A stretch of DNA of 64,000 bases from Candidatus Woesearchaeota archaeon. GTDB taxonomy: Archaea > Nanobdellota > Nanobdellia > Woesearchaeales > ARS49. Below, in pieces: positions 1 to 64,000 of this stretch. The position numbers were made by a program, and so were the translations under genes. The stretch spans positions 19,502-83,501 of the forward strand of contig JAWAAW010000003.1 of the NCBI GenBank assembly GCA_038884975.1, written 5' to 3'. How positions within the stretch are numbered: the first letter of the stretch is position 1; each line of letters begins with the position of its first letter. The notes under the pieces are model-generated. The model ran no database searches. It saw only the letters and a program-made list of their open reading frames with translations, and was not told the DNA's origin.

Positions 1-444
1 GGAATGAGTAAAACTGGGTAAGCACAACAACAAAAACCACGGAATAAAAGAACAGAATGTTAAGCGAATAAGCAAGCCAAAGCCCCGGCACAAGCAAAAA
101 AACAGACCACAACAATGCTGAAAAAACACCAATCCTGCCAGCAGCAATCGGCCTTTTTCGCTTTTCAGGATGAGCCCTATCCTTCTTCCTGTCAACAACA
201 TCATTGATTATGTAATTAAACGAGGAACAAAGGCACAAACTCACAAAACCAAGCAATGAAACCCAGAACAAAGGCAGCTCAAACATCTTGCCAACAAATA
301 TTAATGGCAAGAAGACAAGCAAGTTCTTGTACCACTGCAAAGGCCTAAGCACTCTCACGTAATCAAGCACTGCCATAAGTTTTGACGACTTTCAGGGGAT
401 TTATTAAGGTTTTGCCTGACGATAACTTTATAAGCAGTTCATAA

Positions 445-1728
445 ATGGTCAGAAACATGCGCGCAATAATACTCGGTGGCGGACTGTCAGGGCTGGTTGC
501 TGCTGACAAGCTGCTTGATTCAGGAAAAGCAGAAGTAACAATCCTTGAAAAAACACCATACCTTGGCGGTCTCGCAAGAAGCGTTGAAATAGACGGCGAA
601 CAAATCCCAATATTCAACCACCACATCGTGCGCACAAACAAAAAAACACTTGAATACCTAAAACGTTATGACCTGCTCGGCAACAATACATGGAAGCGCA
701 TCAACCTAGCAATAGCATGGAAAAACAGGATTTACAACATCAACAAGCCTTGGAAATACCTGTTTTTCAAATACCTAAACCTGATTGAAAAGATAAGGTT
801 CGGCCTTTTCGGGCTTTATGTTGCTTATTTCTTCAATCCTGACAAACTGCCTGACGACCTTGACGCAGAAACCTGGCTGAACAAGGCATGCGGAAAGGCA
901 GTCACGCAGAAAATGCACTACCAGCTCTATGCAAGGAACAAGTTCAATATTCCCTTAAGCCAGATTTCTGCAAAGCAATTCGCAAACAGAATGAAGGAAA
1001 GAGAATTCAATGACAAGTTCACTTACCCAACACGGGGAATACAAGGGTTGATTGACGGCCTTGAAAAAGATGTTGTCTCAAAAGGAGGAAAAATATTCAG
1101 AAAGGCAGAAACAACAAGCATTGACGTACAGAAGAAAGTCATAACTTACAAAGTCGGCGGAAAAGAAAACACAGAAGTATATGACGTCCTGATAAACACA
1201 ATACCTGTCGCTGAATTCCTGAAAATTGCCAAAGGACTACCAAAAGAATATGCTAACAACATCAAAAAAGTAAGATACACGCCAGTTGTTGGACTGGTTT
1301 TTGGCACAAAAGACTACTTAGACAAGGAGAATTACTGGATAAACTTTTTTGGCGAAAGAGTGCACGTACTCTACCAACACTCATTACTTATTAACAAGTA
1401 CAGTACAAAAGTATCATGGGTAGACCGGTATGGAGGCAGCGCAGAAGACCTGCCAAAATCAGACGAAGAAATCAAGGAATTATACCTTGCTGACCTGAAA
1501 AAATATTTCCCAAAAATGGATGTGAAATGGTGCTTCGTATTCAGGGAAAAATACGCAGAACCCATTTATGACAAGGACTATTGCAAATACTGCCCGAAAT
1601 ACAAAACACCTGTCCAAGGCTTATACAACGCAGGAATACAAGTCACGTTCCCAAAAATAAGAAACATGGACGTCGCGCTTGACAGCGGCGAAAAAGTTGC
1701 CAAAATAGTGCTGGAGGACTTCAAATGA
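445..1728 (+). CDS. FAD/NAD(P)-binding oxidoreductase, amine-oxidase / UDP-galactopyranose-mutase-like
   Basis: N-terminal Rossmann motif ILGGGLSGLVAA then ILEK..YLGG and an H-x-I motif, which is Glf/amine-oxidase-like architecture. About 427 aa. Stop overlaps the start of the next gene (ATGA). Confidence 0.6.
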   Translation: MVRNMRAIILGGGLSGLVAADKLLDSGKAEVTILEKTPYLGGLARSVEIDGEQIPIFNHHIVRTNKKTLEYLKRYDLLGNNTWKRINLAIAWKNRIYNINKPWKYLFFKYLNLIEKIRFGLFGLYVAYFFNPDKLPDDLDAETWLNKACGKAVTQKMHYQLYARNKFNIPLSQISAKQFANRMKEREFNDKFTYPTRGIQGLIDGLEKDVVSKGGKIFRKAETTSIDVQKKVITYKVGGKENTEVYDVLINTIPVAEFLKIAKGLPKEYANNIKKVRYTPVVGLVFGTKDYLDKENYWINFFGERVHVLYQHSLLINKYSTKVSWVDRYGGSAEDLPKSDEEIKELYLADLKKYFPKMDVKWCFVFREKYAEPIYDKDYCKYCPKYKTPVQGLYNAGIQVTFPKIRNMDVALDSGEKVAKIVLEDFK

Positions 1729-2657
1729 AAATAGTCGTGACTGGCGCAGCAGGACTTGTAGGACAAAACCTCATACCAATGCTTCTCGCAGAAGGGCACA
1801 CAGTTACTGCAATTGACAGAAACCCAAACATAAACCTCCTAAAAAGGCTGAACCCAAAAACAAATTGCATACAAGCAGACGTAAGCTATCCCGGCAAATG
1901 GGAAAAAGCATTCAAGGACGCTGACTGCGTGATAGAACTACATGCACAAATTGCAGCACAGACATCAGCGCCTTTTGAAAGAAGCAACATCGAAGGCGTA
2001 AACAATGTTCTTGAATTATGCAAGAAATACAAGATAAAAAACCTCATACACGTAAGTTCATCAGTAGTCATTTCTGTAGCAAAAGACGAATACACAAGAA
2101 CAAAACGCATTGGTGAAGAACTCGTGCACAAAAGCAAAGTCCCACACACAATACTAAGACCGCCACTCATGTTTGGCTGCTTTGACGCAAAACACCTCGG
2201 ATGGATAACACGCTTCATGGAAAAAACACCAATAGTCCCAATACCCGGCTCAGGAAAATACATCAGACAGCCCCTTTACGTCAACGACCTGTGCAAAGTC
2301 ATAATTGAACTCACAAAAAGAAAACCACAAAACAAGATTTACAACATAATCGGACTAGAAAAAATATACTACATAGACTTACTGAAAACAATTGCAAAAA
2401 CAAGAGGATGGAAAAGACTTTTTGTTCCATTGCCTTTATGGCTTTTCGGATTCCTTTTAAGGGCTTACAGCCTTATTTTCCGCAAAACAGTATTTACACC
2501 AGACCAAATGAAAGCATTAGTTGCAGGAGACGAATTCCCTGTTGAGAACTGGTGCGAGGAATTCGGAGTCAGATACACGCCATTCAAGGAAGCAATCTGG
2601 AAAACCTGGCACAGCCCCTGCTCAAAGTACGCAAAAGAAATGATTTCACCACATTAG
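1725..2657 (+). CDS. NAD-dependent epimerase/dehydratase (SDR)
   Basis: N-terminus MKIVVTGAAGLVGQNL is a Rossmann motif. Size is 310 aa. Translationally coupled to the upstream oxidoreductase. Confidence 0.8.
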   Translation: MKIVVTGAAGLVGQNLIPMLLAEGHTVTAIDRNPNINLLKRLNPKTNCIQADVSYPGKWEKAFKDADCVIELHAQIAAQTSAPFERSNIEGVNNVLELCKKYKIKNLIHVSSSVVISVAKDEYTRTKRIGEELVHKSKVPHTILRPPLMFGCFDAKHLGWITRFMEKTPIVPIPGSGKYIRQPLYVNDLCKVIIELTKRKPQNKIYNIIGLEKIYYIDLLKTIAKTRGWKRLFVPLPLWLFGFLLRAYSLIFRKTVFTPDQMKALVAGDEFPVENWCEEFGVRYTPFKEAIWKTWHSPCSKYAKEMISPH

Positions 2658-3700
2658 AAAAACCACCTAACTATTGCGAGAATCCCCTGCTTCCAAGGAA
2701 CCCTGTGAGTGACTCCTGACTTGCCTTGATATTCCCTGTAATGCTGCAAATACCACTTGTAACTATCAATCAACGCATCAACATTGCTGTATTTCGGCTT
2801 AAAACCAAGCACTCTCTTTGCCTTGTCAATTGAAACAAAAGAATCCTTGTCAGCAGTCTCATAAACCCACTTGTACAAAGGCGAAAGCTTAAGCTTCTCA
2901 AGAATTCTCAAAGTGTTAATGACGAGCCAAGGAGGGGTCCCAATGACCCTCCTGTGAAATCCTGCATAATCAAGCAATGCCTGATAGTCCTTTTTCATAG
3001 TGCTGAATCTCTCTGCACCAATATTGAAAGTATCATTTGCAACCCTTGCAGGCTTTGTAGAAGCAAGCCAGATCGCCTCATTAAGGTCCTCAACATGGAG
3101 CAATTGGTAAAGGTTGTTTCCCCAACCAACAATCGGAATATTCTTGCCACGCCTCACCCAATCAAAAAGCACGTCAAAAACCCCAAGCCTTCCCGCACCA
3201 ATAAATGACTTCGGCCTAAGAATCGGGACACAAATCCTATTCCTGTACGATTCTGCAATCTTTTCACCAACAACCTTGCTCTCACCATAAGGACCAACAC
3301 CCTCAAGCCGGTCAGTCTCATAAAGCGGGTGATGGTCAGGAATACCATAAACAGCCGTTGTTGAAATATGCACAACACGCTCAATACCAAGCTCCTCAGC
3401 AACCTCCAAAACAGCCTTTGTGCCATTAATGTTAACAGACCTTATTTCAGAAGGCTTCCACAAAGGCAAACCAGCAGCAGCATGCACAATAACATCAACA
3501 CCCATCGCTGCCTTCCTCAAAAGGTCTTTGTTCCTTATGTCTCCTTGAAAGTGCTGAACACCTTTGATATCAGGATAATCAAAAGGACTCTTGTCAATAG
3601 TCCTCACAATACAACCTTTTTTCAACAAGTAACGTGCAAGATTATGCCCAAGAAAACCTGCACCACCAGTTATCAGGAACGTAAGTTGTTTCTGTTTCAT
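2654..3700 (-). CDS. NAD-dependent epimerase/dehydratase (UDP-sugar 4-epimerase-like)
   Basis: TGGAGFLGHNLARYL Rossmann motif and a YxxxK region. 348 aa. Confidence 0.85.
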   Translation of the reverse strand: MKQKQLTFLITGGAGFLGHNLARYLLKKGCIVRTIDKSPFDYPDIKGVQHFQGDIRNKDLLRKAAMGVDVIVHAAAGLPLWKPSEIRSVNINGTKAVLEVAEELGIERVVHISTTAVYGIPDHHPLYETDRLEGVGPYGESKVVGEKIAESYRNRICVPILRPKSFIGAGRLGVFDVLFDWVRRGKNIPIVGWGNNLYQLLHVEDLNEAIWLASTKPARVANDTFNIGAERFSTMKKDYQALLDYAGFHRRVIGTPPWLVINTLRILEKLKLSPLYKWVYETADKDSFVSIDKAKRVLGFKPKYSNVDALIDSYKWYLQHYREYQGKSGVTHRVPWKQGILAIVRWFF

Positions 3701-3743
3701 CTTGGTTATTATCGCACAGCGGATTGCTTTTAAATCTTATGGA

Positions 3744-5483
3744 TTACCTGCTTATCCTGTAAACCTGTATTGCAGGCAAGTCATTTATGTTCGCCGAGGT
3801 TACAATGCTCATTCTTGATTCCAGTTCCTTGTTGAAAGGCTGGAAAGGAACTGCAAGAAGGTCAAACACCCTTGAGTCAGGCACTGAAATGTCCTTCCTC
3901 TCCCTCACCTTCCTGAATGTCACGTTGTTTTCAGAAAGATACTGCTCAAATTTCGCGTCAACAAAAACAGGCTGTTGTTGCATATAACCATCAACAAGCA
4001 CGTACTTGACATCATAAGCATCAAGAAGCCTATTCGTAAGTTCGCTATTATTGCCATAGAGCATCACAACACCATCAGCGTAACGTTTCTCAACATCAAC
4101 AAAATAATTGGCATGAGTCCTCCTGACAAAAACGCATTTTCTTCCTGTCAAGCCATTCATTGCAAAACACGACTCGTCATTACTCAGAAAAACATCATTA
4201 ATTCCCGTATTCTTTTGAATCCACACGCCAATTGTGAACCATGCCTGCGTTCCAGGATCAAACTGCTCACCAAACTGCACCCACCTGTTTGACCTGTACT
4301 CACCATAACGCTGCACGAACAGCACAACTACAAGCAGAAGAATAATCGCGAACACAACATTTCTGCCATTCGGCCACTTTTTCCCAGCAAGCTGGACAAC
4401 TGTGCGCACGCCATAAACAGCAAATAGCAGTAATGGCAGAGAAATCCCCCACAAATGAGAAGGTAAGACCCACCTATCAAACAAAGGCCTAGTAATCAAA
4501 TGATGCATTGGCGCAAGAAAACCAGCAACATACCACAAAACAACATAACGCGGCTCTTTTTTATTAAAATTCAAGACACACACGACAAGACCAACGACTG
4601 ACAACAAGGTCACTATTGTTGACGCAAATGATGAAAAATTAAATGTTGAACTAAAAAGCGTCCTAAACATCCAACCAAACCCCAACAAGTCAATGTCAGT
4701 CCCATTATACTGAAAAAGAGGATTAAGCGTTTTAGCGTGATAATTAACTATAATCGGACCATAAAACAAAAGAGAAACAACAAAACCTACCAAAAGCATC
4801 GGAATATGCGTCCTAAAAGCATTCATAATTGCTGTTTTTTTGTCTTTTTGCAATAAAGTATTCACAACAACAGCGAAAGCATACATAGCCATCCCAGCCA
4901 AAAAGAAAGCAACATGCGAAAGCGCAGTACAACCCATAAACAAACCCGCAAGAAGCTTGTCACGCATCCCGCCGGTTTCTTCTGCCTTAAGCCAAAAACC
5001 AAACCACAAAGGAATAGTAATCATCCAAGGCAAAAGGTTTGGGGCACCGTCAGGTATTCCCCTTAAAACCAACGAGAAAAGCAAAACCACAAGAGCCCAA
5101 GTATCAGACTTAAACAATTGCTTTCCAAGAAAATAATAAGCAATAGCAGACAAAATTGTTGTAACAAGCCCAACATACATCTCAGCACGCAACATCGTAA
5201 CACCAGGCAACAAACTCAACAAGATAAACACATAATTCCCCAGCCACGGATAAAAAGAATAATGCCCAACAAAATAAGGATCACTCCAAAAACCATTAGC
5301 CAAATAATTCAACGCAAAACCATGGTGCGCGTAAAGGTCTCCGCCATAATAAGGCCCTGGCAGGTGCTTAAGCCTTGAATAAAGAGACAACAAAACACCA
5401 AGATAAACAAAAACCGCAACAACAGCTACCTTGACCTGCCACTTCCACCTACTCTCTTGCTGTTCTTCCACTAAAAGAAGCAC
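3744..5483 (-). CDS. Polytopic membrane protein, GT-C-like glycosyltransferase candidate
   Basis: 579 aa with more than 10 hydrophobic helices in the N-terminal two thirds and a soluble C-terminal domain. Sits inside the glycosylation locus. Confidence 0.5.
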   Translation of the reverse strand: MLLLVEEQQESRWKWQVKVAVVAVFVYLGVLLSLYSRLKHLPGPYYGGDLYAHHGFALNYLANGFWSDPYFVGHYSFYPWLGNYVFILLSLLPGVTMLRAEMYVGLVTTILSAIAYYFLGKQLFKSDTWALVVLLFSLVLRGIPDGAPNLLPWMITIPLWFGFWLKAEETGGMRDKLLAGLFMGCTALSHVAFFLAGMAMYAFAVVVNTLLQKDKKTAIMNAFRTHIPMLLVGFVVSLLFYGPIIVNYHAKTLNPLFQYNGTDIDLLGFGWMFRTLFSSTFNFSSFASTIVTLLSVVGLVVCVLNFNKKEPRYVVLWYVAGFLAPMHHLITRPLFDRWVLPSHLWGISLPLLLFAVYGVRTVVQLAGKKWPNGRNVVFAIILLLVVVLFVQRYGEYRSNRWVQFGEQFDPGTQAWFTIGVWIQKNTGINDVFLSNDESCFAMNGLTGRKCVFVRRTHANYFVDVEKRYADGVVMLYGNNSELTNRLLDAYDVKYVLVDGYMQQQPVFVDAKFEQYLSENNVTFRKVRERKDISVPDSRVFDLLAVPFQPFNKELESRMSIVTSANINDLPAIQVYRISR

Positions 5484-5528
5484 AAACAGTATGTTTTAAA
5501 ATCTTGTGGTCAGCATCACTGCGTCGTT

Positions 5529-5543
5529 CATAATCTTTATATA
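5529..5543 (+). promoter_or_regulatory. BRE-like CATAATC plus TATA box TTTATATA, centred about 26 nt upstream of ATG 5566 (leaderless start predicted)
   Basis: Sequence cataatctttatata. The spacing to the ATG fits the archaeal -26/-27 TATA position. Confidence 0.4.
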
Positions 5544-5565
5544 GCGTTATTCTGGAAAATTGTAT

Positions 5566-7062
5566 ATGGCATCCTATGCCCGAAAGGCGATTCATGGCAC
5601 AGTAACGGTGTTTGTCCTCTCACTCCTCGCGGCATTAGCAGCGTATTTTTTCAGGCTTTTATTGGCGCGCAAGCTGAGCATAGAGGATTACGGGCTTTTC
5701 TTTGCCCTGTTCTCATTCATAAACTTGCTTAACCTATTCAAGGACTTTGGTGTGGGTTATGCCATACTGAAATTCATACCTTGCCTTGTTGTAACAAAAA
5801 AATGGGGCCAGATCAAGTCGCTCATTATAACCAGTTTTGTTATCCAATTTATTTCTGCAGGACTACTCACAATAATCCTGATTGTTGCAGCACCTTGGCT
5901 GATGGAAGAATTCATCCATAGCTCCAACACCACACTGTTTGTGCTCTTTGCATGGGTATTCTTTATCTCATTCCCCCAGAACGCCATAGGCGTCTGCTTC
6001 CAGGGATTCCAGCGCATGTTACTGTTTTCTCTCCAAGACCTTTTGCGAAATGTAATTGTCCTGACGCTTACCTTACTACTAATACGTTTTGGCTTTGGCA
6101 TTAAGGCACCTATCTGGGCGTATTTAGCAATGTACATAATCATGTTTGTATTCTCATTCAGCATTTTCACAACACAAGTCTTCCCAAAATTCTGGAAAGT
6201 CAAAGCTGAGATATCCCATATGCACTTTCGTGCACTCCTTATGTTCGGACTTCCAGCAATGCTTTCCTTGTTTGGCACCAACATACTACAATATACAGAC
6301 ACGCTCGTGCTTACATATTTTCGCGGACTGACCAGCGTCGGCCTTTATCAGGTGGCGGTGCCGCTTGCAGCGCTTGTGCTATATTTTTCAAATGCGGCAT
6401 CCGCAGTTATCACCCCCCTTACTGCCGAGCTGATGGCACGCAAAAAGCGCGCAATGCTCTGCTTAGGCATAGAACTCCTTCACAAGTATTTGCTCGTAAT
6501 AGTGATCCCCTTCGCATCTCTGTTTGTTGCATTTCCTGAGATTTTCATCAGGATATTTTTTGGTGAAAAATTCCTTGCTGCCGCACCTGCCCTCCAAATT
6601 CTTGCAGTTGGCGCAGTATTATGCACGATCGGATACGTAAACCTAAATGTTCTCTTCGGCTTGGGCAAGCCAATGCGGAACACATTCGTAATGGGATGCA
6701 CTGTTATCTCAAACATTTTGCTTACCCTACTTCTCATTCCAAGCTACGACATTGTGGGTGCTGCACTGGCAACTACAACCAGTTACTTTCTTATGCTCAT
6801 TCTGAGCCTTAATTCAATCAGGAAATCAGTCAAGATACACCTGCCTATATTTGCGTTAGCCAGAGTGTTAATTGCAGCACTGGCTTTTATTGCTATCCTT
6901 GCAATAGTCAAGCGCATCCTTGTACTAAATCCCTTAATCGAGCTTTGCGTAAGTGCTGTAGCCGGCAGCATAGTGTATATTCTTGCGCTATTTGTCCTGC
7001 ACGTTATAACAAGGCAGGATATTAAATGGCTATACTCCATAATTGGATTCAGGCTGAAATAA
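5566..7062 (+). CDS. Wzx-like oligosaccharide flippase (MOP/polysaccharide biosynthesis protein family)
   Basis: About 498 aa with 12-14 predicted TM helices and no soluble domain, typical of the polysaccharide biosynthesis protein family. The ORF track starts at a TTG at 5560; the ATG at 5566 is preferred. Confidence 0.7.
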   Translation: MASYARKAIHGTVTVFVLSLLAALAAYFFRLLLARKLSIEDYGLFFALFSFINLLNLFKDFGVGYAILKFIPCLVVTKKWGQIKSLIITSFVIQFISAGLLTIILIVAAPWLMEEFIHSSNTTLFVLFAWVFFISFPQNAIGVCFQGFQRMLLFSLQDLLRNVIVLTLTLLLIRFGFGIKAPIWAYLAMYIIMFVFSFSIFTTQVFPKFWKVKAEISHMHFRALLMFGLPAMLSLFGTNILQYTDTLVLTYFRGLTSVGLYQVAVPLAALVLYFSNAASAVITPLTAELMARKKRAMLCLGIELLHKYLLVIVIPFASLFVAFPEIFIRIFFGEKFLAAAPALQILAVGAVLCTIGYVNLNVLFGLGKPMRNTFVMGCTVISNILLTLLLIPSYDIVGAALATTTSYFLMLILSLNSIRKSVKIHLPIFALARVLIAALAFIAILAIVKRILVLNPLIELCVSAVAGSIVYILALFVLHVITRQDIKWLYSIIGFRLK

Positions 7063-7067
7063 ACTAA

Positions 7068-8147
7068 TTAAATTGCACGAAGAACCTTCATTCTCGCAAT
7101 CTCATTAACAACATCGTCAACAGTAATGTCGCTCATACGCCTCTTCCAAACATTCCTGTATTTTTCTTCTGAATATCCCCAACGATTTGGATCTTCAGGA
7201 CCAAAAAGCTCAAGCAATGGAACATTGAAGGCTCTTGCGATATGGGCAGGCCCTGTATCGGGGCCAACGAAAAAGGCACACCGCTTTATCACAGCACACA
7301 AGTCCTGCAAGGACGTCTTACCAACAAGGTTTATTACTTTCTTCTTGTGCTTCATCGCACTTATTATTTCACTAACATCCACAGCATCGGTCTTTCTTCC
7401 TGTGAGCACGATGAAAACGTCATATCGCTCTATCAACGAATCTGCAACGTTAGCCCAGCGCTCATTCAGCCAGTACTTTTCCTTTCTGCCGCTTGCTGGA
7501 GTAATGCAGACCAGCTTGTGTCTACCTGCCTTTTTCAGGAGCAATTGCGCATTTCTTTTTGCCGTATCTGAAATGTGCAGCTCTAAGTTAGGGGAGCTGT
7601 CTGCGCCAAGTGCACGGACAAGGGCAAGATTGCGCTGAATCTGGTGAGTATTACAAGGATACCTTACAACCTTGTTATGCAGAAATCCAAATCCACGGAC
7701 GCCATAACCAACAGTGTATTTACCAACCCTACGTGCGAGAAGTATGTTGCGGGGGTCTGCATGAAAGTCAATGACGATGTCATATCGTTCAGTTGCCAGC
7801 TCATTAATTTTTTTCCTTGTTTCTTCAGCAGTTGCGCGCCTGCCATAAAGCCCAAGCCATAGTGCATCAAACTCAATAATCCGGTCAATATTTTTGTTGC
7901 CCTTAAGTATTCCTTTTGAAAATGAGCGGATAAGAACGTCAATCCTTGCATTTGGGAAGCGCTTTCTCAATGCGCGGAATGCAGGGGTGGTGAGCAGCAC
8001 GTCGCCGATATGGTCAATGCGGATGCACAGAATCTTTTTCGGTTCAGGCATTCTTTTCAGCCTGCGCCACCAAAATACTGCATAGCCAAGAGTATCAATA
8101 AGTGCAATGAATGGCTTGAAAATCAGTCGCGTCTCATACATTTGCAC
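7068..8147 (-). CDS. Glycosyltransferase family 9 (ADP-heptose heptosyltransferase-like)
   Basis: N-terminal KILCIRIDHIGDVLLTTPAFRALRKRFPNARIDVL motif and C-terminal GPDTGPAHIARAFNVPLLELFGPEDP motif, both diagnostic of GT9 (RfaF/WaaC-like). Confidence 0.85.
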   Translation of the reverse strand: MQMYETRLIFKPFIALIDTLGYAVFWWRRLKRMPEPKKILCIRIDHIGDVLLTTPAFRALRKRFPNARIDVLIRSFSKGILKGNKNIDRIIEFDALWLGLYGRRATAEETRKKINELATERYDIVIDFHADPRNILLARRVGKYTVGYGVRGFGFLHNKVVRYPCNTHQIQRNLALVRALGADSSPNLELHISDTAKRNAQLLLKKAGRHKLVCITPASGRKEKYWLNERWANVADSLIERYDVFIVLTGRKTDAVDVSEIISAMKHKKKVINLVGKTSLQDLCAVIKRCAFFVGPDTGPAHIARAFNVPLLELFGPEDPNRWGYSEEKYRNVWKRRMSDITVDDVVNEIARMKVLRAI

Positions 8148-8241
8148 AACCTTTTTTTAATCCGTGCATTGAGCTTTATAAACATTATGCACGTGTGCTC
8201 AATGCCAAACTTATTTAAACAACAATCCTGTTATTCGTCCA

Positions 8242-8811
8242 ATGCAATACACATTCAAGGATGCAAACGGAAAGCAATTCTACACGTTCACATTTGAGAA
8301 AGGACTTAACCTCGGCTCAGGACCACACCCGTTAACAGGTTTTGTCAATGTTGACTATTATTTTCCTGCAGATGTAAGGCACGACCTCAACAAGTTCCCT
8401 TATCCGTTCAAGGATGAAAGCTTTGATTTCATACTCGCCTCCGCAATAATGGAGCACCTTGACGATGACATTGCATTTCTCAAGGAATGCCACAGGCTGC
8501 TGAAAAAAAGAGGCAAAATCCTTATCTCAGTGCCTCACCAGTTCAGCGCCTGGCGCACAAATCCAGAGCACAAGCGCAGCTACACATGGCAATGGTTTGA
8601 TTATTTTGTCAAGCCGACAAAGGAAGCACTTGACATCAAAAAAGATTTTGTGTTCTCCCGCATTATCAAAAGAAAATTTGAGTTTTACTGGAAAAAACAG
8701 TTCTGGAACAGATTCTTTTCGTTGATATGCAATAAATACCCGCTTTTTTACGAGAGCTCATTCCTGCGAAGCTTTCCCTGCAACCATGTTTTCTGCATTT
8801 ATGAGAAATAA
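8242..8811 (+). CDS. Class I SAM-dependent methyltransferase
   Basis: FDFILASAIMEHLDD and LLKKRGKILISVP match Methyltransf_11-like motifs. 189 aa. Confidence 0.65.
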   Translation: MQYTFKDANGKQFYTFTFEKGLNLGSGPHPLTGFVNVDYYFPADVRHDLNKFPYPFKDESFDFILASAIMEHLDDDIAFLKECHRLLKKRGKILISVPHQFSAWRTNPEHKRSYTWQWFDYFVKPTKEALDIKKDFVFSRIIKRKFEFYWKKQFWNRFFSLICNKYPLFYESSFLRSFPCNHVFCIYEK

Positions 8812-8817
8812 AAAATA

Positions 8818-9840
8818 TTAAATGAGCTTGTTCCTCCATGTTACCGGCACTTCGCCACTTTCAAGTTCAAGCGCATCAAGGTATTTTGGCTGCATCGGGC
8901 CCCGCTGCTTTGCCCATTCCCACATCTTAGTAAGCCCATCCCTGAGGCTGAAGCGATCCTTGTAGCCGAGCATCCTGCACGCCTTTTCATTAGTGCACCA
9001 GGCATATTTTACCTCACGCGGCCTTGAAGGAAGATACTGCGGCTTCAAATGCTCCTTTCCTGCGATTTCAAGAATGGTCTGCGCAAGTTCATTAATTGTA
9101 TATTCCTTTGTTGGACCGATGTTGATAATGTGCCCATTGCACTCTTCTGAGAAGCCTGCCCGCATAATGCACGGCGTTTGGTCCTCAATGTAGCTGAATG
9201 AGCGCTTCTGCTCGCCATCACCATAAATGTAGAAGTGCTTATCGCGCAAAAGACAGTTCATAAAGATTGCGACCACATTCCTGTATGGGTCTGCCATGTT
9301 CTGCCTCGGGCCGTAAACATTATGCGGTCTGAGAATAGTCCATTTGAACTTATGAATGTCGCCAAGAACCTTAGTTGCCTCTTCCATAGCGAACTTGGAA
9401 ATGCCGTAAATATCTTCAGGTTTTGGCTTAAGGTCCTCATTGAACGGAGGCTTCTGCGCCCCATACACTGCCATGCTTGAGCACATCACGATCTTCTTCA
9501 TTCCGTTCTTTATAGCAGGAACAAGCAAGTTGAGATAAGCGAGGTAATTCCTGCGTGTGCAGTCAATGGGCAAAAACTGGCTCCTACCTTCTGTTGCGTC
9601 AGCAGCAAGATGATAGACTAATTCGGGCTTAATTTTCTCAACCGTCTTGCGGGTGGAAACCTCATCCCTAAGGTCCACCTGATGGAACACTGCCTTGGGA
9701 TTTACGTTTTCCCGATAACCGCCGCTAAGGTCGTCAAGCGCGTGCACTTCATGCCCTTCAGCCAGCAGGGCATCCACAAGGTGTGAGCCCATAAATCCTG
9801 CTGCGCCAGTCACGAGGATACGTTTTGTCATAAAAAACAC
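8818..9840 (-). CDS. NAD-dependent epimerase/dehydratase (sugar-nucleotide modifying SDR)
   Basis: Contains ILVTGAAGFMGSHLVDAL and a YGISK (YxxxK) catalytic motif. The likely start is M4 at 9831. Confidence 0.85.
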   Translation of the reverse strand: MFFMTKRILVTGAAGFMGSHLVDALLAEGHEVHALDDLSGGYRENVNPKAVFHQVDLRDEVSTRKTVEKIKPELVYHLAADATEGRSQFLPIDCTRRNYLAYLNLLVPAIKNGMKKIVMCSSMAVYGAQKPPFNEDLKPKPEDIYGISKFAMEEATKVLGDIHKFKWTILRPHNVYGPRQNMADPYRNVVAIFMNCLLRDKHFYIYGDGEQKRSFSYIEDQTPCIMRAGFSEECNGHIINIGPTKEYTINELAQTILEIAGKEHLKPQYLPSRPREVKYAWCTNEKACRMLGYKDRFSLRDGLTKMWEWAKQRGPMQPKYLDALELESGEVPVTWRNKLI

Positions 9841-9850
9841 TTACCGAATG

Positions 9851-10699
9851 TTATTTATTAATCTTATGCATATATGGACCACCTGCCTTTCGCAGCCATT
9901 TTGTGACCTTTCCCGACTTGGTTCTGGGAAACAGCTTGTACTGGAATACATACCAGTACAAGAAAAAGTTGTACAACGCCTGCTGAAAACAGATGCTCAA
10001 TCCTGCCTTGCCGCTCGTAAGTGCCCCTTTTGCCATATTATACGCAAGGTATGCAAAGAACCACACTGGCGCCTTAAAAAGGTAAAAGAACGGGTTGCGC
10101 TTGCCAAGTCCGAGATCAACAACCATCTGGGAATGCAAGCGGATAATAGACATGTTCTTATTCCAGAAATACCACATTGTGTTTCGCTCACCGCGCTGAT
10201 TGTGGATAAGCCGGTACGGGGTGTTTTTGACATTACCCTGCATTCTGATGCCTTCATTCGGCATACCATAAAATGTCTTCAGCGCTTTCTTCCGGAAAAA
10301 GCAGATTTTGTGAAAATTTGCAAAATATCCCTTACGAATGGGTTTTCGCCCATAAAACGTATCCCATAAAAACCCATACGCATCTACATCCGGGTCCTCT
10401 GCAAGCCTGCGCAGATTCTTACGCATTTCTGTGCTTAACACCTCATCCGCGTCAAGCCACAAAATCCAGTCGCCCCTTGCTTTCTTGAATGTAAACGGGC
10501 GGTGCGGCTCGCCATGACCAATATTTGAGCGCACAAACACTTTATCGGTATACTTTTTTGCAATTTCAAATGTTCTGTCACTTGAGGGGCCGTCCAGCAC
10601 AATGATAATCTCATCAACAACATCTTTTACGCTATCCAAGCAAGTAGGCAGCATTTCTTCCTCGTTGTAAACAACCATACACGCAGAGATTTTTTGCAT
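9851..10699 (-). CDS. Glycosyltransferase family 2
   Basis: N-terminus CMVVYNEEEMLPTCLDSV....IIVLDGPSSDRT is a GT2-A fold with a DxD-type motif. Confidence 0.85.
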   Translation of the reverse strand: MQKISACMVVYNEEEMLPTCLDSVKDVVDEIIIVLDGPSSDRTFEIAKKYTDKVFVRSNIGHGEPHRPFTFKKARGDWILWLDADEVLSTEMRKNLRRLAEDPDVDAYGFLWDTFYGRKPIRKGYFANFHKICFFRKKALKTFYGMPNEGIRMQGNVKNTPYRLIHNQRGERNTMWYFWNKNMSIIRLHSQMVVDLGLGKRNPFFYLFKAPVWFFAYLAYNMAKGALTSGKAGLSICFQQALYNFFLYWYVFQYKLFPRTKSGKVTKWLRKAGGPYMHKINK

Positions 10700-10948
10700 A
10701 CTGCCCGTATTTATCTTATTTTGCTTTTAAGTGTTGTGGATTAATGCATCACAAGAGTTTAATAACATTTATAACCTCCCCCAAACGGCTGATACTGCCG
10801 CAGTTTATCACCGCTTTAAGGCAATCCCTTTTGCCTACAATTTTGCAGTGGTTGGCGCTGAGCAAGTTATTGGGATTCATTCACACATTGCCGTATTTTA
10901 GCACGCAGGTGAAAAAACCTTTTTGCATTCCATTTTTTTCATTATTGC

Positions 10949-12586
10949 TCAACGTACCCGATAAACATACAGGGTATCTACTCCGGATGTCCGATACCGC
11001 TCAGGTATTGTTTTAATCAACTCAAATCGCGCAGGATTTGACTTAATATACTCAATGGTATCATAATCCCAGACCTTTTCCCTGTTTTCAGGAACAGGCA
11101 TTGCCCAATAGCGTTCACCAAATACCACATAATGAATATCATACTTTTTGATAAGCGCTTCAAGGTTTTCTGGCGTCCGTGGAAGCGAAAGCACACGTTT
11201 CGGTTGCGTTAGCCACGTAATCTCAGGGGTGTATCCTGCTTGTACCATAATGCCATCGTTAGGAAGGCCTGCCAGAAATCGTGCAGTATTCTGCGCATCA
11301 GCCTCAAATGGCATTGCAAGCACGAATGTCCTATGCGAAGCAATTTGCAATGGCAAAAAAACAATAAGGACTGTTGCAATTAATATCTTAGCAATAATTC
11401 GGAAGTCTAGCCTAATTTTACGTGCCCAGCAGATCATTCCTTCTGTTAGGAAAAAAACCAGCGGAATTATTGCGCCGAGCGAATAACGGTTCGAAAACCC
11501 CTTGTAAATTATGAATATGTTCAATATAATATATGTGACCGCAAAGAAGAATGGAATATTTCCCTGTAAAAACTTCTGGCGCCAAGGTAATGGGAAAAGC
11601 GATTTGCGAGACTGCCACACCCCAAAAAGTATTATCGCAATAAGGGGAATGTATAAAAGAAGCATCAGGAGCACAGGCTTGAGGGCGAGCAAGGCACGTG
11701 CAGTATCATACGTGAGGTCTGTGGGAACCAGCCCTGGTTCCAGATTCAGCAAGTAAGCCAGGTATGCTGCGGCATGGGCAGGGCGAATGCCTATTTCATA
11801 CCCTATCAACACAACTGTGCTTGGAAATGCGGAAGGTGAGAGTATTTGGCGAAGGCCATAATTGTGCACGTATTCGGGAGTTCCATCAACACCTGCAGGA
11901 TACCAATCGTTGGTTTCGTAAATCCAGATACGAATGCCCAGCCAGCTGCAATATATCAGGATGATGAATGCAATACACGCAATTGCCTTGGTAATGCTTG
12001 TTTTTTTTGTGTAAAATACAGCAAGCATAAGCGAGAGGATTGGGATGAACAAGAACAAATGGTCTGTAGTGTATGCAGTAATCGCGCCGATAACCGCTGT
12101 AGTGATGTAGTGCCTGTTCTCTCCGCGCACTGCACGTAGGAAATAGTAAAGCATCATCACAAATAACGCAACGTACACTTGTTCTTTGTAAAGCCGATAC
12201 GACATCATGGTCATTTCGTGCGCGAGCGAAATGAACAACATTGCAATCCAAATCCATTCATCTTTCTTGTTAAGGATCTTGAATAGCTTTATGCAATAAA
12301 CAAAGAACAGGATTGCAAAGAACAGCTCAACAAGTTGAGCGCCGCGCAAGAGGTCGCCAAACACCCAGCCGTTAATCGCAAACAGCGCAGAAAGCACGGG
12401 TGGATTGTAAACATCGAACTGGTTGTTCCACACCAAATACTTGGGGAATGTGAGTGCGCCCTTCAGATATTTTGCCTCATCACCCCCTATAAAGTATGCT
12501 TCATTATCAGTGAATAAGCGGAATGTGATAAAAATAACAAATAATAGCAAATACCATACTTTCGGATTTTTCAGGAATTTTTTCAT
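10949..12586 (-). CDS. GT-C-like polytopic membrane glycosyltransferase (ArnT/PMT-like)
   Basis: 545 aa, multi-TM. Has a GGDEAKY acidic motif in the first predicted external loop and a C-terminal soluble domain. Confidence 0.55.
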   Translation of the reverse strand: MKKFLKNPKVWYLLLFVIFITFRLFTDNEAYFIGGDEAKYLKGALTFPKYLVWNNQFDVYNPPVLSALFAINGWVFGDLLRGAQLVELFFAILFFVYCIKLFKILNKKDEWIWIAMLFISLAHEMTMMSYRLYKEQVYVALFVMMLYYFLRAVRGENRHYITTAVIGAITAYTTDHLFLFIPILSLMLAVFYTKKTSITKAIACIAFIILIYCSWLGIRIWIYETNDWYPAGVDGTPEYVHNYGLRQILSPSAFPSTVVLIGYEIGIRPAHAAAYLAYLLNLEPGLVPTDLTYDTARALLALKPVLLMLLLYIPLIAIILFGVWQSRKSLFPLPWRQKFLQGNIPFFFAVTYIILNIFIIYKGFSNRYSLGAIIPLVFFLTEGMICWARKIRLDFRIIAKILIATVLIVFLPLQIASHRTFVLAMPFEADAQNTARFLAGLPNDGIMVQAGYTPEITWLTQPKRVLSLPRTPENLEALIKKYDIHYVVFGERYWAMPVPENREKVWDYDTIEYIKSNPARFELIKTIPERYRTSGVDTLYVYRVR

Positions 12587-14388
12587 TTGTTTACTCTGTA
12601 CACTATAATTGGTAGCCCCTTATGAGGCTCATCTTTTTTTGTCAATACAGCAACCCTGGTTAAATGCGCTGACATGTTTGCGTCTCCGCCGAACCTCTTG
12701 AAATAATAGTCCTCAACATAATCCCAGTCAATAATATATGAGATGTTCTGCTCATTAATGTAAGAATAAAGGCGTTTGTCTTTAAGGGCATAATATGCAT
12801 TGTCATTAATCACCCCGTCAAGGTTCACAATCTTTCTGCCGCTGAAATACCCGTACACGCCCGCATTGAATGCGCCGATTATTGTGTCAGGAGATGTATT
12901 ATTGCGAATCCATCTGATTCCGTCTTCATACATTGTGTACTGCAAGGGAGTCCATTCACTGCTAAGCTGGCCTGTTCTTGCAGCCTGCACGCTGCTGAAT
13001 ACAAGGCTTACAGCAATCAAAAGCCCGACAGCACTGTACACCACGCGCAGCAGGTTTTTGGCAGAGCTTGCATAATATGCTCTTACAAGAACTAATGCAG
13101 AACCAAGAATTATGAACATCACAATCGGCATTAAATACCGCATAACAGCCCCTGTTGAGATGTAATAGCCGAAAAGCATTATGCAGAACAGTATAATAAA
13201 AGCAAAATCGCGGATTTTTGTGCAGGTCTTTTTGGCAAGCAGGATTAGCGCAATACCAAGAATTGCGGCAATAGCCACGCCGTACACAAACCCCTGCAGA
13301 TAAGAAAGTCCGATGAATTTGGTACCTTCCTTGATAAGGGCAAGGGTTGTGAACGCTCTCTTAATAATAAGGTCCATAAACCCTGTATAATAGCCTGCGT
13401 TTGATGCCAGTGCTTTTGAGGCACCGCTCAATGGCATCAGCGCTTTGGAATTAATCAGGCTAAATATTGACCATGCGGCCGCAAATATTGCAAGCACAAT
13501 TCCACAAGGCACAAGCTGCCTAAAAGCACTGCCAAATTTTTTCTTGTTCAGGAATAAATAGTCAGCTGCGACTGCAACTGCGAAAAATATTGAATCCAGG
13601 CGCGCCAATAACGTTAAGCCCAACAGCAAACCCAGCAATGCGCTTTGCTTTTGCTTAAGCGATTCCCTGTGGCTAAAATAATACCACACGCTTAAGCTTA
13701 GCAACAACAGGTACAGCCCTGTCTCAAAGCCCGAAGCCGCAGCCCATAACAGGAATGGGTTGAAACCCCAGAACAATGCAAGCACAGCCCCTGTGAGCTC
13801 ATAGCCGTAGCCGGCACAAATCCGATAAAGGACATAAGCGGTCAGCACGTGAGCAAGCATGAGTATGAGTGTTGCAATTGTAATAAGAACGATCTGATTG
13901 GGGATTAGAATAGTCAGCAATGTGAGTACCAGAAACCACAATGGCTGAAAGCCATTTGTCGGATTTATTCCGTCAAAAGTAACTTTGCCGTATTTTGGAA
14001 CATTTTCAGCAATTTTTAGGAAATAGAAAAAATCATCAACATACAGGCTTCCAACATTGACTTCAATCGGGCGGAATGCCCAGTATGAACCTGCAATAAA
14101 AGCCAATAATAGCATAACCAAGACAAATTCTTGCAGGTGCAGCGGCTTGTTTATTTGCGCTTTTGATTTTTTAAATGTGAGTGTGATAAATGTAGCTGCA
14201 AATAACAAGATGCCTGCAATGACTGACACGATTTTTATGCGTGCCAGATCCTGCACCCATTCGGGCCTGATTACGGTCGCGGGATTGATTAAGGACTTGA
14301 TAAGCGCAAGCATCCATTCGGTGCTGGCAAAAACCCCAAAAATTACAAGAGTTATTCCAAGACCTCGGAGTACGTATTTAGAAATCAT
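12583..14388 (-). CDS. GT-C-like polytopic membrane glycosyltransferase
   Basis: 601 aa, multi-TM, with a VDDFFYF loop motif and a C-terminal soluble domain. Overlaps its neighbours by 4 and 11 nt, suggesting an operon. Confidence 0.5.
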   Translation of the reverse strand: MISKYVLRGLGITLVIFGVFASTEWMLALIKSLINPATVIRPEWVQDLARIKIVSVIAGILLFAATFITLTFKKSKAQINKPLHLQEFVLVMLLLAFIAGSYWAFRPIEVNVGSLYVDDFFYFLKIAENVPKYGKVTFDGINPTNGFQPLWFLVLTLLTILIPNQIVLITIATLILMLAHVLTAYVLYRICAGYGYELTGAVLALFWGFNPFLLWAAASGFETGLYLLLLSLSVWYYFSHRESLKQKQSALLGLLLGLTLLARLDSIFFAVAVAADYLFLNKKKFGSAFRQLVPCGIVLAIFAAAWSIFSLINSKALMPLSGASKALASNAGYYTGFMDLIIKRAFTTLALIKEGTKFIGLSYLQGFVYGVAIAAILGIALILLAKKTCTKIRDFAFIILFCIMLFGYYISTGAVMRYLMPIVMFIILGSALVLVRAYYASSAKNLLRVVYSAVGLLIAVSLVFSSVQAARTGQLSSEWTPLQYTMYEDGIRWIRNNTSPDTIIGAFNAGVYGYFSGRKIVNLDGVINDNAYYALKDKRLYSYINEQNISYIIDWDYVEDYYFKRFGGDANMSAHLTRVAVLTKKDEPHKGLPIIVYRVNK

Positions 14389-15127
14389 ACTTCCCAGTCA
14401 AGTTCCTCCAGATGATCTTAAGGACGTCAATGCCGTACTTTATTGGCTTCAAGTGCGATTTTTCTTCTGCATATCGTGTTGGAATCGGGACCTCCCTGAT
14501 GCGCAACTTTTTCTTGCCTGACATCATTATCATCTCACCGTCGAAATGGAAAGTGTTGCTCAGGCGTGTGAAAGGGATTGTTGCAAGTGCTCTCTTTGAA
14601 TACACCATATAGCCTGTATGATACTCTGTAATGTTCATTCCGTAAGCAATGTTTTCAATAAAAGTTAAAGCGCGGTTTCCTATGTATTTGTACAAAGGCA
14701 TCCCTCCTTTGAGAGCCTCTCCGCCAAGCATTCGTGAGCCAAGAACAACATCTGCCTCGCCATTCTCAATCGGCGCAATCATCTTTTGCAATATTTCAGG
14801 GGCATACTGCCCATCAGAATGGAGCAACACAGCAATGTCTGCGCCCAGTCGGACTGCTTCTGTAAAGCCTGTTTTTTGCGCAGCGCCATACCCGCGATTC
14901 AGGTCGTGTGTGAGCACAGTAATCTTGCGGTATTTTTTCTTGATTCTCCTAAGGACTTCCGGCAGGTTGTCTTTGCTGCCGTCATTCACAACAACAACAC
15001 GATACACCTTACGCCAAAAATCCTTTGGAATGCGATCAAAAACGCTTTCAATGGTTTTTGCCGCATTGTAAGCCGGCATCACTATTACTATTCTCATGAT
15101 AAACCACTTGTTCGGGCTATTAAGCAC
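14378..15127 (-). CDS. Glycosyltransferase family 2 (dolichyl/polyprenyl-phosphate sugar synthase-like, soluble)
   Basis: MRIVIVMPAYNAAKTIESV...VVVVNDGSKDN. The likely start is M11 at 15097. Confidence 0.8.
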   Translation of the reverse strand: MLNSPNKWFIMRIVIVMPAYNAAKTIESVFDRIPKDFWRKVYRVVVVNDGSKDNLPEVLRRIKKKYRKITVLTHDLNRGYGAAQKTGFTEAVRLGADIAVLLHSDGQYAPEILQKMIAPIENGEADVVLGSRMLGGEALKGGMPLYKYIGNRALTFIENIAYGMNITEYHTGYMVYSKRALATIPFTRLSNTFHFDGEMIMMSGKKKLRIREVPIPTRYAEEKSHLKPIKYGIDVLKIIWRNLTGKYDF

Positions 15128-15153
15128 CCTTTTTAAATCTTCTGCGCGAAATT

Positions 15154-17025
15154 CTAATTATTTCCTGCGACAAATTTCTGGTGCCAGAGCTGGAATGTCA
15201 ATAGCGTCCAGAGCTGGCGCGCATAAAACAATGGTGCATTAGAGTATTTTTTGCGGATTTGCTGTACAGCAACGTTTTGAAATATTCCTGATTCGTGCAA
15301 TGCAGTAGGAGAAAGGAGTTCATCAATCATTGGGCGCAGGTCAGTGGCAAGCCAGCGGTCTATAGGAACATAAAACCTTTGTTTTTTCCTCGCTACAATT
15401 TCCTTCGGAAGCAAGGAATGCATGGCCCTCCTAAGTATGTATTTTTCCTTGAAGCCCTTCAGTTTAAGAGAGGGCGGGATTGTTTCTGAGAATTCAACAA
15501 GCCTGTGGTCAAGAAATGGAACCCTGCCCTCAACACCCCATGCCATTGTCATCCTGTCTGCCTTATGAAGCATGTTTTCAGGCAGTTGCAGTTCAAACTC
15601 CAGCTTCATTGTGTTATGCACAACAGGCAAGTCATTCTGATAGTATCCCTTAAGCTCATCCCTGATGCTGTGTGCAACTGGCGCGAGCCGCTTACGTTCT
15701 GAATCATTATATATTGATACAATCTCAAGATACTGGTCAACAGGGTTTTTCTTTGAGAGAAATCCAATAGCTCTACGCCTTCCTTCTGTGCCAAGCTTGC
15801 TTGCGTACTTGAAAACTTTGTTAAGAACAAGGCCTGGCAATGCCTTGATTGCAGGCGATGCAAGCGACCTGACGATAAGTGGCAACTGCCCCATTTTCAT
15901 GAACTTGTTTTGTTCATAGCCCGCAAATACCTCATCTCCACCCTCGCCGGTAAGAATAACAGTTGCCTTTGGCTTTGTTTTTTGCGAAAGCAAGTAGACC
16001 GGCAAAAGGGTGGGGTCTGCCAATGGCTCATCACAGTGCCACACAATCTTTGGCAGGTTTTTAGCAAGGTCGGGACCAACCATGAATTCATTGTGGCTGG
16101 TGCCGAATGATTCGCTAATTGTTTTTGCAAAGCGCAATTCATCAGTCTCCTCACCATAGCCAAAACCGACAGAGAATGTCTTTATGTCGCGTATTCCTGC
16201 ATTATGCATCAGCGCGACCACTGAAGCAGAATCAATTCCGCCGCTGAGATAGACTCCAAGAGGGACATCTGACATTAGCCTTTTGACAACAGCATCCTGC
16301 AATAATTCCCTTATTTTTGCAGCAAAATACTGCTCACTCTCGTGCATCACTTTCTGGTTTGAGTATGATACCTGCCAATAACGCTTTCTCTCCAATTTTT
16401 TTGATTTGATGTCATAAACAAGCCATTCGCCAGGCAGCACCCTATAAACATCTTCAAGCATGGTTTCCCTGCCATAATTGTAGCGCAGGGTGAGGTATCT
16501 GCTGAGAGCTTTCGTGTTCGTTTTGCGCTCGAATGGATAAGCAAGAAATGATTTGTATTCTGAAGCAAACATAAATTTGTCGTCTTTAAGATAATAATAC
16601 AACGGCTTTATTCCAAGCCTATCGCGTGCAAGAAACAATTTCTTTGATTTTGAGTCGTAAATGCAGAATGCAAAGTCGCCATTAAACTGGTGCACGCAGT
16701 CCTTTCCGTACTCGTCGTATGCATGCACAATCACCTCAGTATCTGTCCTTGATTCAAACCTGTGACCAAGTTGTTCAAGCCGTTTCCTTATTTCCTTGTA
16801 ATTGTATATTTCGCCGTTAAAGACAATCCAACTGGCGCCCTTACCGTTTGACATCGGCTGCCTACCTTTTTCTGAAAGATCAATGATGCTCAGGCGCTGA
16901 TGGCCGAGCGTGACGTTTTCATCACAGAAATAGCCGTTTTGGTCAGGACCGCGATGGGCAAGCAACGCCATCATTTTTTTAACAAGCGCCTTGTCAGCAA
17001 AGTTAAACCCAGCAATGCCGCACAT
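15154..17025 (-). CDS. asnB: Asparagine synthase (glutamine-hydrolysing) family amidotransferase
   Basis: MCGIAGF N-terminal nucleophile, SGGIDSS PP-loop motif, 623 aa. Lies inside the glycosylation array, so it may amidate a sugar acid. Confidence 0.85.
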   Translation of the reverse strand: MCGIAGFNFADKALVKKMMALLAHRGPDQNGYFCDENVTLGHQRLSIIDLSEKGRQPMSNGKGASWIVFNGEIYNYKEIRKRLEQLGHRFESRTDTEVIVHAYDEYGKDCVHQFNGDFAFCIYDSKSKKLFLARDRLGIKPLYYYLKDDKFMFASEYKSFLAYPFERKTNTKALSRYLTLRYNYGRETMLEDVYRVLPGEWLVYDIKSKKLERKRYWQVSYSNQKVMHESEQYFAAKIRELLQDAVVKRLMSDVPLGVYLSGGIDSASVVALMHNAGIRDIKTFSVGFGYGEETDELRFAKTISESFGTSHNEFMVGPDLAKNLPKIVWHCDEPLADPTLLPVYLLSQKTKPKATVILTGEGGDEVFAGYEQNKFMKMGQLPLIVRSLASPAIKALPGLVLNKVFKYASKLGTEGRRRAIGFLSKKNPVDQYLEIVSIYNDSERKRLAPVAHSIRDELKGYYQNDLPVVHNTMKLEFELQLPENMLHKADRMTMAWGVEGRVPFLDHRLVEFSETIPPSLKLKGFKEKYILRRAMHSLLPKEIVARKKQRFYVPIDRWLATDLRPMIDELLSPTALHESGIFQNVAVQQIRKKYSNAPLFYARQLWTLLTFQLWHQKFVAGNN

Positions 17026-17957
17026 CAGAACACCGCCTCAATCTCGTAATTAGGCTTGTCGCGGTAATACATTCGTATCATTATTTCCGCCAGGAAGCCG
17101 AAGAAGAACGTAAGGAAGCCGGTAATGACAAGCATTACTGAAAGCATAAGCAAGGGCCCCACGTATAATGCCCTGATAAGAAATGCCTTGATTACTTGTT
17201 CAATGAAGATTGCAAATGCAGCAACAAACTGTATTGTTGCCGCAGTGCCAAAGAAATGAATTGGTCTCGTTGAGAAGTCATTCCAGAACTTTATGAACAA
17301 AAGGTCAAAAAAGCCCTTGAAAATACGCTTGAAATTGTATTTCGTCTTTCCAAACTTTCTTGGCCGGTGGTTTACAGAAAGCTCGCCGATTTTGAAGCCC
17401 CTGTATTTGAGGACTGTTGTAATGTATCTGTGCATTTCGCCATAGAGTGTGAGGTTGTCAAAGCATTCGCGCTTGTAAACCTTCAAAGTGCAACCAGCAT
17501 CATGAATGCTTTCGCCAGTCAGCCAGCGCCTGAGCCTGTTTGCAAGCTTCGAGAATACTTTTTTTGAAAACGCGTCTTTACGCTTTGCGCGCCAGCCAGA
17601 AACAACATCATACCCTTCCTTCATCTTTTCAAGCAGGCGCGGAATATCCTTTGGGTCATTCTGCAAGTCCGCATCAAGAGTAATCAAGATTTTACCTTTT
17701 GACTGCTTTATTCCTGCGTCAAGGGCAGCGGTCTGGCCAAAATTCCTCCTGAATTTCACTATGCGCACGCGCTTGTCGCGCTGCGCAAGGCTGCGAAGCA
17801 CAGAAAAAGTATGGTCTGTGCTGCCGTCATCAACAAAGATAATCTCGTACGGATTGCCAAGAGAATGCATTACAGGAGTGAGCTCTGCATACAAAGGGTT
17901 GATGTTTCCCTCCTCGTTGTACACCGGCAGGACTACAGAATATTCGATGCCACCCAT
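17025..17957 (-). CDS. GT2 polyprenyl/dolichyl-phosphate glycosyltransferase (GtrB/ArnC/DPM1-like) with C-terminal TM helices
   Basis: VVLPVYNEEGNINPLY...FVDDGSTDHT GT2 motifs, plus two C-terminal hydrophobic helices typical of GtrB/ArnC. The ORF track starts at a TTG (17963). The ATG at 17957 sits 27 nt from a TATA box. Confidence 0.85.
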   Translation of the reverse strand: MGGIEYSVVLPVYNEEGNINPLYAELTPVMHSLGNPYEIIFVDDGSTDHTFSVLRSLAQRDKRVRIVKFRRNFGQTAALDAGIKQSKGKILITLDADLQNDPKDIPRLLEKMKEGYDVVSGWRAKRKDAFSKKVFSKLANRLRRWLTGESIHDAGCTLKVYKRECFDNLTLYGEMHRYITTVLKYRGFKIGELSVNHRPRKFGKTKYNFKRIFKGFFDLLFIKFWNDFSTRPIHFFGTAATIQFVAAFAIFIEQVIKAFLIRALYVGPLLMLSVMLVITGFLTFFFGFLAEIMIRMYYRDKPNYEIEAVF

Positions 17958-17974
17958 AAACAAAAACCACCCGT

Positions 17975-17992
17975 GAATAGTTTATAAAGATT
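17975..17992 (-). promoter_or_regulatory. Recurrent promoter motif CACAATC-TTTATAAA positioned for a leaderless start at 17957
   Basis: The plus strand reads agtttataaagattgtg. On the minus strand the motif reads CACAATCTTTATAAAC; its TATA is centred 27 nt from ATG 17957. The same element recurs at 22446 (TATA 26 nt from ATG 22424) and 37559 (TATA 28 nt from ATG 37537). Confidence 0.4.
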
Positions 17993-18006
17993 GTGTATAC
18001 TTGCAG

Positions 18007-18840
18007 TCAGTTAAACGGTTTTTGTGCGAATATTATGATATCGTCATTAAGTGGGAGGCGGATGCAGCAAGACCGTATTGGCAGTAGCTTCATTGCCCCC
18101 AAAAAAAGCCGCGACAGGAAGCACTGTTTAATGCTGATGCTGTATTTCAGCGCTTTCAGATCCCTGTAGCGGTTCAATGGCAGACACATAAGCACTTTCA
18201 GGCCTGCACGCTCCACTAACATCCGCAATGTTCTTTTTGTAAAATAATAGAGGTGGTCTGTGGGTTTGATTTGGAATTTTCGCGCCCATCTGCTCCCAAA
18301 ATTAGGGGTGGTGATTAGAATGACTCCATTCGGTTTTAAAAAAGATGCGCAGAGTTTTAAGGATGCAAGGGGGTTTTCCATATGCTCTATCACATCACTC
18401 ATATGGATTGCGTCAAAGAATCCTTTCGGATAACTTTTTCGGTTCAAAAATCCACGCTTTACATTAAGCCCTGCTTTTTTGCATACGGCTATTGAGTGCG
18501 CATTCAAGTCAATGCCATAACAATCCCAGCCTGCCTTTCGCGCGAGCTTCAGGAAAGTGCCTACAGCACATCCGACGTCAAGAATTCTGTGTCCTATTGA
18601 ATATTTCTTAATAAGGCAAAGCCTTCGCCTGAATTCAAGTTCATCGCAGTGTTCTGTTCGCTCGTAATATCTTGTATGAACTTTGTTTTGGAGATAAACA
18701 TTTTCAACATCACTTATTCTTGGATTTACAAATACAAGCCCGCAATTACTGCAACGGACAAGAGTGTGCCCTTCCTTCTTCAGAACAGGCAGATTTTTTC
18801 CGCTATTACACAAAATGCAATTAATTGTTTTTTGTTTCAT
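18007..18840 (-). CDS. SAM-dependent methyltransferase with N-terminal C4 zinc ribbon
   Basis: CILCNSGKN...CSNCGLVFVNP zinc ribbon followed by a VLDVGCAVGTF SAM-binding motif I. Confidence 0.7.
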   Translation of the reverse strand: MKQKTINCILCNSGKNLPVLKKEGHTLVRCSNCGLVFVNPRISDVENVYLQNKVHTRYYERTEHCDELEFRRRLCLIKKYSIGHRILDVGCAVGTFLKLARKAGWDCYGIDLNAHSIAVCKKAGLNVKRGFLNRKSYPKGFFDAIHMSDVIEHMENPLASLKLCASFLKPNGVILITTPNFGSRWARKFQIKPTDHLYYFTKRTLRMLVERAGLKVLMCLPLNRYRDLKALKYSISIKQCFLSRLFLGAMKLLPIRSCCIRLPLNDDIIIFAQKPFN

Positions 18841-20497
18841 TTCGGATGTTGAACACTAGTATGCTGTAGCCTATGCGGTCTGTTGGAGTCATATTTCTTA
18901 ACCACGCATAACAGTCTTTTGGCTGGCCTGTGAAGAGCAACCCGTAAAGGTTGTTGATTGATAGAACGTGAATGCCGGGGGAAGGTTCGCACGGAATCGT
19001 GTGGTACTTGATACCCCTAATTTCAGGGACGTCATTCCCAAAATAACTTAGCCCTATCTCAGATATGTTATTCTTATCCATCCATTTTTTGACCGCATTT
19101 AGGTCTTGCCCCCAATCAACATTCGAGTCAAGAAAGTACTTGTAGCCGTTCTGCGAGCCGCCGATAATCTCATTGAAGTACGAAAGGTAATAAGGGTGTA
19201 CCAAAACTGATGAGATAAGATACCAAGCCAAAAGCACACTAAATACTCTTTTGAGCATTTTGTGTTCAGATGCGTACTTCCACACAATTGCAATAAAAAC
19301 AAAAATTAATGGATAAATCGGTAGCAAATGGCGGATTCCAAGCTTGTACTGCTTTATGCTGAACAAAAGTGTAACTCCACCTACTGTGAGCAGTATTAGT
19401 ATGAGGTCTATTGTTCTTTCATACTTGATTTTTGGTAAAAGGATAAGACCAATAACAAGCATTAACAACAGCGCAAAAGGTGTTTTGACAATAAAACTAA
19501 ATATGAAAAAGTACCAGTCTTCACTTGTCAGCCACCTTCCATGAAAGTAGTGCGTGTCTTTAGAAAAAATCTGGTTAGTTTCTAGACCTTTCAAGTACCA
19601 GAAGGGAAGTGGTACTGGAATCCACCCGATTGCTTGATTATTCAACGTTATGAAACGCTGTTCAAAATTATATTCCCTTAAAGGAGTAAACGTGCCCTGA
19701 AAAAGATATCCTGCATTAAGAACAAATGCAGATATTGCTCCAATAAAAATGAAAAATACAATAATAGCAAAAATCTTCCATTTAAGAGTAAATTCACTTG
19801 CTCTCCTAAGTAATTTTAGTACAGGTACGGGTTGCTTAGTGAAGATAAGGGAAAGAGCTGCAATGCCAAGAATTGGCACTAGTAAAATACCTGTATGCTT
19901 GCTGAGAAGTGCGATGCCTAGGCACATTCCTGTGATAACCGCATCGCGTGTTTCTCCTGACTGGACAAAATGCTTGAAATAATAAAGCGTCATAATAAAA
20001 AAGGTAGAAATCATGATGTCGTTGTCAGCAATGGAGCTAAGGCCAACCATTAACGGCAAAAATGCATATAGAACAACAGCGACTAATGCTGATTTTTCAT
20101 TGGCCACCTCTTTTGCCCATTTGTAAACATAAACTGCGCCGATAATTCCAAGAAGAAGTGCTACAAAGCGTCCAAAACAAATCATTTGCTGGAACATGTG
20201 CCTATTGTATTGGAAAATAAGCAGCCTTCCGTAGAGGAATTCGTCAATATTAGGAAAATTCTGAGGAATCGGGACATCAGGACCCAGCAGCATTGTTGCC
20301 CAAGCAACCAAAAGTTTCATTCCTGGCGGGTGTGAGGGAGAATGCGCAAAATCTGTTGTTTTCCATAGCGCAAGCCCGGTGTAAATCACGGGTTCGTCAG
20401 AAGTTATGCTGTAAAATGAGTTCAAATAAAGCCCGCGGAAGAAAAAGATTGTCAATATTACGAATAATAACAGTGTTACCTTCTTGATTTTTACCAT
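18821..20497 (-). CDS. GT-C-like polytopic membrane glycosyltransferase (ArnT/PMT-like)
   Basis: 558 aa, multi-TM, SDEPVIYTG acidic loop motif near the N-terminus. Confidence 0.6.
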   Translation of the reverse strand: MVKIKKVTLLLFVILTIFFFRGLYLNSFYSITSDEPVIYTGLALWKTTDFAHSPSHPPGMKLLVAWATMLLGPDVPIPQNFPNIDEFLYGRLLIFQYNRHMFQQMICFGRFVALLLGIIGAVYVYKWAKEVANEKSALVAVVLYAFLPLMVGLSSIADNDIMISTFFIMTLYYFKHFVQSGETRDAVITGMCLGIALLSKHTGILLVPILGIAALSLIFTKQPVPVLKLLRRASEFTLKWKIFAIIVFFIFIGAISAFVLNAGYLFQGTFTPLREYNFEQRFITLNNQAIGWIPVPLPFWYLKGLETNQIFSKDTHYFHGRWLTSEDWYFFIFSFIVKTPFALLLMLVIGLILLPKIKYERTIDLILILLTVGGVTLLFSIKQYKLGIRHLLPIYPLIFVFIAIVWKYASEHKMLKRVFSVLLAWYLISSVLVHPYYLSYFNEIIGGSQNGYKYFLDSNVDWGQDLNAVKKWMDKNNISEIGLSYFGNDVPEIRGIKYHTIPCEPSPGIHVLSINNLYGLLFTGQPKDCYAWLRNMTPTDRIGYSILVFNIRNETKNN

Positions 20498-21507
20498 AAA
20501 GATTTCTTGGACATGCTTGCAAGCAAAAACCAGCCAAAGCGCTTCTCGTACCAGCGCAAAAGCCGCGACTGATATACTCGTTTCCCCATCACGTACAACT
20601 CAGGAAGCTCCCGCCTATCAACTTTTTGAAGCACAAGCCCTGCTTTTTCAGCCATGTCGCGGAGTTCTCTTGCATTGAAGCTTTTTGTGATTGGATTGAC
20701 CATATTGTCACGAAATACGGTTACCGTGTTTGACTGAGTCTTTGTTTCGCCGCTCCAGAGAGGAGTCAGAGCAAAAATCAGCCTACTGAAAATTCTAGAT
20801 CTTCTGCAGAGATATCGCAGGATTTTTTTTGTGTAATTCCACACACTTGTCTTGTGGTAAACCATAATATGTATTTTGCCTGTAGTCTTTAATGCCCTTG
20901 CAAAATGGTCAAGGCATGCCTGCGGGTTTGGTGTGTGGTGAATGACACCCATGCTTGTAATCATATCGAATGTATTATCCTTGAATGGCAAGTATTCAAG
21001 GTTTCCAATAACGAGATTAGGGACTCTGCCATGCTCTATGAACAATTTTCGGATGTGGTAAAGCGAATTAGGAGTCTGATCAATTCCAATAACATTTGCG
21101 CCCAATAATTCTAACTCGGTATAAAGATGACCACCTCCGCAGCCTGCTTCAAGGGCGTATTTGCCGCGGACATCACTCTCAGCGACATACCATGGTGTTG
21201 TGTTAAGCGTGTGTATGCTGATTTTTTCTGGGTGTTCCATTGCGTCGCGTGCGCCGACAATACCATAAGGGGTCTCGTTAAAAAGCTTTCTGACACCTTC
21301 TTGGAGCGTTTTTCTAGGAGCGTAATAAAGGTCAGGAATCCCGTCTTCCATAGAATATTTTGTGTTGCAGGCGGTACAAGTGAGTTTTGCACGCACTACT
21401 TCCTGCCTGTTCTGCTCAATAATTTCAGTATTTAAGCCACCCCTACACTTTGGGCATGCCAGCAATGAAAGGAAGTCTTTTATCATTTTCGTGAGGGAAT
21501 CAAGCAC
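20491..21507 (-). CDS. SAM-dependent methyltransferase with N-terminal Trm112-like zinc ribbon
   Basis: LACPKCRGGL Trm112-like motif, then a LEAGCGGGH methyltransferase motif I. Confidence 0.65.
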   Translation of the reverse strand: MLDSLTKMIKDFLSLLACPKCRGGLNTEIIEQNRQEVVRAKLTCTACNTKYSMEDGIPDLYYAPRKTLQEGVRKLFNETPYGIVGARDAMEHPEKISIHTLNTTPWYVAESDVRGKYALEAGCGGGHLYTELELLGANVIGIDQTPNSLYHIRKLFIEHGRVPNLVIGNLEYLPFKDNTFDMITSMGVIHHTPNPQACLDHFARALKTTGKIHIMVYHKTSVWNYTKKILRYLCRRSRIFSRLIFALTPLWSGETKTQSNTVTVFRDNMVNPITKSFNARELRDMAEKAGLVLQKVDRRELPELYVMGKRVYQSRLLRWYEKRFGWFLLASMSKKSLW

Positions 21508-22442
21508 CCCTTTAAATCGTTTTCACTATTTTCATTACTATGCGCTATCATCTCGCCCAACAAGCCTGTAGAAAACAATTGCATTCCTACTATAACCAAA
21601 AGCAGAGCGAGAAATAAAAGGGGACGCAATATAATAATATGTTTTATTAACGAGAGATAAGCGAGCACAAGCCCAAGTAGTGTTCCGCTTGCAACGCTGA
21701 GAATTCCAACTGTCCCGAAAAAGTGCATTGGGCGATATTGGTATGTTACTAAATAACGTATTGTCAACAGGTCAAGGAATCCTTTAATAAGTCTTGAAAA
21801 TCCAAACTTGCTTTTGCCATATTTTCTTGCCCTGTGGTGTACTGGAATCTCGGTTACCTTGTAGCCTTTCCAGAAAACAAGGGAAGGAATATACCTGTGC
21901 AGTTCGCCGTAGACTTTCAGATTGTGGGTGACTTCTGCGCGGTATGCCTTGAAGCCGCAATTGGAATCATGCACGGGCACCTTTGTTATTGTGCGCACAA
22001 GCCAATTGAATATTTTTGAAGGAATGCGCTTACCAATCGGGTCGCGCCTCACTTTCTTCCAGCCTGAGACCAAGTCATACCCTTCAGTTATTTTGGCAAT
22101 AAACCTTGGGATCTCATTAGGGTCGTCTTGGAGGTCACCGTCCATTGTAAAGATTATGTCGCCTTTTGCTTCCCTGAAACCAAGATTTAGCGCTGCGGAC
22201 TTGCCAAGGTTCCTTCTGAACCTGAAAACACGCAAATGTTTATCATCATGTTCCATGCGTTCAAGAAGCTCTCCTGTGCCGTCCCTGCTTCCATCATCAA
22301 TGAAAATAATCTCATAAGAATGGCTTGCTTTTTGCAGGACACCACTAAGTTCGCGGTATAACAAAGGAATATTCTGGACTTCGTTGTATACTGGAATTAT
22401 GACTGAAATCACAATTGCCACCATAAAAAAATTAACCGACAT
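21483..22442 (-). CDS. GT2 polyprenyl/dolichyl-phosphate glycosyltransferase (GtrB/ArnC-like) with C-terminal TM helices
   Basis: VISVIIPVYNEVQNI...FIDDGSRDGT GT2 motifs and C-terminal TM helices. An alternative leaderless start is M7 at 22424 (TATA box at 22446-22453). Confidence 0.85.
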   Translation of the reverse strand: MSVNFFMVAIVISVIIPVYNEVQNIPLLYRELSGVLQKASHSYEIIFIDDGSRDGTGELLERMEHDDKHLRVFRFRRNLGKSAALNLGFREAKGDIIFTMDGDLQDDPNEIPRFIAKITEGYDLVSGWKKVRRDPIGKRIPSKIFNWLVRTITKVPVHDSNCGFKAYRAEVTHNLKVYGELHRYIPSLVFWKGYKVTEIPVHHRARKYGKSKFGFSRLIKGFLDLLTIRYLVTYQYRPMHFFGTVGILSVASGTLLGLVLAYLSLIKHIIILRPLLFLALLLVIVGMQLFSTGLLGEMIAHSNENSENDLKGCLIPSRK

Positions 22443-22466
22443 TAGTTTATAAAGGTTGTGCAGTAA

Positions 22467-24059
22467 CTAGTTGCATTCCTGTTTCCACGAGAGCATCTCC
22501 TGCTTGAAAAACAAGTCGTCACTCTTCATAATGTCGTAAGGGGTTATGTTTCCATTTGGATTTCCCTTATAAATATTTAGTATTGGAACACCGTCTGCAA
22601 ATACTGTATAAATCGGCTGGGTGGGAAAAGCATTTAATGTCAATACGTAATTGCCCCCCTCCCCTGTAACGACGTTTAGATCTTTTCTTACATAGTAAAT
22701 TGCGAGGTGTGGGGCTTCAACAACATTTACTGTTGCATTTTTCTCCGCATTTTTGTTTAGCCATTCGATGCCTGCCTTTATAGGCTCTCCCCAATAGCTA
22801 ACCCTGAATTTACCCACAGCACCCTGTGTTCCACCAACAAGCGCGTTATGATAACTGCTCTCGTACGGGTGAAGGCGTGCCATTGCGTTTAATGTGGGCC
22901 AGAGCAGCAGGAGCAGGATGATGCCAAATGCAACCTGCGACTTGACCGGAGAAAGCCGGTTTTTCGCAAAACCATGGAATACCCTGAAGCAGAACCATGC
23001 ACCTATGCCTGCAAGGATTGCGAGCGCAGGAACCACTTCAAAGAACTGACGTATACCATCGTAAACCAATCCTGAAAAACTAATCTTGAGCGTGGCAACC
23101 AAAAACCACACAAGCACAAGCGCTGATGCGCGGTTTTTCAATGAGGCAGTGTCCTTGCATGCTATAAAAAACCCGATTGCAGCCATTATGAGCATGATTA
23201 GCGGAGTGACAACCGCAAGATAGCCGAAGGGATAATGCCAGGGCACATTGACTCCTGACTGATAACCTTGGCCAAAGTAAAATACTACAAAGCCAAGAGC
23301 AACAGTTGAGAATGTCTTAAGAATTCCTTGAATGTGCGCAATCGTGCTGTGCCACAGCCATGGCCACGCAATAATCGTTACTGGAATTGCAATCAGAAAG
23401 CTTGCTAACAAGTCCCAGCGCTTGGAAATAACCAGCTTTCCGTTCTTGCGCCATGAATCACGGAATGCAATAACCCACCACAATACAATTGTTATGGGAA
23501 TGAATGCTGCATTGATTTTTGTTGCACCTGCTAAACCAAGCACAATTCCTGCGCCAATTGACCATTTCCAGCTTTTCCGCAGAGTTGCTTCGTAAAACAA
23601 AATGATTGCGATTGTGTAAAGCCCCGCCATTGGGACATCCTTAACATTGAAATGAGCATGGGCAAAGAAATGTGGGTAAATTAAAAGGAACAATGCACTT
23701 GAAATTGCAACAAAAAGATTGTAGTTTCTAAGAGTGAAAAGATAAACCACAAGAACGGCAAGGGCAGCGAGTAATGCTACAGGTATGCGGTGCGCAGTAA
23801 TTGGGTCGGTCCAGCCAAGATTCTTGCTGAAAACTATGTACGAATACGCTCCAAGGATATCTACGAATGGGCCGTAATTTGCCACATTTGAAATGTTTCC
23901 AACCACAAGCGGCTTTCCGCTGAAATAATTTGCGTACGCTATTCCTGAAGTGTACTGTATCGGCTCATCCCACGTGATTCCATAATCAGGAATCTGGACA
24001 ATAAGGAACAAAAAGTAAGCAATGCTGATTACAATACCTAGCAGTGTCTCTTTTTTCAT
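22467..24059 (-). CDS. GT-C-like polytopic membrane glycosyltransferase (ArnT/PMT-like)
   Basis: 530 aa. The first loop has YGITWDEP (a DE motif). Multi-TM with a C-terminal soluble domain. Confidence 0.65.
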   Translation of the reverse strand: MKKETLLGIVISIAYFLFLIVQIPDYGITWDEPIQYTSGIAYANYFSGKPLVVGNISNVANYGPFVDILGAYSYIVFSKNLGWTDPITAHRIPVALLAALAVLVVYLFTLRNYNLFVAISSALFLLIYPHFFAHAHFNVKDVPMAGLYTIAIILFYEATLRKSWKWSIGAGIVLGLAGATKINAAFIPITIVLWWVIAFRDSWRKNGKLVISKRWDLLASFLIAIPVTIIAWPWLWHSTIAHIQGILKTFSTVALGFVVFYFGQGYQSGVNVPWHYPFGYLAVVTPLIMLIMAAIGFFIACKDTASLKNRASALVLVWFLVATLKISFSGLVYDGIRQFFEVVPALAILAGIGAWFCFRVFHGFAKNRLSPVKSQVAFGIILLLLLWPTLNAMARLHPYESSYHNALVGGTQGAVGKFRVSYWGEPIKAGIEWLNKNAEKNATVNVVEAPHLAIYYVRKDLNVVTGEGGNYVLTLNAFPTQPIYTVFADGVPILNIYKGNPNGNITPYDIMKSDDLFFKQEMLSWKQECN

Positions 24060-25039
24060 TCTTGCAAGCGGATATATCCTTTGTCTTTATACCAACGCAC
24101 AGTTTCGCGCAAGGCGTCCTCAAGAGGCCGCACATTCAGTCCAAGCTCGCGCCATGCCTTCGAACAATTTACTGCAGAACCGCGCTTCATTGCATGGACC
24201 TGCGGCTTCAATAACGGGAACGGAATTTGAAGCAGCCCTGCAATTGGTGTTATTATTGTGCTTCCCAGATTAATCATCCATTTTGGCACATAAATTATTG
24301 GCTTATGGACATTTGCTACCTTATCAAGAAGTTTGAGGAATTCGCCAAGGCTCACTTCTTGACCGCCAAGGATGTATTTTTCACCAACTTTTCCATATTT
24401 CATTGCCAGAAAAGCGCCTCGTGCAACATCTTTGACATAAATGAGGTTCAGTCTTGTATCTGTGTAGCTTGCCAACCTTATTCTTGGCTGCAAATGCATT
24501 TTGAAGAATCCATTCATTGCATGCGCCCGAGGACCAAAAACAACAGTCGGCAGCACAATGGTGACAGGCAATCCTTTCTTGGCATATTCAAGCGCCACCT
24601 GTTCTCCAAGATATTTTGTGCGTGCATATGGGCCGTCAAAATTTCCACTATGAACTGCAGTTTCATCAACAACCCGTTCATCTTCCTTAATAGTCACTAT
24701 GCTGCTAAAATGGACCACTTTTTTGACATTGTTTTTCAGGGCGGCATTCATCACGTTTCTTGTCCCTTCTACGTTCACTTGGTGAAAGAATTCATTGGTG
24801 TATGTGGGATTGTTCATTGCCGCTGCAAGATGAAAGACAATTTCGCATCCCCGCATTGCCTTCTCAACCGAAGAAGCATCCCGAACATCGCCGCTGATGC
24901 GTGTTACTGGTAGTTTTTTTGCATTTCCGCGGTCATCATTGCTGTAGACAAAGCAAGTAACGTCATATCCCTGCTCGACCAGCAGTTCAGTAATGTGGCT
25001 GCCGATGAATCCATCAGCCCCTGTTACAAATACTTTCAT
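24056..25039 (-). CDS. NAD-dependent epimerase/dehydratase
   Basis: MKVFVTGADGFIGSHITELL Rossmann motif. This is the first gene of the 25.0-to-8.8-kb minus-strand array. Confidence 0.85.
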   Translation of the reverse strand: MKVFVTGADGFIGSHITELLVEQGYDVTCFVYSNDDRGNAKKLPVTRISGDVRDASSVEKAMRGCEIVFHLAAAMNNPTYTNEFFHQVNVEGTRNVMNAALKNNVKKVVHFSSIVTIKEDERVVDETAVHSGNFDGPYARTKYLGEQVALEYAKKGLPVTIVLPTVVFGPRAHAMNGFFKMHLQPRIRLASYTDTRLNLIYVKDVARGAFLAMKYGKVGEKYILGGQEVSLGEFLKLLDKVANVHKPIIYVPKWMINLGSTIITPIAGLLQIPFPLLKPQVHAMKRGSAVNCSKAWRELGLNVRPLEDALRETVRWYKDKGYIRLQE

Positions 25040-25132
25040 GTGATTATCTGCCTTTAAGCTCTTTTTATATTTTTGCTTTTAAAATTTCTTATAATAGGCA
25101 AATATTTAAACTTCATATTGCTGCACATTGGT

Positions 25133-27001
25133 ATGAAATTTCGTTTGGCGAATGCAATTTTTTTGTCATTAACTCTTCTTCTATTCCTTGTGTTTCTCAG
25201 CAGCTCTTTTGGCCGGCCAGGATATTTATCAATGTTTGGTGCCAAGGGTGAGCTTAGGCTGTGTTCTGAATATCTGCGCGAGGGGATAATCTTTCGGGAT
25301 CAGCCGTACTGTTGCCAAGGCGGCATAATAACCTATGCATTCGTGCTTGTGCTTCGCATGCTTGCCGGAGGAGCATTCTCAAACATTCTTTATTTCTGCG
25401 TTGTACTGCTGCTCAACCTGCACGCACTTTTTCTGCTTCTTAGGATTATCCAGCACGAGACCGGCAAGACCGAGTATTTTCTCACAGGAATTTTTTACTT
25501 GTTGACAATTTACATTTTTGGCGGCAACATCACCACTTTTTTGACAGCATATTTCAGTATAACTGGTTTTTATGTACTTTGGCACTCAAAGCTAAAGTAT
25601 AGAGATATCTTGGGTCCTGTGCTGTATGCGTGCGCCTTGTTTTCTAAGGCGACAGCAATGCCTGTTGTATCATTTCTTGCAGGTCATATGGTGTTCATGG
25701 CATTTCAGCCGCATATTGAATCAAGAAAAATTGTGTTCAAAAAAGACTGGCGCAGCGCAGGCGTTCGCTTGCTCAGCTTTGGAGTGATTCTTGCACTTGT
25801 GTTCCTGCTATTTCCGGGAAGCTGGGTATATGAATTCGGCAACCAAGGCAGCCGCTTGCAGGAAAGCGTGCAAGTACAGTTACAGCAATTGCTTGACAGC
25901 CTTGTCCTTAATTCAGGAACAATGTTCTTTGGGCTTATTTTCTTGCTTTCTGTCATTGCCTTTTTTTTCCTACGCGATGTGTATTCAGCTGCTACAGTAT
26001 TTTCCATTGCTGTGCTCTTCTGGGTGTTGTTCGGCCAACGCGGGCTTGCGACTGACAATGGATTGATGTTTGCAATAAACCGCATAGACTACTATCTAGC
26101 ATCTTATCCTTTCTTTATTGTAGCTATGGCAAAGCTTAAGCACAAGCTCAATAACAAGATGCAATTGAAGTGGGGTGTTGGAATACTTCTTGCGCTGTTC
26201 TTGGCAACTACAATACAGTTTATTTCGGCTGACAGGGATATTCGTCTGATGGAGGAAAGATTCAAGAGTGCACTCTCGCTGATTCCTCCCCAAGAGGATT
26301 ATGTCTTGACTGAAGACCCCCTTGGAGATATTCTTATTGATAAGTATTATGACCCAAAAGCGAAGATTGATGTCATTCCACATTACAATGTGTGGAAAGA
26401 GGGAGTTCTTCCGGATGGCAATTTTTACCGCAAAATGGATGAACTTGGTGTCACTAATTCAAGCGCATGGATGCTTCCGCAGCCACAGCAAGAATGGAAT
26501 GTATTGTTCAGCAAATTGCTAAATGATACGTATTCGATTATTTTTATCAATGTCCCCCAGAAGATAACATTGATGCGAATGATTCAGAATGCGCCTAATG
26601 TTGCTAACTATTGTGTGGTTTTGCTTCCTGACCTGCAGTTCCATACACACGAAGGCGACGTGGCACTTATACTCTTATTCCAAGACAAAAAACGTTGCGA
26701 ACAAATGATGCCAAAAATCAAACAGTATTATGAAGCTTCTTTTGCTGACATTTGCAAAAGAAGCCCTGTAGTAGCAAACAATATTGTGAGGAATGTTCTT
26801 GGACAAGAGGGAATTACGCTTCCAGAATGCAAGGGAACAGCAGACTCTTTGCTGTTCTTTAACCGCAAAAGCGCAAGATTGAGGCTTTCATCAATCCTGT
26901 TGGCTGCACTGCTTACCTGGATTGTCTGGATTGGTAATATCCCAAGAATGCGTTTTTCCTCACCCGGAGAATCTCACAGAACATCCTCCAAGAATCCCTG
27001 A
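25133..27001 (+). CDS. Large polytopic membrane protein, possible GT-C-like glycosyltransferase
   Basis: About 620 aa, multi-TM with an approximately 250-aa C-terminal soluble domain. The ORF track start (25073) leaves only 33 bp of divergent spacer; M21 (25133) is preferred. Confidence 0.45.
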   Translation: MKFRLANAIFLSLTLLLFLVFLSSSFGRPGYLSMFGAKGELRLCSEYLREGIIFRDQPYCCQGGIITYAFVLVLRMLAGGAFSNILYFCVVLLLNLHALFLLLRIIQHETGKTEYFLTGIFYLLTIYIFGGNITTFLTAYFSITGFYVLWHSKLKYRDILGPVLYACALFSKATAMPVVSFLAGHMVFMAFQPHIESRKIVFKKDWRSAGVRLLSFGVILALVFLLFPGSWVYEFGNQGSRLQESVQVQLQQLLDSLVLNSGTMFFGLIFLLSVIAFFFLRDVYSAATVFSIAVLFWVLFGQRGLATDNGLMFAINRIDYYLASYPFFIVAMAKLKHKLNNKMQLKWGVGILLALFLATTIQFISADRDIRLMEERFKSALSLIPPQEDYVLTEDPLGDILIDKYYDPKAKIDVIPHYNVWKEGVLPDGNFYRKMDELGVTNSSAWMLPQPQQEWNVLFSKLLNDTYSIIFINVPQKITLMRMIQNAPNVANYCVVLLPDLQFHTHEGDVALILLFQDKKRCEQMMPKIKQYYEASFADICKRSPVVANNIVRNVLGQEGITLPECKGTADSLLFFNRKSARLRLSSILLAALLTWIVWIGNIPRMRFSSPGESHRTSSKNP

Positions 27002-27656
27002 AAAAGCGAAGCTTGCTTGCAGGGTCATTAGCCCATTCCACAGGAACCTCCTTTATCCTGTATCCACACTGGTAGGCAATGAACAGAATTTCCGCATCAA
27101 ATGCCCAACGCTCAAGGCGCTGCTTCGAGAAAACATCTTTTGCAACTTTTTTGCTGAACAGCTTAAACCCGCACTGTGTATCCTTGATAGGCAACGCGAG
27201 AAGAACGCGGACAACAAACGGAAATGTTTTGCCTGCAAGCTGGCGGAACTTTGGCTGCTTTATTGTAATCTGAGACTGTGCAAGGTTTCTTGAGCCGATT
27301 ATTATGTCATAATCCTTCATGTACTTCAGGAATTTGTCAAATTCGCGCATTGGGGCTGACATGTCTGCATCAGTGAACAGCAGCCAGTCGCCTTTTGCAC
27401 TCAGCATTCCCTGCCTGACCGAGTAGCCTTTGCCGCGGTTTGGGCCGTGTTCAAGCAGCTTTATGCGTCTGTTGTTCTTCATTGCGGCTTTCACAATATT
27501 TTTTGTTCTGTCCCTGCTACCATCATCAACAACAAGAATTTCATAATCCCAATTCTTACGCTTTAGATAATTTTGAACTTGCTTAAGCGCATTGGGAAGG
27601 CGCTTCTCCTCATTGTATGCCGGAATAACCACCGAGATTTTCATTGCTTCCTCCAC
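26913..27656 (-). CDS. Glycosyltransferase family 2 (dolichyl-phosphate sugar synthase-like)
   Basis: MKISVVIPAYNEEKRLPNAL...ILVVDDGSRDRT. Its 3' end overlaps the convergent gene at 25133..27001 by 89 nt. Confidence 0.85.
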   Translation of the reverse strand: MEEAMKISVVIPAYNEEKRLPNALKQVQNYLKRKNWDYEILVVDDGSRDRTKNIVKAAMKNNRRIKLLEHGPNRGKGYSVRQGMLSAKGDWLLFTDADMSAPMREFDKFLKYMKDYDIIIGSRNLAQSQITIKQPKFRQLAGKTFPFVVRVLLALPIKDTQCGFKLFSKKVAKDVFSKQRLERWAFDAEILFIAYQCGYRIKEVPVEWANDPASKLRFFRDSWRMFCEILRVRKNAFLGYYQSRQSR

Positions 27657-27967
27657 AGCACAACAAGGCCGATGATTCCCAATGCATAGCCGAGCACAGG
27701 CCTGATTGAAGGAATGCCTATCAGGCTTGGGAAATAAAGTATCAGGGCAACAATGCTTGAGCCAAGGAAGAATCCGATAATTATTTTTTCAAGCTCGTGC
27801 AGGTCAGGCATCAGCAAGTGCACCAACGCAACACCGGGCAGTAGCCAGATTCCAGCCAATGTTAGCGTCAGCCTGAGCGCATCGCCTGCAGAGCGCGTGA
27901 AATACATCATTAGCGCCAGAATCAATATGACCGTTCCGAAAATGTATTTCAAGAGCTTCATATGCAC
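27641..27967 (-). CDS. Small 3-4 TM membrane protein (paralogue of 30228..30620)
   Basis: 108 aa and hydrophobic. Shares W..LPG.AL, IIG and ILWRK/ILWWK blocks with 30228..30620. Sits between a GT-C-like gene and a GT2 gene. Confidence 0.5.
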   Translation of the reverse strand: MHMKLLKYIFGTVILILALMMYFTRSAGDALRLTLTLAGIWLLPGVALVHLLMPDLHELEKIIIGFFLGSSIVALILYFPSLIGIPSIRPVLGYALGIIGLVVLWRKQ

Positions 27968-29568
27968 CCCCCCTGATGCGCATTCTTCAGGATAACCATT
28001 TGCGGAGTGTTGTACACGACTGATGCATTCTTGGCAAGCAGGTTTTGCAATATCTGATTGAATACTGCAAGACTTTCCTGCGTTGATGGCCTGAATGCAA
28101 AATAATCAAATGTGCAGATATCACGCGTGTGATCTCCAAGAGCCCCGCGCTTTCTATAATTCAGGAAGCCCTTGCGGTATATGCGTTCATCGGTGTAGCC
28201 GACAATCTGTATGCGCAATGGTGTGTTGTTCTTGTTTGCTATTTGAAGGAGCTGCTCCGCCCCATCCTGCTCCCAGAATGCTGCCTGCGCAGAAACCCTG
28301 TGCGAGGAAGTGCTCTCCAATTGGTTGCAGCCAAAGCAAAGCAGTGTTGCGTTTTCAGGGGTGTTCTGGCGAATCCAGAGAAAGCCTTTGTAAATGTCCT
28401 CTGTATACAATGAGCCGCCCAATCCCTGGACATTACTTGCGGCATATGCCTGTCCAGCAATAACCAATGCGATCATGCAACCAAAAAAGACCTGCTTGCT
28501 TACCGGCACAAAGCGGCGCACAACATTCGCAACACTATATAGACCGATTGCCACAAGTGGATATGCTACTATGAAAAAAATCGGCCTGCCACGTATCGCA
28601 ACATAATACGTCCCAATGCCGAACTTGGCAAGGATGAAGATAATCAGGACATATGCGAAGAAAGCATAATTTAGCAGGCGGTATTCTTTGTTTTTCCAAG
28701 TAACTATCAATGCAATCAGTACAAGCACCCAAAGAACCGGGCTGAGTACGTTTGTAAGGAAGATCTGAGGCTCGTGGCTAGGTGGGCTTAGTTCACCTTT
28801 CTGTATAAATGTGGCGCCCTGATGCCCCTGCAGGTAATTAAAGAATAATGGCGGCAGATATGGAAGGCACATCAGCACAGCTAATGCTCCTGCAACGACA
28901 AGACGCTTCCATCCAACGTTCTTCAACTCAAAGAAAACTAAATATGAACTAACAACCGCTCCTGAAACAATTGCCTCGCTGGCGTGCATGTTAAATTGCG
29001 ACACTAGCGCAAAAACAAGCAACAACGCATTAGGCCATGATGGCTTTTTGATGAGCTCATAAGTGAAGAGGAGTATCATTGGGAAATAAAGGGTTGTAGA
29101 AAATGTTGCATACATCCCAATATTTATTTGATAATGAAAGAATTTCTCCAGTGGGAAAACCAGCAGTCCTGCAGCCAGAAGCCCAAGAATCCTGTTCTGG
29201 AAGACGCGTGAGAACAGCACAAAGAAACACAATGCACTGCCGATTGAAGCAAGCACTGCATTTAAATAAAATACGTCAAAAACTTTTAGTCCTGATGCGC
29301 CAGCAACCATTGCAGCAAGAATCAAGTTTAGTGGAGGTTGAGTGGTAAGAAGGTCTTTCTCGCCAGTAAACCATGGAGGCATAAACTTTACACTGCCAGA
29401 CTCAAGAACATATTCTGCCTCGCTAAGCCTTGAGTTTGGGTCTCCTGCATTTATTGTTACGGGATAATCGTGGACAATTTTTCCTTCATAAGGAGCGTAC
29501 CTTGCAAAAAAACCAATGCAAACTATTGCAATAATCGCAATGATTGTGAATAATTCTTCCCGTTCCAT
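27958..29568 (-). CDS. GT-C-like polytopic membrane protein (paralogue of 30595..32226)
   Basis: 536 aa, multi-TM. The C-terminus (...QMVILKNAHQGGCI) and internal blocks (YKGFLWIRQNTPE) align with the protein at 30595..32226. Confidence 0.55.
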   Translation of the reverse strand: MEREELFTIIAIIAIVCIGFFARYAPYEGKIVHDYPVTINAGDPNSRLSEAEYVLESGSVKFMPPWFTGEKDLLTTQPPLNLILAAMVAGASGLKVFDVFYLNAVLASIGSALCFFVLFSRVFQNRILGLLAAGLLVFPLEKFFHYQINIGMYATFSTTLYFPMILLFTYELIKKPSWPNALLLVFALVSQFNMHASEAIVSGAVVSSYLVFFELKNVGWKRLVVAGALAVLMCLPYLPPLFFNYLQGHQGATFIQKGELSPPSHEPQIFLTNVLSPVLWVLVLIALIVTWKNKEYRLLNYAFFAYVLIIFILAKFGIGTYYVAIRGRPIFFIVAYPLVAIGLYSVANVVRRFVPVSKQVFFGCMIALVIAGQAYAASNVQGLGGSLYTEDIYKGFLWIRQNTPENATLLCFGCNQLESTSSHRVSAQAAFWEQDGAEQLLQIANKNNTPLRIQIVGYTDERIYRKGFLNYRKRGALGDHTRDICTFDYFAFRPSTQESLAVFNQILQNLLAKNASVVYNTPQMVILKNAHQGGCI

Positions 29569-29569
29569 C

Positions 29570-30262
29570 TTAATCCTTAAAACGACATTTTATGAGGCAA
29601 TACAATGCCTTTATTCCATCGCGCCAATTAATTTTTTTGCCCTCATTCCACTTTCTTGGGCAATAAACGATTGGAACTTCAATTATTCTAAAGCCTTTCT
29701 TAAGTATTTTTGCTGTTATTTCAGGCTCTATTTCAAACCTGTTTGCCTTTAAGTTCAGTTTTTGTAAGACTTCCTTCGTGAACATCTTGTAGCAAGTTTC
29801 CATATCACTTACCCACTGGCCATAAAGCAGTGTTGTGACAAGTGAAAGAAACCTGTTACCAACATAATGCGTTGGAATTGCAACTGCCTGATAGCTAAAA
29901 GGCCTTCCCTTGAACCTTGAGCCATAAACCACATTTGCTTTGCCCTCAAGAATTGGCTTAAGCAGTTTTGCAAATTCGTTGGGATCATACTCAAGATCAG
30001 CATCCTGTATCGTGATTATGTCACCTGTTGCGTGCTCAAAACCAGTGCGCAATGCAGCACCCTTCCCCCTGTTTCTCGTATGATACAAAATCCTGACACC
30101 TTTCAGCTTTTGCAGGACGTCTCTTGTTCCATCTGTAGAGAAATCATCAACAATAATTATTTCTTTCTCAACAGGCAGTCTTGCGTCCTGCACGCGCTTC
30201 ACGATTTTGCCGACTGTTTTAACTTCGTTATACACCGGAATGATTATTGTCAGTTTTTTCAC
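29570..30262 (-). CDS. Glycosyltransferase family 2
   Basis: MKKLTIIIPVYNEVKTV...IIVDDFSTDGT. Confidence 0.85.
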   Translation of the reverse strand: MKKLTIIIPVYNEVKTVGKIVKRVQDARLPVEKEIIIVDDFSTDGTRDVLQKLKGVRILYHTRNRGKGAALRTGFEHATGDIITIQDADLEYDPNEFAKLLKPILEGKANVVYGSRFKGRPFSYQAVAIPTHYVGNRFLSLVTTLLYGQWVSDMETCYKMFTKEVLQKLNLKANRFEIEPEITAKILKKGFRIIEVPIVYCPRKWNEGKKINWRDGIKALYCLIKCRFKD

Positions 30263-30620
30263 TTTTCCACCACAGTATTATTCCAATAATTATGCTGAAT
30301 AATGGCAATATAAATCCATGCGTTGCCACGTGCCAGCCGAGCAAACCTGCATAATAACTTGCAAGACCAAACACAGCTGCCTGCACTGACACACCGATTA
30401 TAAACCTTTCCACAAACCCTTGCTTGGAACACAATGACAAAGCATAGCCGGGCAGGACAAACATCCAATAAACACTGGCAGTTGTGCGCAGCAGGGTTAC
30501 GACGGCGGTGTTCTGGAATGCAATAATGAATACAATAACCAGCGCAACATACCCAAGTGCAAGCCATTTCAGTTCTTTTATGATTTCTTTTTTGTCAGGC
30601 AATACACTCACCCCCGACAT
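30228..30620 (-). CDS. Small 4-TM membrane protein (paralogue of 27641..27967)
   Basis: 130 aa with four hydrophobic segments and blocks conserved with 27641..27967. Overlaps both neighbours. Confidence 0.5.
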   Translation of the reverse strand: MSGVSVLPDKKEIIKELKWLALGYVALVIVFIIAFQNTAVVTLLRTTASVYWMFVLPGYALSLCSKQGFVERFIIGVSVQAAVFGLASYYAGLLGWHVATHGFILPLFSIIIGIILWWKSEKTDNNHSGV

Positions 30621-32226
30621 TATTGTTCTTTAGGATAACAATTTGGTCGTTTTGGAATACTGGGGTTGCATTATGATTTATGATAACGCTTCCAAGCTGT
30701 GCAGCAATCTGAACAAGTTGTGGTGCGTATGCGCTCTGGCGGTCAACAACATAATAATCAAAACCGCAAATGTCCATCGGAGCACCAAATATGGTCAAGT
30801 TCTGTTCTTTTCCATAAAATCCAAAGTCAAAAAGGTTTTTGCGGTAAATCAAATACATCTCACTCACCAGGATCGGCTCTGTCTTTATCATACGGCGAAA
30901 TCTTCCTTCCTGAGCCATTGCAACAAAGTCATTCGGGTCCAACAGGAAGACCAATCGCTGAATCAGCCTCAGACTCTGGCTATAGCCGTCGCCATACAAG
31001 AAAAGTATTCTTGACCGTTCAGGGGTGTTTTGCTCAACCCACTTAAAACCTTCCCACTGACCGTCATAAATCATGTCAGGATGCATTGGCATATGGTAAG
31101 AATGTACAAAAAAAGCAGCAATGGCTAAAGCAAGTATTGCGGGGACAATGACACCTCCCTTGTGGAATTGCTTAAGCACAAAATAAACAGCAATGCCGAA
31201 AAAAAGGGCAAGATATATTGGCCATAGGAACCTTGTTTGGAATGCGCGGTAATGCAATCCAATGTAGTTTGAAAGCCCTACAAGGAGCATGAATCCCAGT
31301 GCAAGGAGCGCAGTATGAGGTTCTTTGCGAACAAGAAGCAAGGCAAGCATTGCGCCTATTATTATTGCCCACATTGCAAACATTTTGAAATCATTCAATG
31401 GCGGAACCTGAATTGCGCCGAATTCCTCAGGACTCATTGGCCTTAATGACGTATATGCTTCGCCCGTAATCTTATAGTAACCATTGTAAAATATGATTAA
31501 GTAATTGAAAGAGAGTGCAAGCGCAAGAATTGTGGCAAAACCAAGCTGTTTAAGCCACCATTTCAGCTCTGATTTTGTAAGCTTTTTCAGCAAGAACTTG
31601 ACTGCAAGAAAGAATACTACAAACCCATAAAAAAATATTGCTTCGCTGGTGTGCGTGCTCATCACTGCGCCAATAAGTATCCCTGCAGGAACCCACCAGT
31701 GCTTAAGTTCAGGCCTGCTCATCATAAAGAAGAGCGCGATAAGGAAAAAGCTGCCTCCATAAAGAAGAGCTTCGCCCCACGTATAACCAATGATAAATTT
31801 GTAAACGTAAAGGAACACAAAAAGCGGCGCTGCAAGCATTGCGACAGACTTGTTATAACTTCTTATTAGCCAATAAACAATGAAGGCGCCAAAAATCGCA
31901 CACAATGCCATAATGAGCGATAATGCATCGTGCGCTTTCAAGCCACTAATGTGAGAAAATGCGGCAGTAATATGCATCATTAGTGGCGGATGATACGCTA
32001 TTGAGTCATTAAAGCCTGCAACGCTGTAGAAAGGGTTATAACGGAAGTTTCCTGTCTCAGCAACATGCCGCGTCAGCATCACGTACAAAAACCCATCAGT
32101 TGCGCCAAACTGCACTGGCTTTTCGTGTTTGAGCTGATGCTGAAAAACCTCTCCAGGACCAATGTAAAGAAGGCAGCCAAAAACAATTATCAGGAAAATA
32201 ATCTCAATAAGGTTTTCTCGGTTCAT
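30595..32226 (-). CDS. GT-C-like polytopic membrane protein
   Basis: 543 aa, multi-TM. C-terminal domain ...QIVILKNNNVGGECIA is paralogous to the protein at 27958..29568. Confidence 0.55.
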   Translation of the reverse strand: MNRENLIEIIFLIIVFGCLLYIGPGEVFQHQLKHEKPVQFGATDGFLYVMLTRHVAETGNFRYNPFYSVAGFNDSIAYHPPLMMHITAAFSHISGLKAHDALSLIMALCAIFGAFIVYWLIRSYNKSVAMLAAPLFVFLYVYKFIIGYTWGEALLYGGSFFLIALFFMMSRPELKHWWVPAGILIGAVMSTHTSEAIFFYGFVVFFLAVKFLLKKLTKSELKWWLKQLGFATILALALSFNYLIIFYNGYYKITGEAYTSLRPMSPEEFGAIQVPPLNDFKMFAMWAIIIGAMLALLLVRKEPHTALLALGFMLLVGLSNYIGLHYRAFQTRFLWPIYLALFFGIAVYFVLKQFHKGGVIVPAILALAIAAFFVHSYHMPMHPDMIYDGQWEGFKWVEQNTPERSRILFLYGDGYSQSLRLIQRLVFLLDPNDFVAMAQEGRFRRMIKTEPILVSEMYLIYRKNLFDFGFYGKEQNLTIFGAPMDICGFDYYVVDRQSAYAPQLVQIAAQLGSVIINHNATPVFQNDQIVILKNNNVGGECIA

Positions 32227-33320
32227 TCCACTGCCCTCAAAGCATCATTGACACTAATTCTTTTTATGCATTCGTGATTATCAGGACACTTGATAAGCAT
32301 TCCGTCAATATAGCAGGGCTTTTTGTTTGGATGCTTCCACAGGTACTTGTCTTTTGGTCCTCTTGGAGCAAGCTTTATGGGGTCTGTAGGGCCAAAGATT
32401 GCCGTTACCGGCGTATTTACTGCTGATGCGATGTGCATTAAGCCAGAGTCATTGCAGACAAGGCGCCTGCACCTCTTGATAAGCGCGGCTGTTTTTCTCA
32501 AGGATGTTTTTCCTGTGGCATCAACAGCATTTGGAACTCGCTCTTTTACGATTTCTGCAGCATCAATGTCATCAGGGCCACCAACAAGAAGTATCTGAAA
32601 GCCGCGCTTTGAAAGCCTCTCAGCCAGTTTAGCAAACCTTTCAGCAGGCCATCGCTTGATGTTCAAGGTCATTCCCGGATTTTTTGCACCACCAGGAGCA
32701 ATGGCAATTGTTCTGGCAGGATTGAGTTTGTGCTTCCTGAAAAACATTCTTGCAAACCTTTCCTCATCATTAGTTAGAAATAGCTCAATTTCTTTCTGAC
32801 AAATGCTTTTTGAACCCACAACCCTTGCAATTTCCAGATAGGAATCCACATCGTGCATGCGTTTCCCATAAGGCGCGTTAAGCGTGTTCGGGAAACCCTC
32901 GCCATTGCGGTCAAATCCAATTCTTATTGGAACTTTACAAAGCGTTCCAAACATGTTAGCAAGATAAGAAAAATCAAGAATAATCATCAAGTCATATTTC
33001 TCATTCCTTATCTTTCTGGCAATATTATTTATTGCAATCAGGTTTTTCTTGTAGAAAGGACGCTCATTAAAAGAAATTACCCTGTCAATATGCGGGTTGT
33101 TCTCAAGGACGGGTGCAGACCACTCACCCACCCAATAATCAATCCTTGCCCTTGAAAATCTCTTCCTCAATGCTCTTAGTAGAGGGGTCGTCATTAAGAC
33201 ATCACCGATAGCACCAGTCTTGAAAATGCAGATTTTTCTGACCATGCTAAAATCAGGCATTTTAGCAGGCAAGATTTTCCTTATCCTACTGCCTATTCCA
33301 ACAATTGCGCGCTTTATCAT
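32223..33320 (-). CDS. Glycosyltransferase family 9 (heptosyltransferase-like)
   Basis: ICIFKTGAIGDVLMTTPLLRALRKRFSRARIDY, RWPAERFAKLAERL and NDSGLMHIASAVNTPVTAIFGPTDP are all GT9 signature blocks. Confidence 0.85.
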   Translation of the reverse strand: MIKRAIVGIGSRIRKILPAKMPDFSMVRKICIFKTGAIGDVLMTTPLLRALRKRFSRARIDYWVGEWSAPVLENNPHIDRVISFNERPFYKKNLIAINNIARKIRNEKYDLMIILDFSYLANMFGTLCKVPIRIGFDRNGEGFPNTLNAPYGKRMHDVDSYLEIARVVGSKSICQKEIELFLTNDEERFARMFFRKHKLNPARTIAIAPGGAKNPGMTLNIKRWPAERFAKLAERLSKRGFQILLVGGPDDIDAAEIVKERVPNAVDATGKTSLRKTAALIKRCRRLVCNDSGLMHIASAVNTPVTAIFGPTDPIKLAPRGPKDKYLWKHPNKKPCYIDGMLIKCPDNHECIKRISVNDALRAVE

Positions 33321-34264
33321 TACAATTCCTGCCTTAGCTCTTCTGCGCTTACGCTCGCAGTACCAATCTTGCCAACCTTTATTCCTGCTGCCTGATTTGC
33401 AATGATTGAGGCGTCCTCAAGCGATGCGCCGCTCACAAAAGCCAGAGCAAATGCCGCAAGGAAAGTGTCTCCGGCACCAGTAACATCAAAAACCTGCTTT
33501 GCCTTTGTCGGAATATGAGTAGTGGTCCCCTCTTTGCCAAAAATGCTGACGCCTTTTGCACCACGCGTGATTATCACGTGAGAATTAAGGTCTTGAACAA
33601 GCCTCTTGCCAATTTCCTCAATCTGGTCACCGTTGTGTTCCTCAACACCCACAAGCTCACACGCTTCCTTATTATTCGTCTTAACAACAGTGGCGCCAGC
33701 ATAATTAATCTGCCTCCTTGGCTTGACGTCAACAAATACAGGCACTTTTAGAGCCTCAGCCAGATGAAGGATGTCATTGTACAATTGCTGGGTAATAATC
33801 CCTTTTGCATAGTCAGAAATTATTATCCCATCGCAAGGGGTGTCCTTGATGACGTCAAGAATCTTCTTGCCAGTCTCGTCATCAATCGGGTGCTTGTATT
33901 CATAATCAATACGTGCGAGCTGTTGTTTAATCCCCATTACCCTGATTTTCGTGGTCGTGGGGCGATTATCAAGAATGAGTTGGGAGGCAATCCCGCGCTG
34001 TTCAAGCTCTTTTATCAAGATGTCCTTGTGCATGTCGTCTCCAACCATTCCAACAAGCACTGCCCTGCCTCCAAGCGAGACGATATTGTTCGCAGCATTT
34101 GCGGCACCGCCAGGAGCATAAGTCTCGCTTTGCACTTCAACAACAGGAACAGGCGCTTCTGGAGAAACCCTTGAAACATTCCCCCAAATATACCTGTCAA
34201 GCATGACATCGCCAAGGACAAGAATTGTTTTTTCTTTAAACCGGTCAATTATTGATTTGTCCAT
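33320..34264 (-). CDS. hldA: D-glycero-beta-D-manno-heptose-7-phosphate kinase (HldE domain I / HldA-like, PfkB family)
   Basis: ILVLGDVMLDRYIWGNVSRVSPEAPVPVV almost matches the RfaE domain I signature, and the C-terminus has DVTGAGDTF. Confidence 0.85.
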   Translation of the reverse strand: MDKSIIDRFKEKTILVLGDVMLDRYIWGNVSRVSPEAPVPVVEVQSETYAPGGAANAANNIVSLGGRAVLVGMVGDDMHKDILIKELEQRGIASQLILDNRPTTTKIRVMGIKQQLARIDYEYKHPIDDETGKKILDVIKDTPCDGIIISDYAKGIITQQLYNDILHLAEALKVPVFVDVKPRRQINYAGATVVKTNNKEACELVGVEEHNGDQIEEIGKRLVQDLNSHVIITRGAKGVSIFGKEGTTTHIPTKAKQVFDVTGAGDTFLAAFALAFVSGASLEDASIIANQAAGIKVGKIGTASVSAEELRQEL

Positions 34265-34318
34265 GAGCCCCCGACGGAACGAGCAGGAACTGCTTTAAAA
34301 AACTATCGCGCAACTTGC

Positions 34319-34813
34319 CTATTTCCTTGCTGCAGAATTGTAAATCCTGTTAATGATGTTTGTTGTGGAGTCAGGACGGAATGAGACTATCCTTACTTCC
34401 CCACCGTGCTTTCTTACAATTGGTGTTTCAACCATTTTTTCAGGATCATAATCATCACCCTTCACGTGAACGTGCGGCTTCACCTGCTCAAGAAAAGCGC
34501 GCGGGTCTGTCTCGTTGAAAATAGCAACATAATCAACCATTTCAAGAGCAGCAAGAATCTCAGCACGCTGGTCCTGCGGAAACACAGGCCTTGTCGGACC
34601 CTTCAACTTGCGTGTTGACTCATCAGAATTAATACCAACAAAAAGAACGTCACCTTGCTGCTTGGCGAGCTTGAGAAATCCCACATGACCTATGTGCATC
34701 AAGTCAAAAATGCCATTAGTAGTAACTATTTTCTTACCCTGCTTTTTCAGTTCCTCAGATACTTTTGCAAGTTCTTCCCACGAAATAACTTTTCCCATGC
34801 GCAGAACAAGCAA
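34319..34813 (-). CDS. hldC: D-beta-D-heptose 1-phosphate adenylyltransferase (HldE domain II / HldC-like)
   Basis: KIVTTNGIFDLMHIGHVGFL...VGINSDESTRKLKGPTRPV is the cytidylyltransferase-fold HxGH motif and matches the HldE C-terminal domain. Confidence 0.85.
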   Translation of the reverse strand: MLVLRMGKVISWEELAKVSEELKKQGKKIVTTNGIFDLMHIGHVGFLKLAKQQGDVLFVGINSDESTRKLKGPTRPVFPQDQRAEILAALEMVDYVAIFNETDPRAFLEQVKPHVHVKGDDYDPEKMVETPIVRKHGGEVRIVSFRPDSTTNIINRIYNSAARK

Positions 34814-34845
34814 TTCCCGCTTTAAAAAGCTAATGGATTACTTGT

Positions 34846-35412
34846 TTATTTTGCAAATGCAGAATCAATAAGCTTGCACCAAACGTGAATTATCATGGTG
34901 TGGCATTCCTGAATCCTTGCTGTAATGCCTGAAGGAATAATTATGCAGTCTGGCAAGCACTTCATTTTTCCACCATCCCTGCCGGTGAGACCAATAATTT
35001 CCATTCCCCTGTTTTTTGCAGCATCTATTGCTTTCAGGATGTTTGGAGAGTTTCCTGAAGTGGAGATCGCAACAAGAACATCACCTTTGTTGCCCAATGC
35101 GTCTATCTGCCGTGCAAATACAGAATCAAATCCATAATCATTCCCTCCTGCACTGAGACTGCTCGTGTCTGTTGTCAATGCAATTGCAGGAAGGGCGCGG
35201 CGTTCCTTTTCAAACCTTACAACAAGCTCTGCTGCAAAGTGCTGAGAGTCAGCTGCAGAGCCGCCATTGCCGCACACAAGGATTTTATTGCCATTCTTCA
35301 GGGCAGCTATCAGAACGCTTGCTGTCTTTTCTATGGACGGAACCAGCTTGGCAAGAACTTCCTGCTTCGTACTGATTGAGTCCTGAATTTGTTGCCTAAT
35401 AATGTCTTGCAT
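34846..35412 (-). CDS. gmhA: Phosphoheptose isomerase (sedoheptulose-7-phosphate isomerase, SIS domain)
   Basis: ILVCGNGGSAADSQHFAAEL...ISTSGNSPNILKAIDAAK is collinear with GmhA. The ATG at 35412 (MQDIIRQQ) is the preferred start; the ORF track extends to 35445. Confidence 0.85.
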   Translation of the reverse strand: MQDIIRQQIQDSISTKQEVLAKLVPSIEKTASVLIAALKNGNKILVCGNGGSAADSQHFAAELVVRFEKERRALPAIALTTDTSSLSAGGNDYGFDSVFARQIDALGNKGDVLVAISTSGNSPNILKAIDAAKNRGMEIIGLTGRDGGKMKCLPDCIIIPSGITARIQECHTMIIHVWCKLIDSAFAK

Positions 35413-36511
35413 GCAACAACCTCCTTGCCTTTTGCAATACATCATCCACGCTGATTAATGACATGTGCCTATGACCTTTGCAGTCAGGAATCTGTCCCTT
35501 GTGCACGTTAATGCACGGCCTAGGCAGGACAGGCTTGTAAACAAAATCATTACCAGGACCATAAGGAGCCCAGCGCACAGGCGTGTTTGGACAGTAAAGC
35601 CCAAGCGTGGGAGTTCCCATTGCTGCAGAAATATGCACAGGACCAGAATCATTGCTAATCGTGAGAGCAGCCCGGGAGACCATAGCTGCCTGCTGCTTCA
35701 AATTAAGCTCGTAAGCATCTGATACTGGAGGATGCTTCATTTTACTCGCAACAGCATCAACAAATTCCTTTTCTGAACGACCGCTCATAAGGACAATCTT
35801 AACAAGAAACTCCTTTACAAGGGCGTCTCCCACAGCGGCAAAACGCTCAGGAGCCCAGATTCTTCCGCGTGACGATGCGCCTGCTGCAGGGCAAAGAACC
35901 ACAAACCTGTCGCCTGGCTTGATTCCGCGCTCCTTCAGGAACAGGGCTGCCTTTTTTTTGTCATCAGCACTCACTGCCAGCGGAACAAGACGTTCAGGAA
36001 CGTGAGTCACGCCAAGAGGACCCATAAGGTCAATGTACGTCCTGACCATGTGCTGGTTGTCATTGAAAATAACCCTGTCGGTGTAAAGAAGATGTCTTAT
36101 GCTATGCGAAAATCCGACACGACGCTTTCCAAGCCACCACGCAAGAAGAGCAGACTCGTTCAAGTAAGGCTCTGCATCAACAACAACATCATACCTCCTG
36201 AGCCTTGGAATAAGAGCCAATAATCCTTTTGGTTCTGCGCTCATTATGCTGTCAATGAATTTCAAGCCCTCAAAAACGCTCTTGACGCGGTCCCTGCAAA
36301 GAACATCAATCCTTGCCTTTGGGTATTTTCTCCTGAGCTCCTTAATTGCTGGCAACAAGACAATGCTGTCGCCCAAAGCCCACAGTTTTATTACGAGTAT
36401 TTTTCCTGTCGTGAGCTTTGATTTTGGAAACAGCAATGAAAAAAACCAGATAGGCAGTATTAGGACTGCGCCAATTATACGGTCAATCCAGCGAAGAATT
36501 GCAGTCTTCAT
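35396..36511 (-). CDS. Glycosyltransferase family 9 (heptosyltransferase-like)
   Basis: ILVIKLWALGDSIVLLPAIKELRRKYPKARIDVL and TISNDSGPVHISAAMGTPTLGLY are GT9 blocks. Confidence 0.85.
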   Translation of the reverse strand: MKTAILRWIDRIIGAVLILPIWFFSLLFPKSKLTTGKILVIKLWALGDSIVLLPAIKELRRKYPKARIDVLCRDRVKSVFEGLKFIDSIMSAEPKGLLALIPRLRRYDVVVDAEPYLNESALLAWWLGKRRVGFSHSIRHLLYTDRVIFNDNQHMVRTYIDLMGPLGVTHVPERLVPLAVSADDKKKAALFLKERGIKPGDRFVVLCPAAGASSRGRIWAPERFAAVGDALVKEFLVKIVLMSGRSEKEFVDAVASKMKHPPVSDAYELNLKQQAAMVSRAALTISNDSGPVHISAAMGTPTLGLYCPNTPVRWAPYGPGNDFVYKPVLPRPCINVHKGQIPDCKGHRHMSLISVDDVLQKARRLLHARHY

Positions 36512-36846
36512 TTGCGCCTTGGCAGCCTCACTGCAACCTCCCTAACAAGTTTTGTTATTTCCTGACTCTGCTTTTCCTGATTCACATAAATCCTGAACAC
36601 AAGATAAAAGAGCAGAAGGATGCTGATGTAAACAGCAAGGTCAATCGGCCTGCTAATTCCAAAAAACTTGGAAACAATGTCTGCTGTCTGAGGCAAAAGG
36701 ACAGTAGTAATAACTGCAGCCCAAATTATTGTCCAAAAGCTGAACTCACCAATTGAAATCTCCCTGTCTCTCAAACGGAGAATTGCCCTGCTCCACGCAA
36801 ACAATGCAAAAATCACAACAATGACCTGCAATGGGGTAATATTCAT
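36508..36846 (-). CDS. Small 3-TM membrane protein (DUF2304-like family often found next to GT2 genes)
   Basis: 112 aa, three hydrophobic helices and a basic C-terminal tail. Immediately downstream of a GT2 gene, 4-nt overlap. Confidence 0.45.
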   Translation of the reverse strand: MNITPLQVIVVIFALFAWSRAILRLRDREISIGEFSFWTIIWAAVITTVLLPQTADIVSKFFGISRPIDLAVYISILLLFYLVFRIYVNQEKQSQEITKLVREVAVRLPRRK

Positions 36847-36850
36847 TTTT

Positions 36851-37537
36851 TCACCTCAACAAAAACTTTTTCATAATCATATTGTACAGGATGCGGCATC
36901 CTTCTGCAAAGGAACCATGACCCTTTCTTAATGTTTCTTCTGTGTAGCGGATTACAACAGGAACCTCCTTATACTTGAGATTGTTCCTGCGCACTTCCTC
37001 AACAATTTCTGACGCGTGGGCCATGCGGTCAGAAGTAATCTTGATTTTTTCAGCAGCATTTCTTGAAATTGCTCGGAAGCCATTGTGCGCGTCAGTCATT
37101 TTGACACCATAAAACAACCAAAGAACAAGAACGCCTATTTTGAGAAGAATTTTCCTGACAAAAGGAATACCAGAATCCTTTTTGAGAAACCTTGAACCAA
37201 AAGTAACGTCCACCTCACCACTCACAACAGGCTTTATGACAGCAGGAATGTCCTCAACACGATGCTGACCGTCAGCATCAAAAGTAACAATAACATCCGC
37301 ACCTTGCTCCAGAGCATAATCAATTCCCGTCTTTAATGCAGCTCCCTGTCCCCTGTTGACAATATGTTGCAATACTGTCGCGCCTGCACTCAGAGCAGCA
37401 TCGAATGTTTTGTCTTTGCTGCCATCATCAATAACAACCACGTTCTTGTATCCTGCACTGTGAAGTTCTTTCACTACATCAGAAATAGAATTCTCCTCAT
37501 TATATGCTGCAATCACGATAAAAACATTGTTTCCCAT
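36851..37537 (-). CDS. Glycosyltransferase family 2
   Basis: VFIVIAAYNEENSI...VVVIDDGSKDKT. The ATG at 37537 lies about 28 nt from a TTTATTAA box at 37562-37569. The ORF track starts at a TTG (37543). Confidence 0.85.
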   Translation of the reverse strand: MGNNVFIVIAAYNEENSISDVVKELHSAGYKNVVVIDDGSKDKTFDAALSAGATVLQHIVNRGQGAALKTGIDYALEQGADVIVTFDADGQHRVEDIPAVIKPVVSGEVDVTFGSRFLKKDSGIPFVRKILLKIGVLVLWLFYGVKMTDAHNGFRAISRNAAEKIKITSDRMAHASEIVEEVRRNNLKYKEVPVVIRYTEETLRKGHGSFAEGCRILYNMIMKKFLLR

Positions 37538-37554
37538 TGCCAAAAAAAGAGCAG

Positions 37555-37575
37555 AAGTTGGTTTATTAAGATTGT
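37555..37575 (-). promoter_or_regulatory. Recurrent promoter motif (TTAATCCACAATC-TTAATAAA) for a leaderless GT2 gene
   Basis: The plus strand reads ggtttattaagattgtggattaac. The element is shared with 17975-17992, 22446-22463 and 10721-10745. Confidence 0.4.
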
Positions 37576-37587
37576 GGATTAACAGGA

Positions 37588-38298
37588 CTACTTGAATATT
37601 TTTCTTATTTTGTACGCATACAGGAATGCTATCTGCCTAAGGTAGTCTAAGTTTGTTTTCCATGTCATCTTGCTCTTGTCAAACGCGCGATGGACAAAGA
37701 CATAAGGCACTTCCTTAATTTTGTTGTTATGCTTTCCCCTGACCATAACCTCAAGACCTAACTTGTAACCAATAGTCCTTACTTTGACTCCTTTCAGGAC
37801 TTCTGGCTTAATAAACAAAAAACCACTCATTGTATCCCTAACGTTGGTAAGGGGCTTTGCAAGCAAGCGGGCAACCCAGGAAATAAATCGCCTGTGCAAA
37901 GCCCAGCCCTTGACACCGCCGCCTTTGACAAGCCTGCTTCCAACAGCAACAAGATATCCATCATCAGTAATTGCCCTGACAAGGTCTGGAATAAGCTCAG
38001 GGCTGTGCTGAAGGTCAGCATCAATCCATCCAACAACATCGCCCTTTGAGTGATTGAAGCCGTGAAGCATTGCTGAACTCAATCCGCGTTCATTGGTTCT
38101 GAGAAATACACGTACGTTGTATTTTTTTGAAAGTTTTTTCGCAATTTCATAAGTGCCGTCTGAAGAATTGTCATCAACAACAATGCATTCATAATGCATT
38201 CTTGCCTTTTGCATTGCTTTATCAATTCTGGGAATTAGAAGGGGCAGGTTTCTTGACTCATTATAAGTCGGAATCACAATGGAGACCAGTTTTGCCAT
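37588..38298 (-). CDS. GT2 polyprenyl/dolichyl-phosphate mannose/glucose synthase-like (DPM1-like)
   Basis: LVSIVIPTYNESRNLPLL...CIVVDDNSSDGT...GWIDADLQHSP are classic DPM1/ALG5-like motifs. Confidence 0.85.
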   Translation of the reverse strand: MAKLVSIVIPTYNESRNLPLLIPRIDKAMQKARMHYECIVVDDNSSDGTYEIAKKLSKKYNVRVFLRTNERGLSSAMLHGFNHSKGDVVGWIDADLQHSPELIPDLVRAITDDGYLVAVGSRLVKGGGVKGWALHRRFISWVARLLAKPLTNVRDTMSGFLFIKPEVLKGVKVRTIGYKLGLEVMVRGKHNNKIKEVPYVFVHRAFDKSKMTWKTNLDYLRQIAFLYAYKIRKIFK

Positions 38299-38302
38299 TT
38301 TT

Positions 38303-41300
38303 TTAACTTGATTTTGGCGTCAGCCCTACAAGCCGTATCTTGAACCTCAACGTCTGATTGCCAAGCTTATGCGCCTTTGGATCAAAGCCGTAAGCCGCAT
38401 TGGGAGGAATCTGCACTATTTGTTCCTCACCAGGCTCCATCCCCCTCACAGCAGCGTCAAAACCCTCAATCACCTGTCCAGAACCGATTATGAATCTCAA
38501 CGGCTGGCTAAGTTCATAGTCATCAAACGAACTCTCTATTGTAATGTTGTTTTTCTTCCAGTCCTTTATACTGCTATCAAAAACAGTGCCGTCAAGCAAC
38601 GCGCCAGTGTAGTAAACACTTACTTCATCACCTTCCTGAGCCCCTTTCTTTTTGGTCTCGTTCTTTTTTTCTTCTTCAGCCATTCTTATCGCCTCAAAAC
38701 CGCTGTAAACCTGTGTTGTGTTGCCTGCCCAGTCAACTTTGTAAGTATGTATGCTGCCGCCGGTAATTTCACGTTCGCTCTTGAACTTGATGAAGTGATG
38801 CAAGCCATGCCCCTCAAGGAAATAAAGCCGTGCAAAAATACTTGTCAAAAGTTCAGGACTGCCCATAACGCACTTATAAGTCCCAATGCCGGTCGGGTAA
38901 AGCAGGAACCCAACGCCGGTGTTTGAATTGTTAAGGCTTGTCTTCTTCATTCCACCATCAGCAGTAATGGTTATTGCAACGCTTGGTCTTCCAACACCCT
39001 GGTCAGTCTTGATAACAGCCACGTGTTCAGAAGCATTGTAAATCAAGCCATTAGTGCAACCTATAAGGTCTCCTTGTGTCTGGCAATCCGCTGCCTCGCC
39101 AAGGATTCCAAGCCAAGGGGAAATCCACGTGTTCGCATCACTCTCGCTCGTGATTGCCTGAACGTCAAAATATGCCTGTTCTGCCTGCTCGCGCGTATAA
39201 TTCCACTCATTCATCATAATCTGAACTGCTTCTTCTTGCGGCAAATTCTTCAGCTCCATCCAGAGCTTTGCACGCTCAAAATTCCAGAACCCAAAATGGC
39301 TCCAAACACCAGACTTGCCAATCATGTCACCAGAAGCAATGAAATAATCCTCAGGAGGATCGCAATGAGTAAGCTTGAGTATTTTTTCCTGCTCATTAAT
39401 ATCCTCGCTCGCAAGTATTGCAAGGGCTTCTTTTTTGTCAGCAACAACAAGCCGGTAAAGCAACTTGGCAGACTTCACAGGGTCCTTAAGCTGGGAGTTA
39501 ATAACCTCGAATGCAGAGTTTGAACCGCAATCAAGCATTCTCAAAATCCCAACAGCCTCTGTCTCATCGCTTGTGGCAAGCACGCGACCAATCCAATGAG
39601 CCATTGGAGTATTCTGGGAGGCGCCGTCAAAAGTCACTGCACGGTCAGCCACATACTTGAAATGATGACCAAAATCCCACCACGAATTAATTATTGCATC
39701 AGGCCTTGAGTCCTCTTTTATTGCGGTCAATGTTGACCACCACGCATCATTCATTATAGGGATATCACTTCCACCAGCACTGTACGCCGCCCTTGCTTGA
39801 CCCATCAGTGTGAAAGTTATGAGCGCAATCATTACACCATGCGCTGCAAACTTGTTCAGGTGCAAGTCCTTAATGCTCACCCTGACAGCCCAATCATATG
39901 CTTTACCAAGAGCAATCCCGAAAACAACCGAAAAAGCAGGAGCCATAAGCAAAGTAAATCTTACGCCCTTCAGGCTGGCGTACATTGTTGCAATAATCCA
40001 GAGCGCAAAAAGCGGCGCATACTTAAGGTCAACACTCCATTTGCCCTCTGAGCGTCTGAAAAGAAGCATTGCAATGCCTGCAATGGCAATCCAGAACATT
40101 GCCCAACCACCAACAGAACCAACAACACCATTAATGTCAGTCGGATTAAGTTCTGCAACAGTTGTGTAAACATTGGGCCAAAGAGTTGGGTGTGCTGCTG
40201 CCTTTATGATGACAAAGTGCAAAGGCTGCAACAATGCACCGGTGAACTGCTGGAATTCGGTAAACAACGAGACAAATACGGCAGACGAAGCAAGGTATGT
40301 TATTGATAAGATTGCCCTCTTTTTGATTATTTCCTTAAGCTTGTTCACGTGCTTGTGATTCCTCACGATTTCGCTCGTTACCAGTATTGCGAACGCTGCA
40401 AGGATGAAGTCAAAAACATACCACCAGCCACCCCGCCATGCAAAAGCGTAAAGCCCCATCACAAAACCAGTCATGACAGAAAATCCAATGATTTTCTTTA
40501 TCTCTTCCGCATCAATCATTAGAGTATAGAGCCACGTGATGAGCAGGGGGAAGAAGATGTTATAAGCATCAGTGTCAGCATGCCCCCAGCCAGTCCTGAC
40601 AATTATTGAAGGCAGTATTGCAACAGTCGTTGCAGTAATGATTCCACCAGGAATTCCTGCAAAACGCCTGCCAATAAAGAACGCAGGAACCATTGCGAGC
40701 AAAATAAAAATAATCGGGAAATAAGAAGCAGCCTGCATAAGTGTTATTTTCGGGCTGAAAATCCTGAGAATCCTGTACTGCCACAAGAGCATATAGGGCT
40801 GAAGTTCGCGCCTGAACTCACCACCAAGAGGGGCAACCATATGGTTGTCAATTAGCTTGCCATCCCTTATTTCATCAGCATACTTGCCTTTCTCAAGAAG
40901 GTTTCTTGCATAACGCAAATAAGTGTAAGGGTCAATGTCAGGCATGTACGTGTATTTTTTGCCATCAACATCATACTTCCAAAACTCCTTAATCTGCTGA
41001 TTAACTGCCTTGACCTGCAAGTCAATCTGGGACTTTTGCTGATTGTATATCTTGTTCCATTCCTCATCAATGATTTTTTGCTTCCTCTCATCCGGAAGGT
41101 TTGGGTATTGCTGGTTCAAGGCATCAACCAACTGGTTCTTCAACAATGTTGTGACGTGGCTATTAGCCCACCCCTCTGTCATTGGCAGTTCCTCACTTCT
41201 GAGGCGCATGTACATGCCGCCCCAAGGCATGTAAAAATCCTTGCTGCCAAGCACAATCCTGTTAGGCACGAACTGCATTATCAGAAGCACCCCAAGAATT

Positions 41301-41728
41301 ACGAGCAAAGGATGCTTCTTGACCCAGTCCCAAACCCTGCTGAAATCAAAGCTAATGTCGTCATCGCTTTTCTTTTCTTCTGAATGCTCTTTTTTTGTAA
41401 ACCATGACTTTATTTTTGAAAAATCAATTGAGATATCATCATCGTCCTTCTTTTGCTCTTGAGCCTGGTGCGTATGCTCTTTTTTCGTGAACCAGGACTT
41501 TATTTTTGAGAAATCAATGCTTAACTCGTCATCCTCTTTTTTCTCAACGCTTGCCGGAGAATGCTCGTGCTTTGCCTCATGGGGAACGACTGCGTGCTTG
41601 TCAGAAACAAGCGAAGGCTCTGTGCTTGTTCCCTCCTTCGGTTCTGGCTTGGCTTCCTGCTTCTTTTTCCTCTTGAACCAATCACTTACTTTTCCAAAAT
41701 CAATTGAAAGTTCGTCATCCCCGGGCAT
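38303..41728 (-). CDS. aglB: AglB/STT3-type oligosaccharyltransferase with N-terminal repeat extension and C-terminal FKBP-type peptidyl-prolyl isomerase domain
   Basis: 1141 aa. A 13+ TM core has the SWWDFGHHFKY block, a variant of the WWDYG catalytic motif of STT3/AglB/PglB. The last roughly 110 aa (GDEVSVYYTGALLDGTVFDSS....FIIGSGQVIEGFDAAVRGMEPGEEQIVQIPPNAAYG) are an FKBP fold. The first roughly 140 aa carry four copies of DDELSIDFSKIKSWFTKKEH. Confidence 0.85.
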   Translation of the reverse strand: MPGDDELSIDFGKVSDWFKRKKKQEAKPEPKEGTSTEPSLVSDKHAVVPHEAKHEHSPASVEKKEDDELSIDFSKIKSWFTKKEHTHQAQEQKKDDDDISIDFSKIKSWFTKKEHSEEKKSDDDISFDFSRVWDWVKKHPLLVILGVLLIMQFVPNRIVLGSKDFYMPWGGMYMRLRSEELPMTEGWANSHVTTLLKNQLVDALNQQYPNLPDERKQKIIDEEWNKIYNQQKSQIDLQVKAVNQQIKEFWKYDVDGKKYTYMPDIDPYTYLRYARNLLEKGKYADEIRDGKLIDNHMVAPLGGEFRRELQPYMLLWQYRILRIFSPKITLMQAASYFPIIFILLAMVPAFFIGRRFAGIPGGIITATTVAILPSIIVRTGWGHADTDAYNIFFPLLITWLYTLMIDAEEIKKIIGFSVMTGFVMGLYAFAWRGGWWYVFDFILAAFAILVTSEIVRNHKHVNKLKEIIKKRAILSITYLASSAVFVSLFTEFQQFTGALLQPLHFVIIKAAAHPTLWPNVYTTVAELNPTDINGVVGSVGGWAMFWIAIAGIAMLLFRRSEGKWSVDLKYAPLFALWIIATMYASLKGVRFTLLMAPAFSVVFGIALGKAYDWAVRVSIKDLHLNKFAAHGVMIALITFTLMGQARAAYSAGGSDIPIMNDAWWSTLTAIKEDSRPDAIINSWWDFGHHFKYVADRAVTFDGASQNTPMAHWIGRVLATSDETEAVGILRMLDCGSNSAFEVINSQLKDPVKSAKLLYRLVVADKKEALAILASEDINEQEKILKLTHCDPPEDYFIASGDMIGKSGVWSHFGFWNFERAKLWMELKNLPQEEAVQIMMNEWNYTREQAEQAYFDVQAITSESDANTWISPWLGILGEAADCQTQGDLIGCTNGLIYNASEHVAVIKTDQGVGRPSVAITITADGGMKKTSLNNSNTGVGFLLYPTGIGTYKCVMGSPELLTSIFARLYFLEGHGLHHFIKFKSEREITGGSIHTYKVDWAGNTTQVYSGFEAIRMAEEEKKNETKKKGAQEGDEVSVYYTGALLDGTVFDSSIKDWKKNNITIESSFDDYELSQPLRFIIGSGQVIEGFDAAVRGMEPGEEQIVQIPPNAAYGFDPKAHKLGNQTLRFKIRLVGLTPKSS
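41365..41728 (-). repeat. Imperfect tandem repeat (about 60-90 nt units) encoding the DDELSIDFSKIKSWFTKKEH motif four times at the AglB N-terminus
   Basis: The repeat is visible at the nucleotide level (ttttcgtgaaccaggactttatttttgagaaatcaatg... / ttttttgtaaaccatgactttatttttgaaaaatcaattg...) and at the protein level. Confidence 0.6.
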
Positions 41729-41764
41729 TATTCTTATCCCCCGAGCATCGCAGAATGTGGTTGA

Positions 41765-41779
41765 CTTAAAAAGCTTTCG
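41765..41779 (-). promoter_or_regulatory. BRE/TATA promoter (CGAAAGC-TTTTTAAG) of the AglB-led array; about 50-nt leader with a GGGGGATAAG Shine-Dalgarno sequence
   Basis: The minus strand reads cacgaaagctttttaagtcaaccacattctgcgatgctcgggggataagaataATG. Confidence 0.4.
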
Positions 41780-41857
41780 TGGGAATTCCGGGCATTAGTT
41801 CGAATACTGCTATAACAGCGTCTTACAGGCGAAGATACCTGACGATTCCTGAAGCTC

Positions 41858-42943
41858 TTATGCGAAAGCGTACTTTGCAAAATAAATCAATCGCGGTTCT
41901 GCAAGCAAGAGCCTGAGCAAGAATCTTGAGGGGTATTCGCGCGGATACCTATATAATATACTCTTTATCCTTCTGTTGGACATCAAGCTTATCAGCCTGC
42001 AGTAATCATCGTCAGAAAACCTATTGAGAATCCTCCTGAGCTTGCTGTGAAGCCATAATTCCTTCCTGAGCTTTCTTAGATTCTCTTCATAACTTGTTCC
42101 AGTAATTATGCTCTCTGCTACTGCCTTTGCCGAAAGCATTCCTGTAATAATGCCCCCGCCTGTCGTGTCCTTGACAAAACCACCTGCATCACCAACAAGG
42201 AACGTGTTGCCATTCTGAACCCTCCGCCTGTGCTCGTATATCGGAATGGGTGCTGCCTGCCGAGCAACAATCTTGCCGCCAGCCATCTTCATCAATCGCT
42301 GAAAGCATTCTGCACAATTCTTGTCATTCGTGGTGGCAACACCAACCCTCGAGAGCTCCCTGCTTTCCGGAACGCTCCAAGCAAAGAAGCCAGGAGCAAT
42401 ACTGCCGAACCAGACAGTAAAAACCCCTGGATTGTATTCTGCCTGTATTGTTGCCTGCTGTCCCACGTAGAATTTCTTGTTCTTGCCAAGCCCTGAAGTT
42501 TCTGCAACCTTGCTCAACGGACCATCTGCACCGATGAGAATATCGCAATTTTCCTCAACGGTTTGATTGTTAAAGCGGAAGAAGAGCTTGTTGCCGTTTC
42601 TGCCAATGTAACGATGCCCAAGCAGGATTTTCGCTCCTGCCTTCCTTGCTTTTTCTGCAAGATGGTTGTCAAATTTTTTCCTGCAAAGGACAAACTCCTT
42701 CAGGGAAATGTGAAGTTTTTCATTCCTTGGCCCAACTATGTCAACGCCCTCAAGCTCATTTATGACGTAATCCTTGCTGTATTCAATAAGGTCAAACAAT
42801 GCCTTTGTCACAATCCCTGTGCACGCTATTGGCTCGCCTATCTTGTCGTGGTCTTCAAAGATTGTGACATCATGACCTGCCTTTGCGAGCAGGAAGCCCG
42901 CATAACTGCCTGAAGGTCCTGCGCCAACGATTGCTATCCTCAT
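41858..42943 (-). CDS. Geranylgeranyl reductase family FAD-dependent oxidoreductase
   Basis: MRIAIVGAGPSGSYAGFLLAKAGHDVTIFE, about 360 aa. The flavin-reductase fold and size match archaeal digeranylgeranylglycerophospholipid reductase / ChlP-like proteins. M18 (42943) is the preferred start. Confidence 0.8.
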   Translation of the reverse strand: MRIAIVGAGPSGSYAGFLLAKAGHDVTIFEDHDKIGEPIACTGIVTKALFDLIEYSKDYVINELEGVDIVGPRNEKLHISLKEFVLCRKKFDNHLAEKARKAGAKILLGHRYIGRNGNKLFFRFNNQTVEENCDILIGADGPLSKVAETSGLGKNKKFYVGQQATIQAEYNPGVFTVWFGSIAPGFFAWSVPESRELSRVGVATTNDKNCAECFQRLMKMAGGKIVARQAAPIPIYEHRRRVQNGNTFLVGDAGGFVKDTTGGGIITGMLSAKAVAESIITGTSYEENLRKLRKELWLHSKLRRILNRFSDDDYCRLISLMSNRRIKSILYRYPREYPSRFLLRLLLAEPRLIYFAKYAFA

Positions 42944-43016
42944 GTGCTGGCGGACTTTGGCGTTTGTTTTAAGGCTTACGCACAAATAGGTCACTCCTAC
43001 AAAGTAGTGATAAATA

Positions 43017-43030
43017 CGAAGCTTTATAAA
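43017..43030 (+). promoter_or_regulatory. BRE/TATA (ACGAAGC-TTTATAAA) with an approximately 23-nt leader carrying TAGGGGTAA ahead of ATG 43076
   Basis: The gctttataaag element recurs at 45811-45825 and 53319-53333. Confidence 0.4.
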
Positions 43031-43075
43031 GACCTGCCAATACTTGTTTTACAATAATTATAGGGGTAACTCACA

Positions 43076-44182
43076 ATGAAAACACAAACCACCAAAAACT
43101 CATTTTACACGTTCTTGACAAACACAGGCAAAAAAATTGCAAGAAAAGCCCGCAATGCAATTGCAGGAGCAACAATCCTTGCAGGCTCGCTTGCCGGTGC
43201 ATACGCACAGGAAGAACAAAAACAACCAACTGTTCCTCCGCCAACATACCTGACACAAAAGAAAACAACCACCGCTGAAACACCGCAAGACCTTTCAACC
43301 AAGGCAATCCTTAACGGCAATGCATATTTTGATTCAGAAACAAAAGGGGCAACAGGCACAGCAAAGGGAATACTCGACTTTGGAAACTGCGGCCTTGACA
43401 TTTACGGAAACAGCTTCCTGACAAGACAGGACTTTGACGAATACAAGATAGACGGAGACGGAGCGCGCGCATGGGCAGGAATTCACGCGTATTTCCCGCT
43501 TGCAAGAGACCTTGTGCTTTATGGCGCAGCAGCCGGAGGGCTTGAAAAACGCATTTACACAATCAAGTTTGACAACGACTCAGAAGACTTTGACTTCGGA
43601 AACAGAAGCCCGTTTGCGACAGCAACAATTGGCATCGCGCAGGGCAGGCTCAACGACCCAGACAATTTCGGCGTCGGGAACGACATGAACCGACTGCTCA
43701 TAAAGGCAACATGGCACAACGGAAGTGCAGAAGGCGATGTTGAAGAGCACGGCTATGGAGACGATTACGAAGCAAGACGCTACTCCGCAGAAGGCAGGTT
43801 TGTCCTTTTCAAGGATGTTTTTGCTCACGGAGACAGCCTTGCAGCCACAGGAGGAATTGCATCACTTTGCGAAAAAATAGGCAACTTCCTCAAGCAGAAC
43901 CACGTCGCAGGAGAAGCAGGAATGCGCTGGAACCTGCCTGACCATACAGGATATGTGGAACCGGGCGTTGTCATCAAGGACGTGGAAAGCACACTTGCAG
44001 GAAGCAAGACAACAGACAAGCTTGTTGGACCACAGCTCAAGACAGGACTGCGCATTTACCGCGGTAACACAGTAACCATTGACGCAACCCTTGAAGCAGG
44101 ATACTTGTCCAGCAAGAAAAGCGATGACCAGTGGTACATTGCTCCCGGGCTCACAGTCTGGCTTGGCAAAAAATCAAAATAA
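43076..44182 (+). CDS. Secreted protein, Gly/Asp-rich, unknown function
   Basis: N-terminal signal peptide (cleavage predicted after ...AGAYA). Mature region is rich in alternating polar/aromatic stretches. The presumed homology class has no assignable function. Confidence 0.55.
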   Translation: MKTQTTKNSFYTFLTNTGKKIARKARNAIAGATILAGSLAGAYAQEEQKQPTVPPPTYLTQKKTTTAETPQDLSTKAILNGNAYFDSETKGATGTAKGILDFGNCGLDIYGNSFLTRQDFDEYKIDGDGARAWAGIHAYFPLARDLVLYGAAAGGLEKRIYTIKFDNDSEDFDFGNRSPFATATIGIAQGRLNDPDNFGVGNDMNRLLIKATWHNGSAEGDVEEHGYGDDYEARRYSAEGRFVLFKDVFAHGDSLAATGGIASLCEKIGNFLKQNHVAGEAGMRWNLPDHTGYVEPGVVIKDVESTLAGSKTTDKLVGPQLKTGLRIYRGNTVTIDATLEAGYLSSKKSDDQWYIAPGLTVWLGKKSK

Positions 44183-44256
44183 ACCAACAGCTTTAAAAAT
44201 ACCACTCAATAGTAAAAACAAGTAACATTCACTAAAACCACAGGGGGTAACAAAAA

Positions 44257-44979
44257 ATGAACAAAGTCATGAAGGGTTTGGGAACAATCGTTTTGGCACT
44301 TGCGGGATGCACAAGTCCTGCCACACAGGAAAAGCCAAAACTTACAAGGGAATACATGCAACAGGTGGAACAAAGAATCAATAATATTGATTCGGACAAC
44401 AAGCGCACTGCCCAAGAGGCTGCAGAGCTTTCAAGCTTGTACGCGGTATTCAATGACAACACGCCTGAAGATGATGCGAACAATGCTCTTTATGAAAAAA
44501 TTTTCAAGAAGCTCGAGGAAGCACAGAAGGAAACCTACAAAAAAATGGAGTTCTATGTCGGATTTACAGGGGTTAACACAGAAGAGTACAAGAATGCGCC
44601 GGGTAATGTCGGAATAACAAGACCGCTTGACAAGGTCACAGGACAGAAGCTTGTAGAGTGCATCGGAGAGCAACGCGCATACCAGTTAATGTCACAGCTC
44701 AAGCCTGTTGAGGAATACAAGGGTCTGCCTGTCACAAAAGGTCCTGCTGAGGAAGGCGGACAGCGCATAGTCTGCCTTGAAAATGTTGCTGTAGAGATGA
44801 CACTTGATGAAGCAAAGGCTGTCGTTGGAGACAAGCTCGGACGCCTCACAAAACAGCGCCTTGAGGAGCTTACAGACGGCAAAAAGCAGAACGGCGAAAT
44901 GTATAAGGCATGGCTGATTGCAGAAACCTGCAAGGGATATGACCTGCCAAAGCAACAGCCGGCTGCTGACAAGAAATAA
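44257..44979 (+). CDS. Putative lipoprotein (lipobox LAGC)
   Basis: MNKVMKGLGTIVLALAGC followed by a charged, helical mature region. SD-like AGGGGGTAA sits 8 nt upstream of the start. Confidence 0.55.
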   Translation: MNKVMKGLGTIVLALAGCTSPATQEKPKLTREYMQQVEQRINNIDSDNKRTAQEAAELSSLYAVFNDNTPEDDANNALYEKIFKKLEEAQKETYKKMEFYVGFTGVNTEEYKNAPGNVGITRPLDKVTGQKLVECIGEQRAYQLMSQLKPVEEYKGLPVTKGPAEEGGQRIVCLENVAVEMTLDEAKAVVGDKLGRLTKQRLEELTDGKKQNGEMYKAWLIAETCKGYDLPKQQPAADKK

Positions 44980-45012
44980 TTTTTTTTCAGATTTTGAGAT
45001 TATTGGTGAGGC

Positions 45013-45777
45013 ATGAACGCAAAACAATGGAATGCAACAATGTTCAGCGCATTGGCAGCGCTTGTCATAATTGCAGTTCCGTTCCTTGCAGTTGCCAGCG
45101 ACATTGATTTTGGAGGGTTCTTAGACATTGATGCAGGAGGCTTCACTGACATTGATTTTGGAGGGTTCTCAGACATTGATGCAGGAGGCTTCACTGACAT
45201 TGATTTTGGTGGTCAGTCAGATATTGATTTTGGCGGTGCAGCAGTTGGTGCAGGCGTTGAAACAGGAATTCCAGGATTTGACCCCTTTGATGATGATTTC
45301 GGACCATTTGATAACATCCCTGGAAACCCCTCAGGCGACGACATCGTCATCCCACAACCGCACCCAGAAGAACCACCAGTCATACCGCCACCAGTGGTGC
45401 CTCCTGTAGAGCCAACACCGCAGCCATCGCCATCACCTGAAAGCAAGGATTACCTGCGCATTTTCATACACAACATATTCATGAACAACCCGTTTGACGA
45501 GCAGCCTGGAGACCAAGTTGCTTTGAGAATAACCTTTGAGAACACAGGCACAAAAAAGCTTGAAAACACAAAAGTCATAGTCGGAATACCAGACCTTGCA
45601 GTCAAGGCATCATTCGGCCCGCTTGACCTTGGAAAAGGCGAAAAAGCAACAGCAACAGCATACCTTGAACTGCCAGAAGACACAATGCCGGGAGTTTATC
45701 CTGTGAGAATCCAGATTTACAACGAGAACTCACAACGCATAGTGCACCGCGAAATAGAGGTGGTTGACTACTCATAA
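45013..45777 (+). CDS. Secreted repeat protein: seven DIDFGG(F) octapeptide repeats, Pro-rich linker, C-terminal beta-rich domain
   Basis: Signal peptide, then SDIDFGGFLDIDAGGFTDIDFGGFSDIDAGGFTDIDFGGQSDIDFGG, then PVIPPPVVPPVEPTPQPSPSP. Confidence 0.65.
   Translation: MNAKQWNATMFSALAALVIIAVPFLAVASDIDFGGFLDIDAGGFTDIDFGGFSDIDAGGFTDIDFGGQSDIDFGGAAVGAGVETGIPGFDPFDDDFGPFDNIPGNPSGDDIVIPQPHPEEPPVIPPPVVPPVEPTPQPSPSPESKDYLRIFIHNIFMNNPFDEQPGDQVALRITFENTGTKKLENTKVIVGIPDLAVKASFGPLDLGKGEKATATAYLELPEDTMPGVYPVRIQIYNENSQRIVHREIEVVDYS
45100..45237 (+). repeat. Near-perfect 48-nt tandem duplication (2.9 copies) encoding the DIDFGGF repeats
   Basis: gacattgattttggagggttcttagacattgatgcaggaggcttcact repeats with 1 mismatch at 45100-45147 and 45148-45195, then a partial third copy. 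Confidence 0.75.
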
Positions 45778-45810
45778 ATAGTATTTCACTACTAGGGGAT
45801 AGATAAAATT

Positions 45811-45825
45811 CGAAAGCTTTATAAA
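45811..45825 (+). promoter_or_regulatory. BRE/TATA CGAAAGC-TTTATAAA upstream of the surface-protein gene
   Basis: Reads cgaaagctttataaagg. An SD-like GGGGGTA lies 8 nt before ATG 45885. Confidence 0.4.
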
Positions 45826-45884
45826 GGGGTCGTACATAACGATAAAACACTAACGCTAACAAAAACAATGGGGGTATATTGAAG

Positions 45885-47156
45885 ATGAATCCGCTCAAAA
45901 TCGCAGTGATGCTCGTGCTTGCAATAGCACTTGCAACAACAGCTTTCGCACTCCCAATAACAGTGGAGAAAGTGGAAGTTGATGATGTCGAGCTGCAGGA
46001 AGGCGCCTCAAACAGGTTCGACGTCCTGCGCGGCGACAAGATAGAAGTTGAAGTCCTGTTCACACCATACGAAAATGTCAAGGACATGCAGATTGAGGCA
46101 TTCTTCAGCGGCGACGAACACAATGACGTAATGCCTGCATACGACGTGACAAGCACTTTCGATGCAGATGCAGGAGTCACTTACCGCAAGAAACTCAATA
46201 TTAACATTCACGAGTTCTTTGAAGAGGACGCGTACAAGCTCCGCCTTATATTCTCAGACAGGGATGGAGAAGAGCTCGTGCAGAATTACAACATAAAGAT
46301 CGACGTGCCAAGGCACGGAGTGATGATACGCGATATAACCTTCAATCCCGAAGGCAAGGTAAAGGCAGGAAGCGCGCTTTTGGGCGTTGTCAGGGTGCGC
46401 AATGTTGGTGAGAAAGACGAGGAAGACGTCAAGGTCACTATGAGCATCCCTCAGCTTGGAGTGAGCGCTTCAGACTACATTGACGAAGTCGAGAATGGCG
46501 ATGAAGAGGAAGAGACAGAGGAACTCTACCTCAGGATACCAAAATGCACAAAGCCGGGCGTTTATGACGTGAATGTTGAGGTGGCATACAACGACGGCTT
46601 CAGAAAGGAACGTGCAACAAAGCAGATAGAAGTGCTTGCGGATGACACGTGCGAGGACACTGCCGCAGCACCTGCAACGAAGGCAAAAACAACCATTGCC
46701 GTGGGAAGCCAGCTCGAGAATGTCATACAGGGCGGCACAGCAGTCTTCCCAATAACAATCACTAACTCAGGAAGGACAAGCAAGTCCTACACAGTGAATG
46801 TTGAAGCAGGCGACTGGGCAACAGTCAAGATAACGCCGACCAGCACAGTCGTGCTTGACGCAGGCAAGACACAAACAGTATATGTCTTTGTCGAGGCAAG
46901 CAAGAACGCGCCGGTTGGTGCACAGGTTGTTACAGCAGCCATAAGCACAAGCGGACAACCGCTTGAGAGCCTGACACTGACAGCAAATGTCCAAAAGGCA
47001 GGCAAGAGCGCACTCAGGAGCGTGCTCGAGTGGGGCCTCATAGTGCTCGTGGTGATTCTTGTCATACTTGGGCTGATAATCGGATTCAGCCGCCTTAAGG
47101 GTGACGATGTTGGGGAAGCACAGCCTGAACAACCACAACCGCAAGCTTACTACTAA
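45885..47156 (+). CDS. Surface protein with N-terminal signal peptide and C-terminal TM anchor (archaeal surface-protein architecture)
   Basis: Signal MNPLKIAVMLVLAIALATTAFA. A large beta-rich ectodomain includes an acidic stretch (ENGDEEEETEE). C-terminal LIVLVVILVILGLIIGF TM plus a short tail. Confidence 0.6.
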   Translation: MNPLKIAVMLVLAIALATTAFALPITVEKVEVDDVELQEGASNRFDVLRGDKIEVEVLFTPYENVKDMQIEAFFSGDEHNDVMPAYDVTSTFDADAGVTYRKKLNINIHEFFEEDAYKLRLIFSDRDGEELVQNYNIKIDVPRHGVMIRDITFNPEGKVKAGSALLGVVRVRNVGEKDEEDVKVTMSIPQLGVSASDYIDEVENGDEEEETEELYLRIPKCTKPGVYDVNVEVAYNDGFRKERATKQIEVLADDTCEDTAAAPATKAKTTIAVGSQLENVIQGGTAVFPITITNSGRTSKSYTVNVEAGDWATVKITPTSTVVLDAGKTQTVYVFVEASKNAPVGAQVVTAAISTSGQPLESLTLTANVQKAGKSALRSVLEWGLIVLVVILVILGLIIGFSRLKGDDVGEAQPEQPQPQAYY

Positions 47157-47225
47157 GCTTGTGGGATTTTTCACTTTTTTCTCCCGTGCCCTGCCTGAAC
47201 CACATGGCACACGTGGAGTGACAAA

Positions 47226-49706
47226 ATGACTGCAAGCAGAAGCATAACGGCATGGTTCGTCACGTTCCTGCTTGTAATCTCAACAGTTCTTGCAGCAGAG
47301 GATTTCACTGCTTCAGGAACCGCAAGAATTCTGACATTCGCGTGCAGCCCCGCAAGCGCACAAATCACAGTCTACAATACTGGAGACGTTGCAAGCGCTT
47401 ATGAGCTGATTGCAGAAGGAGATGCCAGAAAGTGGGTTTATTTTGAGCCCCAGTCATTTGTTTTGGAGCCAGGACAAAGCCAGGTTATTGATGAACATTT
47501 CTCAATACCCTGCAATGCAAAGGACGCAGTGCTTGACGTAATAATAGCAACAACCGAGCTTGAGCTTGTCCTGAGCCAGGAAATCATTGTTCAGACCCCA
47601 AATAACCTCGTCCTGACGCCTGTCGTTTATTCAAAAGAAATCCTGCCATGCGATTCTGCAGACTTTGTTTTTGTCCTAAGCAATCCTGCAGAGTTTGCAG
47701 AAACATACTCGCTGAGAGTCATTGATTCGCCTGCAGAAACATCCATAAGTGACACGAAGCTCACCCTTGAGCCGCACCAGAACGAAACAATCGCAATAAC
47801 AGTGCACCCGAAGGACTGCTCATTGTCAGGAGACTTTATACCGGTCCTGCAGGTCACTACAGAAAAAAGCAAAATAACTGCAGAAATAGAGATGTACCTG
47901 CACATCAGCAACCTGGACATACCTGTGATATGCAAGGGAATAGAAAAAATACGCGCAAATGTTGAACCGCAGGAAGCACAACTCGAAATAATCAACGAAG
48001 GAGACCGCACCACAACATATACGCTGTTGCTTGAGGGCGCAAGCTGGATAACAGTCCAGCCAGAACAACTAACAATACCGCCTCGCGACAGGAAAAACAT
48101 CAAGCTTGTCCTGCAACCAACTGAAACAACAGCACAAGGAAGGTATCCGATAAAGCTAACTGCAATAGTTGACAAGACAGGAAAGGAATACACAAAAGAA
48201 CTAACTGTTATCCTGAAAAACCCAACTTTTGCAGACAAACTCCTTGCAGAATACCTTGTTTACACAATAGCAGCCATAATTATTCTCATATTGCTTGTCG
48301 TGCTGGCAGTCTGGGGAATAAAGAAGTACAACACCCCTGAAGCAAAGGCAAAAAGGGCAGAAAGAAAGGCTGAAAGAAAGCGCCTGAGAGAAGAAAGAAA
48401 AGCCCAACGAGAGGCAGAACACAAGGCGCGCGAAGAACAAAGGAAGCGCGAGGAAGAAGAACAGGAAAGGAAGGAAAAGGAAGAACGCGAAAAAGAAATT
48501 AAACGCGAAAGAGAAATTGAACGTGAAAGGCTCATAGCACAAAAACAATACGAGAGACAGCTCAGGCGCGAAAACCTCATAATACCAAAAGACGAAATAA
48601 CGCCAGGAACCAGGCTTACTGGAAAGAAACTACTGAAACTTCTCGCCCTTATTGTGGTCCTCGCCATTATTGCTCTCGGGATTGCATACCTCAAGACACT
48701 CTCTGAAAATGCAGGAGCAATAATCCCGGGAATAATCATTCTTGCAATAATAATCATCCTGCACCGCATAAGAAGGCAGAAACTTTGTCGCCGGAAATAC
48801 AAGCTCGCACTCGCAAACAAGACAATGCACTTTGCAACAAAATGGAAGAAAGGACTCACAGAAGCGGCATTCAAGCTAAACACTGTTGTTGAAAGATTGG
48901 TCGTGAGTGCAAGGCGTTGCAAGCCAAGCGTGCCACCATACTCTGACTGCGTGTACCAAACATTTGTCATTGACGCAAACACCGACAAGGAAACGGTTTC
49001 GGAAGCAAAGCTGAGGTTCAAGGTCAAAAAATCATGGATGCTCAGGCACAACGTGGCACCAAGCTCAGTCAGGCTATTGCATTTGGGCGCTGACAGGTGG
49101 AACAGCATCGTTGCAGAACCAGTCAGCACTGATAACAAGTATGTTTATTTCGTTGCTGACACAGAAGGATTTGGCGAGTTCGCAATCATAGGAAAGCCAG
49201 GCAAGAAAGCCAGAAAGGAAAGAAAGCTTGCACGATGGGTCCTTCCAGCAATATTCGTACTCGTGGCACTTATTGCGCTCATATCGCTTGCAGTAATCGT
49301 CCAAGTCAACAGGACACCAACAATCGGAATCCCCCCACAAGTGTGGAAGCAGGACACACAACACACCCTTGACCTCTCGCAATACTTCAAGGACCCAGAC
49401 GGAGATCCCCTGACTTACAGTTCAGGCAGGACAGAGAACATTGAGATAATGTTTGTTGGCGACAAGGCAATATTCACGCCCCACTACGGATGGAGCGGAA
49501 CTGAAAGGGTTGTGTTCCTTGCTGACGACGGAAAAGGCGGGCTCGTCAAGAGCAACCCTGTGGAGCTTGTTGTTGAGCCAGAAGTGATTCCAAAATGGTG
49601 GAAGAGAAACGCAGGAAAAGTATTCGGCTACTCAATACTCTTGCTTGTGATACTTGCGCTTATTATATTTAGAAGGCCGCTTAAAAAAGTCATTGGCCTT
49701 GACTGA
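47226..49706 (+). CDS. Large multi-domain membrane/surface protein with an internal Lys/Arg/Glu-rich coiled-coil segment
   Basis: 826 aa: a signal peptide, an approximately 330-aa beta-rich domain, a TM, then about 100 aa of KAKRAERKAERKRLREERKAQREAEHKAREEQRKREEEEQERKEKEEREKEIKREREIERER, then three or four more TM segments with domains between them. Confidence 0.6.
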   Translation: MTASRSITAWFVTFLLVISTVLAAEDFTASGTARILTFACSPASAQITVYNTGDVASAYELIAEGDARKWVYFEPQSFVLEPGQSQVIDEHFSIPCNAKDAVLDVIIATTELELVLSQEIIVQTPNNLVLTPVVYSKEILPCDSADFVFVLSNPAEFAETYSLRVIDSPAETSISDTKLTLEPHQNETIAITVHPKDCSLSGDFIPVLQVTTEKSKITAEIEMYLHISNLDIPVICKGIEKIRANVEPQEAQLEIINEGDRTTTYTLLLEGASWITVQPEQLTIPPRDRKNIKLVLQPTETTAQGRYPIKLTAIVDKTGKEYTKELTVILKNPTFADKLLAEYLVYTIAAIIILILLVVLAVWGIKKYNTPEAKAKRAERKAERKRLREERKAQREAEHKAREEQRKREEEEQERKEKEEREKEIKREREIERERLIAQKQYERQLRRENLIIPKDEITPGTRLTGKKLLKLLALIVVLAIIALGIAYLKTLSENAGAIIPGIIILAIIIILHRIRRQKLCRRKYKLALANKTMHFATKWKKGLTEAAFKLNTVVERLVVSARRCKPSVPPYSDCVYQTFVIDANTDKETVSEAKLRFKVKKSWMLRHNVAPSSVRLLHLGADRWNSIVAEPVSTDNKYVYFVADTEGFGEFAIIGKPGKKARKERKLARWVLPAIFVLVALIALISLAVIVQVNRTPTIGIPPQVWKQDTQHTLDLSQYFKDPDGDPLTYSSGRTENIEIMFVGDKAIFTPHYGWSGTERVVFLADDGKGGLVKSNPVELVVEPEVIPKWWKRNAGKVFGYSILLLVILALIIFRRPLKKVIGLD

Positions 49707-49718
49707 TTCTTTTTGATA

Positions 49719-49790
49719 TGGGCGCGCTCGGATTCGAACCGAGAACCGCCGGTCTGGAGCCGGCTATTTTGCCGTTGAAACTACGCGCCC
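49719..49790 (-). tRNA. tRNA-Trp (anticodon CCA), 3' CCA not encoded
   Basis: Minus-strand sequence GGGCGCGTAGTTTCAACGGCAAAATAGCCGGCTCCAGACCGGCGGTTCTCGGTTCGAATCCGAGCGCGCCC plus a discriminator A. It has a 7-bp acceptor stem and an anticodon loop CUCCAGA (U33, C34 C35 A36). The T-arm ends GGTTCGAATCC. Confidence 0.85.
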
Positions 49791-49821
49791 TTGGGTTAAA
49801 AATAATTTCTTATCGGTCTAT

Positions 49822-50484
49822 TTAAAGTTTATTCCACATCTGCCTTTGAAGGTATCTCCTGCCTTCAATGTCGTACAAGCAGATGTCCCATTTTTCATTG
49901 CTCACAAGCCTTGCCTCAAGCCTGACGAGCTTGTGGTCAGGATATCCGTTTGCGTCAATGAAGCTTTGCGCCTTGTAAAGACTGTTGTGCTTTCGCTTCC
50001 TATGATGCGAGTGGTTGTCAGTCCGCCTTAACGGCCCATCAACCTTGACAAGCATGCCTGACGCAACAAAATCAACCTCTGTAACAACAAGCCCTGATGC
50101 CCTGAACTGCACACCCTCATAAATATCTCCCTTTCCAAAGATGTACGTGCCATTCCTGCGTATGTACTCAAAGAGCGGAAGCGTTTCTGGAGAGCGTCCT
50201 GCAAGCCTTGACTGAAAACTTGCGCAGTAAGACTCAAAATCCAGTATTTCATAACTGAAATGAATCCCTGCATAATCCCTGTTAAGCATTTTTGCCCATT
50301 CTTTTACCCTTTCCTCCAAGACAATTTGCGTGAAAAGAAGAGACGCCCTGTTTCGGGAATCGTGAAAAATGCCCGCAACCGCCCACCCCGGAATTCCTGT
50401 CCTACGCTCAAAACTATTGCTCCTTACAAACCTGAAAATCTCCCTTTGCACTTCCCTTGTCAGACCCCTGTTTTTGTCGTGCAT
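49822..50484 (-). CDS. Hypothetical protein
   Basis: 220 aa, soluble, His-rich patch (HSHHRKRKH). No family recognised by eye. Co-oriented with the PolX and NUDIX genes. Confidence 0.45.
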   Translation of the reverse strand: MHDKNRGLTREVQREIFRFVRSNSFERRTGIPGWAVAGIFHDSRNRASLLFTQIVLEERVKEWAKMLNRDYAGIHFSYEILDFESYCASFQSRLAGRSPETLPLFEYIRRNGTYIFGKGDIYEGVQFRASGLVVTEVDFVASGMLVKVDGPLRRTDNHSHHRKRKHNSLYKAQSFIDANGYPDHKLVRLEARLVSNEKWDICLYDIEGRRYLQRQMWNKL

Positions 50485-50504
50485 TCAACAACGAACTGGG
50501 AGGT

Positions 50505-50846
50505 CTATTTAAAATTGATGATGTCACCAATTCTTGTTCCTGACTTGCTGATTGTGCCTTCAGGAAGCTCAATGACAAACATCGCCTTCTGCTTGGGAGT
50601 GTAAACTCTTTTTGGCCGCAATCCCTCAACCACGTCTATGACCTCCCAATGGTCATTCAAAAAAAGCACGTCAAGATAATGCCTTACGAAAAAAGTATGA
50701 ATTGAAGCAGTTGTTGGTTTCTTGAAGGCAAGGATTGTGGGAATGATTTTCTTTTTGAACATCAGCCCGATTCCGCGCGTGAAAAAGTTGCTGCAGACAT
50801 TGAACTTGTTCGCAAGAATTGTGCCTTTTTTGACATTCTTAATCAT
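50505..50846 (-). CDS. DUF192 (COG1430) family protein
   Basis: 113 aa with RGIGLMF...LDVLFLNDHWEVIDV...FVIELPEGT...GDII, the characteristic DUF192 pattern. Confidence 0.65.
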   Translation of the reverse strand: MIKNVKKGTILANKFNVCSNFFTRGIGLMFKKKIIPTILAFKKPTTASIHTFFVRHYLDVLFLNDHWEVIDVVEGLRPKRVYTPKQKAMFVIELPEGTISKSGTRIGDIINFK

Positions 50847-51119
50847 TTATTTCACGTATGGCATTATTTTGTCTTGTATCAGTTTCAGAAGCTCCATCCT
50901 TTTTGCGCACTGCACCCTTTTGCGATTCATTGTTGAACCTGCCTTGCCAAACGCCTTCAAATCGTTTTTGCATTTTTCAATCTCAACATTAAGCCAGTGC
51001 ATGAGGCTTTCAGGACCAGAAATTTTTGCTTCAGAAATCATTTTCAGGATGATTGGGAATTCAGGAGTATCCTGCAGGTGTGGAGGAACTTTTTCCTTGA
51101 TTGTTTCCTTGAACGACAT
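50847..51119 (-). CDS. Hypothetical small protein
   Basis: 90 aa, helical. Tightly packed between the DUF192 and PolX genes (0-15 nt gaps). Confidence 0.4.
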   Translation of the reverse strand: MSFKETIKEKVPPHLQDTPEFPIILKMISEAKISGPESLMHWLNVEIEKCKNDLKAFGKAGSTMNRKRVQCAKRMELLKLIQDKIMPYVK

Positions 51120-51134
51120 AATGTTGCCTCTTGC

Positions 51135-52853
51135 CTACTTGCTTATATGCTTTTCCAATTTATTCCACTTCCACGTGTTAATGACGTCTTTCTCCTCTGC
51201 CCAGCCGCGCCTTGCCTGAGCAATCCCGAACCTCATGACCGGCAAATGGTTTGTGTTATGCGAGTCAGTGCCGATGCAGAGCTTTGCTCCTGCCTCAACA
51301 GCCATCCTTACGTGAGAGTCCTTGAGGTCAAGACGCAAGGGAAATGCATTTATTTCCAACGCAACATTGTTTTCTTTCGCTGCTTCAATTACTCTTTCCA
51401 TATTCACGGCATAAGGTTCTCTTGTGCCAATAAGCCTTCCTGTCGGATGACCAAGCACGTTCATCTGTCCTGTCTCAATAGCCCTGATGATGCGCTTTGT
51501 CATTTCCTCCTCTGACGACTTGAAGCGCGAATGCACTGACGCGACAACCCAGTCAAGCTGGTCAAGCAATTTTTTTGAATAATCAAGAGAGCCGTCGTTC
51601 ATTATGTTAACTTCTGAACCACAAAGCACACGAATCCTGCCAGCATACTTCTTTTTGAGCTTCTCAATTTCTGCAATGTATTTTGCAAGCCTTTTTTCCT
51701 CCATCCCGTGCGCAATGTGCTCGCTCTTGCTGTGGTCAGTCAATGCAATGTATTCGTAACCCATTTTTATTGCTGCCTGAACCATTTCTTCCAGGGTATT
51801 GACGCCATCACTCCATTTTGAATGCGTGTGCAAGTCTCCCCTGATTGAGTCATAACCAATTATTCTGGGCAGTTTTCCAGCCCTTGCTGCCTCAATTTCA
51901 CCACTATTCTGCCTAAGTTCTGGCTCAACATATTGCAAACCAAGTTTTTTGTAAATCTCCTCCTCTGTTTTTCCTGCAACCTGCTTTTTTCCCTTGAACA
52001 AGCCATACTCGCTAAGCTTCAGCCCCTTTCTTATTGCAATCTGGCGCAAAGCAATGTTGTGGTCCTTGCTTCCTGTGAAGTACTGCAGGGCAGCTCCAAA
52101 ACTCCTTGGCTCAAGAACCCTGACATCTGCATTAACACCATCCTTGAGCTGAACACTGCTTTTTGTTTTTCCTCTCGCAAGAACCCTAACAACATCAGGC
52201 ATTGAGACAAAAGTGTCCATAACAATTTCCGGCTTTACCGAAATGACAAGTATGTCTATGTCACCAATCGTTTCCTGCATCCTCCTCAATGAGCCAGCAG
52301 GCGTTATTACCTTGACTTCCTTGAGTTTTTTCAAGTGCTGAATTATCTCCTGACTTATCAGCCATGCCTTCCCAAGATTAATCCTCTCCTGGCCCTTCCT
52401 GAGGGTGGCAATGCCCTTAAGTATGTCCTCTTCTGTTTTTGCACCAAAACCCTTCAACTGCCTAATTTTTCCTTGTTTGCACGCTTTTTCCAGCTCATCC
52501 ACGCTCCTGATGTTAAGTTCCTTGTACAACCTCCACGCCTTTTTTGGTCCAACACCCATGATGTGCATCATTGCATGCACGCCCTCAGGGAGTTTCCCTG
52601 TCAGTTTTTCGTATTCCTTTATTCTTCCTGTGTCAATGTACTCTATTATCTTGTCAGCAATGCTTTCACCTATGCCAGGAATTTCCATCAATGCCTTTTT
52701 TCCACCTTTTTTCAGAATAAGCTCAACATCCTCTGCTGCGTCAACAGCCCGCGCGGCATTCCTGTATGCACGGGGCTTCCACTGCACTCCCTGCATTTCA
52801 AGCAGGTCAGCCATTTCATAAAAAATACCTGCAATCTCTGAATTCTTCGTCAT
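51135..52853 (-). CDS. polX: DNA polymerase X family protein with C-terminal PHP phosphoesterase domain
   Basis: An N-terminal Pol-beta-like region has HhH (EIPGIGESIADKI) and a nucleotidyltransferase core. The C-terminus has DLHTHSKWSDG...ALTDHS PHP motifs. 572 aa. Confidence 0.85.
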   Translation of the reverse strand: MTKNSEIAGIFYEMADLLEMQGVQWKPRAYRNAARAVDAAEDVELILKKGGKKALMEIPGIGESIADKIIEYIDTGRIKEYEKLTGKLPEGVHAMMHIMGVGPKKAWRLYKELNIRSVDELEKACKQGKIRQLKGFGAKTEEDILKGIATLRKGQERINLGKAWLISQEIIQHLKKLKEVKVITPAGSLRRMQETIGDIDILVISVKPEIVMDTFVSMPDVVRVLARGKTKSSVQLKDGVNADVRVLEPRSFGAALQYFTGSKDHNIALRQIAIRKGLKLSEYGLFKGKKQVAGKTEEEIYKKLGLQYVEPELRQNSGEIEAARAGKLPRIIGYDSIRGDLHTHSKWSDGVNTLEEMVQAAIKMGYEYIALTDHSKSEHIAHGMEEKRLAKYIAEIEKLKKKYAGRIRVLCGSEVNIMNDGSLDYSKKLLDQLDWVVASVHSRFKSSEEEMTKRIIRAIETGQMNVLGHPTGRLIGTREPYAVNMERVIEAAKENNVALEINAFPLRLDLKDSHVRMAVEAGAKLCIGTDSHNTNHLPVMRFGIAQARRGWAEEKDVINTWKWNKLEKHISK

Positions 52854-52861
52854 ACGAACCT

Positions 52862-53302
52862 TTACAAACTCTCTTTCTCTCTTTTCTCAATGAACTTCTG
52901 GGCCTTCCTTAATAGTTCTTTTGAGTCCTTATGTTTTAATACTTTTTCTGCTTCAGCAAGAGTGAACCAGCCCGGCTTGATGTGCTCATACGATATTTTT
53001 GCCTCCTTTGTCTGGGTTTCTGCAAGGTAATAAACAACTGTTTTACGCGTCAGCCTGCCCTCAAGCTTGTACCACCACTGCACTTTTTCCTCAAAACCGG
53101 GAATGAATTCAAGATCAATGAGCCCTGCTTCCTCCTGAGCCTCCCTCCTCGCGGTCTCCAACGGGTCCTCATTTTTTTCAACATGTCCCTTAACAAGGTC
53201 CCAATACTCTGTCTTGTATTTCTTGAATAACAAAAGATAAAGAATTTCTTTCCCTTCCCTCCTGAATATTATCACACCTGCGCTTTTCTCATGCTCTGGC
53301 AT
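52862..53302 (-). CDS. NUDIX hydrolase
   Basis: Nudix box GHVEKNEDPLETARREAQEEAGL (Gx5Ex7REUxEExGU). 146 aa. Confidence 0.85.
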   Translation of the reverse strand: MPEHEKSAGVIIFRREGKEILYLLLFKKYKTEYWDLVKGHVEKNEDPLETARREAQEEAGLIDLEFIPGFEEKVQWWYKLEGRLTRKTVVYYLAETQTKEAKISYEHIKPGWFTLAEAEKVLKHKDSKELLRKAQKFIEKREKESL

Positions 53303-53318
53303 TGCTCACAGTAAAATC

Positions 53319-53333
53319 GCGAGCTTTATAAAT
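53319..53333 (+). promoter_or_regulatory. BRE/TATA CGCGAGC-TTTATAAA centred 26 nt upstream of ATG 53355 (leaderless)
   Basis: Reads cgcgagctttataaatgcc. The spacing to the ATG fits a leaderless transcript. Confidence 0.4.
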
Positions 53334-53354
53334 GCCTATGCTGTTTATGAGAGC

Positions 53355-54140
53355 ATGAACTGGAAATTCTATTTTTTACTGGCGCTTGTTTTGGTCCTTT
53401 GCCTTACGGGATGCAGGCAAAAGGAATTTGTTACGATAAGCACTGGCGAACAAGTCCCTGTCAAGAATGAAACAATGCCTGTTGCTCCTGCAGAACCGGT
53501 TCCTGCGCCTTTTGAGGAAATCATGAACAAGACAGAAAAGCCCGTTGTTAATGTTACGCCAATGATTAAGGAGGAAGGAATTTATGAGCGACCGCCTGAA
53601 GAACCGCCAAGCATTGCCAAGTTCCTTGAACAGTTCAGAAAGGAAGTAAAAGACTACACCTTTACGTATAAGAGCGACAAGTGGTTAGTGAAAGGGAAAA
53701 AGGCAAAAATAATCCTGTTCAGGACTTTGCAAAACCAATACACTGCACCCTTCATCGACACAATCTACATTGACTTGGAGAAGCGCACGGCATTTGGAAC
53801 GTGCGAAGGATACAACAATAACATCAAAGTGCAGTGCGCCCAGCGCGAAACCCTTGGCAAGCCTTATGCAGTGCCTTACATGCAGTTCAAGATTCAATTG
53901 CCTGAGGACTGGCTAACAGACCTGCAAAACCTTTATTTCACTGTTGCTGATGCGCCAAGACTCGCCGCAGACAGGCCAACAGTGCACCTGAAGCACCAGT
54001 CACAAAAACGCGTCATCGACATATACATAGACCCTTCTTCAGGACTGCCTGTTGCAGTTGTTGACAACGGCACAGAATACCATTATCAAGGCCTTGCAAA
54101 AAACCAAATAAGCCCAACCGAAAAGATGTCTGCCCAGTAA
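53355..54140 (+). CDS. Putative lipoprotein (lipobox LTGC), paralogue of 54175..55026
   Basis: MNWKFYFLLALVLVLCLTGC signal. The C-terminal half shares blocks with the next gene (KGKKAKIILFRT/RGNKVRVLLRTP, PEDWLTDLQN/PDDWLKEYLN, SGLPVAVVDNGTEYHYQ/AGLPIKVVKGPLDRYEYD). Confidence 0.6.
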   Translation: MNWKFYFLLALVLVLCLTGCRQKEFVTISTGEQVPVKNETMPVAPAEPVPAPFEEIMNKTEKPVVNVTPMIKEEGIYERPPEEPPSIAKFLEQFRKEVKDYTFTYKSDKWLVKGKKAKIILFRTLQNQYTAPFIDTIYIDLEKRTAFGTCEGYNNNIKVQCAQRETLGKPYAVPYMQFKIQLPEDWLTDLQNLYFTVADAPRLAADRPTVHLKHQSQKRVIDIYIDPSSGLPVAVVDNGTEYHYQGLAKNQISPTEKMSAQ

Positions 54141-54174
54141 GATTAATATAATACCCAAACAGAAAGCAATCCTT

Positions 54175-55026
54175 ATGAAGAAATTCCTTGCTTTGTTCAC
54201 GCTTTTGATGCTTGCAGCATGCACTGCAGAAACACCAATTGAACCAGCACTGCCTCAGCCCGCAGTCCAGCCAGAAGCGGTTGAGCCTGTTGCTGAAACA
54301 CAAGAGCCAGAAGAACATCAGGCGCCTGTGCTTGAAGACGACACTGCAAAAAGGCTTGCACAAGAGCAGGCAGAAAAAATTGCAGAATCACTTGAGCACA
54401 TCCAGACCTTCCCTACAAGGGAGAGAAAGACAATAGTTGGAGAAATGGCTGATGTTTATAACACTCTTGATTCTTACAAGTTCAAGACCTCAAAAGGAAC
54501 ATTCTACGTAAGAGGGAACAAAGTAAGAGTGCTGTTACGCACGCCAATAATCAAGCGAGGCATCATGCAGGGCACCACACGCTATTCTGAGATAGTTGTT
54601 GATGAGGTAATCCTTGATCGCTTCAGAAAAGAAGCAACAGGATACTGTTTCGGAATCACTGAAGAAACAAGAAACGAGTGCGGCACGCTGAAAATATTTG
54701 ACACGGCATTCAATCTTTCTTATGATGAAGTGGCTGAAAAGATGCCTGATGATTGGCTAAAAGAATACCTGAACGTGCCACCTGTTGAGGAAGAGCACGA
54801 GAAATACTTCCTGAACGGAATTGAAACCATAAGAGTGCGGTTCAAGGACGGCGTTGAAATGTACTTCTCACCAAGAGCAGGCCTCCCGATAAAAGTGGTA
54901 AAAGGACCGCTCGACCGCTACGAATACGACAACCTCGTGCCCAACCAGGTAAGGCCAGAGGACGTAATCCACAGGTCAAGGGAAGAAATTCCTGCAACAG
55001 AACTGTTCTACAAGCAAATCTACTAA
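54175..55026 (+). CDS. Putative lipoprotein (lipobox LAAC), paralogue of 53355..54140
   Basis: MKKFLALFTLLMLAAC signal, an acidic/Pro-rich linker, then a domain paralogous to the previous gene. Confidence 0.6.
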   Translation: MKKFLALFTLLMLAACTAETPIEPALPQPAVQPEAVEPVAETQEPEEHQAPVLEDDTAKRLAQEQAEKIAESLEHIQTFPTRERKTIVGEMADVYNTLDSYKFKTSKGTFYVRGNKVRVLLRTPIIKRGIMQGTTRYSEIVVDEVILDRFRKEATGYCFGITEETRNECGTLKIFDTAFNLSYDEVAEKMPDDWLKEYLNVPPVEEEHEKYFLNGIETIRVRFKDGVEMYFSPRAGLPIKVVKGPLDRYEYDNLVPNQVRPEDVIHRSREEIPATELFYKQIY

Positions 55027-55029
55027 AAA

Positions 55030-55251
55030 ATGGCGCGGCTTTATGCAACCATTCCGCCAGAAATCCTCAATGCGCTGAAAAAAGAGGCAAAGAAAAAAGA
55101 AATTGCTGTTTCTGCACTGGTCAGGTTTGTCCTTGTACAGCACGTTTGGAGAAAGGCAAGCAAGAAGGACAAGCAGCACTGGCTCGAAGCAATTTATGCA
55201 GGAAAGGCAAGGCGTAAAATAAAAGAATTTGAGGACTTATTCAGCGACTGA
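55030..55251 (+). CDS. Small ribbon-helix-helix-like DNA-binding protein (putative)
   Basis: 73 aa. LYATIPPEILNALKKEAKKKEIAVSALVRFVL fits a beta-strand then two helices, as in an RHH fold. Basic C-terminus. Confidence 0.4.
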   Translation: MARLYATIPPEILNALKKEAKKKEIAVSALVRFVLVQHVWRKASKKDKQHWLEAIYAGKARRKIKEFEDLFSD

Positions 55252-55804
55252 GTTTTTCAATTGCTTCCAAAGCCTCAGGAAGCTCTGTCACGCCGTCATC
55301 ACCTGTGAAGTGCCCCTTGCCCGTCTCAATAATTATCTCTGCATTGAGCCTGTTCCTGAACATTTCAGCATTCTCAACAGGCACCCATTCATCATCGTCA
55401 CAGAATATTGCAATTATCCTGTTTGCCGCGCTTTTTACCTTGTCGGTGTTGATTGGCGTTTCCAGCCACGGATTTGCGACTGCCTGTTCTTCTGTCCCGA
55501 GCTTTTTCAGAGTAAACCAGCCACCAACAAAAAGAACGCCGCCAACCTTTCCATTTGCTTTCTCAAGGTAACGCATTATTGTCTGACAACCAATGCTGTG
55601 CCCAACGAGAAAAGTGTCCTTGTCCGGCTTTCCAACAACCCTTGCGAGATGAGAAACCCATGCGTCAATCCTTGGAATGTTCGTGTCAGGCATTGCAGGC
55701 ACTTCAACCCTGAACCCCTTTTCCTCAAGCTTTCTCTTCAGCCAAGGAAACCAACTGCCCTCGGGATTGTCAGACCAGCCGTGCACGATAATGACGCGCT
55801 TCAC
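55241..55804 (-). CDS. Alpha/beta-hydrolase, RBBP9/YdeN-like serine hydrolase
   Basis: 187 aa. VIIVHGWSD... then GHSIGC (GxSxG nucleophile elbow). Confidence 0.7.
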   Translation of the reverse strand: MKRVIIVHGWSDNPEGSWFPWLKRKLEEKGFRVEVPAMPDTNIPRIDAWVSHLARVVGKPDKDTFLVGHSIGCQTIMRYLEKANGKVGGVLFVGGWFTLKKLGTEEQAVANPWLETPINTDKVKSAANRIIAIFCDDDEWVPVENAEMFRNRLNAEIIIETGKGHFTGDDGVTELPEALEAIEKLSR

Positions 55805-56124
55805 TTTATTTCCACCGGAATAATCCTAATGATTTTTCCAAGGCTCTCAAGAATGTCTGTGCCGCTGTAGCCTGCAAGAAAAGCAATTGGTTTGCTGATG
55901 CTTGTCAGCAAGCCAAGAATGCTGCCAATCACGACAGCCATAATGACCGTGATGCAGAAATAGCCCCACCGGATTCTTCTTTTTGCGGCAATACTCTTAC
56001 CAAGCCCGACCATTGCGCGCAGCAAGCCGCCTGCACCGCCAAGAAGCGCGCCAACAAGCAACCGGTCTGTCATACCCACCAAAAAGAACGAGCAATGTTT
56101 ATAAACTTTATCAACAGCAACCAA
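55801..56124 (-). CDS. Small membrane protein, unknown function
   Basis: 107 aa with two or three hydrophobic segments and a Gly-rich stretch (LLGGAGGLL). 4-nt overlap with the downstream hydrolase. Confidence 0.4.
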   Translation of the reverse strand: MVAVDKVYKHCSFFLVGMTDRLLVGALLGGAGGLLRAMVGLGKSIAAKRRIRWGYFCITVIMAVVIGSILGLLTSISKPIAFLAGYSGTDILESLGKIIRIIPVEIK

Positions 56125-56135
56125 AAGGAAGCAGA

Positions 56136-56651
56136 ATGGCTAAAATAACACTCCAAACAATTGCACAACAAGTTTCAAAATGCAGACTATGCCCCTTGTA
56201 CAAAAAAGCCAACAAAGGCGTGCCGGGAGAAGGACCTGCCAACGCAAGAATTTTTATGGTTGGACAAGCACCGGGCAGGGAAGAAGACAAGACAGGAAAG
56301 CCCTTTGTGGGAAGAGCTGGAAAATTCCTGACAGAACAGCTTAAAAGCATTGGAATAAGCCGCAAGAATGTATTCATCACGTCTGTTGTCAAGCATTTTC
56401 CGCCAGCAAACAGGATGCCCACAAAGGCTGAAGTAGCGGCCTGCCTTCCCTATTTACTTGAACAAATAGAAATAGTTAATCCTGAAATTGTTGTGCTGAT
56501 GGGAAAGCTCGCCATGAAAATCAGGAACGAACCAGTGCTTTATGGACGAAAAATTATTGTTCTTCCACATCCTGCTGCAGCAATGAGGTTTCCGAGAATC
56601 AGAAAACAATTCAAAAAACAAATAATTCCTTTAAAATATATTTTGCATTAG
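56136..56651 (+). CDS. udg: Uracil-DNA glycosylase, family 4 (UDGa-type)
   Basis: CRLCPLY...VPGEGPANARIFMVGQAPGREEDKTGKPFVGRAGKFL are family-4 UDG motifs including the Fe-S Cys ligands. The start is set at M52 of the ORF-track ORF to avoid an antisense overlap. Confidence 0.85.
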   Translation: MAKITLQTIAQQVSKCRLCPLYKKANKGVPGEGPANARIFMVGQAPGREEDKTGKPFVGRAGKFLTEQLKSIGISRKNVFITSVVKHFPPANRMPTKAEVAACLPYLLEQIEIVNPEIVVLMGKLAMKIRNEPVLYGRKIIVLPHPAAAMRFPRIRKQFKKQIIPLKYILH

Positions 56652-56791
56652 CAGATGTTCTGTTTATGATGATTATAATATTCTTCAAAATATATTCACA
56701 AGTCTATTATCTTTAGTTTATTATGAAGTGAATCCTCTATCCAAAATCAAAAACAAACATTAATAAATATAAATAGTTCAAAAGCAATGGC

Positions 56792-57256
56792 ATGACGCGG
56801 GGAGAGTTTGAAAAAGAATTAGAACAATACATAAGCCAAAGACGCAGGTCAAAATTCAGCTTTCCTGATATCTTTGGAACATTCAAGAGGAAGAAAAAAA
56901 TGCCAGAACCAGAACTGCCACCTGAAATCCAGAAATACGAAGAAGGAAGCCCTGCAGAACCACTTGAAACAATGCCTGGCGAGGAATCCCATGAAGAAGC
57001 AAAAAAAGGAGTAATGACCAAGATCCTTGAGACATTAGGACTTGTCTGCAGCAAGAAAAGGGAAGAAGAGATTCCTGCAGAAGAAGTCCAGAAAATGCTT
57101 GCAAAAGACGAACTGACGCAAGACATGAAGGAGATAGCAAAGATTGCACTTCTCGTCACAAAAAAACTGCCTCCTGAACAGCTTTCTGAATTCAAGGCCT
57201 CGCCTGAGTTTGAAAGGCTGAAAGAACTTCTCAGGAAGCACCAGCTGATAAAGTAA
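56792..57256 (+). CDS. Hypothetical acidic protein
   Basis: 154 aa, Glu/Lys-rich, no recognisable motif. AT-rich promoter region upstream. Confidence 0.45.
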   Translation: MTRGEFEKELEQYISQRRRSKFSFPDIFGTFKRKKKMPEPELPPEIQKYEEGSPAEPLETMPGEESHEEAKKGVMTKILETLGLVCSKKREEEIPAEEVQKMLAKDELTQDMKEIAKIALLVTKKLPPEQLSEFKASPEFERLKELLRKHQLIK

Positions 57257-58061
57257 GCTGACTGTACTCATCAAGGAACTTTCTCGCGAGTGCATAATCA
57301 TGAACGATTAAAACATTCTCGTCATTGCGCTCATTGCCATTCCTTGTCGGGTTGTAAGAGCCAGTAATAATTGTTTTGTCGTCGATAACGAATACTTTGT
57401 GATGAATGCTTCCAATAGCTGCAAAAGGAAGTTGCTTGAGGGCTTCCTTTTCTGACTTGTCAATAATACCCTCCACCTTTATGTCAGTCCTCTTGAGCTG
57501 CCTGAGAAAGTCCTCATCAGTAATGTCAGCAAGCATAAATGTAATGCCTTGTTTGGCGCCTTCAAGATATGGAAGAATGCGCTCCTTGCACCTGTCTTCT
57601 GGGCAGAAATAATTTTCTATCAGTAGGTTATTGTATGAGATTTTAGGATAAATAACGTGTTTTCTACCGCCAGGAAGCTCAGCATACTCGTCAAGATAAT
57701 TCCTTGCCAGCGAAGGGGAATGTATTATTACTGCATTGTTAGCCTTGTAAGTTCTTGTCGGGTTCCACGAGCCAGTCCAGACAACACTATTGTTTATAAT
57801 GCAGAACTTGTTATGCATCAGAGGGCCCTTTCCGTCCTCTGTCTTCCACTCAATGTTTTTCAGCGCGTTTTGTATTTCCGGCAAACTCACGTCGTACAAA
57901 GCACATTTTGCGTCAGCCGCATCATTGAGCAGATTTGCAAGCAGTGCAGTGCAATTATCACGCTCGCAAAAATAAGCTTCAATAGGAGGGCCTGTCTCAA
58001 TCGGGATGTTCTTCGCACAGGCAGCAAGAAGGAGCGATAAGACGATAATTGCCCGCCTCAT
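57231..58061 (-). CDS. Phospholipase D-family (HKD) protein, predicted lipoprotein
   Basis: Lipobox LLAAC. Two HKD-like motifs: HNKFCIINNSVVWTGSWNPT (Asp replaced by Asn) and HHKVFVIDDKTIITGSYNPT (canonical HxKx4Dx6GSxN). Confidence 0.7.
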   Translation of the reverse strand: MRRAIIVLSLLLAACAKNIPIETGPPIEAYFCERDNCTALLANLLNDAADAKCALYDVSLPEIQNALKNIEWKTEDGKGPLMHNKFCIINNSVVWTGSWNPTRTYKANNAVIIHSPSLARNYLDEYAELPGGRKHVIYPKISYNNLLIENYFCPEDRCKERILPYLEGAKQGITFMLADITDEDFLRQLKRTDIKVEGIIDKSEKEALKQLPFAAIGSIHHKVFVIDDKTIITGSYNPTRNGNERNDENVLIVHDYALARKFLDEYSQLTLSAGAS

Positions 58062-58564
58062 TGCATTGACCTCTTGCTCTTCTGCAAAGCAAACATTATC
58101 CCGGGATATTTGTCGTCGAGGGACTCAAGGGCTTTTCTCAATGAGGATTTGGGCAGGACGGGTTGTTTTATGCCTTCCAATTCACAATACTTCTCAAGCT
58201 CTTTTGATGTGATATTTGAAAATATGTTAAGGGTTTTGGTTTTCTTTGCTGTTTTGCCCTTGAATAACTGCTCAAGGAATTCAACTGCCTCATCATCAGC
58301 TGTCTTTCCGACGATAACAACCTCTGCTTTTGCCTTTGGAACATATTTCAATGGCAGACCTATGACTGCAGTTTTAAAGAGGGCTGGAAGGGCTCCTTTG
58401 CCGTCTAAGCATACCTTTTGGCCCGGCTTTAGCTCGCCATAACCCCTGATCGCTTTTCTCACCCTGCGTCTCAACAACTGGCTAAAGCAATCTTTGCAAA
58501 GAGGGCGTAAATGAGGAAAAAACACCCTTGCTGGCTTTTTGCAAACGCAGTCCTTATTGTGCAT
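58058..58564 (-). CDS. Hypothetical protein with N-terminal Cys-rich (zinc-ribbon-like) region
   Basis: 168 aa. CVCKK....CKDCF at the N-terminus, then a Lys-rich region. Confidence 0.45.
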   Translation of the reverse strand: MHNKDCVCKKPARVFFPHLRPLCKDCFSQLLRRRVRKAIRGYGELKPGQKVCLDGKGALPALFKTAVIGLPLKYVPKAKAEVVIVGKTADDEAVEFLEQLFKGKTAKKTKTLNIFSNITSKELEKYCELEGIKQPVLPKSSLRKALESLDDKYPGIMFALQKSKRSMQ

Positions 58565-58681
58565 AATATTTATATAGTAGAAAGCCCATTAATAAGGCTA
58601 TTGGGGGTTAGGAAATAGACTGAAAGGGCAAATAGGGGGCTCTGCTCAGACACTGTGATACCACTTCCAAGTAGCATATAA

Positions 58682-58697
58682 ACCGAAAGATTTATAT
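58682..58697 (+). promoter_or_regulatory. Consensus BRE/TATA promoter (CCGAAAGA-TTTATATA) in a long non-coding gap; predicted TSS near 58720
   Basis: Reads accgaaagatttatatact. There is no ATG for about 250 nt downstream on the plus strand. Confidence 0.4.
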
Positions 58698-58768
58698 ACT
58701 ACAATAGGTATATTAGAAGTTATAAGGGGGTAATAGACAAAATATCATACTGCTCAAAAATCATTATC

Positions 58769-58890
58769 TATCACCTCTTTTTCCCGCGCAGGTGCCTTCG
58801 GGCGCCTGCGTGGGTTTAATACTCACACAAAAACAATACCAATCACCTCTTTTTCCCTGGCAAGCGCTCCTCACGGGGCGTTTGCAGGGG
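58769..58890 (+). ncRNA. Two homologous structured elements (ATCACCTCTTTTTCCC + CCC-stem-loop-GGG hairpin), candidate small RNA or cis-regulatory RNA
   Basis: Hairpin 1 is 58782-58813: a 14-bp stem cccgcgcaggtgcc / ggcgcctgcgtggg with a UUCG tetraloop. Hairpin 2 is 58859-58884: caagcgctcc / ggggcgtttg with loop tcac. The stems differ but keep their pairing through compensatory changes. Both are preceded by the same 16-mer. Confidence 0.3.
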
Positions 58891-59139
58891 TTTGTCAGCC
58901 CTTAGCGGCAGCACTCGCCACTGGACATAGTTGCGCAGGGATTTAAAAGGTGGAGTTTCTTGGGTATTGCATGGCTAAGAATTATTCTGCAGCAAAGTGG
59001 CAAATAACAGTACAGGAATTGCGCAACCCAAAAGGGCAGCTTGTCATAAAGGTGACACGGCGCATTCCAGAACTTCATGTGTCAGAAACAAGGTTTTTCA
59101 TGTCAAGAAAAAAAAGCAGAGGAGAAAATAAGGGAATGG

Positions 59140-59445
59140 CTACTCTAAAACCTCGGCCTTTGACCTCAAAGACAACACAAGCTCTGGTTGCTGGAACCTG
59201 TAAATGTCAGGCACATTCATTGAGAGAAGGCGCTTGCGCAGGCATTCCTTTGGGAACCTTTTCAGGAGCTCCCTGCGTTGCTCATCATCCATTGCCACAA
59301 TCAGGTCAGCCCAATCAAGGTCCTTTGCAGAAACAGGATGCTCGCTGTATAGTCCTGCATAGCGGGTCTCAAACCTGTCCCTGAACAGCTCTGCCGCAGT
59401 CCTGCTGCGGTTCATTCCCTGATTACACACAAACAAAACCTTCAT
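59140..59445 (-). CDS. Low-molecular-weight phosphatase family protein (LMW-PTP/ArsC-like), short form
   Basis: MKVLFVCNQGMNRSRTAAELF has the CX5R P-loop at the N-terminus. About 101 aa from the ATG at 59445. The longer ORF-track version starts at a GTG with an implausible N-terminus. Confidence 0.45.
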   Translation of the reverse strand: MKVLFVCNQGMNRSRTAAELFRDRFETRYAGLYSEHPVSAKDLDWADLIVAMDDEQRRELLKRFPKECLRKRLLSMNVPDIYRFQQPELVLSLRSKAEVLE

Positions 59446-59491
59446 GCCAATAACAATGCTGTCAGTGAATAAAAATCTTGCGGAGGAATAA

Positions 59492-60589
59492 ATGCAGCAA
59501 ACAGGTCTGGTATCGCTGCCATTGCACGGCGGAAAATGCCCAAGATGGCTTTTTCCAAGAATGATAAAATTGTCAAAGGAAATAGCAACGCTAATTATTA
59601 ATGAGTACGGCACTGCTGAATTTCTACAGAGGATAAGCGACCCTTTCTTTTTTCAGTCATTGAGCTGCGTGATTGGCTTTGACTGGCACAGCTCAGGAGT
59701 CACAACAACAACCTGCGGGGCACTAAAGGAAGCATTGTCAGCAGAAGAACACGGCATAATCGTGTGCGGAGGAAAAGGAAGAATGTCAAGAAAGGTACCT
59801 GACGAAATAATTGCAGGAGCATACAAGTTCAACCTGCAGACGCGGATAACAAACAATCTTGTCAGGGCAAGCAAAATGTCAGCAAAAGTTGATACTGCCT
59901 TAGTGCAGGACGGCTACCAGCTCTACCACCACACATTCTTTATTGACGAAAAAGGAAACTGGGCAGTAGTCCAGCAAGGAATGAATGACGGCAACGGCTA
60001 CGCAAGACGATATCACTGGCTTTCTGACAATGTGCACAGCTTTGTTGAAGAACCACATTCTGCCATTTGCTGTGACGCCCGCACAGAAAACACCCTGAAC
60101 ATGACTGCAAAAGAGGCATTCCAGGCAAGAAAGGCAAGCATTGATGCAGTAAAAGATGGTATTTTGTTGAGAAGGCAAAGCACCCTGTCTGAATTTTTCG
60201 GGAAAACCCGCAAAATAGCAATGCCCAGCCGTCATGCCTTGCATTTTGAAGACCTTTCAGCACAATCACAGAACGCCTTGAGGAGGGCTTATGACTTACA
60301 GCCAAAAAATTACGAAGAGCTTGTTGCACTGCAAGGAATCGGTCCAAAGACAATAAGGGCGCTTGCTCTTGTTTCTGAACTGGTATACGGCGCTCCTGCA
60401 TCGTGGAAAGACCCTGCAAAATACTCGTTCGCGCACGGAGGAAAAGACGGATGGCCTTACAGGATAAACCAGCAGCAGTATGACAAAACAATTGAAATAC
60501 TCAAGGGAGCAATAGCTGATGCAAGATTAGGTGAGAAAGAAAAGGCAGGCGCAATAAGAAGGCTAAGCGCATTTATTAGAACTGATTAA
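59492..60589 (+). CDS. Conserved hypothetical protein with helix-hairpin-helix motif
   Basis: 365 aa. FDWHSSGVTTT block and LVALQGIGPKTIRALALVSELVYG HhH motif near the C-terminus. Family not assigned. Confidence 0.55.
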   Translation: MQQTGLVSLPLHGGKCPRWLFPRMIKLSKEIATLIINEYGTAEFLQRISDPFFFQSLSCVIGFDWHSSGVTTTTCGALKEALSAEEHGIIVCGGKGRMSRKVPDEIIAGAYKFNLQTRITNNLVRASKMSAKVDTALVQDGYQLYHHTFFIDEKGNWAVVQQGMNDGNGYARRYHWLSDNVHSFVEEPHSAICCDARTENTLNMTAKEAFQARKASIDAVKDGILLRRQSTLSEFFGKTRKIAMPSRHALHFEDLSAQSQNALRRAYDLQPKNYEELVALQGIGPKTIRALALVSELVYGAPASWKDPAKYSFAHGGKDGWPYRINQQQYDKTIEILKGAIADARLGEKEKAGAIRRLSAFIRTD

Positions 60590-60942
60590 TCATCAGATTC
60601 CAAGTGCGCCTTATGCACGTAATATGACACAACGTCTGTAAGCGGGTATATTCTCTTGCTGATTTCATCGTGAAGAATGTCAGAAAAAGCCTGCTTGCTC
60701 TTTGTTCTTGTATTTATCCAAACCCGCGACTTATTAAACCTGTCATAAATAAGAATGCTAAAACCACGGCGAATGACATCAACTCTTTCTTGTATTACTG
60801 TATTCTGAACAATCCCCTCAAGAGGGGTGCCTTCCTGGCCAGAGCAGGAAAGGACATCAGCAAGTTCTGCCAATTCCTCACCGTCAAGCTCTTCAATAAA
60901 TCCCTTGTAGTCATTATCAATATAAGCCATTTGCGAAACCAA
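60586..60942 (-). CDS. Hypothetical protein
   Basis: 118 aa, soluble, acidic N-terminus. 4-nt overlap with the convergent upstream gene. Confidence 0.4.
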   Translation of the reverse strand: MVSQMAYIDNDYKGFIEELDGEELAELADVLSCSGQEGTPLEGIVQNTVIQERVDVIRRGFSILIYDRFNKSRVWINTRTKSKQAFSDILHDEISKRIYPLTDVVSYYVHKAHLESDD

Positions 60943-60972
60943 TGCGTGCCTTAAATAAAAACCTTGTCATCT

Positions 60973-62745
60973 TCAGCGGTTTCTTTGCCTCTTCCTGCCC
61001 ATTCGCCCTATCGCGTCCTGTAACGCATCTGCAAACATTGAAATGATTATTCCGAGAATGATGCCGCCAATAATCCAGAGCGTGTGGGGTTCAATGCGCT
61101 GCCAAAGAGTGATTTTGTTTGGCTTTTTGTGACCAAAATAAATGTCAAGGTTTGAGAACTCAAGAGCATATTCTGCAAACAACAAGGAAGAGTATTTGTC
61201 GATGTGCTTCAACGAGCCCGCGTATTCGTAATAACTGTAGCCGATTATTGGAAAAATGCCTTTTTGCTGGCTCCTTATGATTGCGTTACGCACAATGCCA
61301 AGCTTTAAGTCAATAAGTCCGTCAATCCTGGACGGTTCAACACCAATAACGCCAAGTATTACATCTGCCTCTGCCTTTGACTTGGACGCCTTGTACAAAC
61401 AAAGCGTATAATTGCCAGAAGAAAGGTCTGCATGCGCCTTTTCAAGCTCAGCTCTGGACTCAGCGAGAGAATCAGGAAGAAGAGAACGAACATAACTTAT
61501 GCGCTCCTCTGCCTCTGAAATCTTTGAAATGCACGCATCACGCAGACCTGACCTGTCAACAATTGCTGTAGTGTCGTTGTTGTCAAAAAATCTTGCCCAG
61601 GTCTTTGCAGAAAACAACCTTTCCTCTGCATAAGCAATGCCGGCAACAAGATTTTCAGTGTCTGTCTTGTTCTTCACAACGTCCTCAATAACGCTTTCTG
61701 CCTCTGAAATCCTTTCCTTCACTGCCATATATGTCTGAAGGTCAGTAAGGCTCGTGATGTTTCTTGCATCAATTGCAGAAGAATAACTTCCAATCCTTTC
61801 CTTAAGCTCACGCAATGCCTTCGCAATGCCTTCAGTCGTCCAGTTTCTTTGCAACGCCCATGCCTGCTTGAGCCCAACATTTGTCCTGAAACAGAAAGAA
61901 GCAGAAGCATAATACTGGCTTGCGTTAAAGACATCCTTTGCCCTCGTGCTCATATTCAGTGCCGCAAGCTCAATCTCTGTTGTGTTTTTTCCTGACCTGT
62001 GGCTTTCAAGCGAAACATTGATTTTTTGGGTGCGGTTGCAAAGGTCAATGGCAATCTGGCGCATTGTTTCTTCATAACCCTTCTCTATAGAGAACTCGGA
62101 TTTTGCCCTTGAAAAATTCCTGCCTGTGTATTCTTCCAGCGCGTCAATAATTGTTGAGACCTCTACGACTTCAATGCCAAGGACCTTGCCATAAGCAATG
62201 AGGTCTATGGTGGTGTTTGTCGTGCTGTCAGTCAGGTTTGCAGTCCCGCCAGGTATCAGCACCCTTGAAAGTCCTGCTTCTGCAGCAGCACCTATCTTTT
62301 CCTTTAGCCCACCAACAGGACCAATGATTCCACCAGAGTTTATCGTGCCCGTGATTGCGGTGTCATTCCGCAACTCAAGCCCTGCAATCAGTGACGCCAC
62401 AAGAATGCCTGCTGCTGAGCCAGCGCTTGGGCCTCCAACAATACTTGGCAAGGCCTTTATCGTGAAATAAAAGTCCTTGTCAGAGCAGTCAATGTCAAGC
62501 TCCCTGCACGCAACCTGCTGGGCAAACCGCATTGAAATCTGGGTTGTTATCTTGGTGAGCGGAAAAGTCTCAAGATAAACCCTGTTACTGCCAGATTCAA
62601 CCCTTAAATCAAGGTCCGCAACAGCACCTGACTCCTTGCCGCTGCTGTCCTCCGCAAGCGCAAGAAGCTTGATTGAGCCGGACTGGGCAAAAACAGAAGA
62701 AGCAAGAAGCGCAATTACTGTAATCCACGCGAGCAGTTTCATTGG
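60973..62745 (-). CDS. Secreted/membrane-anchored Lon-like S16 serine peptidase without AAA+ domain
   Basis: Signal peptide MKLLAWITVIALLASSVFA (M35 start). Lon proteolytic-domain motifs DGPSAGSAAG (Ser) and GGLKEKIGAA (Lys dyad). No Walker A/B. An approximately 350-aa helical region follows. C-terminal TM IIGGIILGIIISMF plus a basic tail. Confidence 0.7.
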   Translation of the reverse strand, partial: PMKLLAWITVIALLASSVFAQSGSIKLLALAEDSSGKESGAVADLDLRVESGSNRVYLETFPLTKITTQISMRFAQQVACRELDIDCSDKDFYFTIKALPSIVGGPSAGSAAGILVASLIAGLELRNDTAITGTINSGGIIGPVGGLKEKIGAAAEAGLSRVLIPGGTANLTDSTTNTTIDLIAYGKVLGIEVVEVSTIIDALEEYTGRNFSRAKSEFSIEKGYEETMRQIAIDLCNRTQKINVSLESHRSGKNTTEIELAALNMSTRAKDVFNASQYYASASFCFRTNVGLKQAWALQRNWTTEGIAKALRELKERIGSYSSAIDARNITSLTDLQTYMAVKERISEAESVIEDVVKNKTDTENLVAGIAYAEERLFSAKTWARFFDNNDTTAIVDRSGLRDACISKISEAEERISYVRSLLPDSLAESRAELEKAHADLSSGNYTLCLYKASKSKAEADVILGVIGVEPSRIDGLIDLKLGIVRNAIIRSQQKGIFPIIGYSYYEYAGSLKHIDKYSSLLFAEYALEFSNLDIYFGHKKPNKITLWQRIEPHTLWIIGGIILGIIISMFADALQDAIGRMGRKRQRNR

Positions 62746-62966
62746 GGCAGAGACAAGGCAGGTGCTTATAAGGATTTGCAAGAAAGCAGCATTAAGAGAA
62801 GCAAACTCCAAATAACGCGCCTTCGGCGAGAGACACTCCTCACTCATGCAAACCGAACTCCGTTCAGGTTTGCGAGTTCGGAGGAGATAATAGGGGAAGA
62901 ATTTCCATTATTATTGGTAACGCGACTGTAAAGCGCCCGTTATTCACTAATTTATCTGATGCAGAA

Positions 62967-64000
62967 TTATTTTGATTTTTTCTTAGGCTTCCTTTGCTTT
63001 ACCTGCTTTGCCTTCTTTTTCAGGGTTTTGCCAGGCGCTTCCTTTTCTTCCTTTTTTGGCCTTTCTATGTAACGACACTTCGGAAACTTGTTGCACGCAA
63101 TGAACTGGCCGTAAACAGACTTCCTGAGGACAAGCTCGCCTTCCCTGCACTTGGGGCACTTTTTGCCTTCCTCGAAATGTATCTTCTTTGAAGGGCAGTC
63201 AGGATTTATGCAGACCTGTTGCGGCCTTTTTGCCTTGCGAATCATTGTAATCATGGGATAACCGCAGTGCTGGCACACATCCTTGCTCACCTCAACAAGA
63301 CCGGACAATGGCAACTTAAATGTTGTCTTGCATTCAGGATACTTGTTACACGCAGCAAACCTTCCAAACTTGCCCTTTCTCAGCACTATTTCGCCTTTCT
63401 TACAAACAGGGCAGGGCCCTACTGTTGTCATTGCAGCCCTTGTTTCTGTAAAAGTGGTCTTGAGGTCATTGCCAACCTGCTTTTCTTTCTTCTTGAAGTC
63501 ACCAAGAATCTCAACAAGAACAACCTTTGCTTCTGACAATACCTCCTCCTTTTTCTTCTTGCGCTCCCTTATTGAATCCATCTCAAACTCAAAATGCCTT
63601 GTCAGCTCCTCGTCAATGATTTTCGGCGCGTGCTTTTCAAGAACTTCAATAACCCGTATGCCAAAATCAGTCGCAGTTATGGGCTCGCCTGTGACATAAT
63701 TGCGCTTGAACAACGTGTCAATGATTTCAGCCCTTGTTGCCTTTGTGCCAAGGTTGCGCTTTTCAAGCTCCCGAATTATGGAAGAAGGCGTGTACCTCTT
63801 TGGCGGCTGTGTTTCACGGTCATGCAACTGCATCTTCTTTACCTTAACCCTGTCATTTTCATTAACATTAGGAAGCTCAACCTCCTCAAGCCTGACATAC
63901 GGCTCGTAAAGAACGTGCCAGTTCTTCTCAACAGTCCTTGTTCCCTCTGCAGTGAAGGGCTCATTGTTTACCTCAATGATTATGTTCATTGTTTCCCTTA
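62967..64000 (-). CDS. topA: DNA topoisomerase IA, C-terminal part (gene continues past the window end)
   Basis: TQPPKRYTPSSIIRELEKRNLGTKATRAEIIDTLFKRNYV is the conserved Topo IA block. Three C4 zinc ribbons (CPVC..CNKYPEC, CQHC..CINPDC, CPKC..CNKFPKC). Lys-rich C-terminal tail. The N-terminal catalytic region lies beyond 64000. Confidence 0.85.
   Translation of the reverse strand, partial: RETMNIIIEVNNEPFTAEGTRTVEKNWHVLYEPYVRLEEVELPNVNENDRVKVKKMQLHDRETQPPKRYTPSSIIRELEKRNLGTKATRAEIIDTLFKRNYVTGEPITATDFGIRVIEVLEKHAPKIIDEELTRHFEFEMDSIRERKKKKEEVLSEAKVVLVEILGDFKKKEKQVGNDLKTTFTETRAAMTTVGPCPVCKKGEIVLRKGKFGRFAACNKYPECKTTFKLPLSGLVEVSKDVCQHCGYPMITMIRKAKRPQQVCINPDCPSKKIHFEEGKKCPKCREGELVLRKSVYGQFIACNKFPKCRYIERPKKEEKEAPGKTLKKKAKQVKQRKPKKKSK

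Follow-up and report, generated by a model that had tools for sequence, protein, structure and literature searches.

A heptose gene cassette conserved with AglB in DPANN archaea, with a possible role in N-glycosylation

The bacterial system for the LPS inner core, as in E. coli and Burkholderia, comprises GmhA, HldE or HldA plus HldC, GmhB, HldD and the heptosyltransferases WaaC, WaaF and WaaQ. In Aneurinibacillus thermoaerophilus, the heptose of the S-layer is supplied by GmhA, HddA, GmhB and HddC via GDP-D-glycero-α-D-manno-heptose, using a GHMP kinase and an NTP_transferase-type guanylyltransferase. In Haloferax volcanii, the cytoplasmic glycosyltransferases AglJ, AglG, AglI and AglE build on dolichol phosphate (Dol-P), and the pathway further includes AglD, AglR, AglS and AglB, with a Wzx-like flippase, a Dol-P-sugar synthase and GT-C steps outside the cell, transfer by AglB coming last; the genes cluster around aglB. 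This pathway is not known to involve GT9 enzymes or heptose.

Heptose has nevertheless been described in archaea. Tang et al. (Science 2024) found archaeal NDP-heptose enzymes to be functional in vitro, with ADP-heptose as the product for at least one archaeon; as that work is summarised, the purpose of archaeal heptose 'remains elusive' and no tie to GT9 or AglB is drawn (PMC11461863, PMC11573728). The N-glycan of Thermoplasma acidophilum contains a particular heptose isomer, a precedent for heptose in an archaeal Asn-linked glycan, and the review that reports it names no biosynthetic genes (PMC11407970). T. acidophilum belongs to a different phylum from the host studied here and has no established link to GT9 or ADP-heptose. 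An earlier note on the locus described below thus overestimated its novelty (PMC11461863, PMC11573728, PMC11407970). Archaeal heptose enzymes, the Thermoplasma N-glycan heptose and the NCBI names for the genes were known already; the new element is that the link between GT9, pathway and AglB is conserved.

The window analysed is a stretch of 64,000 nucleotides from a tiny, uncultured DPANN archaeon, on a contig deposited in Candidatus Woesearchaeota MAGs (NCBI source names). It encodes three GT9 proteins and GmhA-, HldA- and HldC-type enzymes, all six on the minus strand, with E-values from 1e-31 to 1e-102 that exclude chance. Both coordinates and family models agree with the earlier note in placing the pathway enzymes in separate genes sandwiched by two GT9 genes, with a third GT9 gene at a distance. 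The order is AglB..GT9-GmhA-HldC-HldA-GT9..GT9, and all of these genes sit within a dolichol-phosphate glycosylation array of ~42 kb headed by AglB/STT3. Cassette and array show operon-like packing: the co-directional string from aglB (41728) to 26913 holds 15 genes spaced at -35 to +54 bp, and the ends of the GT9 and pathway genes overlap by 1-17 bp. Archaeal-type TATA-like boxes lie 30-45 nt 5' of aglB, hldC and hldA, including a TTTTTAAA box 30 nt upstream of hldC and the same box 37 nt upstream of hldA; with the boxes before hldC and hldA, transcription of the cassette may be separate from that of aglB.

The cassette genes are identified by family-model scores that reach or approach equivalog cutoffs, backed by the best solved relatives, and catalytic residues are intact in the pathway enzymes and the GT9s. 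The sedoheptulose-7-phosphate isomerase GmhA (34846..35412, minus strand) scored 209.9 against TIGR00441 (cutoff 209.45) and 253.6 against NF010546; its best solved relative is Pseudomonas GmhA (1X92, 205 bits), and the QHF..E and Q..H residues of the two line up. HldA, a stand-alone D-glycero-β-D-manno-heptose-7-phosphate kinase of the pfkB family (33320..34264, minus strand), scored 340.5 against TIGR02198 rfaE_dom_I (cutoff 345) and has Burkholderia HldA (4E84, 195 bits) as its best solved relative, with DVTGAGDT aligned. HldC, a stand-alone heptose-1-phosphate adenylyltransferase (34319..34798, minus strand), scored 180.1 against TIGR02199 rfaE_dom_II (cutoff 181.5). Its maximal ORF, 34319..34813, starts from a TTG, whereas NCBI starts the protein at the ATG at 34798, for a length of 159 aa. 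Among solved proteins, Burkholderia HldC (5X9Q, 105 bits) is its best relative, and the HIGH motif is present. The split of HldA and HldC is that of Burkholderia. As in Aneurinibacillus, heptose would be used on a surface glycoprotein by an organism that has no LPS, but the pfkB kinase (PF00294) and the cytidylyltransferase-like HldC (PF01467) of the window correspond to the ADP-β route. The archaeal enzymes of Tang et al. represent the same pathway and include the monodomain nucleotidyltransferase type. In contrast to that work, the window HldC has no STTR5 arginine, the residue tied to CTP/UTP promiscuity; by motif comparison its nucleotide-specificity motif reads FRPD-STT without the Arg, and ATP is therefore the likely nucleotide.

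With HMMER filters off, no GmhB-like ORF was found at E<1 in the window or its left flank, nor was gmhB found in the loci of the closest relatives (L004, L005 and L007), while several other DPANN cassettes have one; the pathway encoded here is therefore formally incomplete. None of the four SDR proteins in the window reached the HldD model TIGR02197 (cutoff 274.6). The earlier note had also seen neither gene in the window and had named the four SDRs as hldD candidates; the best of them (8818..9840, minus strand) scored 108.9 on that model and 49.9 bits against E. coli HldD, and is not an HldD but a GalE-type 4-epimerase (TIGR01179 136.9; UDP-glucose 4-epimerase 4ZRM, 172 bits). The missing gmhB fits a reading in which no ADP-heptose is made, or the nucleotide-heptose has another role, and the GT9s move a different sugar, as do the scores of HldA and HldC marginally under their cutoffs and of two GT9s under theirs. 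We consider such an incomplete or repurposed pathway unlikely. All enzymes keep their catalytic residues, and the GT9-pathway-GT9 arrangement has persisted while the sequences diverged to ~40% identity, a persistence that implies selection on these genes together. In E. coli, a gmhB mutant studied by Kneidinger and colleagues in 2002 is reportedly only partly defective, so substitution by other phosphatases is possible. Viral and eukaryotic heptose gene sets that lack the phosphatase likewise still yield ADP-heptose in assays (PMC11461863).

The three GT9 proteins are paralogues that form separate archaeon-dominated orthologue groups. GT9 #1 (32223..33320, minus strand; PF01075, 130 bits) is WaaF-like and exceeded the cutoff of the heptosyltransferase II model TIGR02195 (164.8 > 134.6), with 3TOV (121 bits) and E. 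coli WaaF (1PSW, 89 bits) as structural relatives and a bootstrap of 96-100 for its archaeal clade. GT9 #2 (35396..36511, minus strand; PF01075, 107.8 bits) carries a hydrophobic N-terminal extension and belongs to a 16-member orthologue clade (bootstrap 81). GT9 #3 (7068..8147, minus strand; PF01075, 118.9 bits), encoded beside a Wzx-like flippase, is WaaQ-like: its top NCBIfam model is TIGR02201 (139.6, cutoff 170.2), WaaQ is its top E. coli match (92 bits), and orthologues occur at the same relative position in L004 and L007. GT9 #2 and GT9 #3 scored under every equivalog cutoff. Asp13, Lys192, Asp261, Gly263 and His266, invariant in E. coli WaaC, WaaF and WaaQ, are kept in all three apart from an Arg at K192 in GT9 #2. 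Compared with the E. coli LPS inner-core system as a whole, pathway enzymes included, the window proteins keep the catalytic residues at 38-45% identity. N-terminal extensions of 30-37 residues set the window GT9s apart from WaaC, WaaF and WaaQ. Since ADP-heptose-dependent protein O-heptosylation is known in bacteria (PMC4358343), these GT9s might heptosylate proteins directly in the cytoplasm, like TibC/AAH, without lipid carrier or AglB. This is highly improbable given that the TibC/AAH model TIGR04414 gave 24 and 19 bits (cutoff 200), that the window proteins align full-length to LPS-type GT9 structures and that there is no autotransporter-like substrate gene nearby.

Although the enzyme families are those of LPS inner-core synthesis, the host is an archaeon without an outer membrane, and the acceptor cannot be Kdo2-lipid A. 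The locus lacks genes for lipid A and Kdo as well as gmhB and hldD, and its cassette genes are interleaved with the AglB/Dol-P array. As the earlier note had assumed, the contig is archaeal: topoisomerase I (TopA) and UDG scored highest against archaeal models, and geranylgeranyl reductase and AglB are encoded on the same contig. Overwhelmingly bacterial enzyme families, a GT9 #1 that clears an LPS heptosyltransferase model and named bacterial WaaF-like proteins at ~38% identity would fit a cassette recently acquired from a bacterium that makes LPS, or a bacterial or chimeric contig misbinned as archaeal. That account is already largely refuted and retains very little probability. GC is uniform across the array (0.43-0.47), the same arrangement occurs in two NCBI MAGs and one Logan assembly, and the closest homologues (50-87% identical) belong to Woesearchaeota and Nanoarchaeia MAGs that were assembled independently, among them a closed chromosome of 774 kb. 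Other Woesearchaeota match at 78-80% identity, against 36-47% for CPR and E. coli. In trees, whose deep nodes are unsupported, the GT9s and pathway genes fall in archaeon-dominated clades, none of E. coli WaaC, WaaF, WaaQ and WaaU is sister to a window GT9, and no recent bacterial clade could be identified as the donor that the earlier note proposed to look for. The inter-domain transfer it suggested therefore stands only in a deep sense; clade membership, uniform composition and the archaeal-type TATA-like boxes speak against a recent event.

The note's view of GT9 with ADP-heptose as an LPS hallmark also needs correction, since the combination occurs outside LPS as well: the bacterial relatives that come closest in the genome scan mostly lack LPS (Patescibacteria, Ktedonobacteria/Chloroflexota, Dormiibacterota). 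CPR bacteria (Patescibacteria) have the same cassette. One such locus, L025, shows the same sandwich in an LPS-less host (GT9-gmhA-hldA-gmhB-hldC-GT9), and its upstream GT9 lies inside the GT9 #2 orthologue clade (bootstrap 81); unlike the window, it has a bacterial host, gmhB in the cassette and no AglB nearby, and its pathway proteins are 36-47% identical. Among related archaeal (DPANN) loci, retrieved by a genome scan with the single peptide pattern IGD[VI][LI]M[TSA]TP and therefore biased in taxon sampling, GT9 adjoins gmhA, hldA or hldC in ~20 of 40. Of the 40, 12 have an AglB no more than 10 kb away, as do 10 of the 25 loci that span 15 kb or more. L004 and L007 share the order AglB..GT9-GmhA-HldC-HldA-GT9..GT9, and at the species level seven or more DPANN genomes repeat the order AglB-GT9-pathway-GT9. 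Both the conservation of the cassette and that of its linkage to AglB are thus observed; clustering with aglB denotes membership of a glycosylation island and does not place heptose in the N-glycan.

AglB/STT3 oligosaccharyltransferase (38303..41728, minus strand; PF02516, 111 bits; PF21436) opens the co-directional string. It has WWDFG at residue 683, DID near residue 263, four N-terminal repeats of ~20 aa and, unlike Haloferax AglB, a C-terminal FKBP prolyl isomerase domain (PF00254, 73.6 bits), a fusion also present in L004, L007, L009, L014, L017 and L022. Next to it, a GT2 protein like the catalytic domain of dolichol-phosphate mannose synthase (37588..38298, minus strand; PF00535, 128 bits; Pyrococcus furiosus DPMS 5MLZ, 200 bits) is a candidate Dol-P-hexose synthase or lipid-priming enzyme. 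A second small GT2 of the Dol-P-sugar synthase type (36851..37543, minus strand; PF00535, 80 bits; 5MLZ, 57 bits) and a DUF2304 small membrane protein with three hydrophobic segments (36508..36846, minus strand; PF10066, 83.6 bits) follow, the DUF2304 stop overlapping the GT9 #2 start by 4 bp. Downstream on the same strand, Pfam matches delineate two sets of GT-C-like protein, small membrane protein and GT2 (26913..32226; members 30595-32226, 30228-30602, 29570-30262, 27958-29568 with DUF6541, 27641-27961 and 26913-27656), with 9-10 hydrophobic segments and overlapping gene ends. The array also contains GT-C/PMT_2 proteins and a Wzx/AglR-like polysaccharide-family flippase with 13 hydrophobic segments (5560..7062, plus strand; PF01943, 83.7 bits; PF13440, 69.5 bits). 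These parts parallel the Haloferax pathway in the presumed Dol-P carrier, the Wzx-like flippase, the Dol-P-sugar synthase and GT-C proteins, AglB for the last step and the clustering of genes around aglB. No sequon enrichment was found in neighbouring Ig/NEW3-domain proteins.

This inventory supports the Dol-P/AglB array seen in the earlier note, and the AglB synteny in other DPANN genomes strengthens its suggestion of a heptose-bearing surface or N-glycan. ADP-heptose and heptosyltransferase GT9s could also serve a surface glycoconjugate made without AglB: a lipoglycan anchored in the membrane, an O-linked glycan, or a polysaccharide or capsule that depends on Wzx. The flippase beside GT9 #3, several unassigned proteins with 7-10 TM segments that might be polymerases or ligases (3744-5483, 10949-12586, 25073-27001), several PMT/PMT_2-type GT-C proteins, the minority of archaeal loci with AglB close by, and CPR and Chloroflexota relatives with GT9 but no AglB make this a possible, if doubtful, alternative. 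Against it, AglB heads the tightly packed string, its order with the cassette recurs across DPANN genomes, and Wzy, O-antigen ligase and chain-length regulator families were not found at E<0.1.

The reading we prefer, at a probability of roughly one half, takes the genes as a heptose cassette that is conserved among DPANN archaea and set in a locus for dolichol-phosphate-based N-glycosylation. The cassette would put heptose on a Dol-P-linked glycan that AglB delivers to surface proteins. In the cytoplasm, GmhA would convert sedoheptulose-7-P to D-glycero-D-manno-heptose-7-P and HldA would phosphorylate C1 to give the β-1,7-bisphosphate. The 7-phosphate would then be removed by a phosphatase that is not encoded here, either a GmhB whose gene lies at another place in the genome or a different enzyme of the HAD family. 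HldC would produce ADP-D-glycero-β-D-manno-heptose, which, with no HldD present, would probably keep the D,D configuration. We infer this configuration, the GT9 donor sugar, the lipid-linked acceptor and the final attachment to protein. The three inverting GT-B GT9s would attach α-heptose at the cytoplasmic membrane face to a dolichol-phosphate-linked oligosaccharide started by the adjacent DPMS-like GT2 enzymes. The Wzx/AglR-like flippase would move the glycan outward, the AglB-FKBP oligosaccharyltransferase would pass it to Asn of surface proteins, and the GT2/small-protein/GT-C sets would attach more Dol-P-activated sugars outside the cell. A cassette behind AglB that is conserved in related archaea suggests a use for archaeal heptose.

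The three GT9 genes lie on the minus strand, at 32223..33320 (GT9 #1), 35396..36511 (GT9 #2) and 7068..8147 (GT9 #3), coordinates that agree with the earlier note, and their assignment to the family is secure: PF01075 scores are 130.1, 107.8 and 118.9 bits, respectively, far above the gathering score of 22. GT9 #2 and GT9 #1 enclose gmhA (34846..35412), hldC and hldA (33320..34264), in that order and on the same strand. The open reading frame of hldC is likewise real, but the start first assigned to it (34813) is an upstream TTG of the maximal ORF, whereas NCBI begins the gene at the ATG at 34798. GmhA scored 209.9 against TIGR00441 (cutoff 209.45) and 205 bits against Pseudomonas GmhA (1X92), with the active-site and metal-binding residues (QHF..E, Q..H) lining up. 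HldA falls marginally under the cutoff of the HldE kinase-domain model TIGR02198 (340.5 vs 345); among solved structures it comes closest to Burkholderia HldA (4E84, 195 bits), with other pfkB kinases reaching at most 58 bits, and the GAGD motif is present (DVTGAGDT). HldC is also marginally under its cutoff (TIGR02199, 180.1 vs 181.5), has Burkholderia HldC (5X9Q) as top PDB match and retains the HIGH and STT motifs. These matches and motifs identify the three proteins as GmhA, HldA and HldC.

The choice of nucleotide can be predicted from a short motif in HldC. An arginine at position 5 of (F/L)XXGRSTT confers CTP/UTP promiscuity (PMC11573728). The motif is FEHDRSTT in Burkholderia HldC and FRPD-STT in the window protein, where the arginine position is deleted. 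In relatives this position is occupied by K, C, I, F, T or V, and R is found solely in L019 and L028, two of the loci (L-numbers) recovered in the genome scan described below. As the window HldC lacks the promiscuity arginine, ADP-heptose is its predicted main product. A route to GDP-D-glycero-α-D-manno-heptose (HddA/HddC) was also considered and rejected: it needs a GHMP kinase and an NTP_transferase guanylyltransferase, and the enzymes encoded here are PF00294 (pfkB) and PF01467.

The earlier note had seen neither gmhB nor an obvious hldD in the window, and both absences hold. When every ORF of 40 aa or more in the window and in about 8 kb of its left flank (L083) was searched with E. coli GmhB and the HMMER filters off, nothing was returned at E<1. 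Past the array, this flank encodes UbiA, NFACT, two small EamA-like proteins, SecDF and CTP synthase. GmhB was found in the related loci L016, L017, L019, L023, L024, L055 and L057; because other lineages carry GmhB, separate or fused, a cassette without gmhB is a trait of this sub-lineage. None of the four SDRs in the window qualifies as HldD (TIGR02197, best score 108.9 vs a cutoff of 274.6). E. coli HldD matched solely the SDR at 8818..9840 (49.9 bits), which is a GalE-type epimerase (TIGR01179, 137 bits; 4ZRM, 172 bits). Since HldD is absent, the sugar is likely to be the D-glycero-D-manno form.

The active sites of the transferases are intact. Asp13, Lys192, Asp261, Gly263 and His266 (WaaC numbering), which do not vary among E. 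coli WaaC, WaaF and WaaQ, are kept in all three paralogues, with Lys192 replaced by Arg in GT9 #2. In WaaC, we take D13 to be the catalytic Asp and K192, D261, G263 and H266 to bind the nucleotide sugar. Residues 29-325 of GT9 #1 align with residues 2-300 of WaaF (1PSW), and also with WaaC (2GT1) and 3TOV, which predicts the two-domain GT-B architecture from end to end of the solved GT9 structures. GT9 #1 exceeds the cutoff of the heptosyltransferase II model TIGR02195 (164.8 vs 134.6) and is well below that of the E. coli-type model NF008162 (111.7 vs 569); GT9 #2 and GT9 #3 are below the cutoff of every NCBIfam equivalog model tried. Each of the three has an N-terminal extension of 30-37 residues that the E. 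coli enzymes do not have, and in GT9 #2 it includes an 18-residue hydrophobic stretch that would fit membrane association. ADP-heptose is the predicted donor, given the interleaving of the GT9 genes with gmhA, hldC and hldA and the conservation of this arrangement. Direct protein heptosylation of the TibC/AAH (BAHT) type was rejected, the TIGR04414 scores being only 24.2 and 19.4 bits (cutoff 200).

The cassette sits within a glycosylation array spanning 445..41728, behind aglB (38303..41728, minus strand). The array comprises eight GT2 genes, at least five GT-C-like proteins with 9-10 transmembrane (TM) segments (PMT/PMT_2, DUF6541), small 3-TM partner proteins (one of them DUF2304), the four SDRs, three methyltransferases, an AsnB-like amidotransferase, a Wzx-like flippase (PF01943) and AglB. 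The GT2 at 37588..38298 scored 200 bits against the catalytic domain of Pyrococcus dolichol-phosphate mannose synthase (5MLZ). AglB/STT3 matches PF02516 and PF21436 and has the WWDXG catalytic motif, as WWDFG, at residue 683. The STT3 motif, the clustered dolichol-phosphate glycosyltransferases and the flippase mark this as an AglB-dependent N-glycosylation locus, from which a predicted heptose glycan would be transferred to Asn.

The genes are tightly packed. Fifteen co-directional genes run from aglB (41728) down to 26913 with gaps of -35 to +54 bp, including overlaps between GT9 #2 and gmhA (17 bp), hldA and GT9 #1 (1 bp), and GT9 #1 and a GT-C gene (4 bp). Within the cassette, real gaps occur only before hldC and hldA, each containing a TTTTTAAA box 30-37 nt ahead of the start codon; aglB is likewise preceded by a box, TTTTTAAG. 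Against ~19 occurrences expected in the window, the octamer is found only 9 times, and three of the nine are the boxes at hldC, hldA and aglB. The boxes are putative archaeal TATA-like promoter elements.

AglB also carries a fused C-terminal FKBP-type prolyl isomerase domain (PF00254, 73.6 bits). The fusion recurs in L004 (2323-5709), L007 (1162-4650), L009, L014, L017 and L022, and is thus kept in at least six other DPANN species-level genomes. As the C-terminal side of AglB is extracytoplasmic, the oligosaccharyltransferase may be coupled through this domain to a folding catalyst outside the cell; our literature search found no description of an AglB and FKBP combination. At the other end of the protein, residues 1-135 (41324-41728, minus strand) hold four charged repeats of about 20 residues, consensus DDELSIDFSKIKSWFTKKEH, before the first transmembrane segment, and similar repeats were seen solely in the closest relatives, L004 and L007.

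Elsewhere in the array, at least four repeated sets on the minus strand (26913-32226, 36508-38298, 12583-15127 and 17025-24059) each combine a GT2 of about 230-320 aa resembling Dol-P-sugar synthases, a small 3-TM protein and a 9-10-TM GT-C-like protein. They are similar to bacterial GtrB/GtrA/GT-C three-component glycosylation modules and suggest many extracytoplasmic sugar additions. The AsnB-type glutamine amidotransferase (15154-17025, minus strand; TIGR01536, 510 bits) might act on the glycan by amidating a uronic acid in it, instead of making asparagine. Outside the array, five genes at 43076-49706 (plus strand), with a strong AT skew (~0.2), encode proteins with Ig-like/NEW3 domains that are probably located at the cell surface; in some of them the C-terminus or an internal segment is very hydrophobic. 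Their sequon content lends no support to a role as glycosylation substrates: they have 0-0.8 sequons per 100 aa, not above cytoplasmic proteins.

A bacterial origin of the contig, which the earlier note had allowed for, is contradicted by several archaeal signs. A topoisomerase I fragment scored 226 bits with the archaeal TopA model vs 131 with the bacterial one, UDG scored highest with the archaeal family-4 model, and a geranylgeranyl-reductase-family protein is encoded on the same contig as the WWDFG STT3/AglB. Identical proteins occur on contigs (85,313 and 111,902 bp) from NCBI Candidatus Woesearchaeota MAGs, as well as in a Logan assembly of SRR27730030, and GC is flat over the array (0.43-0.47). 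The archaeal host rules out the role for which bacterial GT9 enzymes are named, namely LPS inner-core synthesis on Kdo2-lipid A or a heptosylated core acceptor, and the annotated genes of the window include none for lipid A or Kdo. NCBI already names the window proteins 'lipopolysaccharide heptosyltransferase II' and 'bifunctional ADP-heptose synthase'.

The arrangement is conserved in related genomes. A scan of one genome per GTDB species, by alignment of GT9 #1 relatives, yielded 80 loci; it relied on one peptide pattern, so its taxon sampling is biased. The 40 loci that matched best include ones from MAGs of Woesearchaeota, Nanoarchaeia/Nanoarchaeota and Aenigmatarchaeota, assembled in numerous studies. 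The remainder are mostly from bacteria without LPS (Patescibacteria, Ktedonobacteria/Chloroflexota, Dormiibacterota), with a few diderm bacteria. When all ORFs of the 80 loci were searched with the window proteins, gmhA, hldA or hldC adjoined a GT9 gene in 20 of the 40 archaeal loci. The window order is repeated in L004 and L007 (AglB..GT9-GmhA-HldC-HldA-GT9, with a third GT9 about 8 kb farther), and variants elsewhere include HldA+HldC fusions, HldC+GmhB fusions and a separate GmhB.

Several of these loci deserve separate mention. Nine (L003, L008, L014, L018, L024, L029, L047, L055 and L061) come from MAGs labelled 'uncultured Methanosarcinales archaeon' and have DPANN-like cassettes; one of them is a closed chromosome of 774 kb, a size that suits DPANN and not Methanosarcinales. 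These labels resemble placeholders left by a pipeline and are not to be trusted. Pathway fusions vary across DPANN and CPR (L024 18499-20532, L019 7313-8362, L023 3972-5054, L028 7852-8949, L013 2984-5467) and comprise HldC+GmhB, HldA+HldC (HldE-like), GmhA+HldA and an 828-aa HldC-containing protein. On the closed 774-kb chromosome OZ246410.1 (L024), a 438-aa GmhB-containing protein occurs with no HldA or HldC nearby, an arrangement that may represent a different nucleotide-activation route. Six Ktedonobacteria loci (L033, L039, L042-L044, L046) carry a tandem array of four GT9 genes, and no gene of the heptose pathway lies within 10 kb of it. Ktedonobacteria belong to the Chloroflexota, which are generally regarded as lacking LPS, and their 'LPS heptosyltransferase' annotations cannot be LPS-related.

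AglB lies within 10 kb in 12 of the 40 archaeal loci, and in 10 of the 25 that are at least 15 kb long, against a chance proximity of a few percent for a genome of about 1 Mb with one or two aglB genes. That AglB is nearby in just part of the related loci also favours the main rival reading, in which the chemistry is the same and the product is a lipoglycan, an O-glycan or a polysaccharide. Several multi-TM proteins of the array without a family assignment point the same way. Three such proteins (3744-5483 and 10949-12586, minus strand; 25073-27001, plus strand), of 545-642 aa with 7-10 hydrophobic segments, had no Pfam match at a threshold as loose as E<0.1; polymerases, ligases or new kinds of GT-C enzyme are candidates, and knowing which they are would help to decide between an N-glycan and a polymer as the product.

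Our preferred reading remains an AglB-dependent one. GmhA would convert S7P to heptose-7-P, HldA would form the β-1,7-bisphosphate, an unlinked phosphatase would release heptose-1-P and HldC would produce ADP-D,D-heptose. The DPMS-like GT2s would start a dolichol-phosphate-linked oligosaccharide, onto which the GT9s, as inverting GT-B enzymes on the cytoplasmic side, would place α-heptose. The Wzx-like protein would then turn the glycan outward and AglB would move it onto Asn, while the GT2/small-protein/GT-C sets would attach more sugars from Dol-P donors extracellularly. Gene identities, intact active sites, packing and conservation are established for this scheme, and its donor, acceptor and destination are those predicted from the gene neighbourhood. 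A more far-reaching reading, given a probability of roughly 0.35, is that a portable GT9-(ADP-heptose pathway)-GT9 cassette is common to DPANN archaea and, in parallel, to CPR bacteria, and that in the archaea it builds an LPS-inner-core-like heptose oligosaccharide on dolichol phosphate for transfer to surface proteins by the AglB-FKBP fusion.

To place the transferases, a neighbour-joining tree of 145 GT9 sequences was built with 100 bootstraps. The three window paralogues sort into separate groups, each dominated by archaea, with bootstraps of 96-100 for the inner clade of GT9 #1, 81 for the 16-member clade of GT9 #2 and weak values for GT9 #3. All three groups contain one orthologue each from L004 and L007, and E. 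coli WaaC, WaaF, WaaQ and WaaU are sister to none of the window GT9s. Shallow archaeal clades are resolved, but deep nodes have bootstraps below 20 and no bacterial donor clade can be named from this tree. The pathway proteins share 78-80% identity with L004/L007, 40-65% with other DPANN, 36-47% with CPR and 38-45% with E. coli. In an unbiased protein search the named top matches were Woesearchaeota, Nanoarchaeia, Aenigmatarchaeota and Bathyarchaeota, the first named bacteria appearing at ~38% (GT9) and ~48% (kinase) identity. Although these enzyme families have a bacterial character, the genes have long been resident in DPANN genomes.

The inter-domain transfer proposed in the earlier note is retained in part. 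The Patescibacteria locus L025 has the order GT9-gmhA-hldA-gmhB-hldC-GT9, the upstream GT9 being a member of the GT9 #2 clade; because L025 shares both the cassette and this clade, the cassette has crossed the domain boundary at least once, in one direction or the other. Overall, the earlier observation is confirmed and its interpretation is supported in part: the archaeal, dolichol/AglB-based setting of the heptose genes stands, and no recent bacterial donor clade is identifiable.

Two commentaries (PMC11461863, PMC11573728) describe functional archaeal NDP-heptose enzymes, as reported by Tang et al. (Science 2024). The authors' commentary states that why archaea make heptose 'remains elusive' and advises inspecting neighbouring genes (PMC11573728). 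The Thermoplasma acidophilum N-glycan contains a heptose (PMC11407970), and the synthesis of ADP-heptose is described for some CPR genomes of the class Paceibacteria (PMC9166423). Our literature search, with thin coverage of subscription journals, found no report linking GT9, the heptose pathway and AglB in DPANN among work on heptose, GT9 or LPS in DPANN or Woesearchaeota. Every component of the cassette belongs to a known family. Genomic context points to their combination: a bacterial sugar-nucleotide pathway and its transferase family in an archaeal dolichol/AglB setting without LPS. The arrangement of the cassette is conserved over DPANN and common to CPR.

The neighbourhood of archaeal heptose genes supplied here, three conserved GT9s and an N-glycosylation oligosaccharyltransferase, offers a testable hypothesis for this open question, namely that heptose enters dolichol-linked glycans that are probably Asn-linked. 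The enzymes are small, soluble or peripheral and heterologously expressible, so their biochemistry is reachable despite uncultured hosts. 'LPS heptosyltransferase' labels in archaea, CPR and Chloroflexota are not to be taken as evidence of LPS. If the portable-cassette reading above is true, it would provide the first physiological role for archaeal ADP-heptose and the first GT9 heptosyltransferases with a polyprenol-linked acceptor instead of lipid A, and the cassette would be a module for surface glycans that the two groups of ultra-small episymbionts, DPANN and CPR, have exchanged.

Follow-up and report, generated by a model that had tools for sequence, protein, structure and literature searches.

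The gap at 58565-59139 of the window (the whole 64-kb stretch of DNA analysed) lies between two minus-strand genes, at 58058-58564 and 59140-59445, and carries a predicted plus-strand promoter followed by two copies of a short unit. The promoter combines a BRE, CCGAAAGA (58683-58690), with a TATA box, TTTATATA (58691-58698), and is the sole perfect match to CGAAANNTTTAWATA in the window; the initial annotation had recognized it but had set it one base too far to the left. Considering a spacing of 22-24 nt from the TATA box, transcription of the predicted small RNA would start at about 58717-58723, and the tRNA-Trp gene of the window (49719-49790) shows a similar TATA-to-gene spacing. The predicted leader (58717-58769, plus strand) contains an SD-like G-run, AAGGGGGU, at 58724-58731 and the motif AUAGA at 58733-58737, and positions 58724-58737 pair with 58767-58780 in the minimum free energy fold, this helix being invariant among close relatives and therefore devoid of covariation support. 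The first plus-strand ATG past the predicted start is located at 58971, in agreement with the earlier remark that some 250 nt downstream hold no start codon, and the ORF at 58971-59384 has no Pfam match and is unconserved.

A search of the whole 64 kb for the 16-mer ATCACCTCTTTTTCCC returned two exact plus-strand copies (58770-58785 and 58842-58857), no further match with up to two mismatches, and six matches with up to three mismatches against 0.67 expected. The first copy leads into hairpin 1 (58783-58814), which has 14 contiguous pairs, a UUCG loop and a CCC/GGG closure, is followed by UUU at 58815-58817, and includes two G·U pairs that are valid on the plus strand only. The inter-unit spacer (58815-58841) varies in length and sequence except for UACCA directly before unit 2, and contains no promoter. 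Hairpin 2 (58855-58890) comprises 11 pairs, a G×A mismatch and four further pairs, with a UCAC loop, and is directly followed by UUUGUCA (58891-58897), which likely marks the 3′ end region. The homology between the two units reaches 13 nt upstream beyond the 16-mers, and a covariance-model scan with filters off found only these units in the window (72.4 bits for the first and 48.5 bits for the second). Moreover, the plus-strand RNA fold of 58715-58960 has a z-score of -6.4. The two 16-mers, two hairpins and consensus promoter described previously are thus all present.

The conserved block upstream of the promoter (58565-58682), kept in six of seven syntenic loci, contains the repeat families D2 and D3, a second TATA (58569-58576), the probable promoter (TTATTAAT, minus strand, 58597-58590) from which the minus-strand gene would be transcribed without a leader, and a degenerate copy that resembles a promoter and leader and includes G5 runs and GAUACCACUUCC. 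A separate structured RNA at 58596-58690 was considered and set aside, the support for structure in this block (z = -2.3, with a positive covariation term) being weak.

A small-RNA family of archaea and their viruses

The two units belong to a phylum-wide, previously undescribed small-RNA family that the initial annotation overlooked. An exact-pattern scan recovered at least 119 loci in 118 Woesearchaeota/Nanoarchaeota-type genomes, together with seven contigs of tailed viruses; since the scan demanded an exact match to the 16-mer, the invariance of this motif in the large set is partly a matter of construction. Besides, eight syntenic loci were retrieved by homology of a neighbouring protein, independently of the DNA pattern, and all of them have two units with identical 16-mers. 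Among these syntenic relatives the intergenic DNA is conserved far above the coding level, the BRE/TATA is invariant, and hairpin 2 covaries. The usual arrangement, found in nearly every copy of the family, is a same-strand BRE/TATA promoter, AUCACCUCUUUUUCCC, a sequence-variable hairpin and a U-run. The promoter lies in the same orientation upstream of nearly all of the approximately 120 loci, 21-110 nt from the motif, as a consensus BRE/TATA element placed to drive the predicted transcript.

Every unit carries an invariant 13-nt pyrimidine stretch, AUCACCUCUUUUU, outside the hairpin, and a GC-rich hairpin whose sequence is free and whose pairing is conserved, with a CCC/GGG closure, usually a UUCG or GNRA loop, and then the U-run. 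Paired cells in the hairpin reached 91.9% in alignment A1 (64.2% in shuffles) and 94.4% in alignment A2 (65.6% in shuffles), the latter with 444 double-change cells against 119, and compensatory changes were observed in 11 of the 14 hairpin pairs across the family, including C-G to G-C changes that distinguish hairpin 1 of the window from two relatives (L131 and L134). The family stems are continuous but for one 1x1 mismatch. Loops were UUCG in 59 cases and GCAA in 17, and G·U accounted for 14% of pairs, which together fix the plus strand as that of the predicted RNA. A U5 stretch stands directly 5′ of the hairpin in all units and a run of U3-7 on its 3′ side, the latter having three U in 43, four in 41 and at least five in 23 of 108 units. 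Tandem loci elsewhere have spacers of just 6-11 nt, indicating that unit 2 is co-transcribed with unit 1. These comparative data back the earlier proposals of a promoter-driven, structured plus-strand RNA and of two homologous units with covarying, CCC/GGG-closed hairpins, which are conserved as structures in related genomes.

No known RNA family matched the element. The covariance-model search suggested in the initial annotation yielded no Rfam 15 match to the two units of the window, whether gathering scores or E ≤ 10 served as the threshold, and none at E ≤ 1 for eight other family loci; the snoRNA-type Rfam matches in the window were weak and located away from the element. Full-text literature searches did not retrieve a description of this RNA. 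ARAGORN identified no tRNA at the element, the tRNA-Trp gene being the only one in the window, and none at the viral loci. A box C/D or H/ACA guide RNA was rejected for want of C (RUGAUGA) and D (CUGA) boxes and in view of the continuous stems, and a CRISPR array because each locus has one or two units and the variable part is always a self-complementary, tetraloop-capped hairpin.

The gene neighbourhoods point to independence from the adjoining genes. In most loci the downstream gene is convergent, and the same-strand downstream genes share no common family, their proteins being mutually unrelated; the units are cis-leaders of no particular gene. The phosphatase gene of the window was inserted in a specific lineage, and the conserved sequence ends at about 58900, decaying past GGGGTTTGTCA in the syntenic relatives, so that antisense read-through into this gene, raised earlier, is not supported as the purpose of the transcript. 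Most often, in 72 loci, the RNA gene stands at the 3′ end of a Lon-like protease gene, one that is unconnected with the ribosome. A RIO1 kinase gene is arranged divergently to the RNA gene in 14 loci, and in 11 of these 14 the next gene encodes a KH protein orthologous to P. horikoshii PH1566/aDim2p (E = 3.6e-48 to 2e3u/3aev), an adjacency of rio1 and dim2 that is confined to one clade. On the viral contigs, the RNA gene is placed between terL and the portal gene, and the copies are complete genes with their own promoters and hairpin sequences, indicating a diffusible, trans-acting product.

Likeness to the 16S rRNA 3′ end and possible functions

The first ten nucleotides of the invariant 16-mer, AUCACCUCUU, are identical at nine of ten bases to the archaeal 16S rRNA 3′ end, AUCACCUCCU, the comparison being with the archaeal consensus (PMC7531240) only. 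In sequence, the 16-mer resembles the 16S 3′ end itself and not merely the complement of a Shine-Dalgarno (SD) motif, a likeness that had previously been missed. A true 16S rRNA gene or fragment was rejected, considering that the motif is not contiguous with helices 44-45, that the loci contain no 16S motifs and no 16S sequence upstream, and that the promoter lies only 21-110 nt away. A metagenome scan for 16S ends continuing as ATCACCTCTTT returned only bacterial 16S sequences with one C missing and no hairpin unit, and is therefore silent on the 16S rRNA of Woesearchaeota.

The likeness extends to an adjacent stable hairpin, and in compact tandem loci the succession of hairpin, 6-11 nt and AUCACCUC follows the 16S order; the lower stem of the unit is often GCAGG/CCUGC, which compares weakly with GUAGG/CCUGC of helix 45. 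In contrast to the 16S terminus, however, the motif stands 5′ of its own hairpin whereas the rRNA tail is 3′ of helix 45, it runs on as U5 instead of ending, it has no counterpart of the GG standing before AUCACC in 16S rRNA, and the loops are UUCG or GNRA rather than the GGAA of helix 45.

Based on these features, we infer that the RNA may act in trans by mimicking the 16S rRNA 3′ tail and occupying molecules that normally recognize it. The favoured partner would be aDim2p/Pno1, the KH protein that binds the tail, possibly together with Rio and Nob1, its partners in maturation; purine-rich RNA of the SD type is an alternative. The structure 3aev is that of aDim2p complexed with a 16S 3′-end fragment (Jia et al. 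2010, as cited in PMC12127562). The U5 stretch, hairpin and U-tail could serve termination and stability and might form a module for binding an Sm-like protein (SmAP). In versions with a long leader, such as that of the window, the SD-like GGGGGU would pair with the first motif in cis and mask it, leaving the second motif exposed; most long leaders carry G-runs, and 18 of 60 were more complementary to the motif than shuffles (p ≤ 0.05). SD-like GGGGT and GGGGG, both enriched ahead of start codons, recur in leaders complementary to the motif. Both this potential cis pairing with an SD-like G-run and the adjacency to rio1 and dim2 (11-14 loci) are circumstantial pointers to binding of tail partners.

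The best explanation that we can offer is a joint one, namely that two tandem family units, within the segment from 58683 to about 58900, make up a small-RNA gene of their own on the plus strand and that its product would act as a 16S-tail mimic; it is proposed tentatively, with somewhat less than an even chance of being right as a whole. The wider proposal that Woesearchaeota and their tailed viruses encode an RNA imitating the 16S tail, which by titrating aDim2p/Pno1 or competing at the SD/anti-SD interaction would set SD-dependent initiation or late small-subunit maturation, and that SD-rich viruses tilt this balance with a copy of their own, is possible but doubtful. SD motifs were found at 49% of viral starts against 15% in the hosts, which speaks against a simple SD-blocking decoy but would suit one that draws off an anti-SD-masking protein; if SD-dependent initiation is affected at all, the effect would need to benefit these viral contigs.

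Among the competing explanations, the one that fares best is an ordinary base-pairing sRNA, in which the seed AUCACCUCUUUUU would pair with purine-rich ribosome-binding regions of defined mRNAs and repress them, the U5, hairpin and U-tail would bind an Hfq/Sm-like protein, and the 16S likeness would merely reflect SD targets. The succession of seed, U-rich stretch, GC hairpin and U-tail matches the Hfq-binding module that bacterial sRNAs reportedly carry, the seed lies at the predicted 5′ end in the shortest-leader class (the predicted start falling on the A of AUCACC), the leader G-run can pair with it, and some genes are preceded by SD-like motifs, with GGGGT and GGGGG enriched upstream of start codons. 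Nonetheless, a multi-target seed is not normally invariant over 13-16 nt in more than 100 species, GAGGTGAT occurs at chance level outside the element in approximately 0.93 Mb of loci, and a search of the same loci for the complement of the 16-mer gave for the most part A-rich matches in coding sequence and divergent versions of the element. No recurrent mRNA target emerged in the 8-kb neighbourhoods, the start regions of the Zn-ribbon, PLD and Lon genes have no conserved complementarity to the motif, most genes near the loci appear leaderless, and the viruses carrying the RNA are themselves SD-rich. The chance-level occurrence of GAGGTGAT and the failure to find a recurrent target near the loci count against the tail mimic as well. 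We therefore regard an ordinary sRNA as unlikely.

It is more improbable that the units are a ribosome-unrelated RNP scaffold or guide, with U5 and hairpin as an Sm-type site and the 5′ arm guiding RNA processing in the manner of U7 snRNA. Minimal units of approximately 55 nt with a U7-like order of elements would suit such a role, as would the position of the motif between two hairpins where the leader adds a 5′ hairpin, and DnaG, a subunit of the archaeal exosome, is encoded downstream in nine loci. However, the analysis revealed no target for processing, the likeness lies in the architecture alone, and the nine-of-ten identity to the 16S tail would become a coincidence.

A cis-acting conditional terminator, producing a short terminated RNA and, upon regulated read-through, either an antisense transcript to the convergent downstream gene or the viral structural genes, has a small probability in our view. 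In its favour, a hairpin followed by U3-4 resembles an intrinsic terminator, reaching unit 2 requires read-through of hairpin 1, and a small ORF and the portal gene come after the unit, in the same orientation, on the viral contigs. The terminator scan (at least five T in eight) found none at the element. Against it, the downstream genes vary in family and orientation, conservation stops right after hairpin 2, and an invariant 16-mer would be superfluous for a generic terminator.

A DNA-level or mobile element, either a REP/MITE-like repeat, a virus attachment site or a replication origin, is very improbable. Viruses and hosts share the 16-mer, as would be expected of an att core, and two loci occur in some genomes (L044 and L061), but the window contains only two adjacent copies in 64 kb and the family approximately one locus per genome, with 119 loci from 118 genomes, so that the element is not the dispersed REP-like repeat that had been named as a refuting outcome. 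The G·U pairs, RNA tetraloops, dedicated promoter and complete viral genes with hairpin sequences of their own do not fit this explanation either, and an origin was rejected because the GC skew does not turn at the site.

Finally, the earlier minus-strand reading, in which GGGAAAAAGAGGTGAT would be the Shine-Dalgarno sequence of a 14-codon leader peptide attenuating the gene at 58058-58564, is rejected as scarcely credible even though the ORF (MIFEQYDILSITPL) is present 5 nt past the motif and a CAT lies just upstream of the 16-mer in many loci, since the G·U pairs and the UUCG/GNRA loops fit the plus strand only, the promoter is oriented likewise, the leader that would have to encode the peptide differs among relatives in both length and sequence, the mini-ORFs have 4-14 codons of differing sequence or are absent, and the neighbouring gene has a TATA of its own approximately 25 nt upstream of its ATG and seems to be leaderless.

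Relation to known RNA systems and significance

The DPANN archaea, to which the Woesearchaeota belong, either have not been cultivated or grow only with difficulty, and, to our knowledge, almost nothing is known about their RNA regulators. The family described here is a compact RNA gene of approximately 55 nt per unit, with rRNA-like invariance, clear covariation and the strongest consensus promoter of the window; it is present in more than 100 species-level genomes and in viruses, is missing from Rfam, and provides annotators with a new gene to call. In addition, it offers a short, synthesisable ligand that can be compared with an GGAUCACCUCC oligonucleotide for binding to aDim2p, Nob1, Rio kinases, SmAP and 30S subunits. 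If the tail mimic is true, it would represent a new way for archaea to control how translation starts or how ribosomes mature, a new means by which viruses take over the cell, and the first RNA mimic of an rRNA terminus; no RNA mimic of the rRNA 3′ tail was found in full-text literature searches.

Like this family, bacterial Hfq-dependent sRNAs have a promoter of their own and an unpaired seed close to the 5′ end, and in both a U-rich stretch leads directly into a GC-rich, terminator-like hairpin with a 3′ U-run; the anatomy of an Hfq/Sm-dependent sRNA, with a U-rich site beside the terminal hairpin plus a U-tail, is present here in the sequence. The archaeal RNA differs in its host, in the putative status of its Sm-like partner, in a seed that is invariant across a phylum-level group and in its short U-tail (3-4 U in 84 of 108 units). 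U7 snRNA, of approximately 55-70 nt, has a 5′ single-stranded guide of the CUCUUU type, a U-rich Sm-type site and a 3′ hairpin that is often UUCG-capped, so that the order and size of the elements are alike; the likeness concerns architecture only.

The proposed logic, an abundant small RNA displaying a machine-bound site in one or several repeats, recalls 6S RNA, which mimics open promoter DNA, and CsrB/RsmZ, which titrate CsrA, whereas the imitated site here would be the rRNA 3′ tail. Phage-encoded modifiers of translation include tRNAs and the ribosomal protein bS21, which acts at the anti-SD. Similarly, the tailed viruses that share these hosts encode a version of the present gene complete with promoter, but the viral gene here is an RNA, which, if the mimicry is true, would be the RNA counterpart of phage-encoded bS21.

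Two tandem units of a predicted plus-strand RNA gene

Our comparative analyses show a promoter-driven, plus-strand family of predicted structured small RNAs, represented in the window by two tandem units within a 575 bp gap (58565-59139) between two minus-strand genes, which encode a zinc-ribbon protein of 168 aa (58058-58564) and a low-molecular-weight phosphatase (59140-59445). The 16-mer ATCACCTCTTTTTCCC that opens each unit occurs exactly at 58770 and 58842 of the plus strand, and a mismatch search of the 64 kb found no further copy with fewer than three mismatches. Hairpin 1 (58783-58814, plus strand) is an unbroken stem of 14 pairs capped by a UUCG loop, while hairpin 2 (58855-58890, plus strand) has 11 pairs, a mismatch and 4 pairs under a UCAC loop; homology between the units reaches 13 nt 5' of the 16-mers. 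The plus-strand promoter comprises CCGAAAGA (58683-58690) and TTTATATA (58691-58698), and contains the sole perfect CGAAANNTTTAWATA in the window. The initial annotation described these parts correctly, with promoter coordinates off by one base. The further 16-mer and hairpin units that it proposed seeking were limited, within the window, to these two when a covariance model was run with filters off, which excludes a REP-like dispersed repeat.

The covariation suggested for the CCC/GGG-closed hairpins was borne out in two alignments. An ungapped alignment of 22 units had 91.9% of its cells paired and compensatory changes at 11 of 14 pairs; the paired share was 64.2% in shuffles and 26-56% after sliding of the 3' partner. 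In a covariance-model alignment of 112 units, 94.4% were paired (65.6% in shuffles) and double-change cells numbered 444, compared to 119 in shuffles. The three closing C-G pairs are invariant. Among 131 units, UUCG loops were found in 59 and GCAA loops in 17, and G·U accounted for 14% of stem pairs, which on the opposite strand would be C·A mismatches. Folding of 58715-58960 gave z = -6.4 for the plus strand and -4.6 for the minus strand. The structure is real and lies on the plus strand. Stem position five is often a 1x1 mismatch, and the semi-conserved GCA/UGC directly above it suggests that the lower stem may be read by a partner.

Comparison with related intergenic regions relied on eight loci reached through homologues of the zinc-ribbon protein (54-99% identity) and not by DNA pattern, all eight of which carried two tandem units. 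In these alignments, conservation of the intergenic segment (58565 to about 58900) greatly exceeded that of the adjacent coding DNA: both 16-mers and the bases just 5' of them were invariant, the hairpins varied by compensatory substitutions, and the spacer and mid-leader were variable. Conservation fell off 3' of GGGGTTTGTCA, the likely 3' boundary of the RNA gene, and the overlap in antisense that had been predicted for the phosphatase gene is thus not a conserved feature. Unit 2 has no promoter and the spacer between units is merely 6-11 nt in other genomes, indicating that the two units are co-transcribed and, consequently, that hairpin 1 and the UUU after it do not stop transcription completely.

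Regarding the flanks of the units, UUAGCGNNAGC lies 3' of hairpin 2 (58895-58945), is kept in five of seven relatives and could form a small GCG...CGC stem; the transcript may extend 20-50 nt past the U-run. The region 58565-58682 is strongly conserved within the subclade; a second TATA (58569-58576) occurs there, together with two G5 runs and a degenerate leader/motif copy (GAUACCACUUCC). The plus-strand fold of this region (z = -2.3) is without covariation support, and the region may be a third unit that has decayed or the promoter region for divergent transcription. A plus-strand ORF of 137 aa antisense to the phosphatase gene (58971-59384) had no Pfam match, is not conserved in relatives and is most likely spurious.

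The alternative of a minus-strand Shine-Dalgarno (SD) sequence with a leader peptide was excluded, since the pairing rules suit the plus strand alone, the mini-ORF is different or missing in other loci, and a TATA-like box belonging to the zinc-ribbon gene itself lies 25 nt 5' of the ATG, the arrangement expected of leaderless transcripts and likewise present in other clades. The zinc-ribbon protein itself had no Pfam match, and its profile matches concern an N-terminal zinc finger. Its predicted fold (pLDDT 68, moderate) resembles a miniature TtuA/NcsA-type tRNA-thiolase (Foldseek TM 0.76-0.78 to NcsA 6scy, normalised by query length); the protein is probably catalytically dead, because its PP-loop is degenerate (DGKGA versus SGGKDS), and may only bind RNA.

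Distribution, leader classes and genomic contexts

A scan of one genome per species (GTDB) with the pattern ATCACCTCTTTTTCCC, 20-36 nt, GGGTTT matched at least 119 loci in at least 118 assemblies labelled Woesearchaeota, Nanoarchaeota/Nanoarchaeia or similar, when about 1.2 chance matches were expected by our own estimate. The layout was identical in every copy among the matches listed, nearly all of which have a same-strand upstream BRE/TATA of the form aaCCGAAAGnTTTAWATA at discrete distances. At 21-24 nt the predicted start is the A of AUCACC; at 28-30 nt a short leader, AAACAUCU, is present; and from 35 nt upwards GUAGUAAC is part of the leader, usually along with a G-run such as UUGGGGGU. 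The RNA gene of the window belongs to this long-leader class (71 nt). The TATA-to-gene spacing of the window's tRNA-Trp is comparable. Because the scan demanded exact matches, it accounts for part of the invariance of the 16-mer in this large set, and an unbiased view of the variation comes from the syntenic loci and a few variant partner units (AACACCUCUUUUCCC, UUCACCUCUUUUUCCC and AUCACCUCUUUCCC), which show the core CACCUCUUU to be kept. The covariance-model comparison with Rfam proposed by the initial annotation returned no family matching the element, and full-text searches of the literature yielded no description of this RNA.

The gene downstream is in most cases convergent with the RNA gene (66 + 9 loci among the matches listed), and the same-strand downstream proteins, where present, are unrelated to one another; the RNA is not a leader for one gene. 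Among the matches listed, the RNA gene most often meets the 3' end of a Lon-like S16 protease gene convergent with it (72 loci), and nearby genes encode PLD-like (37 loci), topoisomerase (24) and zinc-ribbon (20) proteins. The window has these neighbourhood genes, including a secreted or membrane Lon-like protease (60973-62847, minus strand), plus the inserted phosphatase and a DUF763 protein gene (59492-60589, plus strand); about 2 kb of extra genes separate the RNA gene from the Lon-like gene, which ends directly at the RNA unit in most relatives. Two relatives (L133, 5551-6188; L134, 2905-3542) have an inserted RHH/PIN toxin-antitoxin-like gene pair, absent from the window, that separates the zinc-ribbon gene from the PLD-like gene. 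In another clade the RNA gene follows an S24e-RpoE-PIN operon, and one genome has two copies, in Lon and DnaG contexts (L044 and L061).

Likeness to the 16S rRNA 3' tail and candidate partners

We rate the element as a stand-alone small RNA with an invariant arm resembling the rRNA tail. The motif begins AUCACCUCUU, which agrees at 9 of 10 positions with AUCACCUCCU, the published consensus for the 3' extremity of 16S rRNA in archaea (PMC7531240), the consensus being archaeal and not that of the hosts' own 16S. A metagenome scan for 16S ends yielded bacterial 16S only; 37 such genes (L135-L171), many in BNJU/BNJT-prefix assemblies, read GGATCACCTCTTTCTAAGG, one C fewer than the usual CCTCC, which may reflect either sequencing errors in the homopolymer or genuine variation of the anti-SD. 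The RNA would act in trans as a mimic of the 16S 3' tail, its candidate partner being a tail-binding aDim2p-type protein, which we favour, or an SD-like RNA. The aDim2p/Pno1 KH protein had been named as candidate before the contexts were annotated, because it is known to bind a 16S 3'-end fragment (Jia et al., 2010, as cited in PMC12127562). Among the matches listed, a RIO1 kinase gene is divergent from the RNA gene in 14 loci (e.g., L026, about -150 to -1450 relative to the unit), and in 11 of the 14 its operon continues with a gene for a two-KH-domain protein clearly orthologous to P. horikoshii PH1566/aDim2p (E = 3.6e-48 to PDB 2e3u/3aev), with DnaG on the other side, downstream, in nine loci. 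This adjacency probably reflects one ancestral arrangement per clade, and its fit with a link to the 16S 3' end is circumstantial.

The SD-like words GGAGG, GGGGT, GGGGG and GGTGA are enriched 5' of start codons in the genomes of the family loci; such words precede only about 15% of genes in host loci, where many first genes look leaderless. The G-run of long leaders is itself an SD-like word, and in the predicted fold of 58715-58960 the stretch 58724-58737 pairs with the first motif (58767-58780). Long leaders were more complementary to the motif than shuffles in 18 of 60 cases (p<=0.05; about 3 expected), and the leader type with its own hairpin had no such pairing. The U5, hairpin and U-run would serve termination and stability and form an Hfq/Sm-module-like site. 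Less probable rivals to the tail mimic are an ordinary sRNA acting by seed pairing, an RNP guide of the Sm type built like U7, and a conditional terminator; DNA-level elements other than REP are unlikely. Only the minus-strand and the REP-like readings are excluded.

Viral copies

Complete units are also present on seven IMG/VR contigs (L124-L130), each with a TATA box and a hairpin sequence of its own (e.g., L125, 4986-5037, minus strand). These contigs represent tailed viruses, encoding portal and large terminase, and in five of the seven terL and the portal gene flank the unit on its own strand. That viruses bear copies favours a diffusible product. SD-like motifs were present in 49% of the viral start regions versus 15% in host loci, which argues against a plain SD-blocking decoy and is consistent with one for a protein masking the anti-SD. 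In L125, an ORF of 73 aa with a CxxC...CxxC pattern separates the unit from the portal gene. The copy in L128 (7900-7980, plus strand) is an outlier: its 16-mer comes immediately after AGGAGG, 8 nt and ATG, so that the unit is readable as an ORF start (MITSFSLSH...).
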